DNA of 64,000 bases from contig NIVC01003676.1 in the NCBI GenBank assembly GCA_002269645.1, forward strand, positions 1 to 64,000, read 5' to 3'. The notes under the pieces are model-generated. The model was not told where the DNA came from and searched no databases. It saw only the letters and a list, made by a program, of their open reading frames with translations. The stretch comes from Macrostomum lignano. Its lineage: Eukaryota. This document shows, piece after piece, positions 1 through 64,000 of the stretch (position 1 is its first letter; each line of letters starts with the position of its first letter). The position numbers and the translations under genes are program-made.

Positions 1-2665
1 GGCCCGAAATTCAAGCCGCTCTGGCGGAGCTGGACGACGTCAGGGAGAACATCCGGACTGCAGGAACGCTCCTAACATCAGTCAGGCGGAGGCGAAGGAC
101 TGCGAGATCTACGGGCAGACAAGTCCATCGTCATCAAGCCGGCCGACAAGGGCAGCGCTGGTCATCCTGGACCGGCAGGACTATGTCCGTGAATGCCTGC
201 GTCAGCTGGACGACCCGGCCTTCTACCGGCCTCTGAACGAGGCATCAACCGCTTCACGGCCCAGAGAATCCGCGCGCCGTCTTCCAGTCGCTACTGACGC
301 AGCAGGCTTATCGACAAACGCCAGTTCACGCGCCTTCTGCCCGAAGGAGGAGTTCCGGACGCGACGCTTTTACATCCTGCCAAAGATTCACAAGCCTGCC
401 GAGTCGTGCCGCTCGGCGACATCCCGGCCAGGCCGGCCCATCGTGTCTGACGTGGACAGCGAATCATATGCCAGCGGCCGCTTCATCGACAGCTTCCTGC
501 AGCCGATCGTCATCCAGCTGCCCAGCTTCATCAGGATACCGATCATTTCCAGGCGGCCATCAGAGACATCACCTGCACGGCGCGGGGCGAGACCTTTCTG
601 TTCACCATGGACGTCGCCAGCCTTTACACTAACATCCGGACGCGCGGCCGGACTCGAGTGCGTACAGAGGGCCTTCAGAGAGCACCCGGACGCCCGGCGC
701 CGGACGCGAGCCTCCTCAGTTTGCTCAAGCTGAACCTGGAGCGCAACGACTTCGAGTTCGATGGAAAATTTTTTCTGCAAGTGAAAGGCACGGCCATGGG
801 AAAATCGTTTGCGCCAGCTACAGTAACATCTACATGGGCTACTGGGAGCAGCGGGGCCTGGAGCTCAGCCCGCAGAAGCCCGCCCTGTGGCTGCGCTACA
901 TCGACGACATCTTCGGCGTCTGGCACGGAACGAGAGACGAGCTGGTCCGCTTCCACGAGCTCCTGGATGGCCTCGACCCGCACATCAGGTTGCAGCTGAG
1001 CTACAGCAGCACCGAGGTCAACTTCCTGGATACCACCGTCTTCTGGGACCGCGAGGGTGACGTTAAGCGCCTGGCAACTAAGGTGTATTTTAAGCCGACC
1101 GACAGCCGAACGCTCATTCACCGGACTCTTTCCACCCGAAGCGGACGTTCCGGGGCGTGGTGAAGTCCCAGCTCCTCAGATACGCCCGGCGGTGTTCCCT
1201 GATGGCCGATTTCGACGCAGCGTGCACCGGGCTGTTTTCAAGTCTGGTGCAACACCAGGGCTACAATCGGCGGTTCCTGCGCACGATCAAGTACGAGATG
1301 CTGACGGAGCTGGGCTTCTACCCGACGAGACGGTGGGAATTCGGCTTTCTGCCGTGCAACCCGACCCGGCTGTGCAGGTGCTGCCAGGCGCACGCCAGGT
1401 TCGCCTCCGTCTGCCCCGGATCAGCAGCCACGACAGTCCAGCTCATCATCAGTCAGCGGATCGACTGCAACGCCACCAACGCCGTCTATGCCGTGTTCTG
1501 CGCGCGGTGCGACCACACGATCTACGTAGGCGAGACCGCCAACAGCATCCGCGGCCGCATGCTGGCGCACATCGGCGACATCCGGCACGCCCGCGACACT
1601 CCGGTGGCCCGCCATTTCACCAGTGATGGCCACAGTCTGGCGGACTTCGCCTTCACCGCATCTGGTCTCGTGACGGCACGGGACCAGAGCGAACGACGGC
1701 GGCAGCGCCACGAGGCCAAGCTCATCGAGGTGTTAAGGACTCAAACCCCGCACGGCGTCAACGAGCTTGCCGGCACGCTGCACAACCCGGCCATCCCGCT
1801 GATCCTGCCCATTGTGCGAGGTCGGACGCCCTGGTGGCCGCGGTGAAGGACCGCGTGGCCCGGTGCTGCGAGGCCCGCGGTGCTGCCCGCCTACACCAAA
1901 GGGCGGAACCTCCGGCAGCTGCTCTGTCCCAGTCGACTGGAGTCCACCACTGATTGATTTTTTTTATTTTTTCCTTTTGATTTTTTACTTCACTTTCCCT
2001 ACTACTTACCTTTGTCAGACCGTGCCGATACCTACCAAGCCTTTTATTGCTCCTTTCTTAGAAATTTTTTTATTCTCATCGCTAGCCCAAGCACAGCTTT
2101 TGTATATTCTCAGCTTTTATTCTGCATCAACATTTCTATTGTTTCTTGACACCCTGTACTTTTTATTACACTTTTTTCTTTTACTCTTTTGCTTATCGTA
2201 CAATTGCTCTTTTTTAAGTTTTTGAGGGCCTTTCACCTTATTTATTTATTTATTGATTTACTGCTTATTTATTTATTGAGGTCAATTTTGTAAAGTGCTT
2301 AGAGTCACTCTTTCCCCTTTTTAGACACCGGTGCAGTCGCACTATTCCATTATTTATTTCGTGTGTAGGATCGCTGCAGCCCACGTGCGGTTCACTTTAT
2401 TTGTGCAGTTTTTATTTTGCATTTTCAACTCTAATAGTGTTTTATCGACTCACACCAAGTGTACATACCGTACGCTCTCTATCTACCTGCCTACTCTCTC
2501 TCCCCTCTAACCGCCTATTTAATAACTTTTACAACACCACTTGTCGCTACTTTTCACTTGCCCTGACGAAGAATTTACCTAATTCGAAATATCGGCAACT
2601 TAAATCATCTTGACTTGTTTGTCCTTTTTACATGTACCGCGTCCGTGCCTGAGATTGGAGGCGCC
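1..2665 (+). mobile_element. Penelope-like retroelement (RT + Cys-rich knuckle + GIY-YIG endonuclease), 5'-truncated by the window edge and frameshifted; T-rich 3' region/pseudo-LTR carries a hammerhead
   Basis: Reading across several single-base frameshifts gives IVIKPADKG..VILDRQDYVRECLRQLDD (~125-225), FYILPKIHK (~368-395), SLYTNI (~620), LQVKGTAMG (~775-800), RYIDDIF (YIDD at 897-908), VNFLDT, VYFKPTDS, GFLPC..C..C, VYAVFC..C..IYVGET (~1484-1537) and the PHGVNE end motif. The coding remnant ends near 1957. Confidence 0.93.
2558..2598 (+). ncRNA. Minimal type I hammerhead ribozyme (PLE-associated, probably dimer-dependent)
   Basis: TTGCC-CTGACGA-A-GAATT(TACCT)AATTC-GAAA-TATC-GGCAA. Helix I has 5 bp, the core is CUGAnGA/GAAA, helix II has 5 bp, and helix III is reduced to the palindrome AUAU. 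Predicted cleavage after AUC at 2593. Confidence 0.8.
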
Positions 2666-3327
<662 letters not shown>

Positions 3328-3338
3328 TGTTCGGCCTA

Positions 3339-3376
3339 GGCCTAATGAAGAGCCGAGAGGCTTAAAACCGGTTGCC
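3339..3376 (+). ncRNA. Degenerate minimal hammerhead (core mutated)
   Basis: GGC-CTAATGA-A-GAGCC(GAGA)GGCTT-AAAA-CCGG-TT-GCC. Hammerhead geometry with palindromic ACCGGT stem III; two G>A changes in the core (CTGATGA>CTAATGA, GAAA>AAAA). Confidence 0.55.
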
Positions 3377-3912
3377 AACTCAATACACATCTCCTCTCCT
3401 CTCTTCTATTATCTCTCTCTTTCTCTCTCCCCCTCTCTCTCTCTCTTTGAGACAAGGCATTCACTTCAACTTACGCGGAGTGCCGGGCAAGAGTCTTAAA
3501 GATTACAATAGTTTCCATCTTGCAGAGGCACTTCCTTTTCTTAAAAGGTGGTCTTTAGTCTGCTTTAAGTTTCGCCAAAGCCAAAGCCAAAGAAGCAAAA
3601 ACTGCTTTGTTCTCCCCGAGACAAGAGCCTCGTGTTAGGCACTTTGTTGAACAATAGTTCATAAATAATTCATTTGGCGTTTCTACGCTTTCCACCCTGG
3701 CACTTGACTCTCCTTTACACAAGTAGAAACCGGCTGAAACAAGTTGGAGTAAAAATACTGACAAATTCGGAAATTTTACAGTTTAGAAGTTGATAGAAAT
3801 TTTGGCTACTAGCTTGATAAATATAGCTGTTTTGGTGTCTCAGTGTATTTGAACGTTTGTTCATGGTTTTCAAAGGCTATCTTTAACAAGCGTTTATTAA
3901 TTATTAATAGAC

Positions 3913-4590
3913 AACTTGTGTGATACAAGCCCTCACTAATAGACAGCAGATGTGACACAAGCACTCACTAATAGACAACAGATGTGACACAAGCACTCAC
4001 TAATAAACAGCAGATGTGACACAAGCGCTCACTAAAAGAGATGTGACACAAGCACTCACTAATATACAACAGGTGTGACACACAAGCACTCACTAATAGA
4101 CAACAGGTGTGACACACAAGCACTCACTAATAGACAACAGGTGTGACACACAAGCACTCACTAATAGACAACAGGTGTGACACACAAGCACTCACTAATA
4201 GACAACAGGTGTGACACACAAGCACTCACTAATAGACAACAGGTGTGACACACAAGCACTCACTAATAGACAACAGGTGTGACACACAAGCACTCACTAA
4301 TAGACAACAGGTGTGACACACAAGCACTCACTAATAGACAACAGGTGTGACACACAAGCACTCACTAATAGACAACAGGTGTGACACACAAGCACTCACT
4401 AATAGACAACAGGTGTGACACACAAGCCCTCACTAATAGACAACAGGTGTGACACACAAGCACTCACTAATAGACAACAGGTGTGACACACAAGCCCTCA
4501 CTAATAGACAACAGATGTGACACACAAGCGCTCACTAATAAACAACAGATGTGACACAAGCACTCACTAATAGACAACAGATGTGAAACA
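3913..4590. repeat. 34-bp minisatellite (AAGCACTCACTAATAGACAACAGGTGTGACACAC); second array at ~31655-31980
   Basis: Directly visible tandem units. Confidence 0.97.
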
Positions 4591-4799
4591 AGTGCGCACT
4601 TATGACACAAAGGAGAAATATAGAAATCGATTTTTTCGAATTCAATATCATTGATAGAAAAATACCTAGATAGATAGATACAACTCATTATCATCAGAGT
4701 AGACTTGCTACAAAAAGTATGAAAAATTATCGAGCTCGAATTCACCGTCCAACAGATGCAAAATATTCATCAACTCGTTTATCTCTTGCACTTAAGATC

Positions 4800-5380
4800 C
4801 AGGGGTGTCGCCATGGATTTGATGGTGGGGGGACAATGCCGAAAATCCTGCATGTACACTATTTAAAAAATCGGTGTTGTCAGCGTCATTTTGGCACCGC
4901 AGGCACTCAATTTAGCGCCACAGGCACTCATTTTAGCGCCGCAGGCACTCATTTTGGTGCCGCAGGCACTCATTTTAGCGCCGCAGACACTCATTTTAGC
5001 GCCGCAGACACTCATTTTAGCGCCGCAGGCACTCATTTTGGCGCCACAGGCACTCATTTTGGCGCCGCAGACACTCATTTTAGCGCCGCAGACACTCATT
5101 TTAGCGCCGCAGACACTCATTTTAGCGCCGCAGACACTCATTTTAGCGCCGCAGGCACTCATTTTGGCGCCACAGGCACTCATTTTGGCGCCGCAGACAC
5201 TCATTTTAGCGCCGCAGACACTCATTTTTGCGCCGCAGACAAGCCCTCAAGCAAAATTATTGATTTCCACAACGGTTCACAAGGTTGGGGGGGACACAAA
5301 GCATCGGCATGTTCCCCCATAGTTTTTTCTAGGGTCGGACATATCCCCCCTGTCCCCTACCCTCGGTGGCGACGCCCCTG
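4800..5380. mobile_element. MITE with GC-rich TIR (CAGGGG(T/C)GTCGCCA), hAT-like ends, containing a 21-bp minisatellite (~4888-5240)
   Basis: CAGGGGTGTCGCCA at 4800 and TGGCGACGCCCCTG ending at 5380. A shorter copy sits at the paralogous site (~32023-32135) and a reversed partial copy at ~62898-63180. No TSD found. Confidence 0.6.
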
Positions 5381-5519
5381 CCCCCCCCTCCCAATAAGTA
5401 CATGTAGCTCGTAAATACGCGTTTTACAGATATTGTGCGGTAATTACTTAGTGGTTATTTAAAATTTGAAAAATAGTATATATAGAGAGAGACAGTAACA
5501 TTTTCTAGCATTAAGATAG

Positions 5520-6177
5520 CATTTTATAGCGACACATTAGCCACAGATTACCAACAAATTAGCAACAGATTAGCAACAGACTAGCAACACATTAGCAACA
5601 CATTAGCAAGACATTATCAAAAGATTAGCAACACATTAGCAACAGATTAGCAACACATTACCAAAAGATTAGCAACAGATTAGCAACACATTAGCAACAC
5701 ATTAGCAACAGGTTAGCAACAGATAAGCAACAGATTAGCAACACATTACCAAAAAAGCAAACAGATTAGCAAAACATTAGCAACAGATAAGCAACAGATT
5801 AGCAACACATTAGCAACACATTAGCAACAGATTAGCAACAGATTAGCAACAGATTAGCAACAGATAAGCAACAGATTAGCAACACATTAGCAACACATTA
5901 GCAACAGATAAGCAACAGATTAGCAACAGATTAGCAACAGATTAGCAACAGATTAGCAACACATTAGCAACACATTAGCAACAGATAAGCAACACATTAG
6001 CAACACATTAGCAACAGATAAGCAACAGATTAGCAACAGATTAGCAACAGATTAGCAACAAATTAGCAACAGATTAGCAACAGATTAGCAACAGATTAGC
6101 AACAGATTAGCAACAGATTAGCAACACATTAGCAACACATTAGCAACAGATTAGCAACAAATTAGCAACAGATTATC
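5520..6177. repeat. 11-bp minisatellite (TTAGCAACAGA); paralogous array at ~34140-34400
   Basis: Directly visible; lies just 3' of each lectin gene. Confidence 0.97.
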
Positions 6178-6270
6178 TGATTGTTATTTGAACTCCATTA
6201 TTATAAATTTTGTTAGTCCTCCGATGCAAATCTTCTCGTCTCACACTTATAGCCAAGACTGGCAGGCTTC

Positions 6271-9200
6271 TTAGTAGGTGTACAGAGCCAAAAGCATGGC
6301 ATCAGCATTGCCGGCCACAGCAGCAAAGCTGCTCGGAATGACCGTTGACTGAAACAGCCAGCATTCGAGTGTGGCAGTCCTGAACAGGACGAACAGGCAG
6401 TTGGTCATCTGCGAGCAGCGCAGCAGGCATTCAATATCCGACCTCATTTGAGTCAGAGCAGCAATAAGGCTGGTCGATGTCATCGAATAGCTTGGTTGGA
6501 TTGCATTGGCAACGACTTCGTTGTCCGGGACGGCTAAAAAAATGATTATTTCATTTATTAGAATTGACAGCTGAGCAAAAACACATTATTAAAGAATGGC
6601 AACATTAGTGTATCCCCAGTTGCACTGGTGCAGCAGGCTTTGGTTTAATTGTTTATTTCATTTATAGCATTTTGCAGTCAAGTTTGAACTGCGGGCATTC
6701 AAATTAGACAAGAAGGGAAGAGCCAAATTTCAGAATCCGTCCCCAAGTCAAGCAGAACTTTATGTCTGTGGCACAAACTGAAACACACTGACGGGCACTC
6801 AATTTAGACAACGGGCATTCAAATTAGACAAGCAGCGGAAAGTCTATGTGTGCCAGAGAGAAAGACCATGGACAATCCGATTCGTCGCTATGCAAGAATT
6901 TCCAGAGAGAAGCGTGACCTCATTATTGGGGCATGCCAACGTGGTGACTCTGTGGCTGAAATTGCCAACATGTTGGATGTCAAGAGATCATCAGTGTACA
7001 ACAGACGCAACACGATCTTGAATTGCCCAGCCAATGCGCCTGAGAACTTGTCTAATTTGAATGCCCCTTGTCTAAATTGAGTGCCCACCAGTGTGATTTT
7101 GTCTAGGCCATAGATAGCATTTGTGCCAGCAGTGAGATCTGGTCAAGCGTCTAATTTGAATGCCCGCAGTTCAAACTTGACTGCAAAATGCTATAGTTGA
7201 AACTCAGTCTATGGCAATAAATGTTTGTATAGCTTTAGCACTGGTATAAATTGGGAATATATACCATTTCTCTCCCTTATAGAAGAACCAAGACATTGGC
7301 CATAGACAATCAAATTGGGCATGTGCAGTTAATAATAAAACAAAGTTCATCATCTGAAAACAGCAGCTTCATTACGGGCGCATTAGCCATAGACTATAAG
7401 CTCCTGTAGCATTTCATGAAAAATATAATGTAAGGCATATGGAGGCATATTGTCCCATGACTGAGCGTGCGTTGAAAAAATTCTTCGTCACAGCACTGTA
7501 CTTTATTATCTGCACGCTTTTTGTTCCTGCAGCTAGGAGTTCCTACCATAGACATTTTCTTACTGACCATAGACAATTTCTTGCTATGCACAAGCTTCTG
7601 ATCGTGAGTTTGGCCCCATATGGATTCATTATTTCCTAACGGCATGAGAAGCGGCATGACGGCCGGTGAGATCTCCCACCATTTGGAGTGGGCCGACGTT
7701 GAGAAGCTTGTGGACGAGCAGTTACGTCTCCAAGCAACTAGTGTGGACGACAACGAGGAGCTGAACCGCCTATTCGACTCCATCCCTGATTTAAACGACG
7801 ACTTGGCCTGGATCGACCTTGACGCATCAATCTGGGCGCTGGAGCAAGAGACCGATGTCAAATCGTCTAAGAAGCATGAGGCTCAATACGTCGCGAAATT
7901 TTGGTGTTAAATTCTGCTGTGTTTTTCCCCTTTGTTTTAATAAACGTTGCTTGCAAACTGCTGTTTTTTGTGGCGCTGTACGCTATTATCTGCGCGCTTT
8001 TTCATTATCTGCACGCTTTTTCATTATCTGCACGCTTTTTTCATTATCTGCACGCTTTTTCATTATCTGCACGCTTTTTTCATTATCTGCACGCTTTTTC
8101 ATTATCTGCACGCTTTTTTCGTTTTCTGCACGCTTTTTCATTATCTGCACGCTTTTTTCATTATCTGCACGCTTTTTCATTATCTGCACGCTTTTTTCGT
8201 TTTCTGCACGCTTTTTTCGTTTTCTGCACGCTTTTTTGGCTACGCCGCATAAGGGTTGGGCCATAGACTGTAAGATTAATGCACGCTTTTTGGACCAAAA
8301 ACGCACGCTCAGTCATGGGACAGTATGAAATACATACTTCATCACTTGATTCAGCCACTCTCTCAACAGTGACTGCCGCTCAACAGGTTAATTCCCGATC
8401 TTAAATTTTAAATTCGATTCTTTTCGAATATCCTACTTACCCACGTAGACGTCAACCTCGCAGAAATTGAAGTAGACCTGAGTGCTGGCGGTCAGACCAG
8501 TTCGATTCTTGTACAGAGCCAGGTAGCGACCAACGACAGGGGACGAGCAGGTCAGGCTGATAGGATTTGTAGCATCGGTGGGCGCTCCAGTAAAGTAGAA
8601 ACAACGTTTGAATAGGTTCTCGCTGAAGCTGGACCAAGCGGCCGCGTCCGATGATATGCCTGCGAGTGGCAGGAGAATTTCGGTGAGCTAAAGCTGGTTG
8701 CAAATTTTATGGAGCATGGATTAAGATAGCAGAATTTTCCTACCTAGGAATGAGTCATCTTGTCGATATCTGTAATTTTTGTCCAAGCTACAGTGAGAAC
8801 TGTAAAATACTGAGAACTGTAATCCTGAGAACTGTAAAATCCCAAGAACTGTAAAATCCCGAGAACTTAGGACCTCAGGACTGCAATCCTGAGAACCGTA
8901 ATCCTGAGAACAGTAATCCTGAGAACTGCAATCCTGAGAAATGAGGACCTGAAGACTGTAATCCTTAGAAACTGTAACTTAAAAAATAGTACTGTGATGA
9001 TGGAAACAATGCCATTATCAGTCCTGTTTAAGAGAAACTTTCCTAGAAAGAAATTAAGACAACGAAAGCAGCTCAACTCACTCACCAAGGCTAATCTGGG
9101 TAAACCGAACCTCGTCCGCGCTATCCAGTCGGTTCCAGACATTGACCCCGGCGATTCGGTAGGACTGCAGCAGGTCCAGCATCCACCAGGGCACCGTGTC

Positions 9201-10893
9201 GCTGCCAGAGTTGCACACGCACTGAGCGGCGTTCACATAATGCCCATCAGTGTTGCCATTGTAGGCCAGCTCGGCAGACTGCACCGAAGTTAGCTGGGAC
9301 GAAATTTTTGCCGGTAGAAACTTCGGCATCAGGACGGTTCGAGCTGAGCGTTGGGACGAGTTGTGTCGTTATAGAATTTATGACCTTCTAGACTAAAGTC
9401 TTGCAGAGCCGACAGCTCAGCCGCAGCCATTGCACGGCGGATCTGAAGGCTGCGTACGGCTGTTCAGTCCAAGGACTGGGGAGGAAGGGTCGCCACACAC
9501 AGTCTCAATTACCCCAGCTAATGCTGGCACCCATTTTATAGCTGGTTGAACTGAAACAATGCAGATTTAAGCGTCTTGCTCAAGGACACAAGTTGTTCCC
9601 AGTGAGATTGAGAATCGAACCCCCGACTTTCGAGTCGTAAGGACTGACAATCAGAAAGTCAAGGGAGACTGTACATATGATAGCCAAGGACCACTAGAAG
9701 AAGATGGACGGGACACTTCGTTTCTTGGAAAATTTATTAAAGGCTGATTTTCACGGAAAAATGCACTAGCGAGATAGGAACTTTTCACTTTTTCCACTTT
9801 AAAATGGTGATAGCTTTTTATTAGAAGCAGATACAAAGCTCTTCTTTTGATATAACTTACAAAACATGTTGCTTCGACGGATTTAATAAAGATTTTTTTC
9901 ATGAATAATTGATCTTCATATTATTTTAGTTACTAGCTATATATCATGCAGCAATATAGTCTAAAGCTAACTAGTGACTAACTTGAATTTTACAATATCT
10001 GTTTAATCGAATGCATCTATTTATTAGCAATATATCATTAAAAAACTGTTGGCTATAATTATATGCCCAATTCACTGCTTATTCATTATAGTTTTATACT
10101 TTTTATATAAAATAAGTGTATTTAAATATGTAGCTACCTTAGATATACTACTAGCTATGCCTAGACCTGGGCATATAATTATAGCCAACAGTTTTTTAAT
10201 GATATATTGCTAATAAATAGATGCATTCGATTAAACAGATATTGTAAAATTCAAGTTAGTCACTAGTTAGCTTTAGACTATATTGCTGCATGATATAGCT
10301 AGCTAGTAACTAAAAGTCTAAAATAATATGAAGATCAATTATTCATGAAAAAATCTTGATAAAATCCGTCGAAGCAACATGTTTTGTAAGTTATATCAAA
10401 AGAAGAGCTTTGTATCTGCTTCTAATAAACAGCTATCACCATTTAAAAGTGAAAAAAGTGAAAAGTTCCTATCTCGCTAGTGCATTTTTCCGTGAAAATC
10501 AGCCTTTTAATAAATTTTCCAAGAAACGAAGTGTCCCGTCCTTTTTCTTTTAGTGTTCCTTGATGATAGCTCGTATATCAGTGGTAAGCCGCGAATGGGC
10601 ATGACAGAGACTTTGGCCATAGACTACGCCTGTCTATGTCCATAGTTTCGTATTGATAGGCTGAGTCGCATTCTGAGTCTTCAATCATAGTCTATGGCCA
10701 TGTTCTTATTAACACCGCTCGTGGGGGAGCGTATAAGGGGGAACCTCGTTTGGTTTGACAGTTAATTCTCATTTAGATCGTCAAAAGCGATGCAACGACT
10801 AGATAGCTAGCTGTAAAAAATGATAAACTCACCGTCCAGACAGACGAAAGAAATATTTAACAAAGTAAACAGAAGCAGAACGAGTTTCTCCAT
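6271..10893 (-). CDS. Secreted F-type lectin (fucolectin/FTP, F5/8-type-C fold) + PAN/Apple domain protein, copy A, 4 exons, 266 aa
   Basis: Exons 10893-10833 (signal peptide MEKLVLLLFTLLNISFVCLD, donor GTGAGT), 9343-9086 (NGNTDGHY..PWWMLDL..VNVWNRLD), 8659-8441 (CSSPVVGRYL..FNFCEVDVYV, donor GTAAGT) and 6533-6271 (ECLLRCSQMTNCLFVLF..ECWLF). All introns are GT-AG phase 1. The total of 801 nt is open. Confidence 0.85.
6663..7195 (+). mobile_element. Internally deleted Tc1/mariner-IS630-type element (~47-bp TIR, TA-flanked) retaining an HTH fragment
   Basis: TATAGCATTTTGCAGTCAAGTTTGAACTGCGGGCATTCAAATTAGAC at 6663-6709 and its exact reverse complement at 7149-7195. Subterminal GGGCATTCAAATTAGACAA repeats. 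ORF 6850-7080 reads RDLIIGACQRGDSVAEIANMLDVKRSSVYN (HTH). Confidence 0.8.
7450..8323. mobile_element. TA-flanked MITE with ~24-bp TIR, internal 20-bp minisatellite (~7985-8237) and an acidic ORF fragment (7620-7910)
   Basis: TGTCCCATGACTGAGCGTGCGTT (7451) and AACGCACGCTCAGTCATGGGACA (to 8322). Absent at the paralogous position (~37125-37145). Confidence 0.7.
8795..8980. repeat. 15-bp minisatellite (GAGAACTGTAATCCT) in lectin intron 2; paralogous array at ~37605-37745
   Basis: Directly visible. Confidence 0.9.
9408..9640 (-). mobile_element. tRNA-derived SINE copy, 5'-truncated, same family as 13931-14223
   Basis: Reverse complement matches the 13931 copy (B box GGTTCGATTC, GTGTCCTTGAGCAAGAC central domain, CAGCCGTACGCAGCCTTCAG tail). 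Confidence 0.8.
9685..10562. mobile_element. Foldback MITE with ~385-bp TIRs and 8-bp TSD (P- or hAT-superfamily type)
   Basis: Arms 9685-10069 and 10168-10562 are reverse complements; termini CAAGGA...TCCTTG; ATGATAGC duplicated at 9677-9684 and 10563-10570. Confidence 0.88.
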
Positions 10894-11164
10894 GACGAGC
10901 AGGGGCTGCAATTAGAGCTGAGTTGGGCTGTCTGTCTATCAGCTGAAAAGAGAAGAGTAGGCTTAGTTTAAGAAAGGCTTCGCCCCAACTAGGCCTTAGC
11001 AACTATTTGTTGTTAGGCTTTCTAACAAACTATCTTTCTGTCCGTAAGATCTTTCATGAGGTCTTCAACCCCATCTAGCATTGGCCTACCAATGATGGGC
11101 AGGTATAGGAAATGCAGAGTACATTTACAGTGTTGTGTAAACCCGTCTGTTGAGGGATTATGTA

Positions 11165-11230
11165 GAGATTATAGCCTAGTGGTTAGAGCGTCGGACTCAC
11201 GACTGGAAAGTCGGGGGTTCGATTCGCGTT
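11165..11230 (+). mobile_element. Isolated tRNA-like SINE head (A and B boxes)
   Basis: TAGCCTAGTGGTTAGAGCG...GGTTCGATTC, similar to the 13931 SINE head; no tRNA acceptor stem. Confidence 0.6.
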
Positions 11231-11779
11231 GCGTGTCGCCGACTGTGCGACAATGTCACTTAAAGTCCCGTTCCTAATGAAAAATTTGACTGCCTATCAA
11301 ATATTCAAAAAATACAAAATATATATTTCCAACATTTCCAAATCGTAGATAGGTTAAGGAAGTTAAACATCAAGAGCTGGTATAGACATAAAGTATTGAA
11401 TGATTGCATAAAAGTTGGGAGAGAGACGAAGGCTAATTTTTTGTAAGTAACACGCCGATGACGAGTACTGGGAGTCTGTGTTGACTTCTCCTAGCCCACC
11501 TGCCCCTACTGCTATGTGCCAGTATCATTTTCTCATGGAGTCCGCTATGGAAATTTGTCTTATAATTTAGCAACAGCATTCACCTAAAAGCTCTGTAACC
11601 AATAGCAACAAAAACCTGTCCTATACACTCTCTTCGCAGGAAAGAATTTCCTCAAACATTTTTTTATTAAGAGCCCGCGCTACTGAAAGGGGGCCTCAGG
11701 CGCTCTCAAAAGACTTCTACTCAGCTAAAAAAGTCTTGAATCCTACCCCAAGCGTATCCACGCATCTGACGTACTGTGC

Positions 11780-12156
11780 TCTCTGGGATTTGGTCGGCAG
11801 TTTTCTTGGTGACAATCTACTCGGAGCCTCGGCGACTGAGCCTGCAGCCATTTGCTCGGCTTCGTCTGCCAGTTCGTGGAGCCGCCTGCCGCAACCAAGT
11901 CAGCCGGCTGCTGGACTCCAGCTGAGTTCAAGATCGAACCCGGAACGACACTTACTACTGCTACGATGAGCTGCAGCCGGTGGACTCGCTGAAAGCCTGC
12001 CTGATACGAGCCTCCCTGTGTGGCAGCAGGTGCCGCAGCGCTCTGCGTACAACAGCCGGCTGGCCGCCTGCCGCCTGCTGCAGTTCGCCGACGCTCCGGT
12101 CGACCCGAAAATCGAGAGCAGCCTGGACTTGGTCAAGCTGGTCGGGGGCTGAGTGG
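11780..12156 (+). pseudogene. Unidentified decayed coding-like fragment
   Basis: GC-rich and codon-like. One in-frame TGA and one frameshift are needed to read NDTYYCYDELQPVDSLKAC / VWQQVPQRSAYNSRLAACRLLQFADAPVDPKIESSLDLVKLVGG*. Family not recognised. Confidence 0.3.
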
Positions 12157-13577
12157 GTCAGGCTGTTCAGGGGCTGAGTGGGTCAGGCTGGTCAGGGTCT
12201 GAGTGGGTCAGGCTGGTCAGGGTCTGAGTGAGTCAAGCTGGTCAGGGGCTGAGTGGGTCAAGCTGGTCAGGGTCTGAGTGGGTCAAGCTGGTCAGGGGCT
12301 GAGTGGGTCAGGCTGGTCAGGGGCTGAGTGGGTCAGGCTGGTCAGGGTCTGAGTGGGTCAAGCTGGTCAGGGTCTAAGTGGGTCAAGCTGGTCAGGGGCT
12401 GAGTGGGTCAAGCTGGTCAGGGTCTGAGTGGGTCAAGCTGGTCAGGGTCTGAGTGGGTCAGGCTGGTCAAGGTCTGAGTGGGTCAAGCTGGTCGGGGTCT
12501 GAGTGGGTCAGGCTGGTCAGGGTCTGAGTGGGTCAAGCTGGTCGGGGGCTGAGTGGGTCAGGCTGGTCAGGGTCTGAGTGGGTCAAGCTGGTCAGGGTCT
12601 GAGTGGGTCAAGCTGGTCAGGGTCTGAGTGGGTCAAGCTGGTCAGGGTCTGAGTGGGTCAAGTTGGTCAGGGGCTGAGTGGGTCAAGCTGGTCAGGGGTT
12701 GAGTGGGTCAAGCTGGTCAGGGTCTGAGTGGGTCAAGCTGGTCAGGGTCTGAGTGGGTCAGGCTGGTCAGGGTCTGAGTGGGTCAAGTTGGTCAGGGGCT
12801 GAGTGGGTCAAGCTGGTCAGGGTCTGAGTGGGTCAAGCTGGTCAGGGTCTGAGTGGGTCAAGCTGGTCAGGGTCTGAGTGGGTCAGGCTGGTCAGGGTCT
12901 GAGTGGGTCAAGTTGGTCAGGGGCTGAGTGGGTCAAGCTGGTCAGGGGCTGAGTGGGTCAAGCTGGTCAGGGGCTGAGTGGGTCAAGCTGGTCAGGGTCT
13001 GAGTGGGTCAAGCTGGTCAGGGTCTGAGTGGGTCAGGCTGGTCAGGGTCTGAGTGGGTCAAGCTGGTCAGGGGCTGAGTGGGTCAAGCTGGTCAGGGGCT
13101 GAGTGGGTCAAGTTGGTCAGGGGCTGAGTGGGTCAAGCTGGTCAGGGGCTGAGTGGGTCAAGCTGGTCAGGGGCTGAGTGGGTCAAGCTGGTCAGGGGCT
13201 GAGTGGGTCAAGCTGGTCAGGGGCTGAGTGGGTCAAGCTGGTCAGGGGCTGAGTGGGTCAAGCTGGTCAGGGGCTGAGTGGGTCAAGCTGGTCAGGGGCT
13301 GAGTGGGTCAAGCTGGTCAGGGGCTGAGTGGGTCAAGCTGGTCAGGGGCTGAGTGGGTCAAGCTGGTCAGGGGCTGACTGGGTCAAGCTGGTCAGGGGCT
13401 GAGTGGGTCAAGCTGGTCAGGGGCTGAGTGGGTCAAGCTGGTCAGGGGCTGAGTGGGTCAAGCTGGTCAGGGGCTGAGTGGGTCAAGCTGGTCAGGGGCT
13501 GAGTGGGTCAAGCTGGTCAGGGGCTGAGTGGGTCAAGTTGGTCAGGGTCTGACTGGGTCAAGCTGGTCAGGGGCTGA
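12140..13577. repeat. 25-bp minisatellite (GAGTGGGTCAAGCTGGTCAGGGGCT), ~57 copies
   Basis: Directly visible. Confidence 0.98.
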
Positions 13578-13930
13578 GACTAATCTGAAACAATATTAAT
13601 TGGTTTAGGAAAAGATACATTTTTTGAAAAAATGAAATTTAGAAAGAACTTTAATTTTATCAATCTTCGGAAAGTAAAAACACTTTTCTACTGTCAAACC
13701 GTGTGAAAATATTTTGGCTCAAGTGATCACGACTTATTTTATTCGCTGTTCTGAATTTCGATAGATTTCATGCAAAAAATGAAGTTGAAATAAGAGTTTT
13801 AAATTCAGTATCTTAGCATTTAGCAATAAGTATTGAATATTTAAAAATGAATGGACACCCACAGTACACCTCCAATACTCCAAGACACCTTCAACACTAC
13901 ACTGTTGAATTGTGCGAAGTTTTTCAAATC

Positions 13931-14223
13931 ATAGTAGTTAAACCGTCGGACTCGCGACTTGAAGGTCGGGGGTTCGATTCCCAGTTCCACTAGGAAAGAT
14001 TTGTGTCCCTGAGCAAGACACTTAACTCTGCATTGCTTCAGTTCACCCAGCTGTAAAATGGGTGCCAGCATTAGCTGGGGTAATTGAGGCTGTGTGTGGC
14101 GACCCCCCAGTCCTTGGACTGAACAGCCGTACGCAGCCTTCAGATGCGCGGCGCAAATAGCTGCGGCTGAGCTGTCGGTTGCACATCTGGCCCAATTAGG
14201 GGAAGGTGTAATCAATTATTATT
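13931..14223 (+). mobile_element. tRNA-derived SINE with CORE/Meta-like central domain
   Basis: Head with GGTTCGATTCCC B box, then TGTGTCCCTGAGCAAGACACTTAAC...CAGCTGTAAAATGGGTGCC, ending in an ATTATTATT tail. Confidence 0.8.
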
Positions 14224-14573
14224 CAACGATTATTACAGCTGAAAGTTGAGAAAAATTACCTATACACTGCGATAGTTTTTTTAAGATTTTTGCAACTTCA
14301 TTGGTTACATATGTATAAAAAATATAGCAATAAATTTCAGTTTTTCTTTACAATTCACGTTAGTTCTCATACCTGCAAGAAATTATTTTTCTATTTTATT
14401 CAAGTCCTTGTACATGTTAGTGTTAGCTCGTACCGTACTCACCGATAATTTTGTTTTCCTAAAACTACTAATAGTAGTAAAGATAATTTTGAAAACTTTC
14501 TTCTCAAATATAAATTCTATTATTAGTAGCAAGTGTCATTGTCGATAGCAGGGTTTACAAAGTTTTCTAGCCG

Positions 14574-14803
14574 GGTGTTTAATTGCTATAGCCGGGTGTT
14601 TAATTGCTATAGCCGGGTGTTTAATTGCTATATCCGGGTGTTTAATTGCTATAGCCGGGTGTTTAAATGCTATAGCCGGGTGTTTAATTGCTATAGCCGG
14701 GTGTTTAATTGCTATAGCCGGGTGTTTAATTGCTATATCCGGGTGTTTAATTGCTATAGCCGGGTGTTTAATTGCTATAGCCGGGTGTTTAATTGCTATA
14801 GCT
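14574..14803. repeat. 21-bp minisatellite (GGGTGTTTAATTGCTATAGCC), left flank of the Polinton
   Basis: The same unit resumes in the same orientation at 24675-24890. Confidence 0.97.
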
Positions 14804-14912
14804 AGTAGTAAGGGAAATGTGGACTCTGTCGCAGGAATTTCCGTGGGAAAACCACGGGCCTATAGTGTGTAAACATAGCGCACATGTAAATGCATTGGTG
14901 GACTCTGCCGCA

Positions 14913-15336
14913 GGGCATAAATACATTCTCACCTGCATTGATGTTTTATCTAAATTTGCAATGGCCAGAGCACTGAAGTCTAAGAGCGCGGTAAAAGTAA
15001 AATCTGCGTTTGAGAGCATGCTGAAGAGCTCAAAGCGGCAGCTGCGCACTGGTCCGCACAGATCAGGGAAAGGAGTTTGTCAACGCAATTTTTCGCCAGT
15101 TCTGCATAGACCGGGGGATTCTGGCGTTTCCAACTAGCAGTGAGCAAAAAGCAGCCATCATTGAAAGATGGAATCGAACTTTAAAAAGCAAGATGTGGCG
15201 TTACTTTACTCACAACAGCACTCTACAACGGCTTGATGTGCTGCCTAAACTGGTCAAGTCCTATAACAATACTTTCCACAGAAGCATCAAGACTGCACCA
15301 ATGAATGTTAGCAAAGCAAACGAGACTGAAGTGTGG
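14913..15336 (+). pseudogene. Polinton retroviral-like (rve) integrase fragment, N-terminus with the first catalytic Asp deleted, one frameshift
   Basis: KYILTCIDVLSKFAMARALKSK / VRTDQGKEF / AAIIERWNRTLKSKMWRYFTH..LVKSYNNTFHRSIKTAP. Confidence 0.88.
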
Positions 15337-15337
15337 A

Positions 15338-15552
15338 TTCTTCATAAAGCGATTCTTCTCAAGGCGATTCTTCTCATGATAATTCTTCTCAATGTGATGC
15401 TTCTCAAGTTGATTCTTCTCAAGGGGATTTTTCTCAAGGTGATTCTTCTCCAGGTGATTCTTCATAAGGCGATTCTTCTCAAGGCGATTCTTCTCATGAT
15501 AATTCTTCTCAATGTGATTCTTCTCAAGGTGATTCTTTTCAAGGCGATTCTC
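15338..15552. repeat. 15-bp minisatellite (GATTCTTCTCAAGGT) at the integrase breakpoint
   Basis: Directly visible. Confidence 0.9.
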
Positions 15553-16555
15553 ATTATTGACATTAATTTTCCTAAGTCTAATGACGTCACCGTACTTAGT
15601 GCATGATAGCTCATCGTAGGGTTTGCTTTTCTGAACTAATTATAAGGTGTTTCGGCGTTGTGAACTTTCGGTCTAATGAAACCAAAACTCGAGTCAGCTT
15701 AGAATAAAATAAAGTTTTTGTGTCCAGTGTGCGAGCACTCATGGACACGGCAGTATAAAGAATTTATGATAGCGCAAAAATTTAAATAGGAAAGAACGTG
15801 CAAAAGCTTAGCTGGTACACAGAAAAACTCATACAGGGTATTTAGTAAAAAAAATAGTTTAACTACTACAAGTAGCAGTATATGCTGGAGAAACTAGAAA
15901 TCTAGGACGTTTCGAAACCAATAACTACTTCATAATCTATAGACAATTGCAGCTTGTTAATTGGTTTCGAAGTGCTTTAACTTAACAGGTACTCGTAGTA
16001 GCTAACTGCAGGAATCTCAAGGATCGATCGCTATTGCACATCGGAACCCTGACCTGCTGAGGTTCAACTCGAACAAGTCTCCACCTGCGACTACTACGAG
16101 AAAGATTGCTAAGTACACAAGCCAGTGCGAGATCTATAGACGTTGCATTTAAGGCAGGAAAGATATCTAAAAGAGAGATCTGAAAAGTACATAGTCCATA
16201 GTCGATTTAAAACAAATTAAAAGGAAACTAAAAATGTGTAGTTTAAACATAAAATCTAAAAACGTTCGAGACTTTCAAAAAGTACGAAATTTGAAATTCA
16301 AAAGAAAGATATTTCTTTTATGATGACAAGGTCAGAATGACAAGAATGAAAATGCTATCCTTTTTGGTCACAGAAACAGCGCAACGAAATCGAACTCGGC
16401 GCATTTTGAGCACAATTGATCAGAATTGCACGGCTTCTAGTCAAAAATCCATTAATGAAAGAAAATTATCTGCAAAAAGTAGAATATCTTCAACTTCGAA
16501 ATCATACGAAATGTATCAGAAAGCTAAAATTCTGAATCAAATTCAATTAAAATCA

Positions 16556-18576
16556 TCATTCCACATCCGGAAAGTTGATGAAGTGCCGGCGAGGCCAATC
16601 AGATTTGCTGATCACCTGCGTCGCCTCAGTCTGAGAATTAAAGCTGCTCTGCTGCCGGTCCGACGAAGCGCGGCCGCTGAACAGCCGACTGCCGCCTGTG
16701 ATCGGCAGGTAGCCGCCAATCAGGATTCGCTTCCGCTTACCCAACCACCGGCCCAGCATCCTGCTCAACAAACTCCTGATGCAGCTGTAGTCTCGCTCGA
16801 TAATCTCGGCCACAGTCAGCATGATCAAGTACCTGTTCTCTACCTCGTGCTCGATGACGTGGTTCACGGCCGAGGACAGAACTCCGACCACGAAGTTGAT
16901 GAATAGGATGGGCACGAACAGGACGTAGGTCACGTGGGTGATGAGGAGGTCGATCCGGTCGATCTCGGGCACGTAGAGGCTGGTGTCGATAATGTTGAGG
17001 GACACCAGGAAGGTCGTGTAGAATTCCTTTATGTAGCCACTTAGTGCGTTAGCATTTTTAGTTGAATTAGACACGAGAGACATGGGTTCGCTTCCGTGGA
17101 ACATGCGCGCAAATATTGCCGTAATACAGAGGTAGAACATGAAAAACATGAGAAAAGTTGTTAAACTACGATGAAAACTGCTCATTACGGCGGATATTGA
17201 CGGCAGAAGGCGCATGAACCAGAAAAGCAGGCTTAGACTCATTAGAAGAAGAAGTCTTATGCCAGAACCTTGCACAGTGTAGACCGCCTGATTGAACAGA
17301 GCGCAGCTACTTCGAATGTCGACGTGCAGCCAAAGGAGCAGCGCAGCAGTGGGCAGCGACACGGAGCATGGCAGCAGCCACGACAGCAGATCTCTGTAGC
17401 TCCTTCGGGGCCGCCTTGGGTAGCCGACCTTCCTTCTGTTTTTAAATTATTGATTTTCCATTACAAAGAATAAACAGTCATGTATGCACAATATAGTCTA
17501 ACTTTGGTTACTGACCTAAACATTTCCTTTCTTAGCAGACCTGCTGCTGCGAAGAGCAGAAAGAGCAGAGAGCTTGACAGGCATGTAGAAAGTACGAGAA
17601 GAAAGGATGCAGGATTCTCCACCCCTTGCGATGACGCGCTAAAACAGTATTTAAAAAATAGGGCCTTCATACCCGGACCTGAAAAGATGGTGACGGACAG
17701 CAGTTGCAAGAAAATAAGACAAGCAATAACTATTATGATCCACCGGTTGCGGTCGTACAGCGCCTCGACCCAGCGCCTCCACAGGAAGCCGTTGCGGAAC
17801 ACGCCTGCTGCCTTCAGCTCCGCCAGGGTGGCCTGGCTGTACACGTCGAGCAGCACGCAGATCGGGCTGGTGAAGAACGCCGGGTTCTCGCCGAACCAGT
17901 CGGTCACATCGACGCTCACTCGCTCTCGAATGCCCACCGAGTCCGAGTGCACCTCGCTGCTGGCCAGGTGGTGCAGCATGATGTACTCGACATGACCGGC
18001 CAGTCCGAGGAACACGCCCCAGCTCATTGGCGTCATGCCTCGGCTGCTGACCTGCAGCATCTCGGCCTGCTGTTGTCTAGTGAACAGGCGGCGGTGAAAG
18101 AGCTCGACGAGATCTCGGCCGGTACTGCCGCAGTCCGTCGGCTGCTCCGTGCGCTGCTCCGTCCCGGACATGAAGCGGACGGCGCTCAGCAGCATGTGGT
18201 AGGCCGTGAAGCCTCGCTCTCTGATCTTAGAAAAGTCCACCGTGTCCTTTCCGCTGTCCGAGGTCTCGTGCATGAGGCGCAGACACCGCTGAGCGTTGTA
18301 GAACATGGCGACGAAGAACGGGTTGGTGGGGAACGGAATGTCGCTGTCGTCCTGCTCCGGATCGCCGGACCCGATCCAGTCGGCTTGGTCTCGAGCTCGA
18401 GCTCCTCGGTGGTCGGAGCTGGAGAGAAATGCGGCCCAGTCGGAGGGTCCCAGAGAGTCGCGGAACTCTTTGAGGTCGTCAGCGTTGTCGTCGGCGATGC
18501 AACGGACGAACGCGAGCCAGTCGTCAGTGTCCGTCAGGAACTCCTTAGCATCCAATTGATCGGTTTCTTTTTCCAT
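16556..18576 (-). CDS. Divergent TRPV-like ankyrin/6-TM cation channel, 2 exons, ~646 aa
   Basis: Exons 18576-17516 and 17435-16556; an 80-nt phase-2 intron (GTCAGT...AAAACAG) joins the two track ORFs in frame. Ankyrin-like GFTAYHML and GMTPMSWGVFLG; hydrophobic helices; S6-like HVTYVLFVPILFINFVVGVLSSAVNHV; TRP-helix-like ENRYLIMLTVAEIIER. Confidence 0.72.
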
Positions 18577-20278
18577 TACTGAGCAAGATCGCAATTCTGC
18601 GCTGCTTTATCGCTTTTTTTAATGTGCCGTGAGTCTGGGAAATTTAGACCCGCTCGACATATTAATAGAGATTCAGCCGCATTTGGTACACCAGTTTTCC
18701 AGACTTTCCAAAGTCAACAGCTGAATCGTTTTTATCTGATTAGAAAACGTGTGAACTGCCTAGCATTTGATTCTTTTTAACTAAACAAAAGGCTGTGCGT
18801 GTGCAAATTTACCCAGTGCCAAGCAAATTCATTACTGTTTTCTCCCACATTAATTAATATCATGACAATTTTTGGCGTTGTTTGCCATGCATTAATGCTA
18901 TTTACTTGGAATTACAATTACCAACAGGAACGAGTTACGAGCGTATTGTCTCTTTTCATGGTCTAATTTTATACGATTACAGACAAAATCACTTTGGGTG
19001 TTGTTAGGGAGGGGGGAGGTTTGGACGCCTCAATCAATCCGATTTGACCTCTTTGTTAAGCCTGGTTGGTGCCCGATCTGGGAATGTTTCTGTTGTCTCC
19101 CGTGCTGGGTCACACAGCCTGCTTGTAATCACCCTGAAGTCTCGCTAGCTATTTCGCGATGTGAAACCTTGTATATATGTACGTTGTACGTTGATAATTT
19201 TAGTTGTTGTCGCTTTGTCGTAGTGTCAAGGATGCTTAACCTTTGTAGATGTGAAACTTAGATCTGTGGAATTTTGACCTGAAGTCGGATGCTTCTTAAT
19301 TGCGATACAAAATTAAGCCGTTACACATGTGCATATACCTATTGTTACGACAAAGTGATCTTCACTAGCTACTACGCTCTCGAGCATAGCGGACGAACGT
19401 ATGTTTGCGTCAGACTGACGTTGGAACCTGAGCGGGTGGATCGCGTAGCCTAACTCGTTCAGTCCGCGTCATATGAGTCCCTGTTACCGTACACACTCGT
19501 TTTACGGTTCCAAAAGGAAATAGTGCAAAACGGAAACTCACTTTTACTCGGCCTTGCGTGTCATATGTGGGTGACTTTAGCGTCGTTGGCTATTATTGAA
19601 TGTATACTTTCGGATCTAAAGTTTTTTTATCAGACTGTTCTAAAGGTAATATCGGTGAAGCCAATAGGCGCCCTCTCTCTCGCTTATCACATCATTATTT
19701 TTATATAGATACATGTATACAATTACTACTTAGTCTTTTAGGGTCAGGGATTCGGCAATAGAGCAGCCGGGAAACTTATAATTGGCTAGGAAACGTGAAA
19801 ACATGACAAGGCGCGGGGCTTATGGGAAAAAATTGGGTTGCACACAGAAGGGCAGCCAATCAGAGTTGGGTACGGAGCGGGCCGGGGTAGAAAGAATGGG
19901 GAGGGGGCAGGCAGCTAGGCTGGGGGGTTGATGCAAACCCCCCTGGGGGGGGGGGGTTGGTGCAAACACGTGGGCCGATGCGGTATGTGGGCGATATGTC
20001 GGGTACACTTGTCGAAAACTAGAGATTGCTCATCAGTACTAATGTACCCGAGCACAATACTAATTAAGATGTTTATATGTTATGCTGTTTTTAACGATAA
20101 TGTGCGTTAATATTTGAAGAAGCTGCTGCCAAGCCAGATTTTCCTGCCGACTATTTAATTGAAACGGCTACTGGACATTCCCCTCCAGCGTTCCCCCTCG
20201 GTGGTGTTTCCTCTGCGTCTCTAAAAAGAAAAATGAAATGGGCAGCGGCACAAGAAAGAACTTTAGTGGCATTACTAG

Positions 20279-20880
20279 CAATCAGCGCCCCCCGTTGGGG
20301 AGCCAAAAAATGCAGTACAAGTTTTTTTTAATAAACTACATGTAAGCGTCTCTTTGCATTGTACATTGTAAGCCTTGACATGTCAGAAAATCCCACCACA
20401 AGCCTTAGCATATCAACCCCCTTGACATATTAGCAATGCCCAATAAGCCTTGAAATCCTAAAAAATCTGTCAACCTTCTAACCCTAACCCTAGCCCTAAC
20501 CCTAAACCTAACCCTAACCCTAACCCTAACCCTAACCCTAAAGCATTGACATTTCAGTAATTCTCTCCAACAGTCATTATAGCACTACAGCATTATAGCG
20601 ATTCCCAGCAAGCCTCGACATCGTAGGGATTTCCAAATGAATCTCTTAACTTCGATATGAAGCTTCTTTTATTTTTTACATTACGCTTTTTCTATCAGCG
20701 ATCCCTCCCGTGAGGAGCCAACAAATAATGAAAAAAAGTTTTCAATAGACTACATGTAGCTTCTGACTTTAGCCTTGACATCTCATTTATTCCCCCATGA
20801 GCCTTGACATCTCAGCTATTCCCCCCGTAAGCCTTGACATGTCAGCAATGCCCCCCATAAACCTTTGAAATGGGCGTGTC
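20279..20880. repeat. Dispersed repeat family with AGCCTTGACAT subrepeats and an interstitial (TAACCC)n tract (~20479-20541); degenerate third copy at ~21735-21845
   Basis: Two related units at ~20279-20480 and ~20695-20880; about 10 TAACCC-like hexamers. Confidence 0.7.
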
Positions 20881-21866
20881 CTGCGGTTTAGGCTACTGGT
20901 TTACTGGTTTCTTTTTAATTTGATTAATCTGAGCTCGAGAGACTCCGGGCTTAGATTAAGCTGGAAGATTTCCTAGCTACCTTAAATTGAATGAATAGTT
21001 GTTACGATCTAGGTTACTTTGCTCTACTAATCTGCTATTACGTACTTTTATTTGGTAGGTCGCTGCCACCAGACTAATGCCCCTTATAATTAATGTTAAA
21101 TCAAAATAAATGAGACAAGAGTCAATTTCATATAAGATTATTTAGATCAAACAAACAAAAGAAATATTATTAAACCGAATATGCAAAGAAAGTACACAAT
21201 TAATCCCTATGTTAGCACCACGGTAGACTCCGATTTCTTATTTAGACCAATGGTAGACTCCTTTAGTCTTTTCCTATGTTACTTGATTTATATATAATCC
21301 TATTCTCGGTAGACTCCGTTGTGACTAAGTGGTAGACTCCTTCTTAGCCTCCCTATTTTACCCCTTAGAATTTTATCCTTAACTTACCCTTGATTTCCTT
21401 AAGCTTCTGTATTAAATTTTGAAAGGGAGACTCCCTTATTTTTTATTTTAGAATTGAGATCTTTGTCTCTATAAATATTGTCCTGATGGACGGTCCTGAA
21501 CGGATATGCTTGGACTGATTGTCCCGAACGGATGCTTTTCCCGAGGCTAAACAGCCTTTTACTAATGGAGGAACCCGCTAAGACTCGAATTCCCACAACT
21601 TCAGATATTTCCCCGAGGGTGAACTACTAACAGTAGCGTAAAAGCAAAACTGCTTATTCTAGAATTCATGCTACTAAAATAATTCATCCCGACGAATGGC
21701 AAACGCCTTAGCAAAACTGCTTGAAACTAAACCCCCTACTACACCTTGATATCTGAAAAATCCCCTGTTAACCTTGAAACCCGCTAAAATCTAACCCTCA
21801 ACCCAAACCTGACCTAAACCTAACTTTAACCCAACCTATAAATCCACATATGTTGATATTCACCCC

Positions 21867-23039
21867 GTGAACTCTATTGCTACTAACTCACCTATTGAAT
21901 TCGACTGTCATCCATCGGCTGATGAGTACACTGATCTGCTGAGCTCATTCCTGTATATTCGCTGTCGCCTAGTCCGGCTTGGCGGGGCTTTGATGAGGGA
22001 GGAGGTTCGGAATGCCGATGGAGTTGTCACTGAGCACCCAGAAAGCTTTGTCCTGTCTACGGCATTCTCAGATGTAATCGTGAGCATCAACCAGCGAATT
22101 GTATCAGGCGGAGACCAGCTCTACCCCTACCATGCCTACCTAAAAGCTCTCATGAGCTCATCCGATGCTCAGCAGTTAAAGTTCTACCCCGCCGGATTCC
22201 TGGAACCCGAAACTGCTGCTGAGGGGCATGCCGAGAGCCACAGGGAGTCCCGCTGGGTGGAGTATGCGGGACCACTGCTCAGCGACATCTTCCAGTGTCC
22301 TGTTCTGCTGCTGAACAATTTACACCTGCACATCAAGCTGATGCCCAGCGATGCTGCATTCGCCATTCGAACCCCAGATGATAACAACACAGCCTACCGA
22401 ATGGAAATCTCCCACTGCATTCTGAACCTGCGCCGAGTCAAAGTGGCGCCTCACATTAGCCTAGCGCATGAGCAGGGACTGACCAATCAGAATTACTTTA
22501 CCCCATCGAGCCAACTGAAATGCAAAACTTTATTCTACCCCAGGGAATTCAGTCAAAAAAACATTGAAGGATTCACCCATGGCAAACTGCCGAAGTTCGT
22601 TATGCTGGTCTTCGTGAACCACCTAGCCTTCAATGGCCATCACCATTCCAGCCCCTTCGAGTTCCAGAGCTTCAACCTCAGCCAGCTAGCACTAAAGAAA
22701 GGTGGTGAAGCCATGTGCCACGCTGCATTTGCACCTGAGAATAATTCATTCGTGAGAGAGTATTTGCACTACCTGAAAAGCTGTCAGTCAGCCAGCCCTA
22801 CCAACACGGTTCCGTGGGTCCCCTACCAGTTGTTCTCCAACGGCAACACAGCTTTCGCATTCGATCTCACGCCTGAGGGAGCGGCCCTGTGGTACGGACA
22901 GAAGGAGGGCAATTTGCGGCTGGAGATTCGCTTCCGACAGGCCCTGGAGGAGCCTGTATCTCTGATTGTTATGTGCCTGTATGACTCACTGATTGAGGTC
23001 ACGAAGCACAGGGAGATTCTGCTAGATTTTTCATCCTAG
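21867..23039 (+). CDS. Polinton major capsid protein (double jelly-roll), probably N-terminally truncated
   Basis: PIEFDC..DEYTDLLSSFLYIRCRL, LYPYHAYLK, GPLLSDIFQ..LLNNLHLHIKL, GKLPKFVMLVFV..AFNG....SPFEFQSFNL, AFAFDLTP, GNLRLEIRF. Open for 390 codons; the track start is GTG, not ATG. Confidence 0.88.
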   Translation: MNSIATNSPIEFDCHPSADEYTDLLSSFLYIRCRLVRLGGALMREEVRNADGVVTEHPESFVLSTAFSDVIVSINQRIVSGGDQLYPYHAYLKALMSSSDAQQLKFYPAGFLEPETAAEGHAESHRESRWVEYAGPLLSDIFQCPVLLLNNLHLHIKLMPSDAAFAIRTPDDNNTAYRMEISHCILNLRRVKVAPHISLAHEQGLTNQNYFTPSSQLKCKTLFYPREFSQKNIEGFTHGKLPKFVMLVFVNHLAFNGHHHSSPFEFQSFNLSQLALKKGGEAMCHAAFAPENNSFVREYLHYLKSCQSASPTNTVPWVPYQLFSNGNTAFAFDLTPEGAALWYGQKEGNLRLEIRFRQALEEPVSLIVMCLYDSLIEVTKHREILLDFSS

Positions 23040-23062
23040 GAGTACGCTGGCGCAACGCTAAT

Positions 23063-23581
23063 ATGGATGCTTTTCAATTGCTTAAACTGGCTAAAAGCTT
23101 TTTACCTCAAAATAACTATTTAATTATTGTCTTGAATTTAATAAATAAAACATCTTATGCTTTAAACTTTATTCAGCGAGCAACTCTCAAAAGAAATTTA
23201 TCTCGATGTAAGTTTATTTTCTTTCTGCTTCAGTACGGCTCATCCTTCGGTCACTGGGTGGTTTGTTATGCTGATAAGGAGAATTCGGGCTGGGACTCAA
23301 GCACTTTAGAGATTATTCACGGAGCACTGAAATCCTTTTGGTATTCTCCATTCTACTTACGTGGCAACGTGAATCGAATTCAGAGCTGCGACTCTGCTAA
23401 ATGCGGTTTGTTCTGTCTCTATTTTTCTATCAAAAGTTTCATTTCAAGCACGTTTGCATGGAGGGTTCTGCGGCACCTCCATGCAAATCAGCAGAGCCAC
23501 TTGAATGAAAGAATGCTGCAAAGGTTTGAGAGTTGCTTAAGAAAAAGAAATTCAATTAGACTTTTAAAATTGAGGATTTAG
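23063..23581 (+). CDS. Polinton adenain-like cysteine maturation protease
   Basis: GHWVVCY...WDS...NRIQSCDSAKCGLFCLYF (His/Asp/Gln/Cys layout); located between MCP and ATPase. Confidence 0.8.
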   Translation: MDAFQLLKLAKSFLPQNNYLIIVLNLINKTSYALNFIQRATLKRNLSRCKFIFFLLQYGSSFGHWVVCYADKENSGWDSSTLEIIHGALKSFWYSPFYLRGNVNRIQSCDSAKCGLFCLYFSIKSFISSTFAWRVLRHLHANQQSHLNERMLQRFESCLRKRNSIRLLKLRI

Positions 23582-23592
23582 CTCAACAGGCA

Positions 23593-24246
23593 ATGGAAAC
23601 ACGTGAGCGGATAAACTGTTATGATGTGCGCCTGCGACAGGGAAGCTGCATGATTGTCAGCGGACCTACAAATGCAGGAAAGACAACCTTCGTGAAACAT
23701 CTGATACAATACAAGGATGTCATGTTTGATGTGAAGCCTGGGAGAGTTCTGTGGTACTACGGGATTTCACAAGCAGCACACTCTGAGCTCAGCAGTCTCG
23801 GTGTGCACCTGCAGCAGGGATTTCCCAGCAGTATCGAGACCGCACTGAGACCCAATGACCTGGTTGTATTTGATGACCTGATTGAAGAAACTTCCAATTC
23901 TGCTGCTATGCGAAATGTTTTCACTAGAATTGCCCATAATTTGCCCTGCTTTCTGGTTATTCTGACCCAAAATGTATTTTTTAAAGGGAAGGAGTTGCGA
24001 ACAATGAGTCTGAATGCGATGTACTTTGTGATCATGAAGAACCCCAGAGACCAGCTGCAGATTGCAGCGCTGGGCAGGCAGTGCTTTGCTCAGAAGCCCG
24101 GCTTTCTGAGGTCAGTGCTCAAGCACGTGACCTCGCACGGCAGGGGAGCCTACCTGCTCCTGGATTTTCACCCTTCCACCCCTGATGAGCTGCGCGTCCG
24201 GGCTCGAATCCTGCCCAATCAGCGACCCCACCTTGTTTACACTTAA
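23593..24246 (+). CDS. Polinton A32/FtsK-family DNA packaging ATPase
   Basis: Walker A GPTNAGKT, Walker B LVVFDD, VILTQN, SLNAMY..KNPRD, AYLLLD. Confidence 0.93.
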   Translation: METRERINCYDVRLRQGSCMIVSGPTNAGKTTFVKHLIQYKDVMFDVKPGRVLWYYGISQAAHSELSSLGVHLQQGFPSSIETALRPNDLVVFDDLIEETSNSAAMRNVFTRIAHNLPCFLVILTQNVFFKGKELRTMSLNAMYFVIMKNPRDQLQIAALGRQCFAQKPGFLRSVLKHVTSHGRGAYLLLDFHPSTPDELRVRARILPNQRPHLVYT

Positions 24247-24335
24247 GAATAACAGCCGAGATTTTGCCATTAGGCCGGTGGTTTTCCCACGGAAATTCCT
24301 GCGGCAGAGTCCACATTTCCCCTACTACTACAGCT

Positions 24336-24651
24336 AGTTTTACCGAACGGAAGACTTGAGTTCGGGCCAATCCACGCTCGCTTGTCCTCCCAGATACTGA
24401 GAGCGAGCTTACGTTGCTCAATGGTGAAAACGCGATGTTTCTCACTTCCAATTCGACGAACAGTGAGCGACAGCTTTGAAGCCCCCTTGAAAATCTTTAC
24501 GTAGTCGTCGTGGGAGACTTCATTCTTCAGCACGCTTCGTTGGATGCCTTTTGCTTTTGCTTTGCATACCGCCGAGCTTTCAGCGAGGAAAGAATAGAGC
24601 TTGGGCCTTAGCGCCGAGAATTGATTTGAGAAATATTGAGAAAATTGTATT
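24336..24651 (-). pseudogene. C-terminal fragment of protein-primed family B DNA polymerase (pPolB)
   Basis: FSALRPKLYSF..KAKGIQRSVLK..DDYVKIF..RIGSEKHRVFTIEQRKLALSIWEDKR..SLPFG. Confidence 0.85.
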
Positions 24652-24674
24652 GACTCCACATTTCCCCTACTACT

Positions 24675-24890
24675 ATAGCTGAGTGTTTAATTGCTATATC
24701 TGGGTGTTTAATTGCTATAGCTGGGTGTTTAATTGCTATAGCTGGGTGTTTAATTGCTATAGCAGGGTGTTTAATTCCTATAGCTGGGTGTTTAATTGCT
24801 ATTGCTGGGTGTTTAATCGCTATGGCTGGGTGTTTAATTGCTATAGCTGGGTGTTTAATTGCTATAGCCGGATGTTTAATCGCTAGCCGG
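24675..24890. repeat. 21-bp minisatellite, right flank of the Polinton (same unit as 14574-14803)
   Basis: GGGTGTTTAATTGCTATAGC(T/C) units. Confidence 0.96.
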
Positions 24891-25487
24891 ATGCGTCCAC
24901 AGTACACAAGATGGAATGCTAGATTAATGTGGGTACAGAGGCTTAGACTACCGCTTCTGTTGTTTATAATACTATCTATACTTGGCCCTTGTAGAAGACA
25001 TTATGCAAATTTCGGCAGGTGAGGCTAACCTGTCTATAAAATTGAACCTGAGAAAAGCAAACAAAAATTACATGCACTGTATCGCAGTTTTGCCACACTT
25101 TTGCTTGAAACACCAATAAACCTTTTAGAAGCGGGCAAGCAAAGTGATGCGGCAAAAATTGCTGGTTCAACGGATGTAACGTTGCGAAAATTGCAATTTG
25201 CAATGTACGCCATTGCTGTCTGCATGGCACACAGTGAATCCGTAAATGATACACGGATAAACGGCTTTACATCATTTTCTGTTTAAAATAAAAAGTATCT
25301 GTTGGCCAGCACTGCAAGAGAAAGTTTCTGAAAAAATAAGTAACAATTTTACGAAGTTCACCGTTTATATAGTTCGACAATGAGCTCAAACGCTAATGAC
25401 GATGTAAGTTAGTAACTCAAGTTTTGTGTAAAAATCGTGTAAAAATTGGAGATGACGTCATATATGGACTATTTGTTTGCTTGTGAC

Positions 25488-25665
25488 AACTGTCACTGGC
25501 AGTCAATTGTTACTGACAGTCAAATGTCACTGGCAGTCAATTGTCACTGACAGTCAATTGTCACTGGCAGTCAAATGTCACTGGCAGTCAAATGTCACTG
25601 ACAGTCAAATGTCACTGACAGTCAAATGTCACTGACAGTCAAATGTCACTGACAGTCAATTATCA
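25488..25665. repeat. 17-bp minisatellite (GTCACTGACAGTCAAAT)
   Basis: Directly visible. Confidence 0.92.
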
Positions 25666-25841
25666 TTGGTAGTAAAATTTAAACCCTATAAGCTTTCCCT
25701 AAACTTCAAGACATTTGACAGAAGAGTTGATTAATACGAGCGTATTTCGTTTTTTAGTTGACGACAATTTCAACCCTTCAGGCCGACATCACCACGGAGC
25801 GTCAGCACCTGCTATCAAAATCAGAGGTGCAGCCGACAACG

Positions 25842-27557
25842 ATGGAAATCTCTACGGTGTTCAAGCTGAAGTGCTTCATCTATGCGATGTTGCTGATTGC
25901 CCTAGGCTTTGTAACTACTATTGTTGAAACGCAGGACTTCTTAGAGGACGTCGAAAAAACTGATACAAGCGATCGAGCTGCCAGAACTCGAGGCATCATT
26001 AAATGGATTTGCTTTGGTATTAAATGCGCCTACCTGCTTCCCGCCATAGCTGGACTTCTGTACCTGCAGAGGTGGGCCATAGTGCAAGGCAAACTGCCTC
26101 TAGTTGCATTGCAGGTGTGCGACCATGGGTCTCAATCAGACTTGTTGCAACAAAAAGCAGGAGTTTTGCTTCTGAAGAGCGTTAATCGATATGTCTACCT
26201 GCCAAGGAGGCTGAACAGCTCGCCATCCATGCTCATAATCTTAACGTCACTATTATTCGCGCTATTCTCTTGCTTGTCCATCATATTCGAAATGGCATGC
26301 GGAGTTATTGCGTCAATTGATCGTGCAGAATTTTTACGCAAAAACCTGCCCGACGTATTCGGATGCATGATTTTGCTAATTTTTATTATAACTCAGGCGA
26401 GGTTTTCTATTCTATACGGCAGGGTTAGCTTCCAATGGAAGCTGCGCGTAGCCTGCTTAGTTTTTGCCCACGTCATTGCCACAAACATTTCCGCCTGGTT
26501 CTTCAGTGTTGGCTTCGAATTGAGTGAAATAATTTCCAATGAAACTGCCCACGGGGAGTTTGCTGGCTCCTATTGTACAATGTTTCCAATCATTCGAAGT
26601 CTCTATCCGTTCTTAACTGAGTACTACGTGATGAGCGCGCTCATCGTATTCGGATTTTCGGCCAATGTTGGAAAACTCGGCGTTGCGATTAAAGAAGCTG
26701 CAGCTGGAGGAATTCGAATTAGTACCGAGAGCATCCGGGATCTGCTGACAAAATCGGGCTCACCGCGCACAGGACACACTTGGCGTGCTGAGCGCTCTAT
26801 GATGAGGCGGTACTCCAGTCGAATTTCCGTTGGCGTCGGCTTACTGCTCATCACGCTAGCTGCCGCTATTTTTCTCAGATATCAAAGCACAGACAAGATA
26901 TACCCGCAGGTAGTGTTCTACTGCATCCTGATCCTGCTATACTCGAGCGGTATGGCCTGCAACTGTCTGCTACTAGGAGCAATTAGTACGAGTAGAACTA
27001 GCTGTCAAAGGTTTAGCAGTATTCACGGCACTGATCGGATTCTACTGTGGCTAGGCGCTCTAGCGATCGCAGTGAACAATATCTACACCATCGGGATGAG
27101 TGTTGCTCAAATTTTACGGGAGTATAATGTCTCGTATAAATTACCTGGATTGATCCTAAGCGCGGTCTGTTCTTGTATTAATATCGGTCAGAGCTTGCTG
27201 CAAGTGTTTACTCTGGAGTGCACTTTGCTCTGCAGGTTCAGCTCCGGCAAGAATCAATACGGTCAGGCTATGTTGACAGTTCTCATGATAGTAAATGCTG
27301 CCCAGTGGCTCGACAACACAATCTGCTTTAGTTTCTTCTTTCCTAAAAATCAGCTAAACGATGCTCGAGTTCTTTCTCTTCTAACTGTACCCCTGCAGGT
27401 GTTTTTCCGTTTCCACTCGATTGCCTGCATGCACGACATTAAGAAGCATTGTAACGATTTGCACGCGGCCCATTCAGACAATCATTCGGCACAAGTGGCC
27501 GAACAAGCTGTTGAGCGTCTCAATGAAGAACCAATAGACTTTCCTGACGACAGCTAG
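25842..27557 (+). CDS. Otopetrin-like multi-pass proton channel, intronless, ~571 aa
   Basis: About 12 hydrophobic segments; LYPFLTEYY (otopetrin YPF-x-x-EY motif); C-terminal VPLQVFFRFHSIACM (otopetrin FYRxHS motif). First ATG at 25842. Confidence 0.8.
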   Translation: MEISTVFKLKCFIYAMLLIALGFVTTIVETQDFLEDVEKTDTSDRAARTRGIIKWICFGIKCAYLLPAIAGLLYLQRWAIVQGKLPLVALQVCDHGSQSDLLQQKAGVLLLKSVNRYVYLPRRLNSSPSMLIILTSLLFALFSCLSIIFEMACGVIASIDRAEFLRKNLPDVFGCMILLIFIITQARFSILYGRVSFQWKLRVACLVFAHVIATNISAWFFSVGFELSEIISNETAHGEFAGSYCTMFPIIRSLYPFLTEYYVMSALIVFGFSANVGKLGVAIKEAAAGGIRISTESIRDLLTKSGSPRTGHTWRAERSMMRRYSSRISVGVGLLLITLAAAIFLRYQSTDKIYPQVVFYCILILLYSSGMACNCLLLGAISTSRTSCQRFSSIHGTDRILLWLGALAIAVNNIYTIGMSVAQILREYNVSYKLPGLILSAVCSCINIGQSLLQVFTLECTLLCRFSSGKNQYGQAMLTVLMIVNAAQWLDNTICFSFFFPKNQLNDARVLSLLTVPLQVFFRFHSIACMHDIKKHCNDLHAAHSDNHSAQVAEQAVERLNEEPIDFPDDS

Positions 27558-28189
27558 TTTTGGACGTTGAAACTTTGATTCGTGACCTTTCTTAGTATAC
27601 TCTGGATTGGGCATGGCAGGTATCGCACTACGAGTACAATGAATGATTAAGTTGATGCAGAATTTTTTGGTTAACTATTTAACGATATTATTTTTTCGCG
27701 TTTCGACGATTTTGTAGATTTCAAAAGCAATTTGATAGCGGTTGTGTTGTCATTATAATTCAATTACATTCAAATCACCCATATTTTAGTGCCACTAGTT
27801 ATACAGTAATTGTCAAAGATTAGTTTACAGTAAAAATTACAATAATTGCTCCTTACTTAAAGTAGCATATCCCAAGGTTAAACTAGAAGCTTTATTTTTT
27901 GCTTTCAAATTAAATAAATTCTGCGAGATAAATTTTAATTAAGCGCTTTGTCGAAAACTGTAACTTCAGACCAGGGCCTTTGGCAAGGCACTTTAACTTA
28001 CATGTTTGTTATATCACGAGTAAAGGCATACGAAACTTAAAACGAAACAACAATTTGTTCGAAATAAATTGTCAGCCAGTAGTGCTGTAGAGTGGTCTAC
28101 CTCCCACAAAAGGAAGTAAAATTGTTAATCACAGAATACTGTAAGTAAGCTAGTGCACACATGCGCACCGAAACTTTAACTATGAATCA

Positions 28190-28631
28190 TGTTACTATTT
28201 ATAGCAGAAGAATGAGTCATGTTATTAATTATAGTATGCAATGAGTCATGTTACCCCTTATAGCGCAACACATGAGTCACGTTGCTATTTATGGCTTGCC
28301 GAATCGTCTATAAATATAAGTGGTCCAAAGCGGACCTGGAGTCATTCTCCCAATGACAGGAGGAGCTCCGAAGAGGAAGCCTTAGGAGGACTTCCTGAAG
28401 ACTAACTCAATCGAGACTCGGTAGAGTTCTTGCGGTAAGCCTTTCTCATTTGCGCCCGTTGTTTGAGTCGACTCACTATTGTTGTCGTGTCTACTGGTGA
28501 CGAGAACTACTGAAGAGACATTTCATCCGGATTAAAGGTAATAAATACCTTCATTTGATAACTGGGTTGCCTAGCAGTCTACCCAGTTGCCTAGCAGATT
28601 TCTAAGAAAAGTCTTGGTAATAAGGAACACA
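28190..28631 (+). promoter_or_regulatory. LTR-like/promoter-like segment: three TGAGTCA (AP-1) motifs, TATA box, AATAAA
   Basis: TGAGTCA at 28213, 28242 and 28273; TATAAATA at 28309; AATAAA at 28540; ends ...ACA. No TSD and no second LTR found. Confidence 0.35.
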
Positions 28632-30359
28632 TTTAGTGCGTCGGAAAACGTCACAGGACACGTCACAGTTTTACAAGCGAAAAGAGGTGAGAAAGCGATA
28701 GCTCCTAGACAAACCTTTTTATTGATAATTCAGTATGGAAGGCCAGGTGCATAGTAAATATTGAACCAATAATATCTAAGGAAAGTTGGAAAGCCTCTCT
28801 ATCGGACCCTCGGGGGGTCTTTTAAGACGTTACAATAGCAATCCCGCCCGCTCAAGGTTGATGTCTCTCTTGAGTTCCTCTTCTTGTTTTTTCTCTCTTT
28901 CCCCTCTTCTCACTTCTCTCTTCTCTCTACCCTCTTCTCTGCCTTCTCTCCCCTCTCTTCCCTTTCCACTCCCGTTAATAATTCGGTATGGTAGGGCAGG
29001 TGCATAGTAAATATCTGATCGATATATACTCAACAACATCAAAAAGTCGCCATCACAGAAGATTCCGTCTGTGGTCGCCACTTTTGAGAGTGCAGGTGAA
29101 GTCTGTCGCTGTAGACTTGTAGCTACGTCGCGGCAGACTTAGGTTGAGGGAACGAAGTGGGCGAGCGGTGTGCGAGGGTTGGACGGATTAAAGCCACCCA
29201 GATCAGTTTTCTCGTATCTTTTATTTCGGAATAGTCCAAGAGAAATTGCTCACTGGCGCATACGAGCGTAGAGTGGCGACTTTTCAATGTTGCTGAGTAT
29301 ATAATACTTACGGTTAAAAGCACACCCGTAATATTTCTCAGTAAGTGATTTTTTGGCTAGTCCAGACTCCTAGCTTAAGGCGTCTTTGGAACTGACTAAG
29401 ATCAGTAGGGGACCAGGGTAGGGAGGGATATCCCGATCAACATACGTGAACGTTACCAATCGTCTCTATCTCTCTTCCCCTTCCAAAAGTTTTTCAGGCG
29501 CCATATGTACAATATTAAAAGTCTCCAGGATCGCAATTCAACTGTGCTTAGCAACGTCAATTACGAGAGCTCACAACATCACTCATCACTGTACAGTTAG
29601 AGATGATTGCTACTCAAAATGGCCTTCTTAACAAAGCAGCGGCCCCCTTACCCCATTCCAAAACCCGTCAAAGCTTAATATCAGTTTTACGCCAATTAGT
29701 TAAAATGTTTTTTATTATATCAGTTACCTTCTAAACCAGCCCACTCGACCACCATGCGAGAGTAACAGCTATATACTACAGAAAGAGCATTTTCTAGTAA
29801 AACAAATCATTTTTACAGTTTAAATTTTCGGTTAAAGCGCGTTTCCGGTGCACTGAGTAAATTGGTTTAATAACACGGATAAAGTGAAATTACGATGTAT
29901 AACTTTTTTATAACTAGAATCAGTTGCCACTGACTTCGTTCGCAGGAACGAAGAATATTGCAATGTTTTCTTAGAAATTGTATTAAGAAGTAAATTTAAT
30001 TTAACAGTTAAACTTTGCTGTTGAAGGAAGGAATAAGAGATACAAAAAGCAACAGACTCATACAGTGTGTGAAAAAGATTGGTGAATCGGGACACAGGTA
30101 GTTGCGTTAAGGTAGAAGCGCAAGACTGCACGGACAGCGGCAGGTTCAGATATGAATATAAAAGCAGGTAGCCGGGCTCAACCCTAAGGCTGCTTTCCCC
30201 GACGCTGAAACCTCCGGCCCGAGTGCAAGTGCACTTTAAGCGGCATTGTCGCACAACCAGCGAGAGGCATTACTGCCCATTCTGCCAACTTCCCTGAGCA
30301 GGCACACAAGCGCGCGGATACGCACGCAGTCATACGCACAGGCACACACTCACACAGGA

Positions 30360-30565
30360 GTGTACAGCGGCCCTAACTTTATTTATCGTTAGGCATGTAC
30401 ACTTCACTGTGCCTTGGGGGTTGGCCCTCAAAGGCCGTTAATTGCACGAGCAAACTCAATCTGAGATTCCAATTTAGCCCCAAATTAATGTGACGCACTA
30501 GAAATCGAGCCTGGGCCGCTGGCACATCAGAGCGCCGAGCTAGACCACTGGACTACATCGACGGA
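30360..30565 (-). mobile_element. Possible second tRNA-derived SINE family
   Basis: Minus strand GTAGTCCAGTGGTCTAGCTCGGCG...GGCTCGATTTC resembles A and B boxes. Confidence 0.4.
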
Positions 30566-30731
30566 GGTGCATCGGTACAACATGGAGAATGCACGTAAGG
30601 AGCCCAAGCAGAAGCATGTAGCTAATAGGTCCCCACATCCGTAGGGAGCCTCAGAACTCCAAGACAGCCTACCATCTCTTATTATTCTTCACATATCGAG
30701 CCCAGTTAATCCGTTTTGGAGTCTTCCTTCA

Positions 30732-31129
30732 TCACTGAATGTAGAAGCCGTATGCCTCGAGCTCGCGCATGCACAGGTAATCACTGAGATGACTCAGTAT
30801 GCGAACTTTGCTCCCAGTCATGCCGCACGTCACGTTTCTCATTTTGAAATGCTGCGTCACCTTTACGCCGTCCACTAGTATTTCAAAGTTTTCAACCGCT
30901 CCGGAGCGTGACCCAGCCTGTTGTACACGGTGACGTAAGCCACAACAGCCGTCTTGACTAGGTCAGCCCCTCCATTGGTGTGAATGCAGGAGCCACTATC
31001 GAAGTTCGAATCCGCATTTCCGTCCATGTTATTAGTGCACAAGCCGCCATGGGCTACCGAATGTTGGCTGCAGTTGAATTGTAGCTTCTGAGGAGCTGAA
31101 GACGGCTTCACGGTGTTATATACTTTCAC
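30732..31129 (-). pseudogene. Third F-type lectin domain exon, with a frameshift in an A-run
   Basis: DGNADSNFDSGSCIHT..DL..VAYVTVYNRLGHAPERLK; then, after adding one A at ~30890, NFEILVDG..NVTCGMTGSKVRIL..YLCMRELEAYG. Confidence 0.6.
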
Positions 31130-31374
31130 GGTAACATTTTACAATTAACCATTACATATGCGAAAAAGTTCGTAGTGATTAAAACGCTCTCTGTGAATCG
31201 CCAGCACCAAGGGGCGTCAGCACCAATGATCAAAGCAAGAGTGAGAGATGTACAAACTACAGCCTTACAGGGACCACGAGCGCAACATTTGCTGTTGTTG
31301 CCGAAATGAGAGGACAGCTACAGCTACTCTCTTTCTCTCTATCTCTCTCTCCCTCCCTCTCTCTCTCTCTCTCT

Positions 31375-31427
<53 letters not shown>

Positions 31428-31432
31428 TTCAC

Positions 31433-31474
31433 TTGCCCTGGCGAAGAAATATAATAATTTCGAAATATCGGCAA
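31433..31474 (+). ncRNA. Second minimal hammerhead copy (core A6>G) between CT tracts
   Basis: TTGCC-CTGGCGA-A-GAAAT(ATAATA)ATTTC-GAAA-TATC-GGCAA; the downstream ~60 bp are homologous to 2611-2670. Confidence 0.65.
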
Positions 31475-31546
31475 TTCAACTAAATTGACTTTGTTCAGTC
31501 CTTTCCACCGTGTCAGTGCCTGAGATTGGAGGTGCCCTCCTCTCTT

Positions 31547-31601
<55 letters not shown>

Positions 31602-32217
31602 GTATATAAATGGGTGCTTTGAAAAGAACGTTAGTGCACTAATAAACAACGTACAGATGTGACACAAGCACTCACTAATAGACAACAGGTGTGACACACA
31701 AGCACTCACTAATAGACAACAGGTGTGACACACAAGCACTCACTAATAGACAACAGGTGTGACACACAAGCACTCACTAATAGACAGCAGATGTGACACA
31801 AGCGCTCACTAATAGAGATGTGACACACAAGCACTCACTAATAGACAACAGGTGTGACACACAAGCACTCACTAATAGACAACAGATGTGACACACAAGC
31901 ACTCACTAATAGACAACAGGTGTGACACACAAGCACTCACTAATAGACAACAGGTGTGACACACAAGCACTCATTAATAGACATATTAGGAGTCGACTCG
32001 ATAATCTCTTGCATGCTTACAGAGGCGTCACAAGGTGGGGTGGGGGAGACAAAGCATTGACATGTTTCTTATAGCTTTTGCTTTATCTGGGGGAGGGACA
32101 TATCCCCCAGACCCCCCTCGGTGGCGACGCCTCAGCTCGCTTAATAACTACAATACATGTAGATAGTTTTTACGGATATTGTGCGGTAACGTTCTTTGTG
32201 GTATTTTAAAAGTTGTA

Positions 32218-34110
32218 CACCATTTTACCCTCGATTTTGAACAAGGAGAACTTCGAAACTGACAAACTCCTCTTCAATATTGACACTCTATGGTCGGGCA
32301 CTCAAAATCTACAATCAATATTGACAGATCAAGCTTCATTTTTGACAAACTCTGGTTCAATTTTGACAATGCACGTTTAGTCAACTTCTCCTGGGAGAAT
32401 TCGGTAACAAAGTAATCAAATGAAAGCCTGAACGGGGCTGAAGTGAGCTGTGCAATATCAGCTTATTCTGATTTTGCTTTTTGGATCTACAAGTATTGAT
32501 AAAATTTATTTTTCTCTATCCTTTACACACACAGACTAAAATAGCCTGACTGGTTGGGCTGTAAAGTCTGATTCTATTTTGACAGAGTTGCTTCAAAACT
32601 GACACTCTATGGTTTGTGTACCCAAAAAGTCCGCTTCATTTTTGACAACTCCGAATCAATATTGAACAGTTAACAATCGATTTTGACTAAGACATTTTTT
32701 GAAATAGATTTTGACAATTTTTACTAAGATTTCTCTCTTGAGGGGGGGGGGTACTTGCTATTTGGGGGGATGTTTGCTACCTGGATGATGCTTGCTATCT
32801 GCAAGATGCTTGCTATCTGGGTGGATGTTTGCTACCTGGATGATGCTTGCTATCTGCAAGATGCTTGCTATCTGGGGGATGCTTGCTATCTGCAAGATGC
32901 TTGCTATCTGGGGGATGCTTGCTATCTGGGGGATGCTTGCTATCTGGGGGATGCTTGCTATCTGGGGGATGCTTGCTATCTGGGGGATGCTTGCTATCTG
33001 CAAAATGCTTGCTATCTGGGGGATGCTTGCTATCTGCAAGATGCTTGCTATCTGGGTGCACGCTTGCTATCTGGGTGGATGCTTGCTATCTGCAGGATGC
33101 TTGCTATCTGGGTGGATGCTTGCTATCTGGGGGATGCTTGCTATCTGGGGGATGCTTGCTATCTGGGGGATGCTTGCTATCTGCAGGATGCTTGCTATCT
33201 GGGGGATGCTTGCTATCTGGGGGATGCTTGCTATCTGGGGGATGCTTGCTATCTGGGGGATGCTTGCTATCTGCAGGATGCTTGCTATCTGGGTGGATGC
33301 TTGCTATCTGGGGGATGCTTGCTATCTGGGGGATGCTTGCTGTCTGGGGGATGCTTGCTATCTGCAGGATGCTTGCTATCTGGGTGTATGCTTGCTATCT
33401 GGATGGATGCTTGCTATCTGGGTGTATGCTTGCTATCTTGGGATGTTAAATGACCGGTCTTTTGCTAGAGTCCCTTGAGAGAGCAGGGACTCTAGCAAGC
33501 ATCCCTGGATAGAAAGATTCCCATACATGTACTCGTAGATACATGCAGCCTGTACCCCCTCTCCCAAATAGCAAGTACCCCCCCCCTCAAGAGAGAAATC
33601 TTAGTAAAAATTGTCAAAATCTATTTCAAAAAATGTCTTAGTCAAAATCGATTGTTAACTGTTCAATATTGATTCGGAGTTGTCAAAAATGAAGCGGACT
33701 TTTTGGGTACACAAACCATAGAGTGTCAGTTTTGAAGCAACTCTGTCAAAATAGAATCAGACTTTACAGCCCAACCAGTCAGGCTATTTTAGTCTGTGTG
33801 TGTAAAGGATAGAGAAAAATAAATTTTATCAATACTTGTAGATCCAAAAAGCAAAATCAGAATAAGCTGATATTGCACAGCTCACTTCAGCCCCGTTCAG
33901 GCTTTCATTTGATTACTTTGTTACCGAATTCTCCCAGGAGAAGTTGACTAAACGTGCATTGTCAAAATTGAACCAGAGTTTGTCAAAAATGAAGCTTGAT
34001 CTGTCAATATTGATTGTAGATTTTGAGTGCCCGACCATAGAGTGTCAATATTGAAGAGGAGTTTGTCAGTTTCGAAGTTCTCCTTGTTCAAAATCGAGGG
34101 TAAAATTATG
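32218..34110. mobile_element. Foldback MITE with ~550-bp TIRs and TA TSD; internal 18-bp minisatellite (~32760-33445)
   Basis: Arms ~32218-32766 and ~33564-34110 are near-perfect reverse complements; TA at 32216-17 and 34111-12; the paralogous site (~5460-5475) is empty. Confidence 0.88.
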
Positions 34111-34495
34111 TAAAACAATATATATATAGAGATAGTAAAACTTTATCGCATTAAGATAGCAACAGATTAGCAGCAGATTAGCAACAGATTAGCAACAGAT
34201 TAGTAACAGATTAGCAACAGATTAGCAACAGATTAGCAACAGATTAGTAACAGATTAGCAACAGATTAGCAACAGATTAGCTACAGATTAGCAACAGATT
34301 AGCAACAGATTAGCAACAGATTAGCAACAGATTAGCAACAGATTAGCTACAGATTAGCAACAGATTAGCAACAAATTAGCAACAAATTAGCAACAGATTA
34401 TCTTATTGTTATTTGAACTCCATTATTATAAATTTTGTTAGTACTTCGGCGCAAATCATCTCGTCTCACACTTATAGCCAAGACTTGCTGGCTTC

Positions 34496-37400
34496 TTAGT
34501 TGTTGTACAGAGCCAAAAGCTTGGCATCAGCGTTGCCGGCCACAGCAGCAAAGCTGCTCGGAATGACCGTTGACTGAAACAGCCAGCATTCGAGTGTGGC
34601 AGTCCTGAACAGGACGAACAGGCAGTTGGTCAGCTGCGAGCAGCGCAGCAGGCATTCAATATCCGACCTCATTTGAGTCAGAGCAGCAATAAGGCTGGTC
34701 GATGTCATCGAATAGCTTGGTTGGATCGCATTGGCAACTTCGTTGTCCGGGACGGCTTAAAAATTATTATTGAATTATTAGAATCGATAGCTGATTTAAA
34801 ATGAGGTAGAATGATGTTTCTGGAAAAAGTTTCAAAAATCTGTACATATGTAGCCATAGCAACTCTGGGGATCCCTTTATTACACACCGCTAGTCCTTTA
34901 AAAGTAGGCCGCATCACCATGGTGGTATTCCATGATAGCAAAATACCTCGGCATCTAGAGGTCAAAGAAAGTCAATCAATTTCTCTCACTTTGAGAAAAA
35001 CCAAGAAGGATTGGCCATGGACAATAAAGTTGGGCTTAATCATGGACTTCTATACTTAGCATCTGGACTGGAAGCGAAAAAATTCGCGTTACCACATGAG
35101 GCCATCAGAAATGTATTTAATTTTTTATCGCGAGGCAACGACGCAAATTCAAACTGATTAATTTCATTAATTATAATGAAATTAAATTATATACATGTAA
35201 TTTAAAACGAATTACATATTAATTCGAATTATATACATGTTGTTATATATATTAGCAGTGTGCAGAGAAAAAGATGCATGTGTGCATATGTCACTTGAAC
35301 AAATCGGTAAGAAACGAGAGTAGGCAGTATTAACAAAGGACTGAACAGCTTAGATGTGACACGAAAGCAGGTCAGTGGCGTGTCAGACAGATTGAAAAGC
35401 ATCATCGACACAAATCAAAGTTGTTAGTATGAACTGCCACTGGAAAGTTTAGCCGACTTTCGCTTACTTTTGGCTCCAGCTCCACCAACCGAAATATCTT
35501 TGACCAAATTTTTCATCATGCAGTTGAAAAATGCGCAAATAATTCCCTCTTTTACATCATGGCCAGCCGTGCACATCATCTGACCCATGAAATGTTCCAG
35601 GTAAATGCTGTCCTCCATCATCTCGTCAACAATGTGACAGAACAGTTACATCTGGTTGGGCGCGGTCAGCAGCCTTCTGCGCAGTTCATTGCTGATGATT
35701 TCTCTATGTTAGGCTCAGATGTGAAATGCAGTGAGCAGATGCGAGAGTACTTGGTGGGTTCAAAGTCCTTCCTCGGATTCGCCTTGTTCCATTTTCCAGT
35801 AGACTCGGCTTGTTAAGTGGATAACAATGAAACGTCATAATCCTGTCTGGTGTCGAACTATTAGCGAAGCCACTCCTGCAGCCGAATGCCGAACACTTAT
35901 TCACCATAATGGTTGGTTATTCGTAAGTGAGACTTTAGAATAACCGCATTGTCGAATTTCAGTGGGGCCGTAGACAAAAAGGGCATCGAAAGGAGAGAGG
36001 GGTTACCGAGGAGAGAGAGACATAAAGACTGAGGTGGTTTGCTGGAGTTTGGGCCATAGACAACGAAGTTGCAAACAGGCTGGGGGTTAAGAGGGTGGAA
36101 AGGAAGGAGATGTGGAGAGAAAGAGAGAATAAAACGTAAATAGCTACATTCGCTTGGCCATGGAGAACCAGACGTCATATCCGATCAACTGGGGCAATCT
36201 GCCTGTCGAAAGTTTAGCCAACGTATCTAGCAGCGAACTCAATTGGATCTCAAGACTTTCCACATCTCAGAAGGACATGAAGGATAACGAAGACTTTTTG
36301 AACTTCTTGCACTTTCTTGAGACCTGGAATCGGCTGGGCATTCGATGAGCGAGATCATGGCTATCACGGGTCAAAAGTCCGAGAGCACGGTCCGGCGCTA
36401 CCTGGCAGTTAAACGGGACAAGTCCCTGCAACAATGCAGCGATGCAGTGTCGCGTGCGTTGAACATGGGACAAAGCGCCGCGACCCACGGTCAAGTAACA
36501 ATGCCTGCTGACATCAGCATCCAAAGTTCCATCGTGCAAGAAGCAGTGAGCGTGTCTGATGGTCGTCAGATGAACGGTCGGAATATCTTTATTATGAACA
36601 ACTGCACTTTTAACAATTGCAATCTGTAATGGTCTTCGGCACTATGACAATTGCGCCATATTGATACTGCACAATTAACTTTCCATAGCGCTAATCTTTT
36701 GTTGTTGGTGTTTGCTGTTTTGTTCTAAAAATAGGTGTCCATTATCCCGAGTTTGAAATCATTATCCTGAAGTTTAAGTGAAAAAATAAATAAATGTGCT
36801 CATGGTTTAACCATAGACGATTGCATTATCCTAAAGGCTGATTTATTTTGACAATGAAGGATATGCTTTCATTATGCAGAGTCAAATGAAGAAAGTGAGT
36901 TTAGTTGTATTCGATATAAGCCGCAGCAGTTTTTGATAAATGCATATCTATGGAAACAATTGGCCTCATGTGGTAATTTTTTTTGCGAGAATTTTTTCGC
37001 TTCCAGTCCAGATGCTAAGTATAGAAGTCCATAGCTTAATGATAGAACAAAGTACATTATCTGAAAATACCAGCTTTATTATTAGCCATAGACTATAAGC
37101 TGCTGTAGCATTTCATAAAAAAATAAGCGCACCTCAAATGAAATACATACTTCATTCATTCACTTGATCCCGATCTTAAATTTTAAATTCGATTCTTTCA
37201 AATATCCTACTTACCCACGTAGACGTCAACCTCGCAGAAATTGAAGTAGGCCTGAGTGATAGCGGTCAGACCAGTTCGATTCTTGTACAGAGCCAGGTAG
37301 CGACCAACGACAGGGGACGGGCAGGTCAGGCTGATAGGATTTGTAGCATCGGTGGGCGCTCCAGTAAAGTAGAAACAACGTTTGAATAGGTTCTCGCTGA

Positions 37401-38430
37401 AGCTGGACCAAGCGGCCGCGTCCGATGATATGCCTGCGAGTGGCAGGAGAATTTCGGTGAGCTAAAGCTGGTTGCAAATTTTTTATGGAGCATGGATTAA
37501 GATAGCAGAATTTTCCTAACAATGAGTCCTCTTGTGTATCAAAAATACAAATAAGTGATCTGTGATCCGATTTACCTGAAACCCTAATGTCCGTAGTTCT
37601 AGGAACTGTAATCCTGAGAGCCGTAATCTTGTGAAATGTAATCCCAAGAACTTATAATCCTGAGAATTTATAATCCTGAGAACTGTAATCCTGAGAACTG
37701 TAATCCTGAGAACTGTAACCCTGAGAACTGTAATCCTGAGAACTGTGAAAGCCTGAAAATTGAGGATCTGAGGACTAAAATCCTTAGATACCGTAACGAG
37801 TACTATGATCCTGGAAGCAATACCATCATTAGTTCTAGAAAACTTTCCTAGAAAGAAATCAATACAGCCTGGAAAAGCGGCTCAACTCACTCACCAAGGC
37901 TAATCTGGGTAAACCGAACCTCGTCCGTGCTATCCAGTCGGTTCCAGACATTGACCCCGGCGATTCGGTAGGACTGCAGCAGGTCCAGCATCCACCAGGG
38001 CACCGTGTCGCTGCCGGAGTTCAACACGCACTGAGCGGCGTCCACGTAATGCCCATCAGTGTTGCCATTGTAGGCCAGCTCAGCAGACTGCCCAGACGTG
38101 TGCTGGGACGAGATTTTTGCCGGCAGAAACTTCGGCATCAGGACGCTTCGACCTGGGCGTTGGGACGAGTTGTGTGTCTAAGAGTTATGAACTTCTAGAC
38201 TAAAAAGTCATGCAAGCTCGCGACTCGATAGACTTAGAATCCACGGAGAGTATCAACATGTATAATCCTATATGCTAAAAATGAGTTTTTGTATGTATGT
38301 AGCTATTCTCATTTACATCCTCAAAAGCGATGCAACAACTAGGTAAATGTAAACTAACTATAAACTCACCGTCCAGACGGACGAAAAGAAGATTTAACAA
38401 AGTAAACAGAAGCAGAATGGATTTCTCCAT
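34496..38430 (-). CDS. Secreted F-type lectin + PAN/Apple protein, copy B, 4 exons, 265 aa
   Basis: Exons 38430-38370, 38152-37895, 37433-37215 and 34755-34496. Same splice sites and exon lengths as copy A except an in-frame 3-nt deletion in exon 4. The total of 798 nt is open. Confidence 0.85.
35041..37033 (-). mobile_element. P-superfamily (THAP9/Galileo-like) internal-deletion derivative with ~45-bp TIR and 7-bp TSD
   Basis: CATGGACTTCTATACTTAGCATCTGGACTGGAAGCGAAAAAATTC at 35041 and its inverse ending 37033; GCTTAAT at 35034-40 and 37034-40. THAP C2CH MVNKCSAFGC..FHCYP / KWNKANPR..SRICSLHF (35907 to ~35720) is fused to a transposase-like C-terminus (to 35424). Confidence 0.8.
36054..36818 (+). 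mobile_element. Internally deleted Crypton-like (DUF3504-type tyrosine recombinase) element nested in the P derivative
   Basis: An N-terminal piece (LANVSSSEL..STSQK..EDFLNFLHFL) is joined at ~36323 to the C-terminal LESAGHSMSEIMAITGQKSESTVRRY..CSDAVSRAL..NNCTFNNCN. CCATAGAC direct repeats at 36054 and 36811. Confidence 0.6.
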
Positions 38431-38954
38431 GACGAATATTTCTCAATGAGCAGGGGATGCAATTAGAGCTGAGTTGGGCTGTCCGTCTATCAGCCAAAAG
38501 AGAAGGGTAGGCTCAGTTTTATCAGTTTAAGTTTTAGCTTTAGTGTAGATTTTACTGTCAGGGCCTCATTAATCATAGAGGGTGGCTGCGACTCCTCATA
38601 AACTGAAAAAGCTCTAAGGCTCCCTAACCCCACACTGCCGGTTGAATGTCCCCCCCCCCTCCACAGAACTTGCATATAGAATATAGAGGCCTTATATTGT
38701 TTTTCTGGACCAAAGTAGTAGAATTAAAAGCCTTGCTATATAATTGGATATCTCTACCTGAGCGGCTGTATCTGACAATGTATCCGTAAGCCAGCCTAGC
38801 CTAATCAATATTTTATGGATTTGATTCTGGAAGGACGGAGTTTTAGTCCATTCATCCAAACAATTGCTGCATTGCCTACTTTTTTGAAATATTTTATAGC
38901 TTGCTTTTTCACTGAAAATTTGTAAAGTAGCTAAGGAGACACAGAGCTAATAAA

Positions 38955-39140
38955 AGTAAGCTATGTAGCTAATAAAAGTAAGCTATGGAGCTAACAAGAG
39001 TAAGCTATGGAGCTAACAAGAGTAAGCTATGGAGCTAACAAGAGTAAGCTATGGAGCTAACAAGAGTAAGCTATGGAGCTAACAAGAGTAAACTATGCGA
39101 GCTAACAAGAATAAGCTATGCGCTAACAAGAGTAAGCTAT
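38955..39140. repeat. 22-bp minisatellite (AGAGTAAGCTATGGAGCTAACA)
   Basis: Directly visible. Confidence 0.92.
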
Positions 39141-39279
39141 GAAGTTTACAACAGTGATAAAATCTATGAGGCTTACATGGCTTTGTTTAATCCTTATAAC
39201 AAACTGGTTTGCGTGGTAGCAAGTTATAGAAGCTTTTATGCTCAGCAGAGTTTACTTGGAATATAGTAATTATTTGCTG

Positions 39280-39850
39280 CTATCACCACACCCAGTCCAC
39301 TCATCTGTGGACCAGCACCAGCGCTGGTATTAGGAACCAATCGAACAGCCTGGTTCTCGGTCCCGGCCTTCTCAGTCAAGCCAGGAACAGTCTCAGTCTC
39401 CACTGGTTCACATGAGCCGTTGTTAATCGCAGGCAGGTCAGCTGCAGTCAGCAGAGCAGAGGGCGCTGAACGATAAACTTGGCTGAAATCGAAGCAGTGC
39501 CAGGTTGAGAACTCAACCAGATTGATTCGCCCACTTGCTCGGTCATGGTCAGCGGGTGGCGTAGGCGGCGACCCCACATGAGGATGTCCGGCGAGCCCGA
39601 GCGGTCCCCGCTAGGCCTACTGGTGCGATTCGAACAGCAGCTTTTGGAGAAACTATAATCGAATAGAAAGACTTTCATCCATGTGTTCAAACCGCTTTAC
39701 AGACTTCTCACCAACCACTTAGCCTGTCCGTTCGATGCAGGATGATAAGGCGGGATGTGCACCTTCTGGCATCCTACACTTTTCAGCCAATGCGACACTC
39801 TCTCCGACCTAAATTCAGGCGCATTAAGATCAGAGTGCAGCAGGAACTTG
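39280..39850 (-). mobile_element. Ty3/Gypsy integrase remnant
   Basis: LHSD..APEFRSERVSHWLKSVGCQKVHIPPYHPASNGQAKWLVRSL, then SPDILMWGRRLRHPL; frameshifted. Confidence 0.7.
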
Positions 39851-42800
39851 CGCTTGGCCATCGCTCCCTGGAGGCTTAAAACTAACTCCAGGTTCGATAA
39901 GCCGGCGTGTGGTTTCGGCTGCCTTACGGCGGACGAAAATGTCCTGGGGCGTGAGGCAGAGGAAGGCATTGAGGCCGTCAAAGGGAGCAGAGAGCGCGCG
40001 AGGCATTCAGAGTCATGCGACACGCGCGTCCCTGCAACCTCTTTGAGAACTTCGTGTCAGGTTTTGATCTGCAAGGCGCTGTTTACATGTATATATAGTG
40101 TCTACGCGGAAATACTGCTAACTGAAGGCATACATGAAAATCCAGGTTCCTTATTAACTCATACCGATCGCGTCGAATTTGCGTTCCTAAAGTTACATGT
40201 ATTTACCGGCAAATTTTATCAAGTTCAAAAATGCTGCTCGCCTGATCATTTTTTGTAAAACAATTACTCTTGAGTTTATATAAAAATTTATTGCAGTTAC
40301 TTAACTCAGAAAGCTTTTGAAATTGAAACAATTCGTTAAAACCAGAAATTTAATTCCAAATTTAAATGTGGACCTTCGATTATCGGAATTTTATTTATTA
40401 GTATATTGTTACATTGACACATGACATACATGCTTAGCCTACTGAGTCTCACTCCAACCGGCGCCGTGCAACCTCTCTTAAATTTAATTTATGTTGAGTT
40501 GGTGATCAAGACTAGCCCTATCGAATAATTAGGCAGAGACGGAGCAGGGCATGGTTAGACTTGAGTCACACAATGTGTTGTATCAAAAAGTTGAATGTAA
40601 ATTATGCCTAGGGGCCTATCTGAAACAGGGTTTTTTTATGCAAATAGGGTGTAGTTTACACCCTGAAATTTGGATTTGACCCACTTGGCACTTTTTTGGC
40701 ACTGGATGCAACTTGTGCATCTGTATTTTTTTAGATCAAGATGCATGCAAGTCATTTTTTAGCAAAAGTTACAAATAAAACATCATGCAGACATGTATAA
40801 ATATATTGTTTCAATACTTTTTTGCATCTTCATTGAATACTTTCCCTAAATTTAGACCTAGATGCAAGTTGCATCCTGGTTTTCATATTTGTATCCATTT
40901 TTAGGCTTGAGTTGCAAGCTTGCAAGTTGCATCCACATTTTTGCCAATTTTGGTAGAAAAAACCTGATCTGAAAGTTAATGAGCTCTGTTGCTCATGGAA
41001 TAATGACATGACATGACTCACTTTATATGTAATCAAATAAAACTGATTTATTTGAAAATGCCCTGGCATTTAAAAAAATAAGCCTAACCTTAATTAATTT
41101 TTAAGAAGATAGCTAATTAGGCCTAATGTCCTATGTCCACAGTCCACACAATTTGCACAAGATGTGGTCGTGCACATGTTTAATTTTTGAAATTACCCAA
41201 CTTATGATTTAGGCCTAGTACTACACTCATGACTTATAGCAAGTAATAAGCCTACTGACTAAAAAGAAAACTAAGTAGTTAGGCCTAGGCCTTACCCAAA
41301 TCTAACTCAAATTTAATTTTTAATACATTTGATTTTGCTCAGGTTAGCCATTTAGCCTAGTTGCCAAGGGTGTACATCAAAATAGCTATATGCAAAATGG
41401 CCTCACAAAACAGCCAAATATCAACTCAACTTGTGCTAGACAGTAGACATAGTATAAACATAGACTTATGCTAGACGTATTATATAGTTCTTAGACTAGG
41501 CCTAAATGAGTGAGGTGACAGTTTTTCTCATTGTTTGCTAAGCTGTATGTAGGCAGACACAAAGTTTTCTCTTTCTAAAACTGTTCATCTACTAGGAAAT
41601 AAAGATAGGAATGCAGAGTAAGGTTAGAGTTGGAGCTAGGCCTACCTAACAATCTTTTTGTTGATATTGTTAAAACTCTACAAGGGTTGGTCTCTTTAAA
41701 TATGACAATCTATACTAGCTTATATATACATGCCATTATAAAAAAAAGGGTTTAAAAAGGGAGAAACATGCGACAATAATAGATTTGAAATAATAGGGAG
41801 CCTACAGAGACTTTTGTCTATTATATAAATTTAATCCCTAATTAATTAGGGTAGAGTCCCCAATTATTCTCTTGCTTGTTCACTCTTATCCTAGGCCTAT
41901 TTTTGTCACTTTTTGCCAAATCTAGCTTCCTAGTATTATTCCCAGCAGTATTATATTTTATTTGTATATATGATTTATTTAGGTTCCATTTTATGAGTTT
42001 AAGTTTATATATAGGCTAGATAGATAGATACAAAGATGCTAAAGAGTCAGAGACTCTTAGTGTTCATACACTCACGAAAAAACTCAGAGGTAGGAAGTGG
42101 CCTTTTAAGTAAGGTAAGATAGATAGCCTTTTAAGTAGGCTGAGGTAGATGGCCTAAAGGTCACTCACTAGTAAAGGTCTTTAGAAATGTCTAAATACAT
42201 GTATGTCTAAGACAATATGGGTTGCATGGTAGATTGAGCATGATGATAACAAGGGGGTTCATTTCCCTGCATCCATAGCTATGTAACACATGGTTGAGAA
42301 ATTGCGCTGTTGCACTAGTAGAATTGTAGCTAGATGTCTAGTTCTTGCCAAAAAATGTCTACCATCTGCTTTGCCATGCTGCACTCTTGCCAAAGCTTAG
42401 ATGGTGGGGTGCTACCAACTGGGGTCTACTTGGCCAACTGCTACTTAGTCTCTAGGTCAAAACTGTAAATCTAGGACTTGTCACTATTGACAATATCCCA
42501 GACTAAGTTTGAGTTACCTGCATTGAATCTGTTGAGCATGGTGCACCACTAGGTCACCCAAGCCTTCTTCTGTTCCATAGTCAGCTGATGAGGCACCTAG
42601 CATATAGAAATCTTGCTCAGGTTGAGCTGTGAATGCAGAATTGTCCTGATGGATCCCAATGAGATGCCCTATTGCAGCGCATGGCTTAAGTACGCCAGAC
42701 ACCTACACAACCTGCGCCACGCTGTGAAATGACTTACCTGTGAAAGAAACCCAAAAGCAAAATTAACGCAGTTTTGGGTAAACGGCAGGAGTAACTATTA

Positions 42801-42949
42801 CTGTCTTATCAAGCCTAAATGCCTCGGCATCTAATTAGTACCGCGCCGCGCTGTACTAATCGCCGTGTGCTGTATGCGCCGCGCCGTATTAGATCCGCGC
42901 CAGACGCCGTCCGCCAAAATGCCCATGCGCTGCAATCAGGATGAGATGC

Positions 42950-44090
42950 CCACCTCTGCCTCTATCTAAGCCGCAGTGACTTAAGCATCATCCTCAACCA
43001 TGGCCCAAATAGCAGCAACATTCTCCTCTTTTGTTGCAGAGACAGGCTAGTTGCTGCGCTCTTCATCATCCAGCCTCTGCCTGCCACATCAAAATTTGGC
43101 AAACCATTAAAAATGGAGGATCTAGATGGTGCTTCATCCCCAAAAGCTCTTTAGAATCATTCAAAACTTTCTTGCTATTGCAAACCACTTTTAAAATGTG
43201 AAATCATGTTCTGAAATCATGGCTCTAAAATGACTTCTATTGAGCTCCATTTTGAATTTGAGAGATAAAGTAGGTATGCTAGCTTGTTTTGTGTGCTGCA
43301 TTGGCTATATATGACCAGTATGTCTGAAATGTTACAAACATTATACTTGTATAATGTACTTGATGCATTAATGCATTTGATGTCTGATTTTGTCAGCCGC
43401 CTCTCAACTATGCACATCCAGATTCCAGAAACTTATTGCTTACCCCTTGTATGAGAGATTTTAATGCTCCCCTCATGGTTGACAGCAAGCTGGTGAAGAA
43501 CAGATCTAGATGTCTGAATGCCAACTCTCCTTTGTTGATAGACTTCAGAGAAGCTGATCCCTCTTAATAGCTACTTTGGTGTGCTTGGGCGCAACCTTTG
43601 GATTCACTCAGCCATTTCTATTGGCAACACACATGTATGTTGCTATTGGACAGAATAGTAGTCACAATCGGAATGTGAGGTATCACTCTGGATTTTATGT
43701 TCCCTAAGCTCCTCAATTTGATCCTGAGGAACAGACTGCTGCCAGTCATCTATCTGCTTCTGCTAGATGCTCAGAGTGGTTTCAGCCTAGGAAGATCTAC
43801 TGTCGAATAAGATTACTACTGTCCATAGCATCACTGAGTCCTATGTGATATGGCAAAATTTGATGACCTTTGTTTTTGTTGACTTCCACAAAGCCTTTGA
43901 CTCAATTGTTCACTTTGCTATTGGGTGGCTCCACTCCTACTAATGTTCCACCAATTCTGGTGGTGGCCATCATTGACCTCTATTCTGACATCCACACTTT
44001 TGTCAAAATGAAGAAAGATATAATCAAGGCTTTCATTACCAGTTTTGGCATCTTGCATCCCCACATTTTCTGGGGAAAAACTTACAAATG
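42950..44090 (+). mobile_element. Degraded non-LTR retrotransposon (LINE) remnant
   Basis: RT motif FVDFHKAFDSI at 43875-43907, followed by VPPILVVAIIDLYSD; many stops; clade not determinable. Confidence 0.55.
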
Positions 44091-44769
44091 TTTTCTGTCA
44101 AACTGTTGAATTACAGGGTGATAGGCAAAATGGATTACTCACAGTGCACAGTGTTATCTTTTTTGGGATACCCATTACATATACATACATTGAAAATTTA
44201 TACATGTATGTGTATATATATGTGTGTATGTGTATGTATATGTATATATATTACATAATTGGTATATATATACGCATATATATTTTCTAAACAATATACA
44301 TATTAGGTAAATATGTGTATGTGTATATAAGCTATATAAAGCTATGTAAAAATATATTAAAAAAATTAAATATTTTGAAAATTTATATAAATGGACAAAG
44401 CAAATGAGCAAAGTGTAAAATAAGCCAAAAATTGAAGTATATAATATATACTAACCTATAATAAAATGCAATATTCATCATAATTTAACTAGCAAAAAAT
44501 TCAACATTATACTTGATTATAACAGGCTTCTCTTATAATCTAGATTGTATTTGCTTAAGATTTTTATTGCTTCATAATTTTTAAATAGGATTGTACAAAG
44601 TCATTAACTATTGTATTCAGTTTTTTAAATGAGTGATAGGGACCATCTTAGTTTGTGCCTCTGTAGTTGATAGCCTAGTCCTTTTATAGCTAGTGCTCCA
44701 CTCCCTTTGTAGCTAGTCCCTAGTGACCTAGCCTTTGTAGCTAATGCCCCAGCCTCTATATCTAGTGGT

Positions 44770-46195
44770 GCCCCACCCCCTCTGTAGCCAGTGCCCCACC
44801 TCCTCTGTAGCTGGTGCCCTATCCCATCTATCCCCTCTGTAGCTGGTGCCCCATCCCCCCTATCCCCTCTGTAGCTAGTGCCCCATCCCCCTTATCCCTT
44901 CTGTAGCTGGTGCCTCATTCCCTCTATCCCCTCTGTAGCTGGTGCCCCATCCCCTCTATCCCCTCTGTAGCTGGTGCCCCATCCCCTCTATCCCCTCTGT
45001 AGCTGGTGCCTCATTACCTCTATCCCCTCTATAGCTGGTGCCCCATCCCATCTATCCCCTCTGTAGCTGGTGCCCCATCCCCTCTATACCCTCTGTAGCT
45101 GGTGCCCCATCCCCTCTATCCCCTCTGTAGCTGGTGCCCCATTCCCTCTATCCCTTCTGTAGCTGGTGCCCCATCCCCTCTATCCCTTCTGTAGCTGGTG
45201 CCTCATTCCCTCTATCCCCTCTGTAGCTGGTGCCCCAGCCCCCATTCCCTCTGTAGCTGGTGCCCCATCCCCTCTATCCCCTCTGTAGCTGGTGCCCCAT
45301 CCCCTCTATCCCCTCTGTAGCTAGTGCCCCATCCCCCTTATCCCTTCTGTAGCTGGTGCCTCATTCCCTCTATCCCCTCTGTAGCTGGTGCCCCATCCCC
45401 TCTATCCCCTCTGTAGCTGGTGCCCCATCCCCTCTATCCCCTCTGTAGCTGGTGCCTCATTACCTCTATCCCCTCTATAGCTGGTGCCCCATCCCATCTA
45501 TCCCCTCTGTAGCTGGTGCCCCATCCCCTCTATACCCTCTGTAGCTGGTGCCCCATCCCCTCTATCCCCTCTGTAGCTGGTGCCCCATTCCCTCTATCCC
45601 TTCTGTAGCTGGTGCCCCATCCCCTCTATCCCTTCTGTAGCTGGTGCCTCATTCCCTCTATCCCCTCTGTAGCTGGTGCCCCAGCCCCCATTCCCTCTGT
45701 AGCTGGTGCCCCATCCCCTCTATCCCCTCTGTAGCTGGTGCCCCATCCCCTCTATCCCCTCTGTAGCTGGTGCCCCATCCTGTCTATCCCCTCTGTAGCT
45801 GGTGCCCCATCCCCTCTATCCCCTCTGTAGCTGGTGCCCCATCCTGTCTATCCCCTCTGTAGCTGGTGCCTCATCCCCTCTATCCCCTCTGTAGCTGGTG
45901 CCCCATCCCCTCTATCCCCTCTGTAGCTGGTGCCCCATCCCCTCTATACCCTCTGTAGCTGGTGCCCCATCCCCTCTATCCCCTCTGTAGCTGGTGCCCC
46001 ATCCCCTCTATCCCCTCTGTAGCTGGTGCCTCATTACCTCTATCCCCTCTATAGCTGGTGCCCCATCCCATCTATCCCCTCTGTAGCTGGTGCCCCATCC
46101 CCTCTATACCCTCTGTAGCTGGTGCCCCATCCCCTCTATACCCTCTGTAGCTGGTGCCCCATCCCCTCTATCCCCTCTGTAGCTGGTGCCCTATC
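44770..46195. repeat. 32-bp minisatellite (CTGTAGCTGGTGCCCCATCCCCTCTATCCCCT)
   Basis: Directly visible. Confidence 0.98.
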
Positions 46196-46292
46196 TCTTT
46201 TAGCTAAATTAATAACGTACATTAAATAAAGAATAAATAAAATGTGATGAAATTTCTGACTGCTACAGTAAACCCAATAGCCAATCAATACA

Positions 46293-46797
46293 ATGGAGAA
46301 GCCGCAAATCATTGCTCACGTGCAGAAGTCGCTTAATTACACGCTGTACGACTGCAAGTGGTTGCCAGGTACAGCCAGATTCGCTGTGGTTGGCTCGCAT
46401 CCCCGAGGCACTGGCGCGCTGCAGATGTACGAAATTGCCCAAGGCGATGTGACCATTAAATTGGACACCGAAAAGGCCAAATCTTTTAAATGTTGCACCT
46501 TTGGCGCCTCGCTACCCGGTCGGAGTCACCTGGCAACTGGGGATTTCAATGGCCAGTTACACGTATGGGATGTTGACAAGCCGGAAGTGCCAGCTTATTC
46601 GGTCAAGGCGCATCAAGAAATTGTCAACACGATTGATGCAGTTGGTGGCACCGTAGGCGAGGGCGCGCCAGAAATCGCCACAGGATCTCGGGATGGCTCT
46701 GTCCGAGTGTGGGATCCCAGGCAGCCCAATGACCCCGTGGCCTGCATGGAGTCGGATGATAAGGCTACGGCTAGGTGAGAGAAATCCTGTTTGCTAG

Positions 46798-46838
<41 letters not shown>

Positions 46839-46859
46839 GTCTATCTATCCATCTATCTG

Positions 46860-46906
<47 letters not shown>

Positions 46907-47074
46907 GTCTATCTATCTATCTATCTATCCATCTATCTGTCTATCTATCTGTCTATCTATCTGTCTATCTATCTATCTATCTATCTATCTGTCTATCTAT
47001 CTATCTATCTATCTGTCTGTCTGTCTATCTATCTACCTATCTATCTATCTGTCTATATATCTATCTATCTTTCC

Positions 47075-47110
<36 letters not shown>

Positions 47111-47126
47111 GTCTGTCTATCTATCC

Positions 47127-47170
<44 letters not shown>

Positions 47171-47171
47171 G

Positions 47172-47202
<31 letters not shown>

Positions 47203-47956
47203 GTCTATCTATCTATCTATCTATCTGTCTATCTATCCATCTATCTATCTATCCATCTATCTATCTATCTATCTATCTGTCTATCTGTCTATCTATCTAT
47301 CTATCTTTCTATCTACTCATCTACTAATACTAATACTAATATCTAACCAGTCGCCGCCAACCCTAACTGCCCGCAGAGACTGCTGGGCTGTCGCATTCGG
47401 GGACGCGTTCAACTCAACAGAGCGCTGCCTGGTCTCCGGCTACGACAATGGCGACTTGAAACTATTCGACCTGCGAGCCATGGCCCTGCGCTGGGAGACC
47501 AACTTAAAGAATGGCATCTGTGGACTAGAGTTCGATAGACGCGACATACCGGCTAATAAACTGGTGGCGTCCACTTTGGAAGGCAAATTTCACGTGTTCG
47601 ACATGAGAACTCAGCATCCTAATAAGGGATTTGCCAGCCTCACCGAACGAGCTCATAAATCCACTGTTTGGTGCGCCAGGCACCTGCCGCAGAATCGCGA
47701 CGTATTTATGACCTGCGGCGGTTCCGGCGGCCTCTGTCTATGGCAATACAGCTATCCCACTGCTCGCGTTGCTAAGGACTCAGATGGGCTTGACTACGGC
47801 GTAGCCGGCACAGTGGCACTGCTGCAGAATGTCACTCTGAGCACACAGCCTGTGGCTTCGTTCGATTGGAGTCCGGATAAGCTCGGCCTTGGTATTTGCG
47901 CTTCATTTGACCAGTGCCTTCGAGTGCTTATTGTTACTAAGCTGAATAGGCTGTGA
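46293..47956 (+). CDS. WDR92: WD repeat protein 92 / dynein axonemal assembly factor 10, 2 exons, 353 aa
   Basis: Exons 46293-46774 and 47377-47956 (phase-2 GT-AG intron made almost entirely of (TCTA)n). [23 protein letters not shown]; [21 protein letters not shown]; RDCWAVAFG; [15 protein letters not shown]. Confidence 0.96.
46797..47315. repeat. (TCTA)n microsatellite filling the WDR92 intron
   Basis: Directly visible. Confidence 0.98.
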
Positions 47957-48174
47957 ATTTCCTTACTGACTTGTGTTATCTACAATGCATATACGCTTCT
48001 AGGCAACTCTTTAGCCGATCCCCCAAAAAAGACCTTGAAACGTCATTAATAGGTATTTGCTGCACTAAAATGTTCCCGAGAATTTCGCAGCCTAACTTGA
48101 AGTATCTCACTTGAGCGGCCCCTATGAATTTTTCTAACCTCAAATTTTCCCTAATCCGGCCCTAAGAAATTAGC

Positions 48175-48585
48175 CTAACAGCCTAATCCGAATCTAAGAC
48201 TCCCCCCTAATCCGCCCTCTAAGAATCCTCCCTAATCCGCTCCTAAGACTCCTCCCTAATCCGCCCCTAAGAATCCTCTCTAATTCGCCCCTAAGAATCC
48301 TCTCTAATCCGAACGTAAGACTCCTCCCTAATCCGCCCTCTTAGAATCCTTCCTAATCCGCCCCTAAGAATCGTCCCTAATCCGCCCCTAAGAATCGTCC
48401 CTAAATTGCCCCTAAGAATCGTCCCTAATCCGCCCATAAGAATCCTCCCTAATCCGCCCATAAGAATCCTCCCTAATTTGCCCCTAAGAATCGTCCCTAA
48501 TCCGCCCCTAAGAATCGTCCCTAATCCGGCCCTAAAAATCCTCCCTAATCTGCCGTAAGAATCCTCTCTAATCTGCCCCTAAGAA
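48175..48585. repeat. ~24-bp minisatellite containing CCCTAA hexamers (CCCTAATCCGCCCCTAAGAATCCT)
   Basis: Directly visible. Confidence 0.92.
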
Positions 48586-48765
48586 ACCATATTCTACTGT
48601 TTCAATTCAATTTATTAACTTAAAGCAACATTCCATTAGGAGTAATAAAGTAAAATATTCTACTGATTTGTTAGTAGTATGAAGAGTTAAATACAGTAAT
48701 AAAATTTTCTCATTCCGTCCTACGAAAAGTTTCGCAGTGCTTTTTTGTTTACTGACTTTTGCACA

Positions 48766-50120
48766 ATGAATTCCTTGCTTAATAAACGCGTGTTGCTGCA
48801 GCTCAGTGTCTTATGCAAAGGTACATTAGTTTCGACTGTTAGTATACCTGTCAGCTAATTATACTTGTCCATCATTCTGATTTTGTCCGCTAGACTTAAT
48901 TTGATCGATGTAAAACATGCGCGCAAATGTTTAATGCAGTTAAAATTTCTCTTTTGTGTGGTGTTAGTTATTTTTGTTTCGCGTACTTTTCTGGCTGTGT
49001 ATCTATCTACCAACTATTTGACTACTAGGTATCCATCTATCTACCAGATATCCATCTATCTACCAGATATCCATTTATGTATCAGATATCCATCGATCTA
49101 TCTTCCAGATATCCATCTATCTAATCTACCAGTTATCCATCTATCTAATCTACCAGATATCCATCTATCTAATCTACCAGATATCCATCTATCTAATCTA
49201 CCAGATATCCATCTATCTAATCTACCAGATATCCATCTATCTAATCTACCAGATATCCATCTATCTAATCTACCAGATATACATCTATCTAATCTACCAG
49301 ATATCTATCTATCTAATCTACCAGGTATCTATCTATCTTATCTACCAGATATACATCTATCTAATCTACCAGATATCCATCTATCTAATCTACCAGATAT
49401 CCATCTATCTTATCTACCAGATATCCATCTATCTAATCTACCAGATATCCATCTATCTAATCTACCAGATATCGATCTATCTAATCTACCAGATATCCAT
49501 CTATCTAATCTACCAGATATCCATCTATCTAATCTACCAGATATCCATCTATCTAATCTACCAGATATCCATCTATCTAATCTACCAGCTACCCATCGAT
49601 CTAAAACGCATTGCTGGCGGGTCTCAAAGCAGACTCAATACCAGAAGTAGCAGCAACAGCAACAACTCAGTCAACATTGCAGCAGAATCGCACTACTCAC
49701 AATATTAGTACAGCTACTAATTGGCAGTCGCCAGCAGCGACAAAGCCTAGTCGACGCTCATTCGACGCTGAATTTGTAGACGATCTCGACGCTCCGAACA
49801 GTGGAGCGGATTCGAGTGCGCACCGCAGCCGCCGACAGACTCTGTGCGTCAGCGAAATTCATCGACTGCTGCAACTGCCGCCTATCGATGAGAATTCTCA
49901 GCTGGTGATGAGGTCCCGGTATCGATTCGATGATAGGGCGGCCGCCGCCGCGGCTGCCGCTGCTAAGGATTGCCCATTGCCCAGCCTCCCGGTGCCTCAT
50001 CAGCGCAGGTTGAGTCTGCCCTCTCTGCCTATATTGGATAGTGTCAGCGAATTGCCCGAGACTGGAGCGGATGCATCTGGTGGTTCTTCTGTGCTCAATG
50101 CGACTACTCGTTCCAGCTAG
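48766..50120 (+). CDS. Hypothetical ~180-aa low-complexity protein, 2 exons (tentative model)
   Basis: Tentative exons 48766-48820 (donor GTACAT) and 49633-50120, phase-compatible. Exon 2 is GC-rich and codon-like with RRSF, RRQTL and RRLSL motifs. The intron contains a 24-bp minisatellite (~49020-49590). Confidence 0.4.
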
Positions 50121-50139
50121 GGCTTTGTTCAGGAATTTA

Positions 50140-50720
50140 GCTTAAGATTAGGCTAATGTCTATGGTCTGGCTAAGATCTAGGGTCTTACTAATGTGCTAA
50201 TGTCTATGGCCTGTCTAAGATCTAGGGTCTGGCTAATGTCTATGGTCTGGCTAAGATCTAGGGTCTGGCTAATGTCTATGGTCTGGCTAAGATCTAGGGT
50301 CTGGCTAATGTCTATGGTCTGGCTAAGATCTAGGTTCTGGCTAATGTCTATGGTCTGGCGAATGTCTAGGGCCTGGCTAAGATCTAGGGTCTGGCTAATG
50401 TCTATGTTCTGGCTAAGATCTAGGTTCTGGCTAATGTCTAGGGTCTGGCTAAGATCTAGGTTCTGGCTAATGTCTAGGGCCTGGCTAAGATCTAGGTTCT
50501 GGCTAATGTCTAGGGCCTGGCTAAGATCTAGGTTCTGGCTAATGTCTAGGGTCTGGCTAAGATCTAGGTTCTGGCTAATGTCTAGGGCCTGGCTAAGATC
50601 TAGGTTCTGGCTAATGTCTAGGGCCTGGCTAAGATCTAGGTTCTGGCTAATGTCAAGGGCCTGGCTAAGATCTAGGGTCTGGCTAATGTCTACGGTCTGG
50701 CTAAGATCTAGGGTCTGGAT
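50140..50720. repeat. 18/36-bp minisatellite (CTGGCTAAGATCTAGGGT / CTGGCTAATGTCTATGGT)
   Basis: Directly visible. Confidence 0.95.
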
Positions 50721-51469
50721 AATGTACCCTTTGACTTTACTCTGGCAGAAGTTCACATCCAGGATGTGAATAATATATATTCTGTACTTCTTCTGTATCC
50801 CCTAAGTTTAAGCTTATGGAATAGTTTTTCATAGTTGTGCGTTTATTGAACTATCTTCCAAGAAGTTAATATTGCTTTAACTTATTTAGCATGCTGTTGA
50901 TCACATTAATGTTTGGAATTATTCTGTGAGTTTCATATTTTTGCCATTCATTTTTAACGTTTTAATAAAGTGACACCCATTCCACTTTTTATTTTCGAAC
51001 ACTCAAATATATATTTTTTTTATGAAAGTCAATAACGATATTTTTGTTAATAAAATTATTATGCGTCAACTTGAAATAAATTTTTTTCTAAGCATGTAGT
51101 TCGCAAGCTGCTTTTGTCGTGTATCGAGTTTTAATTTAGTTGTCTTTGCGTTTAAAAGTTTATTTTTAGATGAAGCATTCAACCTGTGTTTTCGGCCATA
51201 AATCATTGTTGAACATCATAGAGCTGTTTAAAACAATTTTAAAAACTCCGTAAAAACTTAGTTTAAAATACCTATTTATATAAAAATGTCTATGGTAAGA
51301 TATAGGTAGTCAATACAATTGATCTTGCCAGCTAATTTTTATTGTAAAAAGTTAAAAGCCAATATTTTCCAATTAAACCATATTTTCTGTGTGCTATTAC
51401 GTTTTAATTTTTTTTGTCTAGCAGTTTATGTACAAAAATGTATAAAGATTTACTTTATTATATATCTAT

Positions 51470-51905
51470 ACCCCCAATGTACACACGCCTGCTGAGCCAA
51501 CCCCTACTCCCAATCTACCCACGCCTGCTGAGCCAACCCCTAACCCCAATGTACACACGCCTGCTAAACCAACCCCTACCCCCAATGTACACACGCCTGC
51601 TGAGCCAACCCCTACCCCCAATGTACACACGCCCGCTGAGCCAACCCCTAACCCCAATGTACACACGCCTGCTGAGCCAACCCCTACTCCCAATCTACCC
51701 ACGCCTGCTGAGCCAACCCCTAACCCCAATGTACACACGCCTGCTAAACCAACCCCTACCCCCAATGTACACACGCCTGCTGAGCCAACCCCTACCCCCA
51801 ATGTACACACGCCTGCTGAGCCAACCCCTACCCCCAATGTACACACGCCCGCTGAGCCAACCCCTACCCCCAATGTACACACGCCTGCTGAGTCAACCCT
51901 TACCC
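51470..51905. repeat. 36-bp minisatellite
   Basis: ATGTACACACGCCTGCTGAGCCAACCCCTACCCCCA units. Confidence 0.95.
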
Positions 51906-52854
51906 ACAATCTTTTACAAGTAGTTTATTCTTCATTCTCTCTTTTCAACCTTAAATCATCGATTTAGGAGTTCAATAGAAAAATATTTTTAATTGTCCTT
52001 TTTACGTTCAAAATATTGCTTTCTATAAATACCTTAAGAACCTAAGGTAGCTTGTCTCATTCATTACTGTTTTTAATTAAACTACACTATTGTGTTTATT
52101 CAACCTCGTTATACGAGTGCAGTATCGACTACTCATGAGTAGTTTTTTCGGTGTTATATTTTTTGTCGCTTTGTTTTTATAATCTGGCGTGTGTGCAATA
52201 AAAACAGTAATTTTGTTTTTTTTGTAAACGATCTCTACTAGTAAATTAACCATTTTACTGATTATATTATTGTTTTCATGTCATTTATAACCCTTACCGA
52301 CCTATTTTTAAATCCAGCTTTTTGGTTGGTCCATTTTGCTTGTATTATTAAACTTTGTCGTAATGGCTGTTTGACATTTATTGAATTAGTCTACGATATA
52401 TATTAACGTATATATAAGATATTTACTAGTTATACATTATACTTTTTCGAAAAAATCGAAAAAGCAGAACAAAGAATTTTTCTTTGTGTTTTTTGTAAAA
52501 ATTGAACATTATTATTTTTAGTTTAGTATAAATTAATGACTGGTTTTAATAGATTTAGTAAATCAAAATGGGATCTCACAAGTAGTACAAAAAGTGATAA
52601 ATGCGTGGGATGTAGAGATGGGATTAAAATAGCGATGGGATAGGATAGAAGATCTAGGATAGAAGATATAGGATAAGCATATAAGATATAGGATAGAATA
52701 GAATATATATGATGAGAATAGAAGCTATAGTATAGATTAGAAGAGATAGGATAGAGATAGAAGATATAGACTAGGGATACAATATGCACAGAGATAGGAT
52801 AGATATATTATAGTTAATATCGCACCAATCCCCGTTGCTTGCATGTTGCCAGCC

Positions 52855-53454
52855 ATGTCTTCAACATCCGGCGATTCGTCCGCTATACCCGCCCCGGTGA
52901 AATGGGCCCAGCGCAACGACAAGCTGTACTTGACAATCTGCTTGGAGGATGTGCAGAACAAGCAGTTGGATCTCACTAGCAACCGGCTGACCTTCACCGG
53001 GGTTGGCGGCACCGACCGCAAGCCGCACTCCACTGTCATTGACTTCTACGCCGAAGTGAACCCCGACGAGAGTCTGCAGATGGCCAACGATCGCGAGATA
53101 GTGATGAGCATTCGCAAGAAGGAGCCCGGCCCTTATTGGCCCCGCCTGACTGCCGACAAGGTCAAACGGCACTGGATCAAAACTGATTTCAATCGCTGGG
53201 TTGATGAAGACGAAGGACCTGGCGGAGATGAGGATGGCGGCGGTTTCGGCGCTAACGACAACCAACTCGAGTCGATGTTGGCCCAGATGGGCGGCGGTTT
53301 CGGCGGTGCCGGTGGCGGCGCCGGCGGAATGGACTTTTTGAAAGGCGACGAAGAGGACTTCGATTTAGGCGACGGCGAAGGTCTGGAGGCTGACGGACCG
53401 GATGGGAATGGGGAGAAAGACGGCGAGGATGAGGAGATTCCGCCGCTGGAGTGA
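52855..53454 (+). CDS. PTGES3: HSP90 co-chaperone p23 (prostaglandin E synthase 3), intronless, 199 aa
   Basis: PAPVKWAQRNDKLYLTICLEDV, YWPRLTADK, WIKTDFNRWVDEDE, acidic/Gly-rich tail ending IPPLE; AG at 52851-52 just before the ATG at 52855. Confidence 0.95.
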   Translation: MSSTSGDSSAIPAPVKWAQRNDKLYLTICLEDVQNKQLDLTSNRLTFTGVGGTDRKPHSTVIDFYAEVNPDESLQMANDREIVMSIRKKEPGPYWPRLTADKVKRHWIKTDFNRWVDEDEGPGGDEDGGGFGANDNQLESMLAQMGGGFGGAGGGAGGMDFLKGDEEDFDLGDGEGLEADGPDGNGEKDGEDEEIPPLE

Positions 53455-53569
53455 ATCGCTGCCAACAAGCTGTTGCTATAGCTTTGGAAACGAAAATTGC
53501 ATTCGATTTAATCAGCATTCGGCATTCAATCAAAGACTGTTGTTCTACTATATATACTTGCTGGGGAAA

Positions 53570-54530
53570 AGGGGATTAATCTGGATAATCCGCTACCTGA
53601 TGGGATTAATTAGAATAATCCGCTACCTGATGGGATTAATTAGAATAATCCGCTACCTGATGGGAATTAATTAGGATAATCCGCTACTTGATGGGAATTA
53701 ATTAGGATAATCCGCTACTTGATGGGAATTAATTAGGATAATCAGCTACCTAATGAGGATTAATTAGGATAATCAGCTACTTGATGGGAATTAATTAGGA
53801 TAATCAGCTACCTAATGAGGATTAATTAGGATAATCCGCTACTTGATGGGGATTAATTAGGATAATCCGCTACTTGATGGGAATTAATTAGGATAATCAG
53901 CTACCTAATGAGGATTAATTGGGATAATCCGCTACTTGATGGGAATTAATTAGGATAATCCGCTACTTAATGGGAATTAATTAGGATAATCAGCTACCTA
54001 ATGAGGATTAATTAGGATAATCAGCTACTTGATGGGAATTAATTAGGATAATCAGCTACCTAATGAGGATTAATTAGGATAATCAGCTACTTGATGGGAA
54101 TTAATTAGGATAATCAGCTACCTAATGGGATTAATTAGAATAATCCGCTACTTGATGGGAAAATTAATTAGGATAATCAGCTACCTAATGAGGATTAATT
54201 AGGATAATCAGCTACTTGATGGGAATTAATTAGGATAATCAGCTACCTAATGGGATTAATTAGAATAATCCGCTACTTGATGGGAATTAATTAGGATAAT
54301 CAGCTACCTAATGAGGATTAATTAGGATAATCTGCTACCTGATGGGAATTAATTAGGATAATCAGCTACCTAATGAGGATTAATTAGGATAATCCGCTAC
54401 TTCATAGGAATTAATTAGGATAATCAGCTACCTAATGAGGATTAATTAGGATAATCCGCTACTTGATGGGAATTAATTAGGATAATCAGCTACCTAATGA
54501 GGATTAATTAGGATAATCTGCTACCTGATG
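53570..54530. repeat. ~30-bp minisatellite (ATTAATTAGGATAATC(C/A)GCTAC...)
   Basis: Directly visible. Confidence 0.96.
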
Positions 54531-55039
54531 GCGTTTATTTAGGGTAATCTAAAAATAAGTTGTCTCCTTTGACGTTCCATTGCAGTAGTGCGGAGAGATT
54601 ATCTGTGTAAGTTCCTCTTGTTTAAATTTTATCAGTTTTCAACACACGTAGGCAACCCCCTAAGTAATTCAAACCAGTATAATTATATATTCATCAAAAT
54701 TCTATATATATATAACTTAGTGTTTCCCAACTACTAAAGCCGGTTATTTAAGTTTTCAATTTATTTCTTATAGTATAAAACTTGCAATATAAGTTTTCTA
54801 CTATTTGCTACTAATTATTAGTATTGTTTTCTCTTGGTTTTGTACCGCTTACAGCCCATCACACAGCTTTTTGTCTGCTTGATGTTCTTGTCAGTTTTAA
54901 TTAAATATTATTAATATATAATTAATACATGATTTGTTCAGCTTTTTAATTTAGCCAGAGCTTCAATATGCGGTCATATTTGAGTTTCTGGCTTTTGAGC
55001 TGACTTAGTGTTGAAGTTTTTGTCTTGTATGTGTTATTT

Positions 55040-57135
55040 GCGCTAGATAGAGTGAGATACCAGCCTGTAGAATAGGTGAGATACCAGACTGCAGACTATA
55101 GACTTGGTGACTATACGATTATAGTGAGTAAGATACCAGCCTGCATAGAGTGGGCGAGATACCAGCCTGCATAGAGTGGGCGAGATACCAGCCTGCATAG
55201 AGTGGGCGAGATACCAGCCTGTATAGTAGGTGAGATACCAGCCTGTAGAGTGGGCGAGATACCAGCCTGTATAGTAGGTGAGATACCAGCCTGTATAGTG
55301 GGTGAGATACTAGTCTGTATATAGTGTGTGAGATACCAGCCTGCATATAGTGGTTGAGATACCAGCCTGTAGAGAGGGTAAGATACCAGCTTGTATAGTA
55401 GGTGAGATACCAGCCTGTAGAGTGGGCGAGATACCAGCCTGCATAGAGTGAGTGAAATACGAGCCTGCATAGAGTGAGTGAGATACCAGCCTGTATAGAG
55501 TGAGTGAGATACCAGCCTGCATAGAGTGAGTGAAATACCAGCCTGCATAGAGTGAGTGAGATACCAGCCTGCATAGAATGAGTGAGATACCAGCCTGTAT
55601 AGAGTGAGTGAGATACCAGCCTGCATAGAGTGAGTGAAATACCAGCCTGCATAGAGTGAGTGAGATACCAGCCTGTATAGAGTGAGTGAGATACCAGCCT
55701 GTATAGAGTGAGTGAAATACCAGCCTGCATAGAGTGAGTGAGATACCAGCCTGCATAGAGTGAGTGAGATACCAGCCTGTATAGAGTGAGTGAGATACCA
55801 GCCTGCATAGAGTGAGTGAGATACCAGCCTGTATAGAGTGAGTGAGATACCAGCCTGCATAGAGTGAGTGAGATGCCAGCCTGCATAGAGTGAGTGAAAT
55901 ACCAGCCTGCATAGAGTGAGTGAGATACCAGCCTGTATAGAGTGAGTGAGATACCAGCCTGCATAGAGTGAGTGAGATACCAGCCTGCATATAGATTGAG
56001 TGAGATACCAGCCTGCATAGATTGAGTGAGATACCAGCCTGCATAGAGTGAGTGAGATACCAGCCTGTATAGAGTGAGTGAGATACCAGCCTGCATAGAG
56101 TGAGTGAAATACCAGCCTGTATAGAGTGAGTGAGATACCAGCCTGTATAGAGTGAGTGAGATACCAGCCTGTATAGAGTGAGTGAGATACCAGCCTGCAT
56201 AGAGTGAGTGAAATACCAGCCTGCATAGAGTGAGTGAGATACCAGCCTGCATAGAGTGAGTGAGATACCAGCCTGTATAGAGTGAGTGAGATACCAGCCT
56301 GTATAGAGTGAGTGAGATACCAGCCTGCATAGAGTGAGTGAGATACCAGCCTGCATAGAGTGAGTGAGATACCAGCCTGCATAGAGTGAGTGAGATACCA
56401 GCCTGCATAGAGTGAGTGAGATACCAGCCTGCATAGAGTGAGTGAGATACCAGCCTGCATAGAGTGAGTGAGATACCAGCCTGCATAGAGTGAGTGAGAT
56501 ACCAGCCTGTATAGAGTGAGTGAGATACCAGCCTGCATAGAGTGAGTGAGATACCAGCCTGCATAGAGTGAGTGAGATACCAGCCTGTATAGAGTGAGTG
56601 AGATACCAGCCTGTATAGAGTGAGTGAAATACCAGCCTGCATAGAGTGAGTGAGATACCAGCCTGCATAGAGTGAGTGAGATACCAGCCTGCATAGAGTG
56701 AGTGAGATACCAGCCTGCATAGAGTGAGTGAGATACCAGCCTGCATAGAGTGAGTGAGATACCAGCCTGCATAGAGTGAGTGAGATACCAGCCTGCATAG
56801 AGTGAGTGAGATACCAGCCTGCATAGAGTGAGTGAGATACCAGCCTGCATAGAGTGAGTGAGATACCAGCCTGCATAGAGTGAGTAAGATACCAGCCTGC
56901 ATAGAGTGAGTGAGATACCAGCCTGCATAGAGTGAGTGAGATACCAGCCTGCATATAGAGTGAGTGAGATACCAGCCTGCATATAGAGTGAGTGAGATAC
57001 CAGCCTGCATAGAGTGAGTGAGATACCAGCCTGCATAGAGTGAGTGAGATACCAGCCTGCATAGAGTGAGTGAGATACCAGCCTGCATAGAGTGAGTGAG
57101 ATACCAGCCTGCATAGAGTGAGTGAGATACCAGCC
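55040..57135. repeat. 26-bp minisatellite (GAGTGAGTGAGATACCAGCCTGCATA), ~80 copies
   Basis: Directly visible; source of the three 590-690-aa spurious ORFs. Confidence 0.98.
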
Positions 57136-57175
57136 CGATTAATCCTCTTCCAGCAGTTCTGCATTGAAGCCAGCA

Positions 57176-58964
57176 ATGTCCACCACAGAGGAAGGAGTCA
57201 GCGCAGACATCCTGGAGTCAGAGATGGCAGCTGCTAAAGCGGCTTCATCTGCCGAAGAAACAGCCGGTGCTGCTAGCTTAGAGGATGAAGCTACGAAAGA
57301 ATTAGAGGCTATACCTGTGCAGGTGAGTTTTCTTTGATTGTTTTGAAAAATGAGGTCGTTGCCGTAATAACAACGGCATTCTTTGATGGCTTTGATTTAG
57401 GTTTGTGATGACAAATTGGAATGTGATGACAAAATAGTGCAGTAGAGAGGCGACTGTTGAGTCACTAGGCGTCACGTGACTTGCATAATCGTTAAATATA
57501 GTCGTCCAAGTGTTGGCGCTTAACTTAATACTAACTCATAGTTGCTTCATAATAAAACAGGGGTCGGCAACCTCCGTCCCGCTGACCACATGCGGCCCGC
57601 AAAGCCTCTCTATCCGGCCCTCGTGTCCTTTATAACTTCACAATAGCAATCCAGTTCGCTCAATGTTTATGCTTCTTCTTAGCTCTCTTCTCTCCTCTCC
57701 TCTCCATTCCTCTCTCCTCTACTCCTATCTCTCCATTACTCCTTTTCTCTCTTCTCATCTCTCCTCCCGCTCCTCTCTCCTCTCTTCTCTCATTCTGTTC
57801 TCTTCTTCTCACCTCTCCTATTTGATCTCTCCTCTCCTATTTGATCTCACCTCTCCTATTTGATCTCACCTCTCCTATTTGATCTCACCTCTCCTATTTG
57901 ATCTCACCTCTCCTATTTGATCTCTCCTCTCCTATTTGATCTCATCTCTCCTATCTGATCTCTCCTCTCCTATCTGATCTCTCCTCTCCTATTTGATCTC
58001 ACCTCTCCTATCTGATCTTACCTCTCCTATCTGATCTCACCTCTCCTATCTGATCTCACCTCTCCTATCTGATCTCTCCTCTCCTATCTGATCTCACCTC
58101 TCCTATCTGATCTCTCCTCTCCTATCTGATCTCACCTCTCCTATTTGATCTCTCCTCTCCTATCTGATCTCACCTCTCCTATTTGATCTCTCTTCTCCTA
58201 TTTGATCTCTCCTCTCCTATTTGATCTCACCTCTTCTATTTGATCTCACCTCTCCTATTTGATCTCTCCTCTCCTATTTGATCTCACCTCTCCTATTTGA
58301 TCTCATCTCTCCTATTTAATCTCATCTCTCCTATTTGATCTCTCCTCTCCTATTTGATCTCATCTCTCCTATTTGATCTCATCTCTCCTATTTGATCTCT
58401 CCTCTCCTATTTGATCTCATCTCTCCTATTTGATCTCATCTCTCCTATTTGATCTCTCCTCTCCTATTTGATCTCTCCTCTCCTATTTGATCTCTCCTCT
58501 CCTATTTTATCTCTCCTCTGCTATTTGATCTCAGCTGGCCTCTGCTTTGAAACCACCAAAATACTGTATTGTAAATATATGCCAGCAAGCACATTTTTCT
58601 CTTCTAAACGGTCCAGGGTTCGAATCGCGAGTGCACATTTATACTGCGCAACGAGGATCACACGCTCGGCAACGCGCTTCGCTGCACCCTCATGCGCAAT
58701 CCGCGAGTCAGCTTCGCTGGATGCAGCGTGCCTCATCCTCTCACTAAAGAGATCCACCTGAGGATTGTTACGGTTAGCGACGATGTTGCACCTGCCGACT
58801 GTCTGGCCGAAGGTCTCCGGGATCTGTACGCCAGCGCCGAGTCGTTGCTGCATCAATTCGATTCCGCTTACGATGAATTTGTTGCTAGCAATGAATCTGC
58901 CGCCGGGGATGGGGCCGATGTTAAAATCAATATTAAACAGGAATTTATGGGCAGTTTTAACTAA
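57176..58964 (+). CDS. POLR1D: RNA polymerase I/III shared subunit AC19 (RPAC2), 2 exons, 164 aa
   Basis: Exons 57176-57322 (donor GTGAGT) and 58617-58964, phase 0; CTFILRNEDHTLGNALRCTLMRNPRVSFAGCSVPHP. Confidence 0.92.
57558..57622 (+). mobile_element. hAT (Charlie-like) terminal fragment in the POLR1D intron
   Basis: CAGGGGTCGGCAACCT...ATGCGGCCCGC...ATCCGGCCC. Confidence 0.7.
57830..58535. repeat. 19-bp minisatellite (TTGATCTCACCTCTCCTAT) in the POLR1D intron
   Basis: Directly visible. Confidence 0.96.
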
Positions 58965-59729
58965 TTTATGCAGCGTTATCAGGTATTCTGTCAGTAGTAT
59001 AGGGGCTTACAATAGGGCCCTTGGATTGTCCTTGGACATCTCTCATAGATATCATTTTTTTGTCTGGTTCGAGTTGGCTCTGTAACACTTTGTCTCTGCA
59101 CTCTCGGCCATAGACAATAATAGAGGCCAATCAAGTTGGTAAACAAGTCAATCAAAACTAGTCGCGTCACGATCATGTGAGTTGTAGAATCGTAAAGAGG
59201 TTAATTACTTTCAACAACTCAAGTAAAATCAACCTTAATCTATAATTTCGGACATAATCAACACTACTTAAAGTAATACGAGTGAGTATGCATGCTCACA
59301 AGTTAATGGCCGAGGTTGTACATAAAACGTGCTGTTTTGAAACTGTTTGACAATACAAAATACAAACGAGTTTTGCATTTCTACGCGCTCTCAAGAAAAA
59401 GAGGGTCTTGAAGTTTTTTTATTCGACCAGTTTGTCTTAGTTTAAGTTATATAATATAATATATTATATTACTGCTAAAAACTTGCAGTATCTGTTTGCA
59501 TAGGCATCAGTTTATAATCTACTAAGAGTTCAGGTTTTGTATTGACTGTGAATTTACTTTCTGTGAGTGTATAGTATGGAATTTATGGAAAGTATTTGGC
59601 AGGCTGTATATTAAACTATTATCTAGCACAGGTGTATTCTGTGACAGATTTTTTCAGCTTATTTGCAGTGCTCATTGAAATGATTGCCTGATTTAAAGCA
59701 GTGCTCATTTTTCCGGTAAGTTTAAAAAA

Positions 59730-60090
59730 TCAGGAATAGAATGGATTGCTAATCTATCTCTGGTCTGTAGGAATAGAATGGATTGCTAATCTATCTCTGG
59801 TCTGTGGGAATAGAATGGATTGCTAATCTATCTCTGGTCTGTGGGAATAGAATGGATTGCTAATCTATCTCTGGTCTGTGGGAATAGAATGGATTGCTAA
59901 TCTATCTCTGGTCTGTGGGAATAGAATGGATTGCTAATCTATCTCTGGTCTGTAGGAATAGAACGGATTGCTAATCTATCTCTGGTCTGTAGGAATAGAA
60001 TGAATTGCTAATCTATCTCTGGTCTGTAGGAATAGAATGGATTGCTAATCTATCTCTGGTCTGTAGGAATAGAATGGATTGCTAATCTAC
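59730..60090. repeat. 37-bp minisatellite upstream of AIMP2
   Basis: GGAATAGAATGGATTGCTAATCTATCTCTGGTCTGT(A/G) units. Confidence 0.96.
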
Positions 60091-60242
60091 CGCTGTTATT
60101 TTATAAATAGATTAGATTTGCTGATCTATATTTTAATTGAAAAATCTTCAGTACTATTCCACAATTTTGAATTTAAATTCATGCTGCACTTTGACGCGGT
60201 CTCCAATACATTTTAAAAGTTATAAGCGCAATCAAACAGAAA

Positions 60243-61417
60243 ATGAGCAGCATGTACACCTGCCATCCTTTTGTTGACTCCGGCAAGAAAATCGCCAGTC
60301 TGCCCACCTGCATGTACACTGCCCCTAATTTGGTGTCAGTTCAATCCGAATCAGCTGAACTCGATGCCAGCACAATTGCTGCAACCGAAATCAATATCTG
60401 CTATTTGGAACGACTCCGTGGCGACCTGGCAACTTTGATCAGGGTTAGGAACTTCTTATCGGCTGCTACTGCAGGTGTGGCTGAGGTTGAACCTGTGCCT
60501 GTTGCGGCTGTTAAATCGACTGTAATTCAGTCCGTTTCCAGGTAACTAATTCGTTAATTTGGCTGATGTGTTCTGTTATCACGAAGTGCTTAAAAATGAG
60601 GGGTTTATTTAAAATCTAGTTTGCCTGGGTCATGCATTCTGGAAGATATGTTTATTAAGGAGGGTTGACGTGCAGAGATTTCAATATTTTTTACAGTAAG
60701 ACGCCGCCGCAGAAGCCGGAACTGTCCAAGCCAGCAGCTGCATCATCAGTTCCAGCATCCCATGCCCCATCTGCAGCGCCAGTCAGTTTGGCATTGCACT
60801 GCTCCACCAGCCGCCCGCCATTGGCTGTACTACTATTAGTAGAGCTGCTCCGGTCTCGTCAAGGTATCTCAATTTACCTGACCAGTCACGGCCGGGTTCT
60901 GAACGGTTCGGCCGCTCGGCCAGCTTCTCCGGCTGTTAATCGTTTAATCCATCGGCTCTCATTGGCTAATCCGCCTAGGCGTATGTCGGCAGACATCTGC
61001 TTGGATCTAATCTGGTCAACTAGCGATAAAACTTTCAATAACGATTGCTGTCTAATTAATAATGCTTTTTCTGGCCAGCCTCTGCTAGGAGAGTTGCTGG
61101 CTCTGCAATCTATCAATTTGGTTGTCAAGCAGAAGCTGCCAGTTGATCAGCATCTGCTGGATCTGGCTGACCATCTGCAAACTGGTAGGCGAGTGTCCGA
61201 GCAGCTGATGGCCGAACTTTTGGCCAAGAATGAGGATTCGAAACAGTCAAGCCTTGGTCAGCTGCTTGCCTGGTCAGTGCTGCAGTGCCACTCATCAGCT
61301 GCTACTGCTAGTAGTAGCACTAACGGCAATTTAGCAGCTGCTTCAAAGAGATTTCTGGCTAAACTAAATTCTGCCGAGCCGTTTTCTAAATTTGTTGCGG
61401 ATTTAACGGCTAAGTGA
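60243..61417 (+). CDS. AIMP2: Aminoacyl-tRNA synthetase complex scaffold AIMP2 (p38/JTV-1), 2 exons, 339 aa
   Basis: Exons 60243-60541 and 60697-61417 (phase 2). MYTCHPF..LPTCMYTAPNL (cf. vertebrate MYQVKPY..LPTCMYRLPNV), PPLAVLLL, LIWS, LAWSVLQ, EPF near the C-terminus. Confidence 0.82.
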
Positions 61418-61484
61418 CTTGCTATATATGTGGTTTGTGTGCGTAACTATGGCAACAGGCCTGTCAGTGACTTTATTGTGTTTG

Positions 61485-62430
61485 GATTGCTAATCTATTT
61501 GGTGTCTTGAGGAATAGAATGGATTGCTAATCTATTTGGTGTCTTAAGGAATAGAATGGATTGCTAATCTATTTGGTGTCTTAAGGAACAGAATGGATTG
61601 CTAATCTATTTGGTGTCTTAAGGAATAGAATGGATTGCTAATCTATTTGGTGTCTTAAGGAATAGAATGGATTGCTAATCTATTTGGTGTCTTGAGGAAT
61701 AGAATGGATTGCTAATCTATTTGGTGTCTTAAGGAATAGAATGGATTGCTAATCTATTTCGTGTCCTAAGGAATAGAATGGATTGCTAATCCATTTCGTG
61801 TCTTAAGGAATACTCGTAGAATGGACTGCTAATCTATTTGGTGTCTTAAGAAATAGATAGATTGCTAATCCATTTCGCGTCTTAAGGAATAGAATGGACT
61901 GCTAATCTATTTCGTGTCCTAAGGAACAGAATGGATTGCTAATCTATTTCGTGTCCTAAGGAACAGAATGGATTGCTAATCTATTTTGTGTCTTAAGGAA
62001 CAGAATGGATTGCTAATCTATTTTGTGTCTTAGGAATAGAATGGATTGCTAATCTACTTCGTGTCTTGAGGAACAGAATGGATTGCTAATCTATTTTGTG
62101 TCTTAAGGAACAGAATGGATTGCTAATCTATTTCGTGTCCTAAGGAACAGAATGGATTGCTAATCTATTTTGTGTCTTAAGGAACAGAATGGATTGCTAA
62201 TCTATTTTGTGTCTTAGGAATAGAATGGATTGCTAATCTATTTCGTGTCCTCAGGAACAGAATGGACTGCTAATCTATTTGGTGTGTCTTAAGGAACAGA
62301 ATGGATTGCTAATCTATTTGGTGTGTCTTAAGGAACAGAATGGATTGCTAATCTATTTTGTGTCTTAGGAATAGAATGGATTGCTAATCTATTTCGTGTC
62401 CTCAGGAACAGAATGGATTGCTAATCTATG
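61485..62430. repeat. 37-bp minisatellite downstream of AIMP2, sharing a 25-bp core with the upstream array
   Basis: AGGAATAGAATGGATTGCTAATCTATTTGGTGTCTTA units. Confidence 0.96.
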
Positions 62431-62897
62431 CCCTGTTTTAGAAAATGACCAATGAATAGATCAGCCATTAATGGGTCAAGCCATAACTTGAATTATTTAT
62501 TAATGTTTAGCAGCTTTAAAAATTGAAAATGAAAAGCAATTTTGTCAACAATTATTTATCTTGCAATCGTCTCTTCTGCATGAAATTTCAGTCGTATATT
62601 TTGAAAGTTGAAAGTTAGTTTAAAAAATTAATTTTTTCTTTTAACTTACATTTAATATAATAGCTGTTTAAAATATGAAATTTAAGTCAACGAATTTGGC
62701 ATCTATAGAACTGTTGCTATATATTTATTTAAACCTTTCGTCTTCCTTATTCAACCCAGTCGAAGACCTAACTGTTCAACTACTATGAGTAGTAAAAATA
62801 TATAAAAGAATTCAATTGCTGTTTTGTGTGCTAGGAACCTTTAAAAAAAACAAAGTACCGGCTTTTTGTTTTTTTATTTGTTGAGGCATTATAACTC

Positions 62898-63180
62898 GCA
62901 GGCGCGTTGCCAACGGGAGGGACAGGGGGGCATGTCCTCCCAGTAAAAGCTATGGGGGGACATGCCACTGCTCTGTCCCCCCTACCCCACCTTGTGACCC
63001 GTTGTGGTAATCAATAATGTTTCTTCAGGGCGCCCTAATATACTCTTAGCTCCTACGGTGCTAAAATGATTGCCTGCGGCGCTAAAATGATTGCCTGCGG
63101 CGCCAAAATGAGTGCCTGCGGCGCCAAAATGAGTGCCTGCGGCGCTAAAATGAGTGCCTGCGGCGCCAAAATGTAGGAAT
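62898..63180 (-). mobile_element. Partial reversed copy of the 4800-5380 MITE family, with the same 21-bp minisatellite
   Basis: CTAAAATGAGTGCCTGCGGCG units are the reverse complement of the 4888-5240 array; the flanking ...CCTTGTGACCCGTTGTGG matches ~5263-5285. Confidence 0.75.
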
Positions 63181-64000
63181 TTAGTCATGTACATGTTGAA
63201 TTCTTGGCTTTGTCAATGGATTTAGTTTATGGTTGCAATACCACTGGGAATGTTGTGTGTTCAGGTCTCAGGAGTCAGCAAATGGGCAGAATTGTCTTAG
63301 CGCCATGGTTGTAGGATGATGTCGCCCAAAGGTGCCCACTGCCCTTCTGAGTTTTGCGAATAATTATGCAGGTGGCTGCTTGGTAGCCATCATCACCTTG
63401 TTACTTTGTCAGGCAGTCAAGCTTCCGGCTATTAAAGTACTTAACAGGATCTAACCAGAGTTCATCTCATTCAACAGGCAGTTTCCATTGTATTGTCGCC
63501 TCATGTCCTCCTTACAGCTTGGTCTTCCTTACAAGCAACGGAAACTGACTTTGGCCCGCCTCTGTTAGCTTGAGGGGCTATTTAACTACACGAACAGAAG
63601 AAGATGCTGGCCATTACCTTGAAGCAATTAGCTCTAACTGCTGACTGCACACACTGCATTAATGCTGGGTCCTCATTTTCTTGCCATATGCATGTAGCAG
63701 TGTGGCTTCAAGGTATTGTCCTGCCTACGCTGCGCTTGCAGAGGTGGGAGGGCGAGAGGGACAGGCCCCTCTTTCCCTGTTCAAATATTGATCCTATACA
63801 CGCTTCTTCCTTACACAACAATTGCCACACACGCTAAGCCTTGCTGTTGCCAACTAAAGAAAGAAATTTTGTACAACCCACCTGGGCTATAGTCCCGCGT
63901 GCATCGCATTGTTTTGGGCTGAAAAATATTCTTAAAACTGTATAAAAAGAGGGGTAGAATTACTAGGGCCGGGCCATTGTGAGGTCTGCTCGCTTGTCTT

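Follow-up and report, generated by a model that had tools for sequence, protein, structure and literature searches.

A stretch of 64,000 nt of Macrostomum lignano DNA (GCA_002269645.1, contig NIVC01003676.1), here called the window, contains a 9.9-kb decayed Polinton (14804-24674) that encloses a TRPV-like channel gene (Table 1). As the original prediction had described, inverted termini beginning with AGTAGT start at 14804 and end, inverted, at 24674, an exact 6-bp ATAGCT duplication lies directly outside them, and the same 21-bp minisatellite array continues on both flanks. The prediction had also cautioned that two insertions at the same phase of a tandem repeat would mimic a single target site duplication (TSD). 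Apart from the duplicated copy, no unit of the left array reads ATAGCT (0 of 10; eight read ATAGCC and two ATATCC), whereas the right array has it in 5 of its 10 units; phase alone therefore does not account for the duplication. The outer ends and the TSD are those of one genuine Polinton insertion.

Table 1. Features of the element and its flanks, in window positions (., no strand)
Feature	Position	Strand	Remarks
21-bp minisatellite, left part of target array	14568..14797	.	ATAGCC-type units
Left copy of 6-bp target duplication, ATAGCT	14798..14803	+	
Left TIR	14804..14915	+	First 112 of the family's 135 bp
Internal integrase (rve) fragment	14913..15338	+	Family positions 1469-1893; two frames; cut at both ends
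Host segment from resident TRPV-like cluster	15336..20276	.	Begins inside a 15-bp minisatellite (15336-15551)
TRPV-like gene, exon 2	16556..17435	-	Transmembrane and pore part; Ion_trans E 8.9e-5
TRPV-like gene, intron	17436..17515	-	80 nt, GT-AG
TRPV-like gene, exon 1	17516..18576	-	1061 nt from ATG
Non-autonomous Helitron, 3' part	20275..20865	-	Ends in CTAG (20275-20278) with T next to it; has a short hairpin plus 30-bp and telomere-like repeats
Solo LTR (TG...CA) in Helitron	20866..21743	.	CCTT duplicated at both sides
Helitron, continued	21748..21842	-	Cut off, 5' end missing; AAA at 21840-21842 common to capsid gene
Double-jelly-roll capsid gene	21840..23039	+	First ~22 codons gone; resumes at family position 3597
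Adenovirus-type cysteine protease frame	22997..23581	+	Family copy: Peptidase_C5 E 1.4e-4
A32-like packaging ATPase frame	23560..24246	+	Atlas feature A32 cluster 0.98
Inner right end, last 59 bp of TIR	24271..24329	-	ACAGCT comes next; interpreted as the terminus of a second Polinton that lies inside the polymerase tail
Putative protein-primed polymerase gene, 270-bp tail	24343..24612	-	Family positions 8986-9255
Outer right end, 23-bp TIR stub	24652..24674	-	After 39-bp filler
Right copy of target duplication, ATAGCT	24675..24680	+	
21-bp minisatellite, right part	24681..24885	.	ATAGCT-type units in majority

Judged by its sequence, the element is a member of a young Polinton family, whose 135-bp terminal inverted repeat (TIR) begins with AGT and has 53 matches in the genome, 48 of them away from this locus. 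We mapped 10 other TIR-bounded copies for comparison. Family copies are 12 to 16.5 kb long, and the 6-bp TSD is exact in 5 of the 7 other paired copies, with 5 of 6 bases agreeing in the remaining 2. The family may be undescribed; a narrow literature search on Macrostomum and Polinton returned Tc1/mariner work only.

From the Polinton gene set, the integrase (as a fragment reaching to 15338, as predicted), capsid, protease and ATPase frames are present, and the polymerase is reduced to its tail. The integrase fragment is 97% identical to the family copy, and its profile match (E 0.002-0.008) falls below the cut-off; the integrase of the family copy matches rve with an E value of 2.7e-16. The capsid frame, which also has a 40-bp deletion and a garbled stretch, scores 0.98 for the double-jelly-roll (DJR) cluster feature of the atlas (recognition 2020, under the 2300 mark), and its single-sequence fold was unusable (pLDDT 30). 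The family polymerase C-terminal frame matches DNA_pol_B_2 at E 3.9e-4, below the cut-off, in a scan that ran without the extra 3.8 kb of the longer copies. A PHROGs search gave nothing useful.

Both ends of the element are reduced. Two further contigs, C1186 and C1426, represent the same locus as the window, each with different deletions, and in all three contigs family positions 113-1468 are deleted after the left TIR. The 59-bp TIR originally paired with 24674 is in fact the inner right end: this is the inverted partner of 14804, and only 23 bp match at 24674. The inner end is probably that of a second, nested Polinton, and in C1186 and C1426 its region derives from a diverged sub-lineage (~71% identity). 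The original prediction had named halves with their own TSDs or partner TIRs as a sign of two independent remnants; half of this is seen, in that the 59-bp right TIR seemingly comes from a second element. We also considered the inner end as the mutated TSD of a tandem copy, a reading disfavoured because ACAGCT sits at this point in the family polymerase tail and because one C1426 block consists of the stub without the inner TIR.

The haplotype contigs place the host DNA to the base. In C1186, family positions 1469-3600 are followed by the host segment, and in the window the Helitron is followed by family position 3597. Both capsid junctions coincide at one AAAT, at capsid codon ~22-23; therefore, a piece of ~6-6.5 kb entered the capsid gene without target duplication and with 3-nt microhomology at both ends (AAT is common to the donor and AAA to other Helitron copies). 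The cargo does not lie between the integrase and capsid genes, as first described, but interrupts the capsid gene itself. Each capsid junction was found once in the assembly, and the TIR-integrase, stub and donor-Helitron junctions occur on this locus's contigs only, where they are identical base for base. A genome search for other TIR copies enclosing cargo, as had been proposed, confined the cargo and all five junctions to the contigs of this one locus. Nor did a search of the assembly by both flanks yield the empty minisatellite site that was to be looked for in other haplotypes, or a cargo-free Polinton allele: element and cargo occur together on each of the three informative contigs, and a fourth, C1118, stops short of the site.

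The public read matches listed are all short-read contigs, with no RNA match among them. Among the matches listed, no public short-read contig spans the stretch or bridges 15338, 20275, 21840 or 24271, and the loose ends of read contigs at 14913, 15338, 21838-21840 and 24612 are normal family or Helitron continuations. Unique cargo bins are several-fold shallower than Polinton bins in 4 of 4 runs, depth here being no measure of copy number.

The open, spliced 646-aa TRPV-like gene of the original prediction is borne out: the frame is intact across the GT-AG intron, the spliced junction has the same spacing as in the paralogues, and the intron donor matches the splice point in public gene model P0002. 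Its predicted function as a channel comes from fold. A model (pLDDT 65) of the paralogue C516, which aligns to the two exons at 25% and 31% identity, suggests a channel fold of six helices together with helical repeats at the N terminus, closest to TRPV, and all Foldseek matches listed for this model are TRPV chains (best E 1.3e-5). The best PDB matches of the TRPV-like family profile are to TRPV2 (E 0.02), a phmmer search of exon 2 against PDB gave 0 matches, and the TRPV-like family gave no Pfam ankyrin match. The paralogue model resembles TRPV1/2/5/6 in fold, identity is only 10-14%, and the M. lignano family is a lineage-specific expansion with 63 matches in the genome. The gene copy looks functional. 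In a public run that may be RNA, by guess, one contig reads through the intron without splicing; we draw no inference on expression from it.

The segment that carries this gene matches C890:377994-382935 and C1332:67544-72291 at 95.5-97% identity. These two contigs are colinear with each other, hold the segment's own neighbours (paralogues and the continuation of the minisatellite) and have no unique flank in common with the window. Comparison of family DNA and protein found no family-like Polinton DNA at the donor regions; an integrase-like protein match (25% identity) ~10 kb from the C890 gene lacks a family DNA match and was judged unrelated. All 20 candidates were scored for cargo DNA, and only 5 contigs have it at full length: three belong to this locus and two to the donor cluster. 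It is absent from 57 family loci, as covered by partial stretches of copies, not all copies. The locus's three contigs have 11 substitutions in common relative to both donors. The channel gene is a non-resident duplicate inside the Polinton, with its source cluster elsewhere.

The rest of the insert is of different origin. Of the 6.5 kb that had been called host-like, the channel-gene segment keeps this description, and ~1.6 kb is a Helitron piece with a solo LTR. The Helitron's CTAG followed by T recurs in 7 of 8 other copies in which the end was found (9 examined), and its hairpin alone is not significant (z -0.63). TC-type 5' ends are present in 4 of 9 fetched copies and absent from the window's piece. 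Copies of the LTR occur in pairs 8.1 kb apart on C38, C871 and C1322, and a joint skipping 20860-21743 was found in two public read runs. Neither donor contig has the Helitron, and both read G followed by T at its position; neither is therefore the exact template. The cargo copy of C1426 holds a further, 32-kb Helitron with TC...CTAG ends, a clean target between A and T, and PIF1 remnants.

Within the channel gene, pN/pS is 0.21 and haplotype-specific changes number 14 synonymous to 8 non-synonymous (binomial p 7e-5 versus neutrality). The Polinton genes have 17 synonymous to 26 non-synonymous haplotype-specific changes, and 25 to 14 among family copies. These ratios point to purifying selection on the channel copy while the Polinton genes decay; selection may have preserved the copy, or gene conversion with its source may have done so. 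Divergence from the nearest family copy is 1.8-3.1% for the Polinton parts, and that of the cargo from the donors is 0.9-2.9%; changes common to the haplotypes are patchy (protease 11, integrase 5, ATPase 0 and capsid 0), with changes next to gaps (nine of 20 shared ones) set aside. With divergences so similar and shared changes so patchy, dating does not separate integration from capture. In an exon 2 tree of 8 rows (C621, C1310 and C2711 were left out as short or without a DNA match), enclosed and donor copies group at 100/99; inside this group the tree gives no supported order and does not set the enclosed copies apart as one clade.

The segment was probably inserted into an already integrated Polinton, taking together the two routes by which this could have happened. 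Between them we lean towards capture by break filling after integration, with the Polinton as landing site and not as carrier. A Polinton of the young family integrated into the minisatellite, making the ATAGCT duplication that is seen at its ends. The capsid gene would then have broken at the run of A followed by T where both junctions lie, and the break would have been filled with a ~6-kb chromosomal copy in which one member of the TRPV-like cluster was joined to part of a Helitron, the joining using the observed 3-nt microhomologies at both ends with no target base lost or duplicated. The repair mechanism, and its timing after integration, we infer. Decay in place followed, haplotype by haplotype, and its traces are the solo LTR, the second Polinton end, the 32-kb Helitron of C1426 and the deletions; the outcome would be a dispersed gene duplicate of the ordinary kind, lying in a transposon that is dead. 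We count as favoring capture after integration the restriction of cargo and junctions to one locus, the contrast in substitution ratios between channel and Polinton genes, and the nesting seen in integrated copies of this family, as a LINE in the C711 copy and, at this locus, as the Helitron, the LTR and the second Polinton end. With neither a cargo-free nor an empty allele in the assembly, capture after integration is a likely order and no more.

Alternatively, the segment may have entered the Polinton elsewhere or during extrachromosomal replication, and the capsid-broken element may have transposed once with the gene and then decayed. A true TSD common to the outer ends, cargo on all three haplotype contigs and the about equal age of integration and capture agree with such a move. 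Furthermore, a family derivative that has lost the bulk of the capsid region was mapped to two independent sites (C3033; C201/C2466) whose targets differ in sequence, so that capsid loss is no bar to transposition, and butterfly Polintons are reported to be still mobile after LINE or LTR uptake (bioRxiv 10.1101/2025.02.07.637071). However, the cargo is at one locus only among the 53 TIR matches, no source copy with cargo and no other copy with the derivative's junctions were found, and the present ends retain 112 and 23 of 135 bp. We consider this history unlikely. The original idea of a unit that inserted once with the channel aboard holds for the single Polinton insertion and for the gene as a duplicate inside it, and its arrival aboard is unsupported. 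The proposed role as a vehicle for channel genes is not supported, with cargo and junctions at a single locus and a capsid gene broken by the insert, and for horizontal transfer of the gene there is no evidence at all. Nothing shows that the Polinton ever carried the channel gene anywhere.

The second route into a resident Polinton would make the Helitron the carrier: lying upstream of the channel gene in a donor haplotype, it would have bypassed its own 3' end, inserted with the gene between A and T, and later lost its 5' part. Gene and Helitron do share a strand, with the gene directly 3' of the hairpin and CTAG end; A and T without duplication is a possible reading of the target; and such Helitrons are active and large here, as the element in C1426 indicates. 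The end-bypass model is described in PMC6544945 and PMC6431247. Yet the 5' TC end, which PMC6544945 gives as required for transposition, is missing, and the piece is cut exactly at the target site, such that any later deletion must have halted no more than 3 bases away. The donors, without the Helitron, have G and T, not A and T, at the position, the hairpin by itself is weak (z as above), and PMC6431247 describes it as exceptionally rare for Helitrons to capture whole genes. We therefore regard a Helitron carrier as rather improbable.

A repeat-driven mis-join of Polinton pieces with the TRPV cluster is very improbable. In its favor, tandem repeats crowd the region, the element's interior differs between the three contigs, the tandem duplication in C1426 could be two joined haplotypes, and the window's capsid junction was found once, its contiguity resting on the assembly. 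Against this, three separately assembled contigs with shared flanks all have the cargo inside the element, with three junctions identical; their 11 common substitutions relative to both donors, and capsid junctions on different contigs that are complementary to within 3 bases, also speak against a mis-join. That the channel gene belongs to this site and simply has an independent Polinton remnant on each side, as the two right ends and the diverged sub-lineage of the inner one might suggest, is already largely refuted and hardly credible, since the segment's neighbors are on C890 and C1332 with no unique flank shared with the window, in family coordinates the Polinton parts to the left and right join up at 3597-3600, and a single split minisatellite surrounds the whole element.

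It is doubtful that a Polinton gave up a working capsid gene for an intact sensory-channel gene and its upstream region, and moved with this cargo. If it did, the element would be an agent of functional gene duplication beyond the nematodes and would have helped to disperse the TRPV-like family, and the intact cellular genes known to travel on Mavericks would come to include a sensory channel, in a flatworm. Under the likelier reading, capture into an integrated copy, the locus shows at base resolution how cargo uptake begins, with a whole host gene that enters a Polinton and remains under selection. It also cautions against taking TIRs and a TSD on either side of a gene as proof of transport.

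Like Polintons/Mavericks (adintovirus-like), the family has AGT-tipped TIRs, a 6-bp TSD, an rve integrase, a putative protein-primed polymerase, a double-jelly-roll capsid protein, a C5 protease and an A32 ATPase; the window copy differs in having an integrase fragment, a polymerase tail, a capsid gene broken by host DNA and a composite right end. In the report on nematode Mavericks with wasp or krma cargo (10.1101/2022.07.12.499685), the cargo occupies a zone of 2-5 kb flanked by left TIR and integrase in elements that are largely complete, is met again in many elements and species, and disagrees with the species tree. The locus described here likewise has an intact, intron-containing host-type gene between TIRs, but at a single site, with a broken capsid gene, core genes in fragments and a donor in the same genome at 96-98% identity. 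Butterfly Polintons (10.1101/2025.02.07.637071) likewise contain foreign DNA with loss of a core gene; they amplified after insertion and carry transposons, whereas the flatworm locus is single-site and carries a cellular gene. Further parallels, in PMC6544945 and PMC6431247, are capture as filler DNA in templated break repair and Helitron 3' end-bypass capture, with short homology at both junctions, no TSD, and DNA from downstream of a Helitron 3' end; here, the acceptor is a Polinton, the captured DNA comprises a whole gene with its upstream region, and the Helitron is without its 5' end.

Polinton terminal inverted repeats (TIRs) start with AGT. As the original prediction held, an AGTAGT start at 14804, its inverse at 24674, ATAGCT outside both ends and a 21-bp array continuing on either side are all present. 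ATAGCT is a real duplication: none of the 10 other units of the left array carries it, against 5 of 10 in the right array. The two inverted termini stand, but the 59-bp inverted match reaches 24329, and 24674 itself matches over 23 bp only (the stub). Judged by TIR, target-site duplication and gene content, the element is a Polinton remnant.

The window is contig C3676 of the assembly (5269 contigs, 764 Mb), which we searched for relatives. A 32-base TIR motif gave 53 matches, 5 from this locus (control 0). Seven other TIR-paired copies (1.3-16.5 kb, 135-bp TIRs) have 6-bp duplications, exact in five and agreeing at 5/6 positions in the remaining two. The family is young, because nine copies differ by a median of 0.6% across the capsid-ATPase span. 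Family-copy frames matched the profiles rve, Peptidase_C5, DNA_pol_B_2 and PC4 (Peptidase_C5 and DNA_pol_B_2 below cut-off); the window capsid, with a 90% partial match named Macrostomum lignano, resembles the DJR cluster, and the window ATPase the A32 cluster. Copies on C3033, C2466 and C201 lack positions 2353-4719 (capsid region) of copy C84, used solely as a coordinate ruler; they occupy two or more distinct target sites and are a deletion derivative that spread.

Features of the locus and of related contigs (window positions unless a contig is named; C1186 and C1426 also carry the locus, C890 and C1332 the donor cluster)
Feature	Location	Description
MITE-like elements, left flank	9487-10562; 13955-14105	nested short inverted repeats
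Polinton remnant	14804-24674	
Left part along ruler		1-112, deletion, 1469-1893, insert (15336-21842), 3597-6066
Right part along ruler		deletion, final 59 bp of TIR, ACAGCT, 8986-9255, filler, 23-bp stub, ATAGCT
Donor-like segment	15336-20276	95.5-97% copy of segment on C890 and C1332
Otopetrin-family frame	25758-27557 (+)	just beyond element; intronless, 599 aa (PF03189, E 5.9e-11); partial duplicate in C1426, 4.7% diverged
Fold-back-like element	32212-34116	539-bp inverted repeats (99%) enclosing 18-bp minisatellite; 18-mer array recurs within C1426 Helitron
C1186 along ruler		1469-3600 retained ahead of cargo; Helitron telomere-like repeat, then straight to 8066
C1426 along ruler		1469-3138 retained; 32-kb Helitron within cargo; tandem duplication on right side
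32-kb Helitron	C1426:226105-257870	right after channel-gene stop codon; TC start, hairpin-CTAG end, clean A|T target, PIF1 helicase remnants
Expanded filler	C1186:148620-151307; C1426:207153-209665	39-bp filler before stub grown to 2.6-kb array, 25-bp unit
TRPV-like paralogues	C890 355-384 kb; C1332 64-88 kb	810-bp exon 1 part 96-99% alike; exon 2 ~80-85%
LINE within Polinton copy	L090:3400-8800 (stretch of C711)	LINE with endonuclease and reverse transcriptase

The ACAGCT after the inner right TIR is the same sequence as at that place in the family polymerase tail. One C1426 block reads through this position to the stub without the inner TIR, and in C1186 and C1426 the DNA ahead of the inner TIR is ~71% identical to the family. 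On the simplest reading, the inner right end would belong to another Polinton that nested in the first and has lost its left part.

The donor contigs are colinear; each has at least three TRPV-like genes or gene parts, and neither shows a DNA match to the Polinton family across the 70 kb retrieved. In line with the original prediction, the channel gene has an open frame of 646 codons; its intron is 80 nt long. It belongs to a lineage-specific TRPV-like expansion (63 matches in this genome, many in tandem clusters) whose members include one-intron and intronless genes; only two public protein relatives were found, both named Macrostomum lignano. For a paralogue's structure model, TRPV channels make up the whole structural hit list. 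The contrast between exons in the donor cluster suggests that exons have been shuffled there or that gene conversion has acted. Adjoining the gene's upstream side is the 3′ part of a Helitron absent from both donors; it ends in a hairpin-CTAG followed by T, lacks its 5′ end and contains a solo LTR. Solo LTRs have TG...CA ends and 4-6 bp duplications.

PMC12801592 describes M. lignano as a hidden allotetraploid whose assembly is redundant, which accounts for several contigs per locus. The window, C1186 and C1426 have both flanks in common (0-0.3% difference across several distant blocks), as well as the left end, stub and cargo; their interiors differ. Between window and C1186, ~13.6-25.4 kb differs by 1-4% throughout, versus 0-0.3% in distant flanks, as expected of structural polymorphism blocking recombination.

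The left junction in C1186 and the right junction in the window fall at the same AAAT (ruler 3597-3600), at roughly capsid codon 22-23. A single cut that neither removed nor duplicated a base explains both, indicating that the cargo entered one Polinton at its capsid gene. AAT at the left end is common to donor and target, and AAA at the right end also occurs in six of the other Helitron copies. The differing integrase-side junctions among contigs are probably later deletions.

The original prediction had the Polinton inserting once with the channel gene aboard. Full-length cargo DNA is on five contigs only (20/20 candidates scored) and is absent from all 57 family loci fetched. Close matches to the TIR-integrase (three), stub (four) and donor-Helitron (three) junctions all lie on this locus's contigs, excluding three extra 3-mismatch donor-Helitron matches that by appearance are other Helitron ends; each capsid junction was found once in the assembly. 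There is therefore no second insertion in this assembly. Taking two routes together, the cargo was probably captured after integration, and we lean slightly towards templated repair as the route. A single move with the cargo already aboard is unlikely. Consistent with it, a cargo-free or empty allele was sought in the assembly and neither was found; the two ages overlap, with Polinton parts diverging by 1.8-3.1% from the family and the cargo by 0.9-2.9% from the donors; the capsid-region deletion derivative is present at two sites with different targets; and polintons can remain mobile after acquiring other elements, in cases described in 10.1101/2025.02.07.637071. For capture after integration, nested insertion into integrated copies occurs in this genome, as the LINE in C711 illustrates. 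Helitron read-through, the other route to capture after integration, appears improbable. Overall, the locus is real and well resolved, and is most likely a duplicated gene whose landing site was a dying Polinton.

All five cargo/donor gene copies have an open frame (645-648 aa). Between window and C1186 the channel gene differs at 16 of 455 synonymous and 11 of 1483 non-synonymous sites (pN/pS 0.21; Fisher p 6e-5); haplotype-specific changes in the neighbouring Polinton genes number 26 non-synonymous and 17 synonymous. The channel-gene pattern could also have come from gene conversion involving the donor cluster; site patterns among channel copies partly conflict.

By cargo position and recurrence, the element is not a nematode-type cargo Maverick, whose cargo (10.1101/2022.07.12.499685) occupies the stretch from the left TIR to the integrase and is found again in other elements and other species. 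The insert works like the capture of filler DNA into a transposon, a process set out in PMC6544945.
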